From Oculina patagonica (lineage: Eukaryota): 64,000 bases of DNA. The notes beneath the pieces are model-generated. The model was not told the origin of the DNA. It saw nothing but the letters and a program-made list of their open reading frames with translations, and ran no database searches. The translations under genes and the position numbers were made by a program. Where the stretch lies: the NCBI RefSeq assembly GCF_052425735.1, contig NC_135762.1, forward strand, positions 26,350,001 to 26,414,000, given 5' to 3'. Of the stretch, positions 1-64,000 are shown in pieces; positions within the stretch are counted from its first letter, which is position 1; the number at the start of each line of letters is the position of its first letter.

Positions 1-682
1 TAACAACTAACGAGGGTTTCTACATAACATACTCCACCCTGGACTAGGGTCCTTAATTTTCCTCCTTCCACAAATGCCAAAATTATTAAAATTCTTATTT
101 GATTTTGGAAGACCACAGATTTGATCTGTCAGTTGCAAGTCTGTTAAGTACCACCCTCATTAAACAAAAGTGGTTTTGATTTACACGATGTATATGTTGT
201 CAGCTTCTCCTCCTCACACTTCACACTTCTTGGTGACCTTATAACAAGCAGTGCATGTCTATGTTGTAGTTTAAAATGAATTTCAGGTCAAAATGACTCT
301 AAAAATGATTGAATTTTTTAAGAAATGAGTCTGAATTGACCTAGCTGCGCGTCCACAACTAAATCACTAACATATTGATAACAGAGGTGGCTTTCCCTTT
401 ATTAAGCCTGGTGGTTTCTTGGAGGTCTCCTCACCCTACTATAATGTTAATGCTATATAATTTTTATTCTAAAGTGGCTAATAAAAATGATGATGATGAC
501 AAGTTTGATTTGTATTTAAATTTATTCCTTTTTCCAGATTTATTACCATAATCCTTAAAAAACAAAGAAAATGTTCTGATCAGATATATGGTTATAAAAT
601 TATATGACTATGAATATTAAAAAGGGACAAATACCAAATTGTGTCAAGGATAAAATTGAACCACAACATCTATTTTCCTTAC

Positions 683-3600
683 TCTCTGCAGCCTGCATGA
701 TAACATCGTCCAGCTCCTGCTCAAGTTTCTCATAAACTGCCAGTTTATCTCCCTGTTCCTTACACTTGGACTCCAGCTCCAAAAGCCGTTTTTCTGACAA
801 GTTTTGCAGAGTATAGTATTCCTTGTTTAAAATCTTGGAAATATAATTTCAATGAAAAATTACAAATAATTATCACCCTCAAAAGAAAAGTTATCCAGTA
901 CCAAACTGTAAGTGTCAATGACGTAAAACACTTAATTCAGTAAAGGATGGTACTTGAAAAAGGACAAGGTTGTGTTAATGTATTTAGCACTGCTCTTGAT
1001 CATTAATGCAAGTCAGATCAATAATACACATTGGCTGTTGCCCAAGGAAATTTTTAAGGAGTCCTTCGGCTCCTCGCATCAAAAGTTACGAGCCCAGCCT
1101 GGTTGCCACTCACTAAAACCCAAAAAATTCCCCGACTTTTCACTGACCTCACAACAATTTTCACTAGCGGCGAATTAGGTGAATTAACAAATATTAGCCA
1201 AACCTTTTCTTACAGCTTCTTTTGCAGACTGGTCATTGATAGTCTTCTCTTCATTTTGGATCTCTTTACGTTTTTCATAGGATATTGAATGCATTGCATT
1301 TGACCTCACCATTTTAGTTTCCTGTTTCAGCCAAAATTCCCTGACTTTTCACTGACTTTGACAAGAACTAAGATTTTCCCTGACTTTTTGCAAAATTACC
1401 TGATTTTTCCCTGACCATGAAATTTTTTTTGTTTTTCCCTGACTTTTCCCTAACCATGGCAATCAAACAAAAATGTGGTCTAAGAGAGTGGTCCAGGGAG
1501 TAAACCTCCCCCTCCCCCCCAATATTATTTCTAAAAAATGTTCTTACTGAACCACTTTTCCTAGCAAGAAAGAGCCTGGGAAAAAGGGTTCTCCCTTAAA
1601 TGGATATACAGGGAGGCTTCATACAAAAAAGGGTACCTTTTTCAGGCTTTAGGTTATTACCTCACTCTTGCTCTGGTATTTTTCAACCTCTAATTTTGCC
1701 TGACGAAGATTGTTTCCTGTTTCATCAAGAATCATCTGCTGCCTCTCCAGCTCAAACTGTTTGACGCTGATCTCTTTCTGTAAATCAGTCTGTCTGCTGT
1801 CCGCCGTCAGCTTTATTTGGCGATATCTTTATAAAGTACACAACAAGAGAAAAGAAATTACTTCTTGTTTCCATATAAGCGCATGCTAAATATGAATGAT
1901 CACATGATAATAAATTAAGGGCACCTATTTAGATATTTTTTTGAGAAATCTGAAAATTTTATACAGGGTTCATACTCTTTTGAGCTTTTGAAATTACATG
2001 ACTTTCCATGACCTTTACCATGATCTAAATTTGACCATTTTTCTTGGAAATTATCAAAAATTATCTTGATTTCGGGTACGTTTTTATCTTTCTTCGCAAA
2101 AATTAACCTGCCTTATTTATTTTGTACAGTCAATCCCATTTTCCATGACTTTCCATGACCCACACTTAAATTCCATGACCTTCCAGGACTGGAAAATGAA
2201 ATTTTTAAATTCCATGAATTTCCAGGTCTTCCATGACCCATACAAACCCTGTATATAGAAGAAATTACAAAGGGTATCAGAATCTTACTCAGATTGCAGG
2301 AGATCATATTTCGAGGCAGTTTCCTTCTCACTGGCAAGTGCTCTTTCTTTTTCCTCCAAGGCATTATCTCTTGCTTCTCTAAGATTCCTGCAGTAAAAAG
2401 TAAAGCCTTTTTAAGCCTAGTGGCTGTTAAACTCTGGAGCTTATCTAGGGTTTCTGTAGCATGAAGTGACAGGAAGTATTGGATGGGATGCAGGAGCCCA
2501 TTACCAGGAACGTGCAACTTCCGTATATTTGTGCAACGCATTTTCACAGGTAAAATAAAACTTAGCTTAGCCTTTCCCACGAAAATTACTGCTTCCAATG
2601 AACTCAGCTACTACTTTGTAAGGAAATACGGAAATCCTTGCTAGAAATGCTGTCAGAACACTCCGATAAAGTTTCTTTGCATGTATCTGCTATGTCAACT
2701 TCCTAGGTGGATGAAGTACTGTAGTTGTGATTGGCTATCTGAAACCAATTTGTGGGATAGTTCTTATCGAAAAATAACTTTACTTGTGAAAACACCATTT
2801 CAAAGGACAGTATGGACGTTGCACACTCGAGTAATGGGCTCCTGATGGGATGCTAGTTCATCACAGGTTATTCCCCAGCATTGATGATGACGATGATAAT
2901 GGTGATGATGACGACAACAACAGCAACAACGACGATGACGACGATGATGATGATGATGGTGGTAATGATGATGACATTTATACAGGTGGCTCTGGTCACC
3001 AAAGTGGTTTTCAGGAAAGGCCTGATGGTAACTTTTTTCTTACTAAGGCAGTTTTTTTTTTCACAAATAAAAGACTCAAGAGGTATGATCATAAAACACA
3101 CTTCAGCTAGGTTCCCTGATATTATATACTCACCTATTTTCTCTCTCAAACATGTCTTTAGTATCATCTCTTATCTTGTCCAGTTCAACAGAAGTTCGTC
3201 CTTTGATGTCGTCCAGTTCGGTCTTCAGTCTCAGCTCGTACTCTGATTTATACTGTTCTCTAACACTGATGTACTTCTCGTACAGCTCCTCTCGTGCCCG
3301 TTTAGTTTCTTCAAGCTGTTTAGATGTGTGCTCTAGTCGTTCTTCAGCTAAAGTGCAGCGACCTCTGAGCTCCTGTAACTGTCTGTTCAGGTACTCCTTG
3401 TCTTGCTTTAGTAGGGCAACAGTTTGTTTACTGACCTGTAACTTAATGTTGAAAGGAAAGAGATAGGATTTTACAAGATTAGTCAAACTAATTCTTTAAA
3501 TATTTTACACAATCTTCAGCTCAGGATTGGAAATTTGCCAGGTGAGTGTCAAAACTGTTGGGCGAGTACAAATCATGGATCACTTGCCCGGTTTGGCAAG

Positions 3601-6600
3601 TATGATTTCCACAACCAGAATTATATATATTACTCAAAATAAATTATGTGTAACTTCCTACATGTACTCATCACTTTAAAACAATCAATTTTGAAATCTC
3701 CCATGAACCTGGCAGTATAAAGTCACAAATTCCTGGTTTGTAAACATATTCACATTCGCAAAAATGAAAAGAGATCAGGACACAGAAATTTTCATTGAAG
3801 TGGCAAGTTGACCATCTTATGTCGAAGGTGCTTAAAAATTAAAGTAATGTTGAATATTTTATGTCCTTGAGGGGAGGGGGCTGGGCAAGGGAAAAATTAT
3901 GTGGGCGAGGGCAGCTTAAAGGTCACTCCCCAGATGGTTCAGGAGTGCTCCGAAATTTTATTTTCTAACCCTGTCACCCTATTAGGGGGAGGAGAGAAGT
4001 GAGCAAATCCATCGGGCCTGCTGGAAAACAAACAGCTGCAGCAGACTAAGCAGCTCCAGCTACATTCCTGCGCAACTTGTGAAGGAGGCTGTGTACAACT
4101 GTGGCTGAAGTCACTGAGCATTCTCCAGCCTCAGCAAACAGAAATCCCTCATTTCCACCCCACCCAAAAAAAGAGTTGTCATTTGCTGTTTTACTCTACA
4201 TTTATTATTAAAGGTGTAAGAGAAAATTGTTAACTTGGTTAGTTCATATAACAAAAATAAAGTTGTTACTCTGTAGCTGTTAGAGGAAGATGACAACATC
4301 AAGTATTTTGATACTTTTGGGGTGTAAACCCTTTTTGGATTTGCTAATAACTGTAGATTTCCTAAGAGGTTTTGCTACTGTTTTGTAGAGGGTGGAGTCA
4401 CTGTGTTAGTTTTTTTTTTTTCAGAACTTTGAGGTTAATCTCTGACAACCAACCAATTAGCATACCTCTTTTTGAACTTCAAGTAAGTTGTCTGATTTTG
4501 ACTTCAATGCAGCATCTAACAGTGTATTGTTCTTCTTCAACTCCATGATATCTCTATCCAAAGTATCACGCTCACTAAAAACATCAATTAAAATAAAACT
4601 AAGCAAGGAGACAATGCCAAAGTTTTCAAATGATTATTCTTTATCCTGTCGGCTGCTAGCCAAGGAAAGTCCTATCCAGTTTACCCAGAGTTCTAGTAAA
4701 CTTGTCTGTCCAGATATCTTCTGGTTGGGAACAGCACATTCCAGCAGGCACTATGTATAACTATCCATAACTTATTTGGCATTATTTACTTTAACAAGAT
4801 GCACATGTTAAGGGTGGGTAAATAGCTCACACTGATGACAAATCCAACTACGTAAACCAAAGCCAGTTAATTGAACTAATTAATAGGAGTCAAGTGCTCG
4901 CAGTGCTCGCAATGCTCGCAAAATTTTAGTGGATGCTCGTTTGCTCCTGCTCGCACATTTTTACAAGTGCTCGCATGCTCGGTTTTTAGTAGAGGTAGGT
5001 TTTTGAAAAGTGCTCGTTGCTCGCAAGGCTAATTTTTGTCAATGCTCGTGCTCGCAAAGAAAACCGCTGTGCTCGCATGCTCGCAAATGCTCGCAAAGAC
5101 CATTTGATACCCCTATTAATGCTACTTATTTTGATAGTTATCACCTTCTGATTTGATCAAAGTTTGTGATCTTGTAATCTCCTTGATTGACTTGAGACTG
5201 TAGTTTCTCCAACTGTAGGGCAAGACGCTGTGCTCTGTGTTCCATCTCTGCACGACCCACACGCTCATCTTCAGCTTCCTAGATTTAAATTGGTGACAAC
5301 AATATTTTGTTTCTCTTTTTCTCTGTTTTTCATGACACAATCTAGTTCAGTGTAATGTAGATGTTGTAGGTCAAATTCTCTTTCAGGTTATAATTTTTTC
5401 CAGCCTAGATTAATCTGTTTCAATCTAAAGATAACACTATTTTTGTTTTATCACTTAAAACAAGGTACCGGTAAAATTTATTGGGATTTATTTTTAATGC
5501 ATTCAAATTGTTTTAGGTCAACGTAAGAGTGATACCTTCAGGTTGAAACAGATTAACCTAGGTTGGAGACAAATTAAACCTAAAAAGCAATTTGACCTAG
5601 TATACTATAGACATCTGATTATTAGCATTTAATATTAAAACAAAAATTAATGTTGATAACATTTCAAATCATTATAATTAATTTTTCATAATATTTATAA
5701 AAAAATATTTTTGGTTAACTAAATATTATAATTATTAATGTCATGGAGAAAAAAAAAGAATGTGTGAATGGTTTGAATGAGAATGGTGCTCAATTTTTTA
5801 TAACTATTATCTGCCTGCAAAGAGGCAGGACTGTAAAAGCTTTTTTAAGCCAATCAACATTACCTTGCGGTATATAGCAACTTCCTCCTCTCTAGTGTGA
5901 AGTTCGTGAGTCAAAGTTTCCACTTGTTGTTGAAGGCTTGTACATTGCAGCAACAAAGGATGACAAGCTTCATAAACTTTTATCTACAAAATTAACAGAC
6001 ATCAGCATGATTTAATCTCCATAAGCCCATTCCTCTCCCCCAAAAAGTTATTACCTATAGCCTGTTTCAGCGTGTGGTCACCAACAACAGCTATTATTCT
6101 CGTAAATGACCAGCTCCAGTTACAACCTCTTTTTCACATTCCCAAGGTGGTAAATTATGAGAGCTGGACTGTATTTTACGTCATTAGAGTATGTTCTGAG
6201 GCTTTGGATGCTCTGTTGTTCAGATTTGAATTTTCCAAATCTGAGACACTAACTGGGTTTCTGTCTCATGGATTTTCCATCAGTACCAGGGAAAGAATTG
6301 AAATCAAGAGCAGAAAGAGAACTTCTCTTTATACAGCCTACTAAAAGATATTAGTAGAATTCTACTAGTATACCAATGCAAAGCGAAAATCTGATTGGCT
6401 GAGCTATTGTACACTATCAGCTATTTGCATAACCCACTGACCGTCTATTAGCCGTAAGGTAATCGTGCAATCTGATTGGCTACACAGGTGCCGTCTACTG
6501 ATTGATAGATGGCTCTTGGAGCCTGCGCTCAGTCTTTCGCTGAATTTTATCAATCAAAACCTTCAATAAATCAACTCTAGCGATATTCTTTGTTTAATAG

Positions 6601-8671
6601 ATCAGTCAGTGTGTTATGCTAAAACAATTAGACGGCTCGCTCTCGGTTTCTATCGACTTTGATAGTTGGCGAGGGGCTGCTCGTGGCTTCGCCCCTCACC
6701 AACTATCAGCCGATAGAAACCTTGAGCTCGCCATCTAATTGTTACAGTGCGGCTACTGTAACCTGGGTCACCCAGACAAACTTAGCTTCAGCCAATGAAA
6801 TGTTGAGTACAGAACAAAGAAATTTCAACTTCTTCGTTCGCCACGAAAACAGATCGATACAAACTTTGGCTGTATGACGGCACTGAATTTTCAATTAATT
6901 TCAATTGCATCCGTTTTGAACTTGAGTGGTTGTGACAGCAACATTTGGAAGGTAAATATTAGCGATGTTTATGTAAGAGAAGTTCGAAACTGTGTAAAAA
7001 CGGGGAAAGAAACGACCGTATCGTCTGTGTCAATGGTGCGTGGCGGAGTTTGCTCGTGACAATTTCAAGTTTTCTCTACGGCATCAACTGGAGTTTTGGT
7101 AGCTGTACCATTTGGAAAATAAATACACGTGATGCTAGCGAAGGAAGACATTCTGCGCTGTATAACGTACCAGTGAAAGTGGCGATGCCAACATTTTTTT
7201 GTCGTTTGAGTAAATAAAAATAAAATTTCAATTTGTTCACTCGTGAAGCTTATGTTTTTGCGTGTTTATTCAAGCTAGCTGAATTGCCGAAACTTTCGGA
7301 TGTATACGGCCGATACGCTTTCGGTGGAACTCAACGATCGGTCATCGCAGAAAACTAAATTTATCATGCTGGAAATGTGCTTCGTTGTTTGCAAATACGC
7401 CACGCACTTTGCCTAACCTATGACCGTCGCGTTATGATGCCGTAGAGAAAACTTGAAATTGTCACGAGCGAACTCCGCCACGCACCATTGACACAGACGA
7501 TACGGTCGTTTCTTTCCCCGTTTTTACACAGTTTCGAACTTCTCTTACATAAACATCGCTAATATTTACCTTCCAAATGTTGCTGTCACAACCACTCAAG
7601 TTCAAAACGGATGAAATTGAAATTAATTGAAAATTCAGTGCCGCCATACGGCCAAAGTTTGTATCGATCTGTTTTCGTGGCGAACGAAGAAGTTGAAATT
7701 TCTTTGTTCTGTACTCGACACTTCATTGGCTGAAGCTAAAAATGTAGAAATCTTTTGTTTCAGTTCTGCTTTGTGATTGGTTAACTTTGTCTGGGTGACC
7801 CTGGTTACAGTAGCCGCACTGTAATTAGTTTACCAGTTTGCATAAGCTAGGATTTGTGTGAAGATAAATTATACTTCATACTGCAGAAAAAACTGAAAAT
7901 TGTTTAATCAGTGGAAATACTTTAATGAGAATTCAACTAAAAAAAATTAGATTGTTCACCCTCAATTATTATGATGTGATTTAATCTTCTTATTATCATC
8001 ATTATCATTAATATCATCATCGTCATCATCATCATTATTACCTAAAGTAAGCTCAAGAAACTTACCATTACAAATTCTCTCAAGCCGAGTTGTTCAGGGT
8101 CTGCGGATTTCAATTCTAAGTACTCTTCGTCCGATAATTTTTCCAGGTCATTCAATCCCCTTCTGAAATCCACTGCCTTTTCCTGCAATTTCTTGTTCTC
8201 TTGTTCCAGTAGCTGCTGTCGTTTGAATATTTTGGCCATTTCTTGCCTCGTCCTTTCAAGAGAACTCTTCGACTCCTCCTGCTGAAGTTTAAGCTGCGAC
8301 TCTAGCCTCGCTTGAAGTATTTGTTTGTCATGTCGCGTATCGGCTAAAACTTCCTCTAGCTCATCAACTTTGCTCATATGATCGACTTTCATGTTGTCTA
8401 TAATGAGGTTTTTCTGACTCAGCTCGATGCGCAAAAGTTCTAAATCATGCAGCAGTTGTTTTCTTTCGATTTCGTGTTTAGTAACTCTGTTCTCCGCTTC
8501 GCTGTCGACTTGCGTAGAAGAAAGAGCCGAGCTTGTCAACAGAGTTGAAGATTCAATGTCAGTTGTGTTTTCCAAATGGCCTGTTATGTCATTTTCCGTC
8601 CGTAAAGTGCTATCTCCATTATTCTCGCTTGCATGAGAACTTCTCGAACTACCGCTTCCCCTTTGCGACAT
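683..8671 (-). CDS. PIBF1: Progesterone-induced blocking factor 1 (CEP90), coiled-coil centriolar satellite protein; first 8 coding exons, 3' part lies beyond the left edge
   Basis: GT-AG exons with consistent phases: 8066-8671, 5864-5983, 5145-5278, 4466-4574, 3134-3441, 2289-2387, 1661-1826, 683-833. Peptides IERKQLLHDLELLRIELSQKNLIIDNMKVD, LLKQDKEYLNRQ, ERENRNLREARDNA and YEKLEQELDDVIMQAAE match recalled vertebrate PIBF1. Confidence 0.93.
1964..2251. mobile_element. MITE in PIBF1 intron
   Basis: Terminal CAGGGTT...AACCCTG flanked by TA; internal TTCCATGAC repeats. Confidence 0.55.
2882..2975 (+). repeat. Imperfect (GAT/GAC/AAC)n microsatellite
   Basis: Visible trinucleotide run; produces the low-complexity ORFs at 2850-3246. 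Confidence 0.9.
3522..3973. mobile_element. Degenerate MITE (CAGG...CCTG ends)
   Basis: CAGGATTGGAAAT at left and TTTTCTAACCCTG at right form imperfect TIRs. Confidence 0.4.
4884..5114. repeat. TGCTCG(C)-rich repeat, probable MITE
   Basis: About a dozen TGCTCG motifs between imperfect inverted ends TAGGAGTCAA / TTGATACCCCTA. Confidence 0.5.
6745..7821. mobile_element. Non-autonomous Tc1/mariner-type foldback element with ~340-bp inverted arms
   Basis: TA|CAGTGCGGCTACTGTAACC ... GGTTACAGTAGCCGCACTG|TA; arms (~6745-7085 vs ~7437-7821) are near-identical, which explains the mirror ORFs 6874-7059 and 7462-7647. Confidence 0.88.
7990..8040 (+). repeat. (ATC/ATT)n microsatellite
   Basis: Visible trinucleotide run next to the PIBF1 exon 1 donor. 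Confidence 0.75.
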
Positions 8672-8744
8672 GTTAGAAGAATTAGGAAGTTTTTAACATT
8701 TCAATACTTTGATCGATGTTTTGAAAACAAAGAAGGCTTCCCGA

Positions 8745-8755
8745 GCCGCCATTTT
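8745..8755 (-). promoter_or_regulatory. YY1-type motif upstream of the PIBF1 ATG
   Basis: GCCGCCATTTT (AAAATGGCGGC on minus) about 75 bp upstream of the start codon; typical of housekeeping promoters. Confidence 0.45.
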
Positions 8756-9397
8756 TTTGCAGATTGCACAGTAGATACATGATGTAACGCTCATATAGTG
8801 TGACAAGTGGTTTGCAGTTGTTACAGTTGGTATTATTATTTGTGACAAATCATTATATGACTGTTACACCACGTATTCACTAACTATTATTAGTTTCCAG
8901 ACTTTAACCGGACAATTAAAAAAAGGCGGGAAAACCTCGGAGAAGTGCACAGGCAAACCATCCTATCCTCGGTTTCAGCAACGGTAGACAATTCTTTGTG
9001 TTTGGGGCCGCGTAGAGGAGTAAAATGAAAACTAGGGATTGGGCAAATTTTCACTAGAAAAATGAATTGAGTCATTGGGACTGGGAATCACAAACAAAAA
9101 ACAATGGAACTGGGAAAAGGAATTGGGTAAATCAGGAAATGGAAATTAATACCCCCCTTCAGGATCCTCATAGAAAAACCCTTTGATCAAAAAAGTCTGC
9201 TTCCAAATATATTTGTGCTCAGCTGCTCAGATCATCTTGCAGCGGTATATATATATATATTGGGAAATTCTAAGTAGGAAATTCATTATCTTGGTCACAG
9301 AAGTTTCTAATGTCATACACTGACTCACCCGATGAAAACGTGTTCAGTTACTTTTTGCGTTAAAAGTTCGATAAGGTTCTTTTTTACATTATGTCAC

Positions 9398-11608
9398 TTA
9401 TTTAAGGACATATATTTTTTTCGCTTTGTAATCTGTAACCAAAATGCGACCATCCGGTGTTGTAGCTATGTATGCTGGGTCTTTTAGTCCAGCAACACTT
9501 TTGCCAGTAAAACAACCATCCACTGTAAACTGCTGAATGCGACTATTGTCTCTGTCACATACAAGAAGATTGTAACGATCGTTATGTTTATAAACACACA
9601 AACCCCAAGGATAGGCGAACTGTCCGTTGGCCTTGCCTTTTTCTCCAATCTTGTACAAAAACTTCCCTGAACTGTCAAATACTTTCAAACAATGGTTCCT
9701 ACAGTCAGATACAATGAACATATTTTTGTGATAAACGCATGCAATGGGTTGGTTGAGCTTTTCTAAGCCGCTATCTCCAAATTTAAACTTAGATTTACCA
9801 TCTTTTGTTAAGACCTGGATTCTGTTGTTGTTAAAGTCGGCTACAACGACATGTCCTTCACCATCAATGCAGACACTTTCTGGATTCTGAAGCTTGCCCT
9901 CTCCTGTCCCGTACGTTCCAAAACTATTCACAAAGTCCCCTGTCTGTACATTAAACTGCTGAATGCGGTGATTTAAGTCGTCTGCCACCAAAGTCTCGTC
10001 ATCATTCAGGAATGTGACGCCAGCTGGTTTGTTCAACTGTCCAGGATTATTTCCATAGCAGCCAAGTTTTCGCATAAACGTCCCTTCATTGTTAAATGTT
10101 AGGATACAGTGTGTTTTATAGTCACATACAGCGATCAGTCCTTTACTGTTAACAGCAATTCCACGTGGCTGATGAATAATTCCTCCTTGTAAATGTAACT
10201 CACCCACAATATCAAGGGGTTGTTCCATTACTTGGACAGTGAAAGGACTCTTAGCAAGTTCGTCGTCATTTATCTTCACTGTGATGTTGTGGCTGCCTGG
10301 TACTTTTGGTATGAATTTCACCAGGAAATTTCCATCTTCTTTTTCATTAATAATCAAACTTTCTTCTTGTTCAGCGGGTTCCACGAGCACTTCAACGTTA
10401 AATTTACTTTGAGCTTCACTCGTCAGTTCTTCTTTAGATGTGTTAGGACAGACCACAAACTCTGCTTCTAAACCAGCTTGGAAATTTTCAGTTAGTCCTT
10501 CTACTTTAGACAGACGTACATCTGTTTCGCTGGTTGCCATGTAACCCAGGCTTAAACTCTCGGGTGCAATAGTCGAGATAAACTTCAAGAATGAACTAAC
10601 CGGAAGTGCTGGGACTGGGGTCTTGTTAAGATCTTCGAATCGCTGTTTCAAATTCTCCTTGCTTTGCATAATATCTAGGCTTGAGCTTCCTTGAACCAGG
10701 CTAATAGCAAACTCAACTGCTTGGTTGATTCGCTTGGTCGAAGACTGCACTTCTTTCTTGACACAGCCTAATTTCTCCATTCTCGATCCGCGTGTTTTTT
10801 TGAGGGCGGTAATGGCCTCTTGCTCGAGTTCTTGAATCTTAGCTATCACTTGTTCTTTTGCTTGGATAACTTCGCGTATAGCGGCGGTTACATTAGCTTC
10901 TAGCTTAGAAGCCGTTTCTTCAAGTTGACGCATCACATCACTGTGAACTTTTATCTTTTCTTTCATCAATTCGACGCCCGCCTTGATGTTGGCTTTCTCG
11001 CGATCAGCTGCTTTTTCAAGTTGATCAAAATTATGATTCTTATGATCAGTGTTTATGCAAATTTGACAAACACAAGTTTGGCATTCAACACAGAAAAACC
11101 CGGTTACCTCTTTTTCGTGGTACTGCTGAGAGCAAAAGGATTGTCGCTTTAAGAAGGCCTCATAGTCTTGGGCTTGAAACTGTTTTACTGGCATGACTTT
11201 GTGTCCTTCAAACGCAGCGACTCTGAACACTTCATGTGAGTTTAAACAGTCAAGACACAACAATTTTTCACAATCAAAGCAGTAGCTGATCTCAGCGTCC
11301 TTTCTCTTACAAATACCGCAACTGATTTCGCTTCCACTGCCACTTTGTTGCACAGCAAGAAGACTCAACAAACTGTTGTGCAGAAAACTGGTCGGAAAAT
11401 CATCAAAACGATTTCCTTCAGGCATGCCAACTTCTTCCTGACACTGAGGGCAACGAAATTTGCCATGTCTTTGGCTGGTTAATGCGTATTTCTCCAAGCA
11501 CTCACAACAGAAGGTATGAAGACAAGTTATTGTCTTGGGTTTGGTGTAAGTATCCAAACAGATCGAACAAGTAACTTGTTTTTTGAGGTTATTCAAGAGA
11601 GACTCCAT
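9398..11608 (-). CDS. TRIM-NHL E3 ubiquitin ligase (TRIM2/3/71-like), copy 1, intronless
   Basis: RING (CSICLDTY...CLHTFC...CPQC), B-box1 (CGIC...CFDC...C..C...H), B-box2 (C...H...FCVEC...C..C...H..H), coiled coil, filamin/Ig (FIPKVPGSHNITV...SPFTV), NHL repeats (PRGIAV, PAGV, NHRIQ). Likely start MESLL at 11608; the frame is open to 11707. Confidence 0.92.
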   Translation of the reverse strand: MESLLNNLKKQVTCSICLDTYTKPKTITCLHTFCCECLEKYALTSQRHGKFRCPQCQEEVGMPEGNRFDDFPTSFLHNSLLSLLAVQQSGSGSEISCGICKRKDAEISYCFDCEKLLCLDCLNSHEVFRVAAFEGHKVMPVKQFQAQDYEAFLKRQSFCSQQYHEKEVTGFFCVECQTCVCQICINTDHKNHNFDQLEKAADREKANIKAGVELMKEKIKVHSDVMRQLEETASKLEANVTAAIREVIQAKEQVIAKIQELEQEAITALKKTRGSRMEKLGCVKKEVQSSTKRINQAVEFAISLVQGSSSLDIMQSKENLKQRFEDLNKTPVPALPVSSFLKFISTIAPESLSLGYMATSETDVRLSKVEGLTENFQAGLEAEFVVCPNTSKEELTSEAQSKFNVEVLVEPAEQEESLIINEKEDGNFLVKFIPKVPGSHNITVKINDDELAKSPFTVQVMEQPLDIVGELHLQGGIIHQPRGIAVNSKGLIAVCDYKTHCILTFNNEGTFMRKLGCYGNNPGQLNKPAGVTFLNDDETLVADDLNHRIQQFNVQTGDFVNSFGTYGTGEGKLQNPESVCIDGEGHVVVADFNNNRIQVLTKDGKSKFKFGDSGLEKLNQPIACVYHKNMFIVSDCRNHCLKVFDSSGKFLYKIGEKGKANGQFAYPWGLCVYKHNDRYNLLVCDRDNSRIQQFTVDGCFTGKSVAGLKDPAYIATTPDGRILVTDYKAKKIYVLK

Positions 11609-12695
11609 CAGATTGTGAAACGGCAGTGGAATCGAACACACCTTTCTGGTGTTTACGATTTCGAGAACTGCCGACTTAAACATGAATAAAACATAATATA
11701 TAATCACTTTATGGTCTTTTATTTATTTCAGGAGCCAACCAGGCAGATCGAACCCTCTGACCTCGCGTGAAAGCGGAAGTTGTGCCGATATGACAAACAT
11801 TCGGTGTTGCATCGATTGCTAGTGTATGCGATGTGGTACGCTGGATAAAATAATTTCGGATACTCCGTTCATGGACTTGAACATTTCAAAAATACCTCAT
11901 TGGAAATATGGTCATGTTTTTCTACACAGCATATTTTGTACCAGAGGATACGGGGGACGTAGACTTGTGGGTATTAAATTCGTGAATTTATAACCGACTT
12001 GTGGGTGCCTTGCGTGACACCCATGTCACGGTCTCGGACGGGGAAGCCAGTGGTGTTCAAATAACGCGCGTTCTTTTCTTTACTCTGAAAGAACAATTTT
12101 TCTGAAGTCCTTTTACTCGTTTGATCGCGCAAGAGCGAAAAACACGGTTCCACTTCAGGATTTCGGAAAAGAAAAACGTTGATAATCAATCTTTAGTCTT
12201 TTTCCCTTTAATGCTACTTGTTACTCGCTGCCCATTGTTACTCGTTATTTGCTTGTCGACACGCCCTACAGGCTCGTCAAAATACTGGGGAAGGGGAAGG
12301 ATATAAGATATATTTCCTCCTCATCACGGTAGACTATGCAGGGTCCCTGCACAGGCAGACAATCTGTGTTTGGGGCCGCGTGACGTAAGCGTCACGGTAC
12401 GCGCTATTTGATCTCTATTTGATTTCCCACTACGTGGGCCAGTTGCATGGTCAAATGCCCCACCAGTCGGGGGTGAAATGTCATTGTGAGTCGGTTTTCT
12501 CGTTGAATTGCAGTCGTTTTGCCTACGAGTACGAGCGGATTCGCTAACGACCAGTTACCTTATCGTTAACACTTGGTCTAAACGGACACTCCGGCCCTAT
12601 TTATCAGCCAATTTTAATAGGAAAAGATAGATACGTTGAAACTAGGTACATTACATTAACGTAACCAAATACTAACTTCAAGCGCTTGAGCTCGC

Positions 12696-13124
12696 CCCGG
12701 GGGGGGGGGGGGGCACTCAAAAAAGTTTTATACGGGGAGGCTCCGCCCCAAGCTCTTACCCCTTACCCTTTTATATACCATTTTGACAGAAATTGTACCC
12801 CTTTCCTATACCTTTTACTGAAAAAAGGTACCCCTTTCATATACCTAAAAGACATGACATAGCCTTAGAACAGGACGTTTTCTTGTCATTTTTATGTAGC
12901 GCTTAATAAATTAAAATAATACAGCCATAAAGTGCGTCTGTTCGAAATATTTTAATTACAGGCCTTTTAAAAAACCTAAATGACGGATTTTTATACCCTT
13001 TCATATACCTAAACTTGTGAAATCGCTACCCTTTTATATACCTGAAGCCTGAAAAAGGTACCCCTTTTGTGCGGAGCCTCCCCGTATAGGCCGTTATATG
13101 GAGTACCCCCCCCCCCCCCCCGGG
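12696..13124. mobile_element. MITE with CCCGGG-poly(G) ends and 8-bp TSD (one per tandem unit)
   Basis: GAGCTCGC|CCCGGGGG...CACTC ... GAGTACCCCC...CCCGGG|GAGCTCGC. Copies at ~24825-25248, ~30937-31361 and ~37049-37471. Confidence 0.85.
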
Positions 13125-13918
13125 GAGCTCGCTAGCGCTTTAAATAGTTTATAACACATTTTGTGACAACGATCATTCGGTCAAATGCCCGACCATCCGG
13201 GCTTCTGTTCGATCAAATTCCCCACTATCTGGGCTTTAGTAGCGGTCAAATGCCCGGGGGTTGCCCGGGGGGGATGATCTCGCTTGGAATTGACTGATAA
13301 GGAACGTAAATAGTATGTAAACAATACCAGGCAGAGAAATTTTTTTTAGGGATTTATTAGCAATATTTTTTGCACTAAGCATGTTCAGTAACGAAGTCGG
13401 ATCAAGATTTAGGATGGTCTTTAGTACATTTTATCTCCTCGACGAATTTTTTAATTTCTGACATGAGTATCGACGAGTAACTATTTTTCCCATTTTATAA
13501 TCTCACAATGGTGAAAGTTAGAAACAAGAAACTTCAAGCAGTTAAGAACCGTGGGGTTAATGCTTGACCACCTCTTTCAGTTCTTTAGCTAGAAAGGTGA
13601 CAGAGCCGCACAGTAAAAAATCTTTAGAAAAGCAGTCACTTGAGGAACACACAAATCGTGTTTGCGTGAGTTACGGAGTGTGCTAGTCCAGTCCCTGAAC
13701 TCTCCCTACCCCCGCCCTACATAGGGGGCTGAACCCAGGCGCGCGAAGAGAGAGTTCAGGATAACTTGCATCAAATCTTGCGTGACCGTCACCAAGGAGC
13801 CGGCTGGGCCGCGTGGGTCTGCCACGATTTACCGACAAAACGACAAAAGAAAAAACGCGGTCCAGATTATGAACCGGCTTCTCACGGTTAAAAAGTCAAT
13901 GTGGGAAGATTTTCGCGC

Positions 13919-14233
13919 TGTCGGAAATCGTGTGTTTTTATAATCAAAGCCTTTTAACGCGTCTATGATTGTTTAGTTGACTGGAAACGGACACGCATCG
14001 AATCTGTCATCGTTAGTATCTGTAATCTGTAATCTGTAGCCAATCGAAGAAAGCTTTGTACAATTAGTTGATCTTTTGTTCTAGGAACAGTGAGAGTGTT
14101 GTAATCGAACTCGGGACCTTGTGTGAGAAATATATATCTGTTTTAAAAAACTTCTATTCGTGAGCGAGTGATCTTTAGCGGGACTTATCGGGAAAACCCA
14201 TTGTGTTGCAAGGCAATTATCTTATTCCCAACA
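13919..14233 (+). repeat. 5' LTR (315 bp)
   Basis: TGTCGGAAA...TTCCCAACA; direct repeat of 19649-19954. Confidence 0.95.
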
Positions 14234-14322
14234 CAAAGTGGCACCTCCGACGGGACATGTGAGCGGAAAACAAAGAAACAAAACCAGAGAATCAAACAAG
14301 AGGATCGAACAACAGGACAACA

Positions 14323-17300
14323 ATGGAGAAATTGACCTCGGACCTGGACGTTCAACTAAAACTACTGGCATTTACTCAAGGGAAGACCAAAGGGATTGTC
14401 GACAAAGGAAACAGGGAAGCAATAGAACGGCATCGGGATGCTCTCCGATCAATTGTGAAGAAGGTCGGCAGCGTGAAAACACAAATTGAAGAAGCGAAAT
14501 TGGAGAGCGGCGTCGCTGTTGACGAGCTAACTAAATGGAGCGACGGAGTTGAAGCACAACAAGAAAAGGCTGACGAGGAAATCACGTATTTATCGGAAAC
14601 ACTTGTTCAAATCAATTATAAAACAAGTTTGCAAGCGAAGAAATGCGAAGAGGAGCTGGCCGAGAGAGATCGAGACAAACAACTGCAATTTGAGCGCGCA
14701 CAGCTAGAACAGAAGCTGGAATTTGAGAAGAAGATAGAAGAAGCGAAGAAGAGTCAAAATAGTCAAGTTGCGGCGTCGCCGGCTCCAGGGAAAAGTGCTA
14801 AACTGCCGAAGCTGGTAATCACTAAGTTTAGAGGCGAGCTAACAGATTGGCCCCGGTTCTGGAGTCAGTTCGAAGCCGAGATTGACAAGGCAGAAATAGC
14901 TGGCGTGACGAAGTACTCCTACTTGAAGGAACTCGTAGACCCGAAGATACGAACGGAAATCGACGGTTTGCCCTATTCATCAGAGGGATATGAGCGCGCG
15001 AAAAACATCCTGACAAGGAAGTATGGCCAAACAAGCGAGGTCGTGAACGCGTACGTGGAAAACATCATGTCCTTGCCAACAATTGGTGGAACACAGCCAG
15101 CCAGAATACACGATTTCTACGAGAAGCTTCTTTTCAATGTGCAATCGTTAGAAACAATGGGGAAACTGCGAGAGGTGACTGGATACGTGCGGATGACTAT
15201 TGACAAGCTGCCAGGGATAAGAGGGGATCTTGTGCGAACAGACGATTCTTGGCGAGAGTGGAAATTCCCAAAGTTAGTGGATGAACTCCGGAAATGGACA
15301 GAAAGAAACCCGATCCAATCTAAGCAAAACGACAAGCCCTGGCGTGACAAGAATTTTCACAATGACAAGCCCTGGCGTGACAAGAATTTTCAAGCCCAAC
15401 AGCAGAGAGATGGCCGAAATCGGGGATGCGTTTACTGTGAAAAACAAGATCACAGATCGGTTGACTGCAAATCGGTAACCACCGTCGACGATCGTAGAAA
15501 AGTGCTTAGCAACAAACGCCTATGTTTTAATTGCACCGGAACCAAGCACAGAGCTGACGATTGCAAGAGCCTTTCCTTGTGCCAGATTTGTCAGAGAAAG
15601 CATCACACCTCTATCTGCAACAGCTTGAGCGTTAGTAACCAGTTAATGACAGCGACTTCAGTGGAAAGACCAAATGTGATCTATCCGGTCGTCGTAGTGG
15701 AAGTGCTGGGAGTCAAGTGTCGTGCGTTGCTAGACACCGGTGCCGGGAGTTCGTATGCTTCAGCAGCGTTACTTGATCGCTTAAAGATCCGTCCTCATCA
15801 GCGAGAAGTGCGACAGATCGAAATGATGATGGGAGTGGTTACTAAGCCTGTGGAGATTTTCAAGGTCCAGATAAGTTCACTGAAGGGCGATTTCCTCCTC
15901 GAAACGGACGTGACCTTGGTAAACAAAAAGCAGCTGCTATCCCTGGAAAACCCTCGCTACCAGCAGGTCCTGGAAAGGTACGGCCACTTAAAGGGAGTGA
16001 AGATGGACGATATGGACACAAAAGATTTCCTTCCAGTGCACCTTATCTTGGGAGTGTGTGACTATACCAAGATCAAGACTGAGACCGCACCACTTATTGG
16101 AGCCGCGAACGAGCCTATCGCCGAGAAAACCAAGTTTGGATGGACTATTATTTCACCAGGCAAGGAAGTAGATCTGTCTCCAATGTTCCTGACACAAACA
16201 TCAACGGTAGATTACGACAACTTATGCAGACTGGATGTACTTGGACTCGCGGATTCTGCAACGGGTGACCAAGACGAGGTGTATTCAGAGTTCAAAGAGC
16301 AACTTAGCCGAGACGAAGAGGGTTGGTACGAAACTAGCCTTCCATGGAAGGGGAATCACCCATCTCTACCAAGCAACGAAGCAGGAAGTCTGCACAGGCT
16401 AACCGGCCTCGTAAAGAAGTTACGCAGCCAAGATATGATAGAGCGCTACGATCAAGTAATCCAAGAGCAAATTAAGGCCGGGATAGTCGAGAGAGTGAGC
16501 GGGCCTGCAACTGGGCAGCGCGAGTTTTACATTCCTCACAAGGCGGTAGTACGCGACACAGCAGAAACCACTAAGCTTCGAGTGGTCTATGACGCGTCAG
16601 CACGGGCCCACTCTGGTGCACCCTCGCTAAATGAGTGTCTGAATCCTGGTCCACCTCTTCAGAACAAGCTCTGGAGTGTCCTAGTTCGTTCTCGATTTCA
16701 TCCAGTTGCAGTCGCGGGGGACATCAAACAAGCTTTCCTCCAAGTCCGAATCAAAGAGCAAGACCGCGATGCGCTAAAATTTCATTGGTTGAAGGACCCA
16801 AGCAGTCAAACCGTGGAGACGTTGAGGTTTACCAGAGCCCTCTTCGGCCTCACATCATCACCTTTCCTCCTGGGAGGAGTCATTCAGCAGCTGTTGGAGA
16901 GTTGCAGACAAGACTACCCGGACATTGTCAGCGAGATCGAACGAAGCTTATACGTAGACGACCTGATCAGTGGTGGCCCTACAAGTGAAAAGGCAAAAGA
17001 AATCAAATCAGCTTCTCAGAGCATATTCGCCAAGGGCACCTTCGAGTTGCATAAATGGCATTCGAATGTGAAAGAGTTGGAATCGACCGTTTCAGAGCCA
17101 GGCGCGGTCGAGGAAGAAACATACGCGAAAGAGCAGTTGAACGTCCCTAGAAGAGAAGGAGCTACCCTGCTTGGTTTGCCATGGAACAAGGAAAACGATA
17201 CTGTTGGCGTGAGTTTCCCACAAGAGAAGGCTGATCCTAGCAAACGAGGAATCCTAAGCAAGGTGGCGAGAATCTATGACCCGCTGGGATTGGCCTCTCC

Positions 17301-19560
17301 TATCTCATTGGGCGGTAAACTCCTCTACCGTGACGTGTGTGACGCCAAGCTAAACTGGGATACAACGCTACCAAGCAAGTTGATGCAGAGTTGGGTCCGA
17401 TGGGAGGAGCGACTTCCCGAGCAGCTTACAGTCCCGAGGTCTTTAGCAGCCTATCAAGAGGACATTCAGCGAATCGAGTTGCACGCCTTTGGTGATGCCA
17501 GTGGTAAGGGCGTGGCCGCGGCTGTGTATGCTGTAGTCGTTCAAGAGACAGGTGCCAATCAGGGGCTTGTGGCAGCGAGAGCGAGACTCTCCAAAAAGGG
17601 ACTGACGATCCCTCGGCTAGAGTTGGTGTCTGGACATATGGCGGTGAATCTTTTAGCGAACGTGGCCTCAGCCCTGGGTGGATTTCCCGTAATGGAAAAG
17701 TGCTGCTGGCTCGATAGCACCGTTGCCCTGCACTGGATCAGATCCCCAGGCACATATAAGCAGTTTGTGAGTAACAGAGTTGAGAAAATACAAGCACATT
17801 CGGAAGTGATCTGGCGGCACGTAGGGACCTCAGAGAACCCTGCTGACCTGGGAAGCCGTGGTGGAGAAGTGACAAGTCATCCCTCTTGGTGTAACGGACC
17901 GACGTGGTTGAAGAACAAAGCGTGCTGGCCTCCAGATATTGTGACCAAGGCATCAGACGAATCAATGGCAGAAGTGAAAGCAATGCGAGATGTTCTTGCT
18001 GTGGCGATAGCAAGTACAGATGAGCTAGACTCCCTTCTTGAGAAGTATACCTACTGGAAGACGATGAGAATCTGTGCGTGGATAATGCGGTTCGTCCACA
18101 ACATCCGTTCAAGGAAGACAGGAAAACTCAAGGGACCCTTGACAACTGAAGAAACAAACAAAGCAAGAACCTTTTGGGTGAAAAGAGTCCAGACCAGAGC
18201 CACAGCGGATAAGCATTATCAAGAAGATCGGTTGCAACTGAATCTACAACCAAACCAAGACGGCATATTGGAATGTCGAGGCAGAATCCAAGGGCATTTT
18301 CCGGTGTATTTGCCCGATAGTCAGCGCTTCACAGAGAAGCTCATAACACAATCTCATCTCGGAACGCTCCATGGGGGAGTTGTCAGTACCATGGCAAAGG
18401 TTCGAGAGCTGTACTGGGTCCCACGCCTTAGACGATTGACTAAAAGAATTGTGAAAAGTTGCCACGGCTGTCGGCGGTTTCAAGCACAAGCATTTTCATC
18501 CCCGCCCCAAGGAGACCTCCCAAAGGATCGGACGGAAGGTCAGACGCCCTTTCAAGTCGTCGGCGTCGATTACGCGGGACCGTTGAAGTACCGTAAGAAC
18601 GCGAAGACAGAGGGAAAGGCTTACGTGTTGCTGTACGCCTGTAGCCTGACACGAGCTTTGTTCTTGGATTTGTTGCCCAACTTGGAAACTAAAGAATTCC
18701 TCGCGAGTTTCAAGAACTTCATCGCTCGACGCGGGAGACCGGAAAAGGTGTATTCCGACAACGGAAGAACCTTCGTTGGTGCCGCCCAGTGGATCAAACA
18801 AGTGATGCAAGATGAGAAGTTCCAGAATTTCCTCGCCTACGAAGGGATCCAGTGGCAGTTTAATTTGAGTCGTGCACCTTGGTGGGGAGGACAATTCGAG
18901 AGAATGGTGGGACTCGTCAAGGGAGCTCTTCACAAGTGTATTGGAAACGGTCTACTGTCCTGGGCTGAACTTCAAGAGGTACTGTTGGACATAGAAGTGG
19001 CACTCAACAACAGACCACTGAGCTACGTAGATGAAGACATTCAGCTACCCATCCTGACCCCAAGTTCCTTCCTGTTTGGCCAACCAAACATGCTACCAGA
19101 GTTAGAACCTTATCGCATCCAGGAACATGACCTGCGGAAGAGAGCTAAGTATCTGAGGAAGTGCAAGGATACGCTATGGTCACGCTGGACAAGAGAGTAT
19201 CTCCGCGGACTGAGAGAGAGACACCGGCTGAAGCACAGGGGAGAAGTGACCTATCCATCCAAGGGAGAAGTCGTTATCATTAAGTCAGAAGAGAAGAACC
19301 GAGCACAGTGGAAGTTGGGAGTCGTTGAAGACCTAATCACCGGGCGTGACGGCGTGATTCGTGGGGCGAAGCTCAAAACTGGAAAGTCGCATGTGGAGCG
19401 CCCAATTCAGCATTTGTATCCTCTTGAGTTAAGCTGTGACAAACCAGTACAGACCCCACGGGACACCCTGAATGCAGACGCACCAGTCTACAGGCCGCGA
19501 AGGGATGCCGCAGCAGCAGCTAGATTTCGTATCCAGGATATTAACGAGAATGAACAATGA
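14323..19560 (+). CDS. BEL/Pao gag-pol polyprotein (1745 aa)
   Basis: DUF1759-type gag (KLPKLVITKF...W..FW.QF), three Cys/His knuckles, protease LLDTGA, RT (DIKQAF, YVDD), RNase H (FGDAS, IPRLEL, WLDS), integrase HHCC plus DYAGP/SDNG/FER, C-terminal DUF5641-like region; single ORF in PR-RT-RH-IN order. Confidence 0.96.
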   Translation: MEKLTSDLDVQLKLLAFTQGKTKGIVDKGNREAIERHRDALRSIVKKVGSVKTQIEEAKLESGVAVDELTKWSDGVEAQQEKADEEITYLSETLVQINYKTSLQAKKCEEELAERDRDKQLQFERAQLEQKLEFEKKIEEAKKSQNSQVAASPAPGKSAKLPKLVITKFRGELTDWPRFWSQFEAEIDKAEIAGVTKYSYLKELVDPKIRTEIDGLPYSSEGYERAKNILTRKYGQTSEVVNAYVENIMSLPTIGGTQPARIHDFYEKLLFNVQSLETMGKLREVTGYVRMTIDKLPGIRGDLVRTDDSWREWKFPKLVDELRKWTERNPIQSKQNDKPWRDKNFHNDKPWRDKNFQAQQQRDGRNRGCVYCEKQDHRSVDCKSVTTVDDRRKVLSNKRLCFNCTGTKHRADDCKSLSLCQICQRKHHTSICNSLSVSNQLMTATSVERPNVIYPVVVVEVLGVKCRALLDTGAGSSYASAALLDRLKIRPHQREVRQIEMMMGVVTKPVEIFKVQISSLKGDFLLETDVTLVNKKQLLSLENPRYQQVLERYGHLKGVKMDDMDTKDFLPVHLILGVCDYTKIKTETAPLIGAANEPIAEKTKFGWTIISPGKEVDLSPMFLTQTSTVDYDNLCRLDVLGLADSATGDQDEVYSEFKEQLSRDEEGWYETSLPWKGNHPSLPSNEAGSLHRLTGLVKKLRSQDMIERYDQVIQEQIKAGIVERVSGPATGQREFYIPHKAVVRDTAETTKLRVVYDASARAHSGAPSLNECLNPGPPLQNKLWSVLVRSRFHPVAVAGDIKQAFLQVRIKEQDRDALKFHWLKDPSSQTVETLRFTRALFGLTSSPFLLGGVIQQLLESCRQDYPDIVSEIERSLYVDDLISGGPTSEKAKEIKSASQSIFAKGTFELHKWHSNVKELESTVSEPGAVEEETYAKEQLNVPRREGATLLGLPWNKENDTVGVSFPQEKADPSKRGILSKVARIYDPLGLASPISLGGKLLYRDVCDAKLNWDTTLPSKLMQSWVRWEERLPEQLTVPRSLAAYQEDIQRIELHAFGDASGKGVAAAVYAVVVQETGANQGLVAARARLSKKGLTIPRLELVSGHMAVNLLANVASALGGFPVMEKCCWLDSTVALHWIRSPGTYKQFVSNRVEKIQAHSEVIWRHVGTSENPADLGSRGGEVTSHPSWCNGPTWLKNKACWPPDIVTKASDESMAEVKAMRDVLAVAIASTDELDSLLEKYTYWKTMRICAWIMRFVHNIRSRKTGKLKGPLTTEETNKARTFWVKRVQTRATADKHYQEDRLQLNLQPNQDGILECRGRIQGHFPVYLPDSQRFTEKLITQSHLGTLHGGVVSTMAKVRELYWVPRLRRLTKRIVKSCHGCRRFQAQAFSSPPQGDLPKDRTEGQTPFQVVGVDYAGPLKYRKNAKTEGKAYVLLYACSLTRALFLDLLPNLETKEFLASFKNFIARRGRPEKVYSDNGRTFVGAAQWIKQVMQDEKFQNFLAYEGIQWQFNLSRAPWWGGQFERMVGLVKGALHKCIGNGLLSWAELQEVLLDIEVALNNRPLSYVDEDIQLPILTPSSFLFGQPNMLPELEPYRIQEHDLRKRAKYLRKCKDTLWSRWTREYLRGLRERHRLKHRGEVTYPSKGEVVIIKSEEKNRAQWKLGVVEDLITGRDGVIRGAKLKTGKSHVERPIQHLYPLELSCDKPVQTPRDTLNADAPVYRPRRDAAAAARFRIQDINENEQ

Positions 19561-19648
19561 ACAATGCATATATTTGATGATCGTGACTGATTTTCCAAAT
19601 GTTTAAGTTTTGTGGACATTTGCTGTCTCGAAGCAAATGGGGGGAGGG

Positions 19649-19954
19649 TGTCGGAAATCGTGTGTTTTTATAATCAAAGCCTTTTAACGCGTCTATGATT
19701 GTTTAGTTGACTGGAAACGGACACGCATCGAATCTGTCATCGTTAGTATCTGTAATCTGTAATCTGTAGCCAATCGAAGAAAGCTTTGTACGATTAGTTG
19801 ATCTTTTGTTCTAGGAACAGTGAGAGTGTTGTAATCGAACTCGGGACCTTGTGTGAGAAATATATATCTGAATTCTATTCGTGAGCGAGTGATCTTTAGC
19901 GGGACTTATCGGGAAAACCCATTGTGTTGCAAGGCAATTATCTTATTCCCAACA
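19649..19954 (+). repeat. 3' LTR (306 bp)
   Basis: Follows the polypurine tract; differs from the 5' LTR by one SNP and one short indel tract. Confidence 0.95.
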
Positions 19955-20387
19955 GCGCGATCGTTCTTAATGATTCTGGAGTTAGTGTTAAAGCACGTGC
20001 AAACTCACGCCGAAACCAATTGTGACTAAGCTTGTGTACTGCTCCTCTCGTGGAGTGGGTTTAGCATAGCGACTCGAAAGTTACTCGTTTGCGGGTTGTA
20101 GAGAGAAACTGGGTGTCAGCCGGGAGGGGAAAAACAAGTACACGAGAAAATCGGCATGACGGAAGACTACAAGAACTGACCGACTTTCATCGCGCTAAAT
20201 TTACCCGGTTTACTTTGTCTCGTCCCAACTAGTTATATAGCTTGCGCGGTGATATAGACTGAAGAGGTATAAGGGAAATTCCTCGGAACTACTGGGCGAA
20301 ATAATTTTTGGAATAACCATTTTCGCCTCAGGGAAACAGATTTTAGCATCCTCAGAACCAGAGAATAAAGCGAGTCTCTTCGGAAAA

Positions 20388-20820
20388 GTAATGGTAAAGG
20401 TCAAGTCTGCGTACGAGCCTAGTGGCCAAACGGGCCAGAGCTTATCCCGGTTTCAGTAGCATGAAGCCACTAGGAGTATTTCCAGCCTAGTCCCTAGGCG
20501 TTCTCTCTTGTCGTGAAATCCGCGCGAAGTCTCTCCCGGTGACGTCATGGCTCACAATGGGGTCCAGGTTTGACCGAGCCAAGAACGCCAAGGGACTAGC
20601 CTGGAGTATTTCTACTCCCCTTCTCGATGGAATGCAAAAGCCATTGCAGGGTAACCTCCCCCCCAGAATTAAATTTGCCGGTACCCAATTATACACCCTG
20701 GGTAGAGAGAGGCACTATGAGAGTAAAGGTGTCTTGCCCAAAACCACAACACAGTTACCCCGGCCAGGGCTTGAACCCGTAGCGCTCAAACCGGAGTCCA
20801 GAGCACTATTTAGGCCACAC
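20388..20820 (-). mobile_element. tRNA-headed SINE (one per tandem unit), interrupted by a small MITE
   Basis: Reverse complement gives GTGGCCTA..TAGTGC..GGGTTCAAGCCCTGGCCGGGG..TGTGTTGTG..TTGGGCAAGACAC; the same family occurs on the plus strand at 44921-45232. Confidence 0.75.
20483..20603. mobile_element. 121-bp MITE nested in the SINE
   Basis: TIRs CAGCCTAGTCCCTAGGCGTTCT / AGAACGCCAAGGGACTAGCCTG; flanking duplication GAGTATTTC (9 bp, or 7 bp if the TIR is read one base longer). Confidence 0.8.
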
Positions 20821-21523
20821 GAAAAAAAAAAAATAAAGAGTAAAAATAAGATAAAGGCTTCTTTCGAAAAGTGACATCACAACAAAATACAAAAGTGAGC
20901 TGAATGTTTTTCAGTGAACCATTTAATACATAAAATTCTGTTGTTTTCGTTTTTCTTCTTTTCAAGTTCCGTGTCATAGCACGGTCAGTAATGTGTTGAC
21001 CAAGTAAGATGTTCTACACTTCATCTAAAACTCAAAAGCTCAACAAGCGACGAAAGAACGTCATTAATTTTACTCTTAATATTTACAAATTTCTTTGAAC
21101 GCTATATAACATTTCACCTCTTTAACTTATCAGAAACCTACGAATTTTCCTTCCTGGCCAACCAAACAACAAAAGAAAAATAAAACAGCACAAACAATAG
21201 TTAGGACTGGGAATCACAAACAAAAAACAATGGAACTGGGAAAAGGAATTGGGTAAATCAGGAAATGGAAATTAATACCCCCCTTCAGGATCCTCATAGA
21301 AAAACCCTTTGATCAAAAAAGTCTGCTTCCAAATATATTTGTGCTCAGCTGCTCAGATCATCTTGCAGCGGTATATATATATATATTGGGAAATTCTAAG
21401 TAGGAAATTCATTATCTTGGTCTCTGAAGTTTCTAATTTCATACACTGACTCACCCGATGAAAACGTGTTCAGTTACTTTTTGCGTTAAAAGTTCGATAA
21501 GGTTCTTTTTTACATTATGTCAC

Positions 21524-23737
21524 TTATTTAAGGACATATATTTTTTTCGCTTTGTAATCTGTAACCAAAATGCGACCATCCGGTGTTGTAGCTATGTATG
21601 CTGGGTCTTTTAGTCCAGCAACACTTTTGCCAGTAAAACAACCATCCACTGTAAACTGCTGAATGCGACTATTGTCTCTGTCACATACAAGAAGATTGTA
21701 ACGATCGTTATGTTTATAAACACACAAACCCCAAGGATAGGCGAACTGTCCGTTGGCCTTGCCTTTTTCTCCAATCTTGTACAAAAACTTCCCTGAACTG
21801 TCAAATACTTTCAAACAATGGTTCCTACAGTCAGGTACAATGAACATATTTTTGTGATAAACGCATGCAATGGGTTGGTTGAGCTTTTCTAAGCCGCTAT
21901 CTCCAAATTTAAACACAGATTTACCATCTTTTGTTAAGACCTGGATTCTGTTGTTGTTACAGTCGGCTACAACGACATGTCCTTCACCATCAATGCAGAC
22001 ACTTTCTGGATTCTGAAGCTTGCCCTCTCCTGTCCCGTACGTTCCAAAACTATTCACAAAGTCCCCTGTCTGTACATTAAACTGCTGAATGCGGTGATTT
22101 AAGTCGTCTGCCACCAAAGTCTCGTCATCATTCAGGAATGTGACGCCAGCTGGTTTGTTCAACTGTCCAGGATTATTTCCATAGCAGCCAAGTTTTCGCA
22201 TAAACGTCCCTTCATTGTTAAATGTTAGGATACAGTGTGTTTTATAGTCACATACAGCGATCAGTCCTTTACTGTTAACAGCAATTCCACGTGGCTGATG
22301 AATAATTCCTCCTTGTAAATGTAACTCACCCACAATATCAAGGGGTTGTTCCATTACTTGGACAGTGAAAGGACTCTTAGCAAGTTCGTCGTCATTTATC
22401 TTCACTGTGATGTTGTGGCTGCCTGGTACTTTTGGTATGAATTTCACCAGGAAATTTCCATCTTCTTTTTCATTAATAATCAAACTTTCTTCTTGTTCAG
22501 CGGGTTCCACGAGCACTTCAACGTTAAATTTACTTTGAGCTTCACTCGTCAGTTCTTCTTTAGATGTGTTAGGACAGACCACAAACTCTGCTTCTAAACC
22601 AGCTTGGAAATTTTCAGTTAGTCCTTCTACTTTAGACAGACGTACATCTGTTTCGCTGGTTGCCATGTAACCCAGGCTTAAACTCTCGGGTGCAATAGTC
22701 GAGATAAACTTCAAGAATGAACTAACCGGAAGTGCTGGGACTGGGGTCTTGTTAAGATCTTCGAATCGCTGTTTCAAATTCTCCTTGCTTTGCATAATAT
22801 CTAGGCTTGAGCTTCCTTGAACCAGGCTAATAGCAAACTCAACTGCTTGGTTGATTCGCTTGGTCGAAGACTGCACTTCTTTCTTGACACAGCCTAATTT
22901 CTCCATTCTCGATCCGCGTGTTTTTTTGAGGGCGGTAATGGCCTCTTGCTCGAGTTCTTGAATCTTAGCTATCACTTGTTCTTTTGCTTGGATAACTTCG
23001 CGTATAGCGGCGGTTACATTAGCTTCTAGCTTAGAAGCCGTTTCTTCAAGTTGACGCATCACATCACTGTGAACTTTTATCTTTTCTTTCATCAATTCGA
23101 CGCCCGCCTTGATGATGTTGGCTTTCTCGCGACCAGCTGCTTTTTCAAGTTGATCAAAATTATGATTCTTATGATCAGTGTTTATGCAAATTTGACAAAC
23201 ACAAGTTTGGCATTCAACACAGAAAAACCCGGTTACCTCTTTTTCGTGGTACTGCTGAGAGCAAAAGGATTGTCGCTTTAACAAGGCCTCATAGTCTTGG
23301 GCTTGAAACTGTTTTACTGGCATGACTTTGTGTCCTTCAAACGCAGCGACTCTGAACACTTCATGTGCGTTTAAACAGTCAAGACACAACAATTTTTCAC
23401 AATCAAAGCAGTAGCTGATCTCAGCGTCCTTTCTCTTACAAATACCGCAACTGATTTCGCTTCCACTGCCACTTTGTTGCACAGCAAGAAGACTCAACAA
23501 ACTGTTGTGCAGAAAACTGGTCGGAAAATCATCAAAACGATTTCCTTCAGGGATGCCAACTTCTTCCTGACACTGAGGGCAACGAAATTTGCCTTGTCTT
23601 TGGCTGGTTAATGCGTATTTCTCCAAGCACTCACAACAGAAGGTATGAAGACAAGTTATTGTCTTGGGTTTGGTGTAAGTATCCAAACAGATCGAACAAG
23701 TAACTTGTTTTTTGAGGTTATTCAAGAGAGACTCCAT
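21524..23737 (-). CDS. TRIM-NHL E3 ligase, copy 2
   Basis: Intact ORF, ~99% identical to copy 1, with one extra Ile codon. Confidence 0.92.
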   Translation of the reverse strand: MESLLNNLKKQVTCSICLDTYTKPKTITCLHTFCCECLEKYALTSQRQGKFRCPQCQEEVGIPEGNRFDDFPTSFLHNSLLSLLAVQQSGSGSEISCGICKRKDAEISYCFDCEKLLCLDCLNAHEVFRVAAFEGHKVMPVKQFQAQDYEALLKRQSFCSQQYHEKEVTGFFCVECQTCVCQICINTDHKNHNFDQLEKAAGREKANIIKAGVELMKEKIKVHSDVMRQLEETASKLEANVTAAIREVIQAKEQVIAKIQELEQEAITALKKTRGSRMEKLGCVKKEVQSSTKRINQAVEFAISLVQGSSSLDIMQSKENLKQRFEDLNKTPVPALPVSSFLKFISTIAPESLSLGYMATSETDVRLSKVEGLTENFQAGLEAEFVVCPNTSKEELTSEAQSKFNVEVLVEPAEQEESLIINEKEDGNFLVKFIPKVPGSHNITVKINDDELAKSPFTVQVMEQPLDIVGELHLQGGIIHQPRGIAVNSKGLIAVCDYKTHCILTFNNEGTFMRKLGCYGNNPGQLNKPAGVTFLNDDETLVADDLNHRIQQFNVQTGDFVNSFGTYGTGEGKLQNPESVCIDGEGHVVVADCNNNRIQVLTKDGKSVFKFGDSGLEKLNQPIACVYHKNMFIVPDCRNHCLKVFDSSGKFLYKIGEKGKANGQFAYPWGLCVYKHNDRYNLLVCDRDNSRIQQFTVDGCFTGKSVAGLKDPAYIATTPDGRILVTDYKAKKIYVLK

Positions 23738-26700
23738 CAGATTGTGAAACGGCAGTGGAATCGAACACACCTTTCTGGTGTTTACGATTTCGAGAACTGC
23801 CGACTTAAACATGAATAAAACATAATATATAATCACTTTATGGTCTTTTATTTATTTCAGGAGCCAACCAGGCAGATCGAACCCTCTGACCTCGCGTGAA
23901 AGCGGAAGTTGTGCCGATATGACAAACATTCGGTGTTGCATCGATTGCTAGTGTATGCGATGTGGTACGCTGGATAAAATAATTTCGGATACTCCGTTCA
24001 TGGACTTGAACATTTCAAAAATACCTCATTGGAAATATGGTCATGTTTTTCTACACAGCATATTTTGTACCAGAGGATACGGGGGACGTAGACTGGTGGG
24101 TATTAAATTCGTGAATTTATAACCGACTTGTGGGTGCCTTGCGTGACACCCATGTCACGGTCTCGGACGGGGAAGCCAGTGGTGTTCAAATAACGCGCGT
24201 TCTTTTCTTTACTCTGAAAGAACAATTTTTCTGAAGTCCTTTTACTCGTTTGATCGCGCAAGAGCGAAAAACACGGTTCCACTTCAGGATTTCGGAAAAG
24301 AAAAACGTTGATAATCAATCTTTAGTCTTTTTCCCTTTAATGCTACTTGTTACTCGCTGCCCATTGTTACTCGTTATTTGCTTGTCGACACGCCCTACAG
24401 GCTCGTCAAAATACTGGGGAAGGGGAAGGATATAAGATATATTTCCTCCTCATCACGGTAGACTATGCAGGGTCCCTGCACAGGCAGACAATCTGTGTTT
24501 GGGGCCGCGTGACGTAAGCGTCACGGTACGCGCTATTTGATCTCTATTTGATTTCCCACTACGTGGGCCAGTTGCATGGTCAAATGCCCCACCAGTCGGG
24601 GGTGAAATGTCATTGTGAGTCGGTTTTCTCGTTGAATTGCAGTCGTTTTGCCTACGAGTACGAGCGGATTCGCTAACGACCAGTTACCTTATCGTTAACA
24701 CTTGGTCTAAACGGACACTCCGGCCCTATTTATCAGCCAATTTTAATAGGAAAAGATAGATACGTTGAAACTAGGTACATTACATTAACGTAACCAAATA
24801 CTAACTTCAAGCGCTTGAGCTCGCCCCGGGGGGGGGGGGCACTCAAAAAAGTTTTATACGGGGAGGCTCCGCCCCAAGCTCTTACCCCTTACCCTTTTAT
24901 ATACCATTTTGACAGAAATTGTACCCCTTTCCTATACCTTTTACTGAAAAAAGGTACCCCTTTCATATACCTAAAAGACATGACATAGCCTTAGAACAGG
25001 ACGTTTTCTTGTCATTTTTATGTAGCGCTTAATAAATTAAAATAATACAGCCATAAAGTGCGTCTGTTCGAAATATTTTAATTACAGGCCTTTTAAAAAA
25101 CCTAAATGACGGATTTTTATACCCTTTCATATACCTAAACTTGTGAAATCGCTACCCTTTTATATACCTGAAGCCTGAAAAAGGTACCCCTTTTGTGCGG
25201 AGCCTCCCCGTATAGGCCGTTATATGGAGTACCCCCCCCCCCCCCGGGGAGCTCGCTAGCGCTTTAAATAGTTTATAACACATTTTGTGACAACGATCAT
25301 TCGGTCAAATGCCCGACCATCCGGGCTTCTGTTCGATCAAATTCCCCACTATCTGGGCTTTAGTAGCGGTCAAATGCCCGGGGGTTGCCCGGGGGGGATG
25401 ATCTCGCTTGGAATTGACTGATAAGGAACGTAAATAGTATGTAAACAATACCAGGCAGAGAAATTTTTTTTAGGGATTTATTAGCAATATTTTTTGCACT
25501 AAGCATGTTCAGTAACGAAGTCGGATCAAGATTTAGGATGGTCTTTAGTACATTTTATCTCCTCGACGAATTTTTTAATTTCTGACATGAGTATCGACGA
25601 GTAACTATTTTTCCCATTTTATAATCTCACAATGGTGAAAGTTAGAAACAAGAAACTTCAAGCAGTTAAGAACCGTGGGGTTAATGCTTGACCACCTCTT
25701 TCAGTTCTTTGGCTAGAAAGGTGACAGAGCCGCACAGTAAAAAATCTTTAGAAAAGCAGTCACTTGAGGAACACACAAATCGTGTTTGCGTGAGTTACGG
25801 AGTGTGCTAGTCCAGTCCCTGAACTCTCCCTACCCCCGCCCTACATAGGGGGCTGAACCCAGGCGCGCGAAGAGAGAGTTCAGGATAACTTGCATCAAAT
25901 CTTGCGTGACCGTCACCAAGGAGCCGGCTGGGCCGCGTGGGTCTGCCACGATTTACCGACAAAACGACAAAAGAAAAAACGCGGTCCAGATTATGAACCG
26001 GCTTCTCACGGTTAAAAAGTCAATGTGGGAAGATTTTCGCGCGATCGTTCTTAATGATTCTGGAGTTAGTGTTAAAGCACGTGCAAACTCACGCCGAAAC
26101 CAATTGTGACTAAGCTTGTGTAGTGCTCCTCTCGTGGAGTGGGTTTAGCATAGCGACTCGAAAGTTACTCGTTTGCGGGTTGTAGAGAGAAACTGGGTGT
26201 CAGCCGGGAGGGGAAAAACAAGTACACGAGAAAATCGGCATGACGGAAGACTACAAGAACTGACCGACTTTCATCGCGCTAAATTTACCCGGTTTACTTT
26301 GTCTCGTCCCAACTAGTTATATAGCTTGCGCGGTGATATAGACTGAAGAGGTATAAGGGAAATTCCTCGGAACTACTGGGCGAAATAATTTTTGGAATAA
26401 CCATTTTCGCCTCAGGGAAACAGATTTTAGCATCCTCAGAACCAGAGAATAAAGCGAGTCTCTTCGGAAAAGTAATGGTAAAGGTCAAGTCTGCGTACGA
26501 GCCTAGTGGCCAAACGGGCCAGAGCTTATCCCGGTTTCAGTAGCATGAAGCCACTAGGAGTATTTCCAGCCTAGTCCCTAGGCGTTCTCTCTTGTCGTGA
26601 AATCCGCGCGAAGTCTCTCCCGGTGACGTCATGGCTCACAATGGGGTCCAGGTTTGACCGAGCCAAGAACGCCAAGGGACTAGCCTGGAGTATTTCTACT

Positions 26701-27614
26701 CCCCTTCTCGATGGAATGCAAAAGCCATTGCAGGGTAACCTCCCCCCCCCCCCCCAGAATTAAATTTGCCGGTACCCAATTATACACCCTGGGTAGAGAG
26801 AGGCACTATGAGAGTAAAGGTGTCTTGCCCAAAACCACAACACAGTTACCCCGGCCAGGGCTTGAACCCGTAGCGCTCAAACCGGAGTCCAGAGCACTAT
26901 TTAGGCCACACGAAAAAAAAAAAATAAAGAGTAAAAATAAGATAAAGGCTTCTTTCGAAAAGTGACATCACAACAAAATACAAAAGTGAGCTGAATGTTT
27001 TTCAGTGAACCATTTAATACATAAAATTCTGTTGTTTTCGTTTTTCTTCTTTTCAAGTTCCGTGTCATAGCACGGTCAGTAATGTGTTGACCAAGTAAGA
27101 TGTTCTACACCTCATCTAAAACTCAAAAGCTCAACAAGCGACGAAAGAACGTCATTAATTTTACTCTTAATATTTACAAATTTCTTTGAACTCTATATAA
27201 CATTTTACCTCTTTAACTTATCAGAAACCTACGAATTTTCCTTCCTGGCCAACCAAACAACAAAAGAAAAATAAAACAGCACAAACAATAGTTAGGACTG
27301 GGAATCACAAACAAAAAACAATGGAACTGGGAAAAGGAATTGGGTAAATCAGGAAATGGAAATTAATACCCCCCTTCAGGATCCTCATAGAAAAACCCTT
27401 TGATCAAAAAAGTCTGCTTCCAAATATATTTGTGCTCAGCTGCTCAGATCATCTTGCAGCGGTATATATATATATATTGGGAAATTCTAAGTAGGAAATT
27501 CATTATCTTGGTCACAGAAGTTTCTAATGTCATACACTGACTCACCCGATGAAAACGTGTTCAGTTACTTTTTGCGTTAAAAGTTCGATAAGGTTCTTTT
27601 TTACATTATGTCAC

Positions 27615-29825
27615 TTATTTAAGGACATATATTTTTTTCGCTTTGTAATCTGTAACCAAAATGCGACCATCCGGTGTTGTAGCTATGTATGCTGGGTCTT
27701 TTAGTCCAGCAACACTTTTGCCAGTAAAACAACCATCCACTGTAAACTGCTGAATGCGACTATTGTCTCTGTCACATACAAGAAGATTGTAACGATCGTT
27801 ATGTTTATAAACACACAAACCCCAAGGATAGGCGAACTGTCCGTTGGCCTTGCCTTTTTCTCCAATCTTGTACAAAAACTTCCCTGAACTGTCAAATACT
27901 TTCAAACAATGGTTCCTACAGTCAGGTACAATGAACATATTTTTGTGATAAACGCATGCAATGGGTTGGTTGAGCTTTTCTAAGCCGCTATCTCCAAATT
28001 TAAACACAGATTTACCATCTTTTGTTAAGACCTGGATTCTGTTGTTGTTAAAGTCGGCTACAACGACATGTCCTTCACCATCAATGCAGACACTTTCTGG
28101 ATTCTGAAGCTTGCCCTCTCCTGTCCCGTACGTTCCAAAACTATTCACAAAGTCCCCTGTCTGTACATTAAACTGCTGAATGCGGTGATTTAAGTCGTCT
28201 GCCACCAAAGTCTCGTCATCATTCAGGAATGTGACGCCAGCTGGTTTGTTCAACTGTCCAGGATTATTTCCATAGCAGCCAAGTTTTCGCATAAACGTCC
28301 CTTCATTGTTAAATGTTAGGATACAGTGTGTTTTATAGTCACATACAGCGATCAGTCCTTTACTGTTAACAGCAATTCCACGTGGCTGATGAATAATTCC
28401 TCCTTGTAAATGTAACTCACCCACAATATCAAGGGGTTGTTCCATTACTTGGACAGTGAAAGGACTCTTAGCAAGTTCGTCGTCATTTATCTTCACTGTG
28501 ATGTTGTGGCTGCCTGGTACTTTTGGTATGAATTTCACCAGGAAATTTCCATCTTCTTTTTCATTAATAATCAAACTTTCTTCTTGTTCAGCGGGTTCCA
28601 CGAGCACTTCAACGTTAAATTTACTTTGAGCTTCACTCGTCAGTTCTTCTTTAGATGTGTTAGGACAGACCACAAACTCTGCTTCTAAACCAGCTTGGAA
28701 ATTTTCAGTTAGTCCTTCTACTTTAGACAGACGTACATCTGTTTCGCTGGTTGCCATGTAACCCAGGCTTAAACTCTCGGGTGCAATAGTCGAGATAAAC
28801 TTCAAGAATGAACTAACCGGAAGTGCTGGGACTGGGGTCTTGTTAAGATCTTCGAATCGCTGTTTCAAATTCTCCTTGCTTCGCATAATATCTAGGCTTG
28901 AGCTTCCTTGAACCAGGCTAATAGCAAACTCAACTGCTTGGTTGATTCGCTTGGTCGAAGACTGCACTTGTTTCTTGACACAGCCTAATTTCTCCATTCT
29001 CGATCCGCGTGTTTTTTTGAGGGCGGTAATGGCCTCTTGCTCGAGTTCTTGAATCTTAGCTATCACTTGTTCTTTTGCTTGGATAACTTCGCGTATAGCG
29101 GCGGTTACATTAGCTTCTAGCTTAGAAGCCGTTTCTTCAAGTTGACGCATCACATCACTGTGAACTTTTATCTTTTCTTTCATCAATTCGACGCCCGCCT
29201 TGATGTTGGCTTTCTCGCGATCAGCTGCTTTTTCAAGTTGATCAAAATTATGATTCTTATGATCAGTGTTTATGCAAATTTGACAAACACAAGTTTGGCA
29301 TTCAACACAGAAAAACCCGGTTACCTCTTTTTCGTGGTACTGCTGAGAGCAAAAGGATTGTCGCTTTAAGAAGGCCTCGTAGTCTTGGGCTTGAAACTGT
29401 TTTACTGGCATGACTTTGTGTCCTTCAAACGCAGCGACTCTGAACACTTCATGTGCGTTTAAACAGTCAAGACACAACAATTTTTCACAATCAAAGCAGT
29501 AGCTGATCTCAGCGTCCTTTCTCTTACAAATACCGCAACTGATTTCGCTTCCACTGCCACTTTGTTGCACAGCAAGAAGACTCAACAAACTGTTGTGCAG
29601 AAAACTGGTCGGAAAATCATCAAAACGATTTCCTTCAGGGATGCCAACTTCTTCCTGACACTGAGGGCAACGAAATTTGCCTTGTCTTTGGCTGGTTAAT
29701 GCGTATTTCTCCAAGCACTCACAACAGAAGGTATGAAGACAAGTTATTGTCTTGGGTTTGGTGTAAGTATCCAAACAGATCGAACAAGTAACTTGTTTTT
29801 TGAGGTTATTCAAGAGAGACTCCAT
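27615..29825 (-). CDS. TRIM-NHL E3 ligase, copy 3
   Basis: Intact ORF, same domain architecture. Confidence 0.92.
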   Translation of the reverse strand: MESLLNNLKKQVTCSICLDTYTKPKTITCLHTFCCECLEKYALTSQRQGKFRCPQCQEEVGIPEGNRFDDFPTSFLHNSLLSLLAVQQSGSGSEISCGICKRKDAEISYCFDCEKLLCLDCLNAHEVFRVAAFEGHKVMPVKQFQAQDYEAFLKRQSFCSQQYHEKEVTGFFCVECQTCVCQICINTDHKNHNFDQLEKAADREKANIKAGVELMKEKIKVHSDVMRQLEETASKLEANVTAAIREVIQAKEQVIAKIQELEQEAITALKKTRGSRMEKLGCVKKQVQSSTKRINQAVEFAISLVQGSSSLDIMRSKENLKQRFEDLNKTPVPALPVSSFLKFISTIAPESLSLGYMATSETDVRLSKVEGLTENFQAGLEAEFVVCPNTSKEELTSEAQSKFNVEVLVEPAEQEESLIINEKEDGNFLVKFIPKVPGSHNITVKINDDELAKSPFTVQVMEQPLDIVGELHLQGGIIHQPRGIAVNSKGLIAVCDYKTHCILTFNNEGTFMRKLGCYGNNPGQLNKPAGVTFLNDDETLVADDLNHRIQQFNVQTGDFVNSFGTYGTGEGKLQNPESVCIDGEGHVVVADFNNNRIQVLTKDGKSVFKFGDSGLEKLNQPIACVYHKNMFIVPDCRNHCLKVFDSSGKFLYKIGEKGKANGQFAYPWGLCVYKHNDRYNLLVCDRDNSRIQQFTVDGCFTGKSVAGLKDPAYIATTPDGRILVTDYKAKKIYVLK

Positions 29826-32800
29826 CAGATTGTGAAACGGCAGTGGAATCGAACACACCTTTCTGGTGTTTACGATTTCGAGAACTGCCGACTTAAACAT
29901 GAATAAAACATAATATATAATCACTTTATGGTCTTTTATTTATTTCAGGAGCCAACCAGGCAGATCGAACCCTCTGACCTCGCGTGAAAGCGGAAGTTGT
30001 GCCGATATGACAAACATTCGGTGTTGCATCGATTGCTAGTGTATGCGATGTGGTACGCTGGATAAAATAATTTCGGATACTCCGTTCATGGACTTGAACA
30101 TTTCAAAAATACCTCATTGGAAATATGGTCATGTTTTTCTACACAGCATATTTTGTACCAGAGGATACGGGGGACGTAGACTTGTGGGTATTAAATTCGT
30201 GTCCAATATACACCAATAGGACATGAATTTATAACCGACTTGTGGGTGCCTTGCGTGACACCCATGTCACGGTCTCGGACGGGGAAGCCAGTGGTGTTCA
30301 AATAACGCGCGTTCTTTTCTTTACTCTGAAAGAACAATTTTTCTGAAGTCCTTTTACTCGTTTGATCGCGCAAGAGCGAAAAACACGGTTCCACTTCAGG
30401 ATTTCGGAAAAGAAAAACGTTGATAATCAATCTTTAGTCTTTTTCCCTTTAATGCTACTTGTTACTCGCTGCCCATTGTTACTCGTTATTTGCTTGTCGA
30501 CACGCCCTACAGGCTCGTCAAAATACTGGGGAAGGGGAAGGATATAAGATATATTTCCTCCTCATCACGGTAGACTATGCAGGGTCCCTGCACAGGCAGA
30601 CAATCTGTGTTTGGGGCCGCGTGACGTAAGCGTCACGGTACGCGCTATTTGATCTCTATTTGATTTCCCACTACGTGGGCCAGTTGCATGGTCAAATGCC
30701 CCACCAGTCGGGGGTGAAATGTCATTGTGAGTCGGTTTTCTCGTTGAATTGCAGTCGTTTTGCCTACGAGTACGAGCGGATTCGCTAACGACCAGTTACC
30801 TTATCGTTAACACTTGGTCTAAACGGACACTCCGGCCCTATTTATCAGCCAATTTTAATAGGAAAAGATAGATACGTTGAAACTAGGTACATTACATTAA
30901 CGTAACCAAATACTAACTTCAAGCGCTTGAGCTCGCCCCGGGGGGGGGGGGGCACTCAAAAAAGTTTTATACGGGGAAGCTCCGCCCCAAGCTCTTACCC
31001 CTTACCCTTTTATATACCATTTTGACAGAAATTGTACCCCTTTCCTATACCTTTTACTGAAAAAAGGTACCCCTTTCATATACCTAAAAGACATGACATA
31101 GCCTTAGAACAGGACGTTTTCTTGTCATTTTTATGTAGCGCTTAATAAATTAAAATAATACAGCCATAAAGTGCGTCTGTTCGAAATATTTTAATTACAG
31201 GCCTTTTAAAAAACCTAAATGACGGATTTTTATACCCTTTCATATACCTAAACTTGTGAAATCGCTACCCTTTTATATACCTGAAGCCTGAAAAAGGTAC
31301 CCCTTTTGTGCGGAGCCTCCCCGTATAGGCCGTTATATGGAGTACCCCCCCCCCCCCCGGGGAGCTCGCTAGCGCTTTAAATAGTTTATAACACATTTTG
31401 TGACAACGATCATTCGGTCAAATGCCCGACCATCCGGGCTTCTGTTCGATCAAATTCCCCACTATCTGGGCTTTAGTAGCGGTCAAATGCCCGGGGGTTG
31501 CCCGGGGGGGATGATCTCGCTTGGAATTGACTGATAAGGAACGTAAATAGTATGTAAACAATACCAGGCAGAGAAATTTTTTTTAGGGATTTATTAGCAA
31601 TATTTTTTGCACTAAGCATGTTCAGTAACGAAATCGGATCAAGATTTAGGATGGTCTTTAGTACATTTTATCTCCTCGACGAATTTTTTAATTTCTGACA
31701 TGAGTATCGACGAGTAACTATTTTTCCCATTTTATAATCTCACAATGGTGAAAGTTAGAAACAAGAAACTTCAAGCAGTTAAGAACCGTGGGGTTAATGC
31801 TTGACCACCTCTTTCAGTTCTTTGGCTAGAAAGGTGACAGAGCCGCACAGTAAAAAATCTTTAGAAAAGCAGTCACTTGAGGAACACACAAATCGTGTTT
31901 GCGTGAGTTACGGAGTGTGCTAGTCCAGTCCCTGAACTCTCCCTACCCCCGCCCTACATAGGGGGCTGAACCCAGGCGCGCGAAGAGAGAGTTCAGGATA
32001 ACTTGCATCAAATCTTGCGTGACCGTCACCAAGGAGCCGGCTGGGCCGCGTGGGTCTGCCACGATTTACCGACAAAACGACAAAAGAAAAAACGCGGTCC
32101 AGATTATGAACCGGCTTCTCACGGTTAAAAAGTCAATGTGGGAAGATTTTCGCGCGATCGTTCTTAATGATTCTGGAGTTAGTGTTAAAGCACGTGCAAA
32201 CTCACGCCGAAACCAATTGTGACTAAGCTTGTGTAGTGCTCCTCTCGTGGAGTGGGTTTAGCATAGCGACTCGAAAGTTACTCGTTTGCGGGTTGTAGAG
32301 AGAAACTGGGTGTCAGCCGGGAGGGGAAAAACAAGTACACGAGAAAATCGGCATGACGGAAGACTACAAGAACTGACCGACTTTCATCGCGCTAAATTTA
32401 CCCGGTTTACTTTGTCTCGTCCCAACTAGTTATATAGCTTGCGCGGTGATATAGACTGAAGAGGTATAAGGGAAATTCCTCGGAACTACTGGGCGAAATA
32501 ATTTTTGGAATAACCATTTTCGCCTCAGGGAAACAGATTTTAGCATCCTCAGAACCAGAGAATAAAGCGAGTCTCTTCGGAAAAGTAATGGTAAAGGTCA
32601 AGTCTGCGTACGAGCCTAGTGGCCAAACGGGCCAGAGCTTATCCCGGTTTCAGTAGCATGAAGCCACTAGGAGCATTTCCAGCCTAGTCCCTAGGCGTTC
32701 TCTCTTGTCGTGAAATCCGCGCGAAGTCTCTCCCGGTGACGTCATGGCTCACAATGGGGTCCAGGTTTGACCGAGCCAAGAACGCCAAGGGACTAGCCTG

Positions 32801-33728
32801 GAGTATTTCTACTCCCCTTCTCGATGGAATGCAAAAGCCATTGCAGGGTAACCTCCCCCCCCCCCCCAGAATTAAATTTGCCGGTACCCAATTATACACC
32901 CTGGGTAGAGAGAGGCACTATGAGAGTAAAGGTGTCTTGCCCAAAACCACAACACAGTTACCCCGGCCAGGGCTTGAACCCGTAGCGCTCAAACCGGAGT
33001 CCAGAGCACTATTTAGGCCACACGAAAAAAAAAAAAAATAAAGAGTAAAAATAAGATAAAGGCTTCTTTCGAAAAGTGACATCACAACAAAATACAAAAG
33101 TGAGCTGAATGTTTTTCAGTGAACCATTTAATACATAAAATTCTGTTGTTTTCGTTTTTCTTCTTTTCAAGTTCCGTGTCATAGCACGGTCAGTAATGTG
33201 TTGACCAAGTAAGATGTTCTACACTTCATCTAAAACTCAAAAGCTCAACAAGCGACGAAAGAACGTCATTAATTTTACTCTTAATATTTACAAATTTCTT
33301 TGAACGCTATATAACATTTCACCTCTTTAACTTATCAGAAACCTACGAATTTTCCTTCCTGGCCAACCAAACAACAAAAGAAAAATAAAACAGCACAAAC
33401 AATAGTTAGGACTGGGAATCACAAACAAAAAACAATGGAACTGGGAAAAGGAATTGGGTAAATCAGGAAATGGAAATTAATACCCCCCTTCAGGATCCTC
33501 ATAGAAAAACCCTTTGATCAAAAAAGTCTGCTTCCAAATATATTTGTGCTCAGCTGCTCAGATCATCTTGCAGCGGTATATATATATATATTGGGAAATT
33601 CTAAGTAGGAAATTCATTATCTTGGTCTCTGAAGTTTCTAATGTCATACACTGACTCACCCGATGAAAACGTGTTCAGTTACTTTTTGCGTTAAAAGTTC
33701 GATAAGGTTCTTTTTTACATTATGTCAC

Positions 33729-35939
33729 TTATTTAAGGACATATATTTTTTTCGCTTTGTAATCTGTAACCAAAATGCGACCATCCGGTGTTGTAGCTAT
33801 GTATGCTGGGTCTTTTAGTCCAGCAACACTTTTGCCAGTAAAACAACCATCCACTGTAAACTGCTGAATGCGACAATTGTCTCTGTCACATACAAGAAGA
33901 TTGTAACGATCGTTATGTTTATAAACACACAAACCCCAAGGATAGGCGAACTGTCCGTTGGCCTTGCCTTTTTCTCCAATCTTGTACAAAAACTTCCCTG
34001 AACTGTCAAATACTTTCAAACAATGGTTCCTACAGTCAGATACAATGAACATATTTTTGTGATAAACGCATGCAATGGGTTGGTTGAGCTTTTCTAAGCC
34101 GCTATCTCCAAATTTAAACACAGATTTACCATCTTTTGTTAAGACCTGGATTCTGTTGTTGTTAAAGTCGGCTACAACGACATGTCCTTCACCATCAATG
34201 CAGACACTTTCTGGATTCTGAAGCTTGCCCTCTCCTGTCCCGTACGTTCCAAAACTATTCACAAAGTCCCCTGTCTGTACATTAAACTGCTGAATGCGGT
34301 GATTTAAGTCGTCTGCCACCAAAGTCTCGTCATCATTCAGGAATGTGACGCCAGCTGGTTTGTTCAACTGTCCAGGATTATTTCCATAGCAGCCAAGTTT
34401 TCGCATAAACGTCCCTTCATTGTTAAATGTTAGGATACAGTGTGTTTTATAGTCACATACAGCGATCAGTCCTTTACTGTTAACAGCAATTCCACGTGGC
34501 TGATGAATAATTCCTCCTTGTAAATGTAACTCACCCACAATATCAAGGGGTTGTTCCATTACTTGGACAGTGAAAGGACTCTTAGCAAGTTCGTCGTCAT
34601 TTATCTTCACTGTGATGTTGTGGCTGCCTGGTACTTTTGGTATGAATTTCACCAGGAAATTTCCATCTTCTTTTTCATTAATAATCAAACTTTCTTCTTG
34701 TTCAGCGGGTTCCACGAGCACTTCAACGTTAAATTTACTTTGAGCTTCACTCGTCAGTTCTTCTTTAGATGTGTTAGGACAGACCACAAACTCTGCTTCT
34801 AAACCAGCTTGGAAATTTTCAGTTAGTCCTTCTACTTTAGACAGACGTAGATCTGTTTCGCTGGTTGCCATGTAACCCAGGCTTAAACTCTCGGGTGCAA
34901 TAGTCGAGATAAACTTCAAGAATGAACTAACCGGAAGTGCTGGGACTGGGGTCTTGTTAAGATCTTCGAATCGCTGTTTCAAATTCTCCTTGCTTTGCAT
35001 AATATCTAGGCTTGAGCTTCCTTGAACCAGGCTAATAGCAAACTCAACTGCTTGGTTGATTCGCTTGGTCGAAGACTGCACTTGTTTCTTGACACAGCCT
35101 AATTTCTCCATTCTCGATCCGCGTGTTTTTTTGAGGGCGGTAATGGCCTCTTGCTCGAGTTCTTGAATCTTAGCTATCACTTGTTCTTTTGCTTGGATAA
35201 CTTCGCGTATAGCGGCGGTTACATTAGCTTCTAGCTTAGAAGCCGTTTCTTCAAGTTGACGCATCACATCACTGTGAACTTTTATCTTTTCTTTCATCAA
35301 TTCGACGCCCGCCTTGATGTTGGCTTTCTCGCGATCAGCTGCTTTTTCAAGTTGATCAAAATTATGATTCTTATGATCAGTGTTTATGCAAATTTGACAA
35401 ACACAAGTTTGGCATTCAACACAGAAAAACCCGGTTACCTCTTTTTCGTGGTACTGCTGAGAGCAAAAGGATTGTCGCTTTAAGAAGGCCTCGTAGTCTT
35501 GGGCTTGAAACTGTTTTACTGGCATGACTTTGTGTCCTTCAAACGCAGCGACTCTGAACACTTCATGTGCGTTTAAACAGTCAAGACACAACAATTTTTC
35601 ACAATCAAAGCAGTAGCTGATCTCAGCGTCCTTTCTCTTACAAATACCGCAACTGATTTCGCTTCCACTGCCACTTTGTTGCACAGCAAGAAGACTCAAC
35701 AAACTGTTGTGCAGAAAACTGGTCGGAAAATCATCAAAACGATTTCCTTCAGGGATGCCAACTTCTTCCTGACACTGAGGGCAACGAAATTTGCCTTGTC
35801 TTTGGCTGGTTAATGCGTATTTCTCCAAGCACTCACAACAGAAGGTATGAAGACAAGTTATTGTCTTGGGTTTGGTGTAAGTATCCAAACAGATCGAACA
35901 AGTAACTTGTTTTTTGAGGTTATTCAAGAGAGACTCCAT
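33729..35939 (-). CDS. TRIM-NHL E3 ligase, copy 4
   Basis: Intact ORF, same domain architecture. Confidence 0.92.
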   Translation of the reverse strand: MESLLNNLKKQVTCSICLDTYTKPKTITCLHTFCCECLEKYALTSQRQGKFRCPQCQEEVGIPEGNRFDDFPTSFLHNSLLSLLAVQQSGSGSEISCGICKRKDAEISYCFDCEKLLCLDCLNAHEVFRVAAFEGHKVMPVKQFQAQDYEAFLKRQSFCSQQYHEKEVTGFFCVECQTCVCQICINTDHKNHNFDQLEKAADREKANIKAGVELMKEKIKVHSDVMRQLEETASKLEANVTAAIREVIQAKEQVIAKIQELEQEAITALKKTRGSRMEKLGCVKKQVQSSTKRINQAVEFAISLVQGSSSLDIMQSKENLKQRFEDLNKTPVPALPVSSFLKFISTIAPESLSLGYMATSETDLRLSKVEGLTENFQAGLEAEFVVCPNTSKEELTSEAQSKFNVEVLVEPAEQEESLIINEKEDGNFLVKFIPKVPGSHNITVKINDDELAKSPFTVQVMEQPLDIVGELHLQGGIIHQPRGIAVNSKGLIAVCDYKTHCILTFNNEGTFMRKLGCYGNNPGQLNKPAGVTFLNDDETLVADDLNHRIQQFNVQTGDFVNSFGTYGTGEGKLQNPESVCIDGEGHVVVADFNNNRIQVLTKDGKSVFKFGDSGLEKLNQPIACVYHKNMFIVSDCRNHCLKVFDSSGKFLYKIGEKGKANGQFAYPWGLCVYKHNDRYNLLVCDRDNCRIQQFTVDGCFTGKSVAGLKDPAYIATTPDGRILVTDYKAKKIYVLK

Positions 35940-38900
35940 CAGATTGTGAAACGGCAGTGGAATCGAACACACCTTTCTGGTGTTTACGATTTCGAGAACT
36001 GCCGACTTAAACATGAATAAAACATAATATATAATCACTTTATGGTCTTTTATTTATTTCAGGAGCCAACCAGGCAGATCGAACCCTCTGACCTCGCGTG
36101 AAAGCGGAAGTTGTGCCGATATGACAAACATTCGGTGTTGCATCGATTGCTAGTGTATGCGATGTGGTACGCTGGATAAAATAATTTCGGATACTCCGTT
36201 CATGGACTTGAACATTTCAAAAATACCTCATTGGAAATATGGTCATGTTTTTCTACACAGCATATTTTGTACCAGAGGATACGGGGGACGTAGACTTGTG
36301 GGTATTAAATTCGTGTCCAATATACACCAATAGGATGAATTTATAACCGACTTGTGGGTGCCTTGCGTGACACCCATGTCACGGTCTCGGACGGGGAAGC
36401 CAGTGGTGTTCAAATAACGCGCGTTCTTTTCTTTACTCTGAAAGAACAATTTTTCTGAAGTCCTTTTACTCGTTTGATCGCGCAAGAGCGAAAAACACGG
36501 TTCCACTTCAGGATTTCGGAAAAGAAAAACGTTGATAATCAATCTTTAGTCTTTTTCCCTTTAATGCTACTTGTTACTCGCTGCCCATTGTTACTCGTTA
36601 TTTGCTTGTCGACACGCCCTACAGGCTCGTCAAAATACTGGGGAAGGGGAAGGATATAAGATATATTTCCTCCTCATCACGGTAGACTATGCAGGGTCCC
36701 TGCACAGGCAGACAATCTGTGTTTGGGGCCGCGTGACGTAAGCGTCACGGTACGCGCTATTTGATCTCTATTTGATTTCCCACTACGTGGGCCAGTTGCA
36801 TGGTCAAATGCCCCACCAGTCGGGGGTGAAATGTCATTGTGAGTCGGTTTTCTCGTTGAATTGCAGTCGTTTTGCCTACGAGTACGAGCGGATTCGCTAA
36901 CGACCAGTTACCTTATCGTTAACACTTGGTCTAAACGGACACTCCGGCCCTATTTATCAGCCAATTTTAATAGGAAAAGATAGATACGTTGAAACTAGGT
37001 ACATTACATTAACGTAACCAAATACTAACTTCAAGCGCTTGAGCTCGCCCCGGGGGGGGGGGGGCACTCAAAAAAGTTTTATACGGGGAGGCTCCGCCCC
37101 AAGCTCTTACCCCTTACCCTTTTATATACCATTTTGACAGAAATTGTACCCCTTTCCTATACCTTTTACTGAAAAAAGGTACCCCTTTCATATACCTAAA
37201 AGACATGACATAGCCTTAGAACAGGACGTTTTCTTGTCATTTTTATGTAGCGCTTAATAAATTAAAATAACACAGCCATAAAGTGCGTCTGTTCGAAATA
37301 TTTTAATTACAGGCCTTTTAAACAACCTAAATGACGGATTTTTATACCCTTTCATATACCTAAACTTGTGAAATCGCTACCCTTTTATATACCTGAAGCC
37401 TGAAAAAGGTACCCCTTTTGTGCGGAGCCTCCCCGTATAGGCCGTTATATGGAGTACCCCCCCCCCCCGGGGAGCTCGCTAGCGCTTTAAATAGTTTATA
37501 ACACATTTTGTGACAACGATCATTCGGTCAAATGCCCGACCATCCGGGCTTCTGTTCGATCAAATTCCCCACTATCTGGGCTTTAGTAGCGGTCAAATGC
37601 CCGGGGGTTGCCCGGGGGGGATGATCTCGCTTGGAATTGACTGATAAGGAACGTAAATAGTATGTAAACAATACCAGGCAGAGAAATTTTTTTTAGGGAT
37701 TTATTAGCAATATTTTTTGCACTAAGCATGTTCAGTAACGAAGTCGGATCAAGATTTAGGATGGTCTTTAGTACATTTTATCTCCTCGACGAATTTTTTA
37801 ATTTCTGACATGAGTATCGACGAGTAACTATTTTTCCCATTTTATAATCTCACAATGGTGAAAGTTAGAAACAAGAAACTTCAAGCAGTTAAGAACCGTG
37901 GGGTTAATGCTTGACCACCTCTTTCAGTTCTTTGGCTAGAAAGGTGACAGAGCCGCACAGTAAAAAATCTTTAGAAAAGCAGTCACTTGAGGAACACACA
38001 AATCGTGTTTGCGTGAGTTACGGAGTGTGCTAGTCCAGTCCCTGAACTCTCCCTACCCCCGCCCTACATAGGGGGCTGAACCCAGGCGCGCGAAGAGAGA
38101 GTTCAGGATAACTTGCATCAAATCTTGCGTGACCGTCACCAAGGAGCCGGCTGGGCCGCGTGGGTCTGCCACGATTTACCGACAAAACGACAAAAGAAAA
38201 AACGCGGTCCAGATTATGAACCGGCTTCTCACGGTTAAAAAGTCAATGTGGGAAGATTTTCGCGCGATCGTTCTTAATGATTCTGGAGTTAGTGTTAAAG
38301 CACGTGCAAACTCACGCCGAAACCAATTGTGACTAAGCTTGTGTAGTGCTCCTCTCGTGGAGTGGGTTTAGCATAGCGACTCGAAAGTTACTCGTTTGCG
38401 GGTTGTAGAGAGAAACTGGGTGTCAGCCGGGAGGGGAAAAACAAGTACACGAGAAAATCGGCATGACGGAAGACTACAAGAACTGACCGACTTTCATCGC
38501 GCTAAATTTACCCGGTTTACTTTGTCTCGTCCCAACTAGTTATATAGCTTGCGCGGTGATATAGACTGAAGAGGTATAAGGGAAATTCCTCGGAACTACT
38601 GGGCGAAATAATTTTTGGAATAACCATTTTCGCCTCAGGGAAACAGACTTTAGCATCCTCAGAACCAGAGAATAAAGCGAGTCTCTTCGGAAAAGTAATG
38701 GTAAAGGTCAAGTCTGCGTACGAGCCTAGTGGCCAAACGGGCCAGAGCTTATCCCGGTTTCAGTAGCATGAAGCCACTAGGAGTATTTCCAGCCTAGTCC
38801 CTAGGCGTTCTCTCTTGTCGTGAAATCCGCGCGAAGTCTCTCCCGGTGACGTCATGGCTCACAATGGGGTCCAGGTTTGACCGAGCCAAGAACGCCAAGG

Positions 38901-39232
38901 GACTAGCCTGGAGTATTTCTACTCCCCTTCTCGATGGAATGCAAAAGCCATTGCAGGGTAACCTCCCCCCCCCCAGAATTAAATTTGCCGGTACCCAATT
39001 ATACACCCTGGGTAGAGAGAGGCACTATGAGAGTAAAGGTGTCTTGCCCAAAACCACAACACAGTTACCCCGGCCAGGGCTTGAACCCGTAGCGCTCAAA
39101 CCGGAGTCCAGAGCACTATTTAGGCCACACGAAAAAAAAAAAAATAAAGAGTAAAAATAAGATAAAGGCTTCTTTCGAAAAGTGACATCACAACAAAATA
39201 CAAAAGTGAGCTGAATGTTTTTCAGTGAACCA

Positions 39233-39238
39233 TTTAAT
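39233..39238 (-). terminator. Probable OGT polyadenylation signal (ATTAAA) with downstream GU/U-rich element
   Basis: ATTAAA on minus ~510 nt past the OGT stop, followed by TTTTGTATTTTGTTGTGATGT; lies inside the duplicated unit. Confidence 0.45.
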
Positions 39239-39745
39239 ACATAAAATTCTGTTGTTTTCGTTTTTCTTCTTTTCAAGTTCCGTGTCATAGCACGGTCAGT
39301 AATGTGTTGACCAAGTAAGATGTTCTACACTTCATCTAAAACTCAAAAGCTCAACAAGCGACGAAAGAACGTCATTAATTTTACTCTTAATATTTACAAA
39401 TTTCTTTGAACGCTATATAACATTTCACCTCTTTAACTTATCAGAAACCTACGAATTTTCCTTCCTGGCCAACCAAACAACAAAAGAAAAATAAAACAGC
39501 ACAAACAATAGTTAGGCCACAAGTCTTAATTGGCAACACACATACTCGTAAAAAGACTCAATTTTCCCTTGCCGAGTAGAGGGCTGTCCGCGTCTTAATT
39601 TTAAAATGTTTTTCATGACCGCATCACTGATTTATCCCCCTTGTTACAGCACAGGGACTTGACTCTGTTTGACCAACACAGTGACCAGTGACTGTAACGA
39701 TTGTCAGTATCCACAATACTGGGCGAAATAAACGATTCCTGGCAT

Positions 39746-55459
<15,714 letters not shown>

Positions 55460-56288
55460 TATTTCGTCCCTTAGAAATGTTTAAAACGTTCAATTTTCAT
55501 TCATCTCAGATAGGCTACGATTCAAAGAACGGCCAACGAGCGATACTTTGGCAAATGACGCATCCTTGACACGAACAAACTCGAGAAATGCAGTGATCAA
55601 TATCAAAATTCCTTCTACTCGAAATGCCTCGTTGCCTAGATGACGTAATTTTACGTCGTGCTTGACAACCCACGTGGGTGACAGCTTGAAAAGAAAAGAG
55701 AAGATAAATTTTCATCACACAAAAGGTAGGCATTTTATGTTCAGAATTATGTTACATAAGACTTAAAAATAATTTCTTGAATTCAAAACCTATATTACGC
55801 TTATAGGTACGTTTCGTGCTTAATTTAATAATTTATTTCAAATATTTGACTGAGAATATCACGAAAAATCTTTCAATGGCAAATGCAAATTCCCTCAACA
55901 TGTAATTCATGGCAAACTAAGGTATCCCTCCTACTTTAGAGCTATTTTATGAGAAATACGACTAAATCTTGCGTAAAATTTTGTTTAAGATGGCCTTAAA
56001 AGCCCCTTGCTTTTCTTCATGCCGAAAAAAATGTGTTCCTGCGCCGAAGCGGCGAAAAACAAAGCACCTTTTATGATCACGTTCGTTTCCGTGAATGTAT
56101 TGGAAGAATCTTCTTCTTGCCTCAGCTGACATCTGGCCTTTTGACACCTTTGATATCACGTGATGGGTGTTTGATTGACATGGCCAATGAATAAAGAGGC
56201 AAGCAGTTGGATTCCGACCGGTATCACTTTGTGAAGAGGCCAGAGCGAGAGAAGACCATTGTGTTTTGTGCAGTGAATTATCTTTGAG
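55460..56288. promoter_or_regulatory. Divergent promoter region between OGT and beta-thymosin, including thymosin non-coding exon 1
   Basis: CRE/ATF-like TGACGCA (55556) and TGACGTAA (55642), E-boxes CACGTG (55671, 56157), CCAAT (~56184), TATA-like AATAAAG (~56190); splice donor GAG|GTAACC at 56288/9 and acceptor CCACAG at 56382. Confidence 0.55.
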
Positions 56289-56350
56289 GTAACCACGTTA
56301 GCCCGACGTTAGTTTACACTGACAACGTGCTTCTTTCGAACTTTATTTAG

Positions 56351-56827
<477 letters not shown>

Positions 56828-59800
56828 CCCAGGAAATTATTTAAAGTCACTAGCAAGTTTCCGATGTCCTTCAAGAATTTTTATGTCTTCATTTGTGTTT
56901 GCCTCTGCCTAGAGGAAGTTGTGCGTTTATAGATAAATTAAATGAATAAGTGTTTGTCTGTAAAGCGTTCGAACCTGTGAGATTTCTATGTAAAGCGAAA
57001 CCTCGCTTTCCGAACTGCGATTTACAAGATACTGTGCTAATGTATTCGCTAACACTTTCATTGGGTCTAGACAAACATAATTGTAGTGAAATATTTTTGC
57101 ACAATTTAAAAATAAACAGTTGAATATTGAACTTTTGAAACTCGTGGTTTTGAGTAGTTTAGTTGTTGGTTGTATGTTAATAGCTTTAGCTTACGTGTTA
57201 ATGCTACAAACCTTCTGTAATCCCATCGCATAGTTTGATTGTACATGTACAATTTATGTACAATATTCTATTCATCAAACTTTTTTCATTATATTAGAAG
57301 TTGACATTGTTTTTGGCCATTTACAAAATGGCAAGGATACCCTTGAGAGGTTATGAAAATTTTAAAGGTCATTTTACATTTTATCCGACATAATTGTCTT
57401 GGGAATAGAAAGCTCTACAATTAACATTCTGTAAGCCGTTTTGATTACTGCAATGGAAATTTTGCATAGTTATTTATATTGTTCACTATTCAGCCATGCC
57501 TTTTTAGGGAATAATTGGCCAAAGTGTTGCATAAAAAGAATAAATTTCCTTGAGGAAATTTATACAGTATCAATTACACTAGTCTAGTCTGAAAAAACAG
57601 GGTGGATGTAATCTGAAAATAGAATTCTAACAGATCTCGTGATCGTGAAGCTTGGAACTTTTGGACCCTTTTAATAAATAACAGCTTTTGCATCAAGCAG
57701 TACATTATAAAAGCCTAAGGATGATTTAAAACCATTGAAATCGAATCTTTATTTTTCAGCAGAGATGAAACTAAGTTTTCATGACTTAAGCCTGGACATC
57801 TAGCAATTGGCATTGATTAGTGTTCTTGTCAGGCCACTGCAGTGCTTATGGCTTACTAGTATGATATTTTTTTAAAGTTTTTATTTCTTTAAGTTTTTTA
57901 GCCTGCGAACGCAGACATTTCTGGCTGTCGTTTCTCTCCGCTGGGAAATACTTTTGTGTTCGCAGGGTATAAGTTTTGGAGCCATCGAAGATTTGCAACA
58001 ACTAAATGAAAAGTACTTTCTTGCCTGGAAAAGTAAGAGTACCTAAATACTACCTGGTTTGCCAAAACAAATGGAACAGTTCAAACCATTTTGCAAGATT
58101 TTAGCCATTCAAGTAGAAATTTTTTTAGAAGAATTCTTACATTATTTGTTTAATTACAAAGAACATTACCCTACAAGTAGATTCTTCTCTGATGGGGACT
58201 TTTCATGCAGAGTACAAGAAAATAGAAGACACAACATTAGTGTTGTTTCTTTCTCCTTCTACAGTGGAATCACATTTTTTTTGAACCCCTGATCTGATTT
58301 TTCAGACCTCCCAATAACATACTGTAAACCAAAAGTATTGGTATTTTTCCCTCCCTCAATTCAACACTACAATTTTTACCGCAGATTTCTCAAACTCCCT
58401 GATTTCCTGAAACCAATTTTTTACCTTAGAAGTTCAAGAAATCAAGATTCTACTGTATTGCAGGGTTCTCATTAGAAGGCGGGACCCGGGTACCAGTACC
58501 AGGATGCACAAGAGTCAGTACTATTTTCAAATGGAACATAAAGAAATTTGCTACATCATGTTCTTTTTGCCTGCCTACTCTCCTTTCAATGCTTTCCTAC
58601 TTCAATTCCTAATGAAACCCCTGGTATTGGCCAACAAATAGGTATTGCAAGTTTAAATTGTTTGTCGAGGACTTTTTGACTTGTATTATATTGAGCTCTT
58701 GCTAGAGGAATCACCCCTTGGTTTGCCCAGACATGACGTCTTTTATGTAGATTTACTCTTGCATTATGAAAACCTAGATAAGATCTGGAAGTTGGGGATG
58801 ACTCCTGCTGAGGGATCAGTTCAAACGGGTCCTAGTTAGGTCCAACTCCATCAAAAACTTAAATATTTTTTATTTTAAAACCATCCCATTTGTACAGCTT
58901 GACTTAATAAGAACAACACAGATTTTTTCTCAGGAAAAGAGGACCCATGTTTGAATAGAGAAATTTTATCATTAAGTAAATTTCCAGATACCAGGCATTG
59001 TCTGAGTGGTGCTAAAAAAACACCCCATGTCTGGGTCAGTCTAGAGTTGGTTCTGTGCAATTTTATGCAATAAAAATTTTCCACTGACCGTTAGTTTCTA
59101 TTTGTTCTAAAACCCAAAGTAAACCAATTAAACAGCAGTAGATAATCAGTAGGCATCTAAGATTAAATAATTTAATCCTATAAATTTTCACTAATCCAAA
59201 GAGAATCTCCAGGCATTTGGGAAATCTCTTTGAACTGTTTCTTACTGTTATTAGTTAAATAAACTGGTGGTTTGTGTATATTTGGCACCAAATAAATTCC
59301 AGCACACGCATCGATAACACGGTCATTCAGCATGCGTGAAGGAATTTGTCACCTTTTCCGACGGCAGGAAAATTTCAATCGGGAAATGGGGTCAATCTGG
59401 TGGTGTTTTTTGTAACCCAGTCAATTTGTTTACAACTTTTAATGTTATCAGGACTCACTTTCAACCACACACCACAGTTAATGATATAAAACCACACCAG
59501 ACAGCTGGATATATAGGCATAAACTCACATGTGTGAAATAGTAAACTATTTTCGCTCAAAAGCAAAGCTACAAATGAATAATTTATTGATTGCTTAAAAC
59601 GCCCTTGTGCCGCACGCGCCAAGAATGCGACAGTTGAGGTCATTTGGCGGTAGAAAAGCCTCAAAATAAACACTGTCATTTCAGCAAAAGATCTTTCTAG
59701 GGATCGTTAAAATAACGTAAGAATTTGCAAGCCGGAAGGGTCCCCACGAAATAAAAAATTTAATATCTGTTTCGATAGCGTGTGTTGAGTTTGTTACCAT

Positions 59801-60872
59801 TTTTGTAAATTTTTTCATTGGAATACACGACAAATTTCGTCTAATTTTCCGCGGTCAAATATATTGTAAACAACGCGAAATTGGGATCTTGTTTCATATA
59901 TTGTTTATCATCACTGGATAATTTTATTTTGGCTTTTGGTTTCATTACATGAAAGTGGATCCCGAAGATTGAAAAAATCTGCCGGCTGAAAAGCTGTCAT
60001 TGTACATTTGCAAACATTATCTTGTACACCTGCATTGTCTGGGAAAAAAACCTGAATGGAATATTTAATTCAATTACAATTTAAAAGAAAAAGTACAGGG
60101 GGATACGTCTGCGTTTTTAATCAAGAAAAGAAAACAAAAAAATCCTACACTTGTGAAACTTAGCCATGAAAGTGAAAGTTCATGAAAGAAATTGCGAATT
60201 TTCTGTGAAAATGAAGATAAGTTAAACTTGTCAATTTTTTCACGTTTTTAAGTGTCTTGTCTGAGTAGTTTTACACTCTTGATGTCTGATGTCATAATTC
60301 TTTCGTGTTACTTCTGGCCTCTCTCACTTCCGCCTCTCGTAGCGATTGAAAATGACATAGACTATATGGTCCTATATGTCTTTGCGTGTTAGACCACGCC
60401 CTACTTGAAACGCATTACCGCTCTTGCCTAAAAAGGCCTGATATGATGGCTGACAATTTTAAGTGCATTGATTTTTATGGAAGATTTTAGTCAAATCCCA
60501 AAATGGAACAGCCTGAAATCCAGAGAGCATAGTTTTTTTTGTTCCCCGGAGCAGTTGAAATATTCAAATTTTATCGTGCGTTCGATTTCCTCGCGGCCAT
60601 TTTTGTTTTAAAAAAAAATCGCTTTATTTACCTAGGAGCCGTCAAGTTTTCCAGCATACAAAAGCAGATAAACAAACACATATAACGAACCATGTAAACA
60701 GATCAAGCAGCGCTCCAGTGGAAAAACGGACACCAAAACAGCAGAAAGGCATAAAAGAAAAAAAAACAAGAAACGATTCAGGCCTTTTCTTAAGGTTCGA
60801 GTCCTGACGGGGGTAGCCTGAATTTCAGACATCCCTCTGTGCTCGCCTGCTTGCCAGTGCTATGACGGGGGT

Positions 60873-61154
60873 TGTTGAAGGCACAAGTGTAATAACTGGT
60901 CACAAATGTAATAAAGTCACAAGTGTAATAAGGTTTGGTCACAAATGTAATAAATGTTTCACACGCTGCTACAAATGTGAACAGGAACTATTATTAAAAC
61001 TTATGTTGTCCCATAGTCAGTACAGTACATGCACACAAAATATATATTAAAGAGCTTGTCTAAATGGTCAAAGAAGTCACTTATAAGGCCGTTTTATACT
61101 TAATAGATGCTTTGATTACATTTGTGACCAGTTATTACACTTGTGCCTTCAACA
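60873..61154. mobile_element. MITE with 40-bp perfect TIRs
   Basis: TGTTGAAGGCACAAGTGTAATAACTGGTCACAAATGTAAT ... ATTACATTTGTGACCAGTTATTACACTTGTGCCTTCAACA; no clear TSD. Confidence 0.85.
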
Positions 61155-61507
61155 GATGTTAGGGTCGTTGTGTTACGTTCCTGGGCAACAGTGCTCATTT
61201 AACAGATTTAACTCTCAAATTTCACCCAGGACTAGAAGTGTTTATGGCATGGTTGACTAGGTACACGGATCGACGGATTGGGCCTTAAAAAAACGCACGG
61301 ATCACAGATTTAAATTGCGGCTTCATCGATTTTGAAAGTGAAATGACCACGGATCAGCTGAGAATTTTGCCCCGGATTCCGGACTCCGTCCGCTTTGAGT
61401 TTTTTTAACGCACTGAAAACACAAATATAACTTTTATTCAAGAATCCTTGGCAGTCAATCAACAGTCATTGTTTCGTGAATTTTATAAGAGTCATCGGAA
61501 ACATCGT

Positions 61508-62800
61508 TTTATTTCATAGGTACTGAGATTTACTCACGAAAATCGTAGGGAGTAAAAATCGTACTGATTCAGAGCTTAGCCAATCAGGAGCACGAACGAC
61601 AAAATTTCACTGTGAAAAAATATCGTTCGTACAATGAGCAACGCGAACGACTAATTTTCACTGGTAATGAATGAACGTATTGAAGGAAACGTCATCCCAC
61701 AGCCGTTGCCGACAAGAAAACCCGCGCTTTGAAAAATGGCCGAGGGAAGGTTTGCTTCTGTTTCTTCAGTTGAAGAATTTATTTTAGAACAGGAAAACAA
61801 AAACACCGCTCAAAAAACTGAACGAGATGTAAAATTGCTTGAAAGATTTTTGATAACGAAGAACGAAGACAGAAAAATAGAAGATATTCCGGCTGTTAAG
61901 CTGAATGAATACATCAGCCAATTCATCATTGCCGTCCGCACCAAAGATGGAAATAAATACGAGCCGACTTCTCTTAGAAGTTTAGTGGCTAGCTTCGAAA
62001 GACATCTGAAGAAAAAGAGCTATTCTGTAAGCATAATCAACGACTTGGTGTTTGAGAAAACCAGGAAAGTTCTGCAGTCTAAACAAAAGCAGCTAAAAAA
62101 GCAAGGAAAAGGAAATAAACCGAAAGCGTCGGTAGCTTTGACAAGCGAAGAGTTGAAAATATTGTGCGAGAAGGGTTTGCTCGGTATGTGTAGTCCCGAG
62201 GCACTTCTAAACACGCTCTGGCTAAACAACACTCTTCACTTCGGACTCCGTGGGTGCCAAGAACATCGTGATATGTGCTGGGGAGTAAGCTACTGAAAAC
62301 GGCAAGCGGAGTCAAGTACTTGGAGTTCAATGAAAGACAAACAAATACTAGAACGGGATCAGACTGCAGCGATGTCAGAACCGTACCGCCGAAAATGTTT
62401 GCGACCGACGGAAAATAAATTGACTGAAATAAATTTGATTTATCTTCTTGACATAACTTTGTTATTGATGGCTTCCTTTATTAACAGACATTTGACTTAA
62501 TTAAAAAATTTTGAATGCTGCAGATCTTTGATTTACTCAGTTGTTGAGCAATTGAATGGTTTTACAGTGTCATTTATTTTTGCAAATAAATTTGTCTACT
62601 CAGTAGCACGGAAAAGAAAATCTCAGTACCTATGAAATAAACATATTACAGCATGGAAAATGCTTTGTACGATTTTAATTCACTCGTTGATACGTATCAG
62701 AAAACTCACTCGTTCGCTACGCTCACTCGTTCGTTTTCTGACACTACTCAACTCGTGAATAAAAATCGTACGCGCGCATTTTCCATGAAGTAATCTCTAT
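61508..62800 (+). mobile_element. Internally deleted Crypton-like (tyrosine recombinase) DNA transposon; left boundary approximate
   Basis: Contains a DUF3504-type ORF; 24-bp inverted repeat 61508-61531 vs 62618-62641; long terminal hairpin 62680-62758. Confidence 0.65.
61736..62418 (+). pseudogene. Crypton-type tyrosine recombinase fragment (KIAA1958/ZMYM/QRICH1-like DUF3504), frameshifted and truncated
   Basis: NKNTAQKT, F...VRTKDG.KYEPTSLRS, LQSKQKQLKKQGKGNKP, HFGLRGCQEHR. After a frameshift near 62285 it continues KLLKTASGVKYLEFNERQTNTRTG...PKMFA and then stops, before the C-terminal H-x-x-R and Tyr. Confidence 0.8.
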
Positions 62801-62862
62801 TTATACCTATATGATAATGCAAATGCGGCCTTACACTACTGAAGACCTGAAAAAAATTTTCA

Positions 62863-62935
62863 GGCTCTGAGCGGGAGTCGAACCCACGACCTTTGCGTTG
62901 CCAGTGCAATGCTCTACCACTGAGCTATCAAAGCC
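62863..62935 (-). tRNA. tRNA-like cloverleaf (anticodon GGC), repeat-borne, probably not a translational tRNA
   Basis: Reverse complement of 63181-63253. Confidence 0.4.
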
Positions 62936-63180
62936 ACATGAGAGCGGTCGTATATGGGTAATCCCTTTATGGTGGACATGATACTCGGCCCAAGTATATG
63001 TGAAAAAAGAAGTGTGTCCAGCAGTAGCAATGAAATATATATATGATAATGCAAATGCGGCCTTACACTACTGAAGACCTGAAAAAAATTTTCAGGCTCT
63101 GAGCGGGAGTCGAACCCATATATTGGGCCGAGTATCATGTCCACCATAAAGGGATTACCCATATACGACCGCTCTCATGT

Positions 63181-63253
63181 GGCTTTGATAGCTCAGTGGT
63201 AGAGCATTGCACTGGCAACGCAAAGGTCGTGGGTTCGACTCCCGCTCAGAGCC
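63181..63253 (+). tRNA. tRNA-like cloverleaf (anticodon GGC, nominally Ala), repeat-borne
   Basis: G-GCTTTGA TA GCTC AGTGGTA GAGC A TTGCA CTGGCAA CGCAA AGGTC GTGGG TTCGACT CCCGC TCAGAGC C. All stems pair except one A:C; lacks the G3:U70 Ala determinant. Confidence 0.45.
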
Positions 63254-63415
63254 TGAAAATTTTTTTCAGGTCTTCAGTAGTGTAAGGCCGCATTTGCATT
63301 ATCATATATATATTTCATTGCTACTGCTGGACACACATTCATTTATTTCACATATACTTGGGCCGAGTATCATGTCCACCATAAAGGGATTACCCATATA
63401 CGACCGCTCTCATGT

Positions 63416-63488
63416 GGCTTTGATAGCTCAGTGGTAGAGCATTGCACTGGCAACGCAAAGGTCGTGGGTTCGACTCCCGCTCAGAGCC
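63416..63488 (+). tRNA. tRNA-like cloverleaf, second direct copy
   Basis: Identical to 63181-63253. Confidence 0.4.
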
Positions 63489-63650
63489 TGAAAATTTTTT
63501 TCAGGTCTTCAGTAGTGTAAGGCCGCATTTGCATTATCATATATATATTTCATTGCTACTGCTGGACACACATTCATTTATTTCACATATACTTGGGCCG
63601 AGTATCATGTCCACCATAAAGGGATTACCCATATACGACCGCTCTCATGT

Positions 63651-63723
63651 GGCTTTGATAGCTCAGTGGTAGAGCATTGCACTGGCAACGCAAAGGTCGT
63701 GGGTTCGACTCCCGCTCAGAGCC
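63651..63723 (+). tRNA. tRNA-like cloverleaf, third direct copy
   Basis: Identical to 63181-63253. Confidence 0.4.
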
Positions 63724-64000
63724 TGAAAATTTTTTTCAGGTCTTCAGTAGTGTAAGGCCGCATTTGCATTATCATATATATATTTCATTGCTACTGCTGG
63801 ACACACATTCATTTATTTCTATTTATACCATTTTAGACATTTTTAGCGCCGAACGTTCCAGCTTCGGCACGTTTAACTTTAAGCCTAACTGAGTTTGGAG
63901 GACCAGAAGAGGAAGAAATCACAATTACAAAAGTTTGAGCTTGATATCATCGGTGAAACAAGTTGTGATTGAATCTTTTTTCCGTTAACAGGAACATTTA

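What the first reader, a model, noticed from the sequence alone, without database searches (positions are those of the whole stretch)
62796..63829. Retrozyme-like concatemeric retroelement carrying a tRNA mimic instead of a recognisable ribozyme
Seen: one insertion bounded by a 12-bp TSD holds three identical 235-bp units plus ~1.3 units in the opposite orientation. The two blocks meet head-to-head with tRNA-sense 3' ends pointing outward. There is no poly(A) tail and no real ORF. The tRNA-like module is internal (~64 nt into the unit) and is followed by a hairpin containing T7 (CCTGAAAA-TTT-TTTTCAGG). Known: tandem units plus an inverted truncated copy are typical of Penelope-like elements and twin-primed TPRT; metazoan non-LTR retrozymes are short tandem units processed by hammerheads; standard SINEs begin at the tRNA head and are monomeric. 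Inference: this is a non-autonomous element copied from a multimeric or circular RNA, or by repeated template jumping. The cloverleaf may act as a processing or RT-recruitment signal (RNase P/Z, compare mascRNA) rather than only as a Pol III promoter, since a simple Pol III transcript would lose the leader and stop at T7.
Basis: partly seen in the sequence, partly recalled or inferred. Interest (0 to 1): 0.85.

Follow-up and report, generated by a model that had tools for sequence, protein, structure and literature searches.

The report
tRNA-carrying hitchhiker of Penelope retroelements
A short, very young jumping-gene hitchhiker in a coral genome carries a tRNA-like gene in place of the usual self-cutting RNA, and its insertions show the distinctive end marks of Penelope-type copying, making it a natural record of how that poorly understood machinery works.

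Summary
Window 62808-63819 is one insertion: 1.3 inverted plus 3.0 direct 235-bp units, flanked by a 12-bp duplication. Each unit holds a high-scoring tRNA-like cloverleaf followed by a T7 hairpin. No ribozyme was detected.

The family has at least 447 units at roughly 140 estimated loci. I examined 32 insertions:
- All 21 scorable two-arm insertions point their tRNA-sense 3' ends outward.
- Each has one outer end at unit position ~190 and the other at ~226. This is a 36-nt "tail" at exactly one end, the published hallmark of Penelope-like elements (PLEs).
- The tail sits on the shorter arm in 18 of 21.
- Duplications are 12-16 bp and AT-rich. Inner junctions fall at scattered phases.
- Variants within an array are either in every unit of both arms or in a single unit. 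One private variant occurs 12 times, only in its own insertion. So each insertion was copied repeatedly from one unit-length template.

Best reading: a non-autonomous element mobilised by a PLE enzyme, with a retrozyme-like life cycle but no hammerhead. The partner PLE, the RNA species and the cloverleaf's role remain untested. It is a new variant of a known kind. This scan had already flagged related arrays elsewhere in this genome.

The parts
62796..62807 (.). Left copy of the 12-bp target-site duplication TCTATTTATACC. It spans the end of a neighbouring ~300-bp repeat.
62808..63118 (-). Inverted arm of 1.32 units. Its outer (left) end is at unit phase ~190 (start site A, no tail). Its inner end is at phase 108.
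62862..62935 (-). tRNA-like cloverleaf of the inverted arm.
63112..63125 (.). Head-to-head inner junction (…GAACCCA|TATATTGGGCC…) with 2-3 nt of microhomology and a one-base deletion. The junction phase differs at every locus.
63119..63819 (+). Direct arm of ~2.98 identical units. Its outer (right) end is at phase 227 (start site B).
63181..63254 (+). tRNA-like cloverleaf, first of three on the plus strand (the others are at 63416-63489 and 63651-63724). A box TAGCTCAGTGG and B box GGTTCGACTCC are intact. The anticodon loop reads CUGGCAA. There is no G3:U70.
63252..63270 (+). Hairpin CCTGAAAA-TTT-TTTTCAGG with the T7 run (63260-63266), repeated in every unit. It is a formal Pol III terminator. 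Its A/T run length is the main variable site within arrays.
63783..63819 (+). The 36-nt 'tail' (unit phases 191-227), present at this end only.
   Evidence: PMC8557442, PMC11167929
63818..63829 (.). Right copy of the target-site duplication. Its first two bases could equally be the last two bases of the unit.

Best explanation
This is a non-autonomous retroelement mobilised by the reverse transcriptase/GIY-YIG endonuclease of a Penelope-like element.

Shown:
- Insertions are dispersed and very young.
- They are flanked by 12-16-bp AT-rich duplications.
- They consist of two head-to-head arms of tandem units with tRNA-sense 3' ends outward.
- The outer ends fall at two fixed unit positions 36 nt apart (~190 and ~226), one of each per insertion. 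The ~226 end is usually on the shorter arm.
- Inner junctions fall at scattered phases, with 0-8 nt overlap or short filler.
- All units of both arms of an insertion carry the same private variants.

Inferred:
- The enzyme cuts both target strands about 12 bp apart.
- Each 3' end primes cDNA synthesis at one of two internal start sites on a tRNA-sense RNA.
- The main synthesis starts at ~190 and runs long. The opposite-strand synthesis starts at ~226.
- Both copy the same unit-length template many times over. The likeliest route is rolling-circle reverse transcription of a circular monomer; the alternative is repeated realignment on one RNA.
- The two cDNAs are then joined by microhomology.

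The cloverleaf with its A and B boxes and T7 run is a complete Pol III tRNA-type gene. How an RNA that includes the start sites downstream of T7 is made is unknown, and so is what the cloverleaf contributes. The hammerhead that defines retrozymes is absent.
For: - Geometry census. In 21 of 21 scorable two-arm insertions the arrangement is minus-then-plus, with one end at phase 186-199 (median 190) and the other at 219-234 (median 226). Under independent 50:50 choice of site, p = 1e-6. The tail is on the shorter arm in 18 of 21 (p = 0.0015). Six of 8 single-arm insertions end at ~190.
- Duplications. TSD length is 12 bp in 11 cases and 13-16 bp in 9. TSDs are 78% AT against 59% for the window.
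- Independent listing. Four further clusters on C1 and C2 also run minus-then-plus.
- Literature match. PLE insertions are partial tandems with an inverted 5'-truncated copy and a 30-40-bp tail at one end only (PMC8557442, PMC3846280). A purified PLE protein cleaves and extends both strands, prefers AT-rich DNA, and starts reverse transcription at two adjacent internal sites whose spacing equals the tail (PMC11167929).
- Potential partners exist. The genome holds about 860 GIY-YIG candidates, many in minus/plus pairs, including a zinc-finger plus GIY-YIG ORF family.
- Monomer bottleneck. Outside the A/T loop there are 25 array-wide variants, 44 singletons and only 2 partial variants. Mean pairwise difference is 0.87 within arrays and 3.22 between arrays. 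One 25-mer private variant occurs 12 times in the genome, all in one insertion: 11 in the minus arm and 1 in the plus arm.
Against: - No autonomous PLE sharing the start-site region was identified. The two GIY-YIG families I could read show no similarity to the unit. One of them is a helicase plus GIY-YIG ORF, not a PLE.
- No RNA of this family was demonstrated. Only contigs of related units (90-95% alike) were found in coral metatranscriptome libraries, and DNA carry-over cannot be excluded.
- The unit RNA is not unusually structured (z = -1.2), unlike published retrozyme circles.
- The T7 run should stop Pol III before the start sites.
- No known enzyme route to a circle is evident without a ribozyme.
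- The census is biased towards loci with full-length, near-identical units. About 40% of clusters hold one exact tRNA hit and were not inspected.
- A homogeneous parent array missing from this haploid assembly could mimic the private-variant result.
Confidence: 0.7

Rival explanations
1. An ordinary tRNA-derived SINE mobilised by a LINE. The inverted block would come from L1-style twin priming and the tandem units from template jumping.
For: Intact A and B boxes and a T-run, as in Pol III SINEs. TSDs are present. Twin priming is known to give inverted-plus-direct insertions with 3' ends outward.
Against: There is no poly(A) or microsatellite tail. The insertion never begins at the tRNA head. 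The inverted arm's outer end is not at scattered internal sites but at one of two fixed sites, always the one not used at the other end (21 of 21). TSD length is nearly constant at 12 bp. Two-arm structure is the rule, not the exception.
Confidence: 0.08
2. A foldback-type DNA transposon whose long inverted arms are made of tandem subrepeats, moved by a transposase that makes a ~12-bp staggered cut.
For: Head-to-head arms of tandem repeats and a near-constant TSD length resemble foldback elements.
Against: The two termini are never the same: there is a 36-nt extension on one arm only. Arm lengths range from 16 nt to 2.7 kb within one family. Single-arm insertions end at the same phases. Inner junctions show microhomology, filler and snap-back features typical of cDNA joining. 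Arrays are clonal from one unit, which cut-and-paste would not produce.
Confidence: 0.06
3. A local satellite expansion with inversions, or an assembly artefact of inverted tandem repeats, rather than single insertion events.
For: Tandem arrays change length by unequal exchange. Palindromic arrays are hard to assemble. A/T-run length varies between neighbouring units.
Against: There are dozens of dispersed loci on at least 13 large contigs, each with its own TSD and the same end phases. In the window, the duplicated target includes the terminal bases of a different repeat. Almost no intermediate-frequency variants occur within arrays.
Confidence: 0.03

Closest known systems
Non-autonomous derivatives of Penelope-like elements (insertion signature defined for Penelope/Poseidon, Neptune, Naiad/Chlamys)
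   Same: Partial tandems. An inverted 5'-truncated copy placed head-to-head. A 30-40-bp tail at one end only. Short TSDs in AT-rich DNA. Two internal start sites whose spacing equals the tail (PMC8557442, PMC3846280, PMC11167929).
   Different: No sequence link to an autonomous PLE was found. There is no hammerhead. The unit is a complete tRNA-type Pol III gene plus a 160-nt spacer rather than a pLTR fragment.
Metazoan non-LTR retrozymes, including the 220-245-bp coral (Acropora millepora) retrozyme
   Same: Unit length of about 235 bp. Tandem arrays from dimers to tens of units. Low GC. TSDs longer than 4 bp. Presumed dependence on PLEs. Presumed unit-length (circular) RNA template (PMC7229834; bioRxiv 10.64898/2026.07.22.740005).
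   Different: The defining type I hammerhead is absent. By eye the unit shares no sequence with the published Amil224 clone (not aligned by computer). The predicted RNA is not a highly paired rod. It carries a cloverleaf instead.
Schistosome Sm-alpha / Sj-alpha SINE-like elements
   Same: Short repeated elements that tRNA predictors call as thousands of tRNA genes. They combine a tRNA-like Pol III module with retrozyme-type behaviour (PMC2770079).
   Different: Sm-alpha keeps an active hammerhead. The family here has none. PLE end signatures were not reported for Sm-alpha in the papers read.
Classical tRNA-derived SINEs (SINE2)
   Same: tRNA-derived A and B boxes, no coding capacity, dependence on another element's enzymes.
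   Different: Insertions are multimeric and inverted. They do not start at the tRNA head and have no LINE-type tail. A strong terminator sits directly behind the tRNA.

Membership tests
PLE-mobilised (Penelope-type) insertion | Partial tandem arrangement of the inserted unit | tested here: met
   2.4 to 13.8 units per two-arm insertion in the census; an array not fully fetched exceeds 30 units.
PLE-mobilised (Penelope-type) insertion | Inverted 5'-truncated copy head-to-head with the direct copy, 3' ends outward | tested here: met
   21 of 21 scorable two-arm loci run minus-then-plus. Four more clusters do the same.
PLE-mobilised (Penelope-type) insertion | A 30-40-bp tail present at only one end of the insertion | tested here: met
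   Ends at phase ~190 and ~226, one of each in 21 of 21. Matches PMC8557442 and PMC11167929.
PLE-mobilised (Penelope-type) insertion | Short TSD in AT-rich target DNA | tested here: met
   12-16 bp, 78% AT.
PLE-mobilised (Penelope-type) insertion | Sequence shared with an autonomous PLE of the same genome around the start sites or pLTR | tested here: inconclusive
   No similarity to the two GIY-YIG families that could be read.
Non-LTR retrozyme | Type I hammerhead ribozyme in every tandem unit | tested here: not met
   No hammerhead or other self-cleaving family at E<=10 in the window region, nor at gathering score in 8 further loci. The only CUGANGA box (minus strand) is not followed by GAAA after its helix.
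Non-LTR retrozyme | Short tandem units (170-400 nt) of low GC without LTR, PBS or PPT | tested here: met
   235-bp units, no LTR features.
Non-LTR retrozyme | Abundant unit-length circular RNA | not testable with these tools
   Only assembled contigs of related units in RNA libraries were available. One 236-nt permuted contig was seen.
tRNA-derived SINE (SINE2) | tRNA-derived head with A and B boxes at the 5' end of a monomeric insertion | tested here: not met
   The boxes are intact. Insertions are multimers whose inner ends fall at scattered phases, and none of the 32 starts at the tRNA head.
tRNA-derived SINE (SINE2) | LINE-type 3' tail (poly(A), microsatellite or LINE-derived end) | tested here: not met
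   Ends are at fixed internal phases directly abutting the TSD.
Foldback-type DNA transposon | Identical inverted termini | tested here: not met
   The termini differ by the 36-nt tail in every case.
Genuine tRNA gene array | Canonical identity elements and a eukaryotic anticodon set | tested here: not met
   Anticodon GGC without G3:U70, and an A·C mismatch in the anticodon stem. At least 447 copies are embedded in a mobile unit.

The most novel reading that the evidence does not exclude
The cloverleaf replaces the hammerhead. On this reading, host tRNA-processing enzymes (RNase P or RNase Z, plus a ligase) cut multimeric transcripts into unit-length RNAs and circularise them. A dimeric Penelope enzyme then copies one such circle by rolling-circle reverse transcription from two start sites 36 nt apart, one per target strand. 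That would be a protein-dependent, ribozyme-free route to retrozyme-like circles. It would also explain the rule of one tail per insertion.
Probability: 0.15. Interest if true: 0.85.

Novelty: new variant of a known kind. Interest (0 to 1): 0.6.

Why it matters
How Penelope-like elements build their tandem, inverted and tailed insertions is still largely unknown. The only biochemical study I read (one lizard element, PMC11167929) found two internal start sites and cleavage of both strands.

This coral family is a clean natural data set for that question. The insertions are very young, about 99-100% identical in the youngest arrays. The unit is short enough that every end, junction and variant can be read.

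Three regularities emerged here. I did not see them quantified in the papers I read, and each is directly testable:
- Exactly one tail per insertion.
- The tail sits on the shorter arm.
- All units of both arms are clonal copies of one unit-length template.

The family also shows that a hammerhead is not needed for retrozyme-style tandem amplification. It raises the question of what a well-conserved cloverleaf does instead. A U-A to C-G compensatory change in the anticodon stem appears in related units from other corals.

For annotation, at least 447 of these units will be called as tRNA-Ala(GGC) genes by standard predictors.

Tried and rejected
1. Ribozyme search. Rfam at E<=10 on the window region, and at gathering score on 8 loci, found only tRNA. 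A genome-wide Hammerhead_3 search scored 68 of about 80,000 candidates, and its controls did not ring, so it says nothing.

2. Partner PLE. A BLAST of the unit dimer against 12 loci around GIY-YIG hits gave nothing below E 0.37. One of those families is a helicase plus GIY-YIG ORF, not a PLE. Searching with the 95-nt tail region returned only copies of the family itself.

3. RNA evidence. No run on record as RNA holds the family well. Seven coral metatranscriptome runs hold a tenth of the sampled words. When laid, they give contigs 90-95% alike over unit phases ~17-160 (leader, cloverleaf, hairpin) that continue into diverged spacer. These include a 236-nt permuted contig and contigs of about 1.08 kb. 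They come from related units, cannot show ends or strand, and may contain DNA. I use them only as 'not refuted'.

4. Folding. The unit (z = -1.2), the start-site region (z = +0.9 and -0.1) and the cloverleaf plus hairpin (z = -1.2) are not distinguishable from shuffles. No rod-like structure and no clear start-site stem-loop emerged.

5. Empty site. No allelic or paralogous empty site exists in the assembly. The left flank proved to be a repeat, which still helped to confirm the duplication.

6. The published coral retrozyme clone was compared by eye only.

7. Rejected readings: foldback transposon, LINE-driven SINE and satellite or assembly artefact (see rival explanations). Helitron and tyrosine-recombinase elements were also set aside, from general knowledge that neither class makes target-site duplications, whereas TSDs are present here.
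Full report
**1. What is in the window**

- A minus-oriented block at 62808-63118 holds 1.32 units.
- It abuts a plus-oriented block at 63119-63819 holding 2.98 units of a 235-bp repeat. The complete units are 100% identical.
- The whole is bracketed by TCTATTTATACC at 62796-62807 and 63818-63829.
- ARAGORN finds four tRNA-like genes, one on the minus strand and three on the plus strand, with anticodon GGC.
- Rfam's tRNA model scores each at 65.9 bits, as high as real tRNAs. No other family, and in particular no self-cleaving ribozyme, appears even at E<=10.
- Each cloverleaf has textbook A and B boxes (TAGCTCAGTGG, GGTTCGACTCC).
- Six bases after its end comes a T7 run inside the hairpin CCTGAAAA-TTT-TTTTCAGG.
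- The cloverleaf lacks the G3:U70 alanine identity pair and has an A·C mismatch in the anticodon stem. It is a tRNA-shaped module, not a plausible alanine tRNA.

The target duplication is real. The left flank (about 62504-62804) is itself a ~300-bp repeat with at least 35 near-identical copies elsewhere, and those copies end inside the left TSD copy. The right flank is unique in the genome. The last bases of that neighbouring repeat therefore occur twice, once on each side of the 1-kb insert.

**2. The family in the genome**

The window lies on contig C5 of a 529-Mb assembly. Earlier notes of this scan call the organism a coral, and the RNA libraries that share related sequence are coral metatranscriptomes.

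- The unit has at least 315 BLAST matches.
- A 30-nt piece of the cloverleaf has 447 exact matches, 214 forward and 233 reverse, against 0 for the reversed control.
- The first 100 matches fall into about 31 clusters. That suggests roughly 140 loci, of which about 40% have a single exact hit.

I analysed 32 insertions: the window, 11 loci and 20 fetched.

**3. Anatomy of the insertions**

I numbered the unit from window 63358 (TTGGGCC… = phase 1). On that numbering the cloverleaf is 59-131 and the hairpin 130-148.

- All 21 scorable two-arm insertions are minus-then-plus, so the tRNA-sense 3' ends point outward.
- In all 21, one outer end lies at phase 186-199 (median 190, …GCATTATCATATA) and the other at 219-234 (median 226, …CATTTATTTC).
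- The two ends therefore differ by a 36-nt extension that is present at exactly one end. Under independent choice of site this pattern has p of about 1e-6.
- The extended end is on the shorter arm in 18 of 21 (p = 0.0015).
- Six of eight single-arm insertions end at ~190.
- Inner junctions fall at scattered phases. They show 0-8 nt overlap or short filler.
- In one case (L018) the filler is a T24 run plus a 115-nt inverted copy of flanking DNA from about 280 nt downstream.
- TSDs are 12 bp in 11 cases and 13-16 bp in 9. The extra bases are explicable by microhomology with the element ends.
- TSDs are 78% AT against 59% for the window.
- Four further clusters seen only as coordinates are also minus-then-plus.

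**4. Comparison with Penelope-like elements**

Craig et al. (PMC8557442) and Arkhipova et al. (PMC3846280) describe PLE insertions as partial tandems. These often have an adjacent inverted 5'-truncated copy and a 30-40-bp "tail" at only one end.

The 2024 in vitro study of an Anolis PLE (PMC11167929) reports four relevant properties:
- The protein cleaves and extends both DNA strands.
- It prefers AT-rich DNA.
- It starts reverse transcription at two adjacent sites internal to the RNA's 3' end.
- The distance between those sites corresponds to the tail.

Every element of that signature is met here. The genome is rich in potential partners. There are about 860 GIY-YIG candidates, many in close minus/plus pairs, including a family with a C2H2-like finger next to GIY-YIG.

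I could not identify the actual partner. The two families I could read show no similarity to the unit, and one of them is a helicase plus GIY-YIG ORF rather than a PLE.

**5. One template per insertion**

I aligned 140 full-length units and excluded the slippage-prone A/T loop. In arrays of three or more units, variants are either in every unit (25) or in one unit (44). Only 2 are at intermediate frequency. Mean pairwise difference is 0.87 within insertions and 3.22 between insertions.

Both arms of an insertion share the array-wide variants (L004, L011, L035, L036, L040, L041, L050).

The clearest case is the C13 insertion (L047). A 25-mer carrying its private C-to-A change occurs 12 times in the whole assembly. 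Eleven are in its minus arm and one in its plus arm, and there are none elsewhere. Another variant (a CA insertion) defines a subfamily at six loci, and the one of these I inspected unit by unit (L045) carries it in every unit.

A new mutation arises in one unit. Arrays uniform for it therefore require a unit-length bottleneck at transposition. The near absence of mosaics means the same RNA molecule, not a pool, is copied over and over, and by both priming events.

Rolling-circle reverse transcription of a circular monomer is the simplest mechanism. Repeated realignment on one linear RNA is the alternative. A uniform parent array missing from this haploid assembly, or very fast concerted evolution across both arms, cannot be formally excluded. 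Either would have to apply to many arrays.

The variable length of the A/T run between neighbouring units fits polymerase slippage at each pass.

**6. What remains inferred**

No RNA of this family was shown.

- Runs that hold the sequence well are of unknown type.
- Seven coral metatranscriptome runs hold a small share.
- Laid on a dimer, they give contigs 90-95% alike over phases ~17-160 (leader, cloverleaf, hairpin) that run on into diverged spacer.
- These include a 236-nt permuted contig and contigs of about 1.08 kb.
- This shows that related families in other corals conserve the leader-cloverleaf-hairpin block while the start-site region diverges.
- One contig carries a compensatory U26-A42 to C26-G42 change in the anticodon stem.
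- It does not prove transcription.

The T7 run should terminate Pol III before the start sites, so the template needs read-through or another polymerase. Predicted folding is unremarkable. How a circle could form without a ribozyme is open. RNase P and RNase Z leave 5'-phosphate and 3'-hydroxyl ends, which are not substrates for RtcB (established enzymology, from my own knowledge).

**7. Relation to known families and novelty**

By behaviour this is a retrozyme-like, PLE-dependent tandem element.

- It fails the defining hammerhead test, so it is not a retrozyme.
- It is not a SINE in the usual sense: there is no head-first monomer and no LINE tail.
- The nearest precedents are the coral retrozymes of 220-245 bp (PMC7229834), the recent argument that animal retrozymes are PLE derivatives (bioRxiv 10.64898/2026.07.22.740005), and schistosome Sm-alpha, which combines a tRNA-like module with a hammerhead (PMC2770079).
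- Seven full-text searches found no description of hammerhead-less, tRNA-bearing PLE-style arrays. Dfam and Repbase could not be queried.
- This scan has flagged the same or sister families many times elsewhere in this genome. One follow-up there examined a sister family that has both a hammerhead and a tRNA-like module.

I rate it a new variant of a known kind. Its main value is as an unusually legible record of the PLE integration mechanism.

Noticed in passing
window 62504-62804: A ~300-bp repeat with at least 35 copies at 95-100% identity across the genome. It contains a long imperfect hairpin (arms 62645-62663/62776-62794 and 62667-62705/62733-62771). The tRNA element inserted exactly at its 3' end. 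Its class is unknown (MITE- or SINE-like).
   Followed up: partly
window 9398-11707, 21524-23836, 27615-29924, 33729-36038 (all minus strand): Four intronless ~769-aa paralogues with RING, B-box, filamin and NHL repeats (TRIM-NHL type), arranged as a tandem gene cluster.
   Followed up: partly
window 14323-19560 (+): An intact 1745-aa ORF of a BEL/Pao LTR retrotransposon (Peptidase_A17, RVT_1, integrase, DUF1759, DUF5641), sitting inside the TRIM-NHL cluster.
   Followed up: partly
window 61736-62296 (+) and 40857-41711 (-): A 186-aa ORF with QRICH1 and DUF3504 domains lies just upstream of the insertion. A 284-aa open frame matches O-GlcNAc transferase (Glyco_transf_41) and is probably an exon.
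   Followed up: no
L018:1168-1300 (G000:C3, about 11.475 Mb): The inner junction of one insertion holds a T24 run plus a 115-nt inverted copy (99%) of genomic DNA lying about 280 nt beyond the insertion's right end. This suggests a template switch into nearby DNA while the two arms were being joined.
   Followed up: partly
L059-L062 (e.g. G000:C5:25725695-25728916): A 1371-aa open frame present in at least 10 copies with identical scores. It combines a superfamily-1 helicase/AAA domain with a GIY-YIG nuclease. It is not a Penelope element and may be a different, young mobile element.
   Followed up: partly
L040:5800-6100 (G000:C6, about 11.455 Mb): A solitary, diverged relative of the unit with the same layout (leader, cloverleaf with anticodon loop ACCGGUA, T-run hairpin, similar tail). 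This shows that the architecture is old.
   Followed up: partly
L044:2329-2360 and L008:1323-1380: Some insertions start with a very short snap-back palindrome inside the cloverleaf (15 nt inverted, then direct). This recalls the palindromic junctions reported for rotifer Penelope copies.
   Followed up: no

Follow-up and report, generated by a model that had tools for sequence, protein, structure and literature searches.

Animal non-LTR retrozymes and Penelope-like insertions are the described elements closest to the repeats analyzed here. They share with our elements short non-coding units (170-400 bp) that move as tandem multimers, target duplications, inverted 5' parts and a presence at many loci across chromosomes (PMC8557442; bioRxiv 10.64898/2026.07.22.740005). 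Retrozymes carry a hammerhead, whereas the elements described here have in the ribozyme's place a tRNA-like module and a leader complementary to the core of that module. A word search of these two sources turned up no description of tRNA modules. Helenus/TRIMp3 is likewise a retroelement, though not a SINE, with a tRNA-like module as Pol III promoter, where the tRNA-like sequence lies in the LTRs of non-autonomous LTR retrotransposons, also in invertebrates (PMC10886601). Helenus elements have LTRs, a primer-binding site, a polypurine tract and 4-5-bp duplications, and complementarity of the primer-binding site to their own tRNA-like part was sought and not found (PMC10886601). The elements studied here have 8-11-bp duplications, arrays of inverted and direct units, no internal region and complementarity to internal tRNA positions. 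An assignment to Helenus/TRIMp3 was rejected on the length of the duplications and on the lack of LTRs, primer-binding site and polypurine tract.

Classical SINEs have no T run right after the tRNA-derived module and no leader within the mobilised unit, whereas the elements here have both. The RNA of rodent ID/BC1, a tRNA-derived SINE RNA, reportedly folds as a hairpin and by this fold avoids tRNA processing. In BC1 the tRNA-derived part itself refolds; in our elements the cloverleaf is preserved through covarying changes, and a distinct leader located upstream competes with it. Human mitochondrial tRNA-Lys is said to form an extended hairpin unless m1A9 is present. It likewise has mutually exclusive rod and cloverleaf folds of similar stability, but there the competitor lies within the tRNA and a modification decides, whereas here a flanking leader competes and transcript boundaries would decide. 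As far as we found, a separate, conserved upstream leader directed against a tRNA core has not been described previously.

We analyzed a window of 64,000 nucleotides, meaning the whole stretch of Oculina patagonica DNA under study, which contains one insertion of such an element near its right end and a solitary diverged relative elsewhere (Table 1).

Table 1 Positions of the leader, the tRNA-like module and the surrounding element in the window.
Feature	Position	Strand	Remarks
Solitary diverged relative (w40k)	40104..40225	-	Bulge-free leader ACCCACGACT-T-GCTC facing GAGC + AGGTTGTGGGT; two G.U pairs
Left copy of target-site duplication, 10 bp, TATTTATACC	62799..62808	.	Read directly; same 10-mer at 63821-63830
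One inserted element	62809..63820	.	10-bp direct repeat TATTTATACC at both ends
Inverted copy: module 62863-62934, leader blocks 62941-62965	62863..62965	-	Read from the sequence; ARAGORN, Rfam
GGGA, can pair with TCCC (63240-63243)	63151..63154	+	In the MFE structure; family A only, other families without it
Block a, ACCCA, pairs T50-T54 (TGGGT, 63230-63234)	63157..63161	+	Kept in all related families
TATA bulge between blocks a and b	63162..63165	+	0, 4 or 5 nt in other families
Block b, CGACC, pairs 45-49 (GGTCG, 63225-63229)	63166..63170	+	Two clearest compensated pairs, b1:49 and b3:47
Block c, GCTC(T), pairs D stem 3' strand (AGAGC, 63201-63205)	63171..63175	+	96.6% of cells pair
tRNA-like module, GGC at the anticodon position	63182..63253	+	Rfam RF00005, 65.9 bits, E 1.3e-13; ARAGORN 'Ala GGC'
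Hairpin CCTGAAAA / TTTTCAGG around T7 (63260-63266)	63252..63270	+	Overlaps the 3' end of the acceptor stem
Second direct leader and tRNA-like module	63386..63488	+	First copy shifted by 235
Third direct leader and tRNA-like module	63621..63723	+	First copy shifted by 470

The insertion is composed of two inverted and three direct copies of a 235-bp unit. Of the inverted copies, one stops at unit position 192 and the other is partial (114-235); the third direct copy ends at unit position 233 (BLAST layout, locus L002: -[1-192] -[114-235] +[1-235] +[1-235] +[1-233]). TRF reported a period of 235 with 3.0 copies and 99% matches. The 235-bp unit, denoted family A, was found in at least 299 copies with 97-100% identity in the 529-Mb genome. 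The copies are usually arranged head-to-head, in inverted and direct arrays, on many contigs, and target duplications of 8-11 bp flank family A arrays at six further loci. The outer ends of family A arrays (L001-L028) were located at unit position ~196 (...ATCATATATA) or ~232 (...CATTTATTT). Target duplications and outer ends at these two positions together indicate that each array was inserted whole, in a single event, much as in twin priming or with Penelope-like elements. The array ends look like the outcome of microhomology priming on a multimeric or circular template and not like a fixed RNA 3' end. As they do not coincide with the tRNA start, the leader is mobilised along with the rest of the unit. 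Both end positions are AT-rich, and AT-rich targets often adjoin them. At the palindromic inverted/direct junctions of two loci (L043 1822-1985 and L055 1620-1750), Rfam microRNA precursor models gave scores below their gathering thresholds; such junctions are likely to be called falsely as miRNAs in annotation and would form a long hairpin RNA if transcribed.

Two further classifications of the element were tested. An animal non-LTR retrozyme fits in its period of 235 and in its dispersal, but the type I hammerhead required in each unit was not found. With an Rfam library that included the type I model, neither a hammerhead nor another ribozyme was detected at E <= 1 in 62000-64000, and no ribozyme was detected at E <= 0.1 in ten loci of other families. 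A genome search with RF00008 (type III hammerhead), in which few candidates were scored, gave 0 matches. A classical tRNA-derived SINE fits in its A and B boxes but was rejected, because a 65-nt leader precedes the module within the unit, a T run follows closely after the module in all families examined, and the arrays end at ~196 or ~232 and not at a Pol III start.

The first-pass annotation of this locus had described a leader complementary, in nested order, to the core of the tRNA-like module, with the anticodon arm left as the sole side branch. Direct reading found every coordinate given for the leader and target blocks to be right and confirmed the nested arrangement on the sequence. The pairing was also borne out as excluding the D and T arms, and it excludes the acceptor stem as well. 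The three blocks sit 7-31 nt upstream of the module. Blocks b and a together face GGTCGTGGGT (63225-63234), which forms the variable loop and the 5' strand of the T stem, while block c has the sequence of the D stem 5' strand and shows no both-sided change among families. The leader is therefore the antisense of its own tRNA minus the anticodon arm (27-43), with the anticodon loop and the 3' end unmatched. Since its targets are internal tRNA positions (22-25 and 44-54), it is not a primer-binding site. The leader-core helices are present in both the MFE and the centroid structure predicted by RNAfold for the 235-nt unit.

The module resembles a tRNA closely. All four copies in the window score 65.9 bits with Rfam RF00005, which has a gathering threshold of 29 bits, and the modules of related families score 32-58 bits. 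The A-box and B-box regions, TAGCTCAGTGGTAGAGC and GGTTCGANTCC, are conserved across families and constitute a putative promoter. In the cloverleaf, 15 of 21 pairs were found to change on both sides across families, compared with 9.8 +/- 1.5 in shuffles (0/500), and all seven pairs of the acceptor stem covary. Judged by this pattern of substitution, the cloverleaf, and the acceptor stem foremost, is maintained by compensatory change. A functional cellular tRNA gene was considered and rejected: the anticodon stem has an A.C mismatch at 31:39, the anticodon position reads GGC, and there are at least 299 near-identical copies in inserted arrays with target duplications. The anticodon GGC is, to our knowledge, unusual for a eukaryotic tRNA-Ala.

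Pol III starts transcription from internal promoters and stops at T runs. In family A, a T7 run begins six bases downstream of the module, and runs of T5-T7 or longer were found in the other families examined. From this position we infer that a transcript made by Pol III from the internal promoter would contain neither the main leader nor the rest of the unit. A hairpin was observed after every tRNA-like module, with the T run in its loop or descending strand. Its stems vary while the pairing is kept (CCTGAA/TTCAGG, CTCGGAAAA/TTTTCCGAG, CTCAGA/TCTGAG, CACTGA/TCAGTG and GGGAC/GTCCC). Because the hairpin overlaps the 3' strand of the acceptor stem by 2-5 nt, it is a second flank in competition with the cloverleaf, and a structure that spans the terminator suggests that an RNA longer than the Pol III transcript matters.

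We found the three-block leader in at least 12 related active tandem families of this genome. The relatives recovered by genome searches, namely families B, C, E, F, G, H, I, J, K and K2 and dispersed D copies, have periods of ~250-310 bp. Their common layout begins with block a (ACCCA-like), a bulge of 0, 4 or 5 nt and block b (CGACC or TGACC). A 0-3-nt linker separates block b from block c (GCTC), and a spacer of varying length (7-11 nt) leads on to the module. In a block table, built as a manual alignment based on homology, the 12 active families have 159 Watson-Crick, 12 G.U and 13 mismatched cells, so that 93% pair; these families are related, and the cell counts do not equal independent events. 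Across families, block a accounts for 63 Watson-Crick, 8 G.U and 7 mismatched cells and block b for 68, 5 and 7. Alignments made with MAFFT and with covariance models misplace the bulge in several families, which makes pair counts based on these tools conservative for block a. All insertions and deletions fall in the bulge, the linker or the spacer, the noted exception being family B, in which the last base of block a is absent. By our own tally from the block table, the three blocks have 80-96% identity across families. Neither the sequence ahead of block a nor that beyond the hairpin is alignable from one family to another. Within the module, the segments targeted by the leader are the least variable parts across families.

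The retention of this layout in at least 12 related families makes selected pairing probable. As the remaining non-tRNA sequence has diverged beyond alignment, we conclude from the comparison that the leader is real and conserved and is probably under selection. The simplest reason for keeping the three blocks would be pairing with the core, since complementarity is the sole property that they have in common. Variation within family A added nothing to the comparison: no informative site was found in the leader or core among its copies, and a 239-bp subfamily has an identical leader. Public contigs whose library type is uncertain show the unit, or just its tRNA part, in related species as well, and no usable leader variation was present in these contigs, related species included.

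The main rival to a selected leader is that the blocks are the remains of an inverted partial copy of the module. Such a copy could have been made by snap-back or template jumping of the reverse transcriptase, skipping the anticodon hairpin, and would then have decayed and been inherited by descent, its pairing being functionless. The form of the leader is what this origin would leave behind: it is the antisense of a tRNA minus the anticodon arm, the dispersed D copies match at 15 of 16 bases, families E and F keep 11-12 contiguous antisense bases, and the elements routinely make inverted partial copies beside direct ones. A bulge of 4-5 nt, a 1-nt deletion and scattered mismatches are also tolerated. 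However, a neutral remnant is expected to decay like its flanks, whereas the blocks stand at 80-96% identity while the other sequence outside the module and its hairpin is unalignable. Length changes are confined to the stretches between the blocks, and family C has altered both partners of pair b3:47. We consider a functionless remnant somewhat unlikely on balance.

Covariation bears on the same choice and was found to be weak, which sits more easily with a remnant. The first-pass annotation held that the proposed fold should be given up if leader and core showed no significant covariation across families. We found both-sided change in 3 of 15 leader pairs, compared with 2.5 +/- 1.1 in shuffled alignments (235/500), a result that neither amounts to such an absence nor clearly contradicts it. 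In the same alignment, which was fitted to a model and misplaces block a in some families, 90.1% of the leader-helix cells pair as against 88.6% in shuffles, and the covariation score is 0.131 as against 0.113; both values exceed all shuffles, but the effect is small and could be produced by relatedness. The number of further pair types, 15, is close to the 15.4 of the shuffles. The test is low in power because the tRNA-side partners are almost invariant, constrained as they are by the cloverleaf and the promoter boxes.

Single pairs showed a mixed pattern. Eight families have C-G at pair b1:49, whereas E, H, F and C have U-A and G has the intermediate U.G; position 65, which pairs with 49 in the T stem, changes along with it. 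This case is weak and possibly a coincidence, because both changes are CpG transitions and the leader changed first (family G). At pair b3:47, A-U has become G-C in family C alone. Opposite position 26, the linker base makes a U-A pair in E, K, J and K2, and a C-G pair in F. Uncompensated mismatches were found in family I (two in block b), in E (A.C at position 50) and in H and C (at 44 and 26).

We compared the complementarity with that expected by chance. The family A leader binds the target 22-26 + 44-54 at -19.1 kcal/mol, compared with -11.3 +/- 2.1 kcal/mol for dinucleotide shuffles (p = 0.006), this target having been picked after the finding was seen. The same comparison beats the shuffles at p <= 0.01 in 16 of 21 representatives. 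Less specific measures gave weaker values for family A: the duplex energy against the whole tRNA has p ~0.3 with the 65-nt leader and 0.04 with the 31-nt leader, the gain in MFE from the leader has p = 0.08 in shuffles, and the z-score for folding the whole 235-nt unit (-1.58) indicates no unusual structure. Each leader paired with its own target gave a sum of -276, compared with -252 +/- 7 for permuted pairings (p ~0.0006), a swap test that is confounded by the relatedness of the families and to which we give little weight.

Controls were taken from the same genome. Its real tRNA genes (His, Tyr and Phe-like) have no anti-core leader (p 0.49-0.86), and none is clear in family L (p 0.03-0.37), a tandem tRNA-like family derived independently from an unrelated tRNA. 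The leader is therefore a conserved trait of one superfamily and not a general property of tRNA flanks; family L also means that there is no support from convergence. Recurrence in related families, together with absence upstream of real tRNA genes, is in our comparison a stronger argument than the shuffles of family A. These controls also bear on a role of the blocks in DNA. Upstream elements of tRNA genes lie in about the -7 to -31 region. The blocks occupy -7 to -31 and family A has ATATA at about -20, so they could act upstream of the module as a promoter or start-site element of Pol III (the TFIIIB region, -10 to -30) whose complementarity is incidental. We give this explanation very little credence, since chance complementarity is rare (p <= 0.01 in most families), the real tRNA genes of this genome lack such a sequence, and the TATA-like bulge is missing or different in other families.

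Folding was compared with and without the leader. The first-pass annotation had proposed that transcripts with the leader hide the tRNA shape in a rod and that leaderless transcripts expose it. RNAfold reproduced the change from cloverleaf to rod, but the effect proved to be unspecific. Without the leader, the acceptor stem of family A is predicted at 0.97 and the T arm at 0.75. With the leader, the rod helices are predicted at 0.82-0.92 and the acceptor stem at 0.00. When either state is enforced, the rod comes out ahead by 5-7 kcal/mol. Most families follow the same predicted trend, while in I, J and B2 the model pairs positions 44-53 with the leader at just 0.06-0.13. However, the predicted acceptor stem is also lost in 32-78% of trials with shuffled leaders of matched composition, which shows that the in-silico switch is not specific, and together with the whole-unit z-score this means that the thermodynamic prediction adds little. 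The cloverleaf is only marginally stable in silico, as the nearest-neighbour model ignores tRNA tertiary structure. We therefore rejected the loss of the cloverleaf in RNAfold as evidence for a switch.

A two-state RNA switch remains plausible. Complementarity, conservation in 12 families and the predicted change of fold speak for it, and the weak covariation and the disruption of the cloverleaf by shuffled leaders speak against it. As the acceptor stem is also selected and the two pairings are mutually exclusive, a two-state arrangement is reasonable. We prefer, tentatively and at somewhat less than an even chance, to read the leader as a conserved cis-antisense element of non-autonomous tandem retroelements carrying a tRNA-like module, with masking of the module set by the transcript. 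In long element RNAs that contain the leader, such as read-through, multimeric or circular templates for reverse transcription, the leader would be bound to the core, and no tRNA shape would be shown to RNase P, RNase Z or other tRNA-handling factors. Leaderless transcripts, initiated from the internal Pol III promoter a few bases ahead of the module and terminated at the T run, would fold as a tRNA. The state would thus be set by which transcript is made, and not necessarily by a ligand or by an equilibrium within a single molecule.

A further step, which we regard as improbable, is that host tRNA processing replaces the hammerhead. The leader would mask the modules in multimers, and regulated unmasking would let RNase P and RNase Z cut the RNA to unit length or release the tRNA-like part. 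In that case the leader would control a retrozyme-like cycle that has no ribozyme.

The pairing could instead serve reverse transcription, with a fold of the template or of the nascent cDNA aiding strand transfer, the formation of multimers or 5' inversions. Nearly every locus is a head-to-head inverted and direct array inserted in one event with a target duplication, and in the window the junction between inverted and direct units lies at ACCCA-TATA, a string common to the leader. However, junctions vary between loci and families and are often found in the anticodon loop. In addition, the 12 G.U pairs of the active families would be C.A mismatches in minus-strand cDNA, and they fit a plus-strand RNA better, although a mutation bias of the C-rich leader could be an alternative source of these pairs. 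We judge a role in reverse transcription to be distinctly unlikely.

Pairing in trans would also use the same complementarity. The leader could bind the leaderless Pol III RNAs of sister copies, or cellular tRNAs that share GAGC and GGTCGTGGGT, for regulation or recruitment. The target segments are the least variable of the module and there are hundreds of copies, as such pairing would favour. On the other hand, family-specific matches (family C at 47, family F at 26) favour the element's own module, in cis or in trans, over cellular tRNAs, and an internal target cannot prime reverse transcription as a primer-binding site does. Overall, pairing in trans seems to us very improbable.

If the leader-core pairing is functional, the elements would encode a means of hiding and showing a tRNA shape through transcript boundaries. 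This would bear on how mobile RNAs derived from tRNAs evade RNase P and RNase Z, and on how tandem elements of the retrozyme type can do without a ribozyme. In this genome, hundreds of 'tRNA genes' with high scores are modules of mobile elements, and tRNA gene counts will be heavily inflated as a result. The three-block leader provides a simple sequence signature that separates element modules from real tRNA genes.

Other tRNA-related repeats were observed in the genome. At least 12 distinct tandem tRNA-like families with periods of ~235-340 bp were found genome-wide, and a simple B-box pattern gave several hundred tandem pairs, compared with roughly 0-20 per strand for a reversed-pattern control. 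At G000:C8:7621784-7625784 (L112), T-arm-like motifs (GGTTCGAGTCCC...) lie densely on alternating strands with a period of ~95-190 bp. Only T-arm fragments of this cluster match Rfam, and it represents a different kind of tRNA-fragment satellite. At G000:C3:22078750-22078935 (L104), a sequence resembling tRNA-Phe(GAA), its T loop interrupted by an insertion of 31 nt, scores 53 bits with Rfam. It is paired ~305 bp apart, and a near-identical pair occurs at a second locus on the same chromosome. Within the window, a trio of 32-33-bp tandem-repeat blocks between 12766 and 37602 recurs at 12766, 24892, 31005 and 37117, which points to a direct repeat of ~6.1 kb with several copies in the window.
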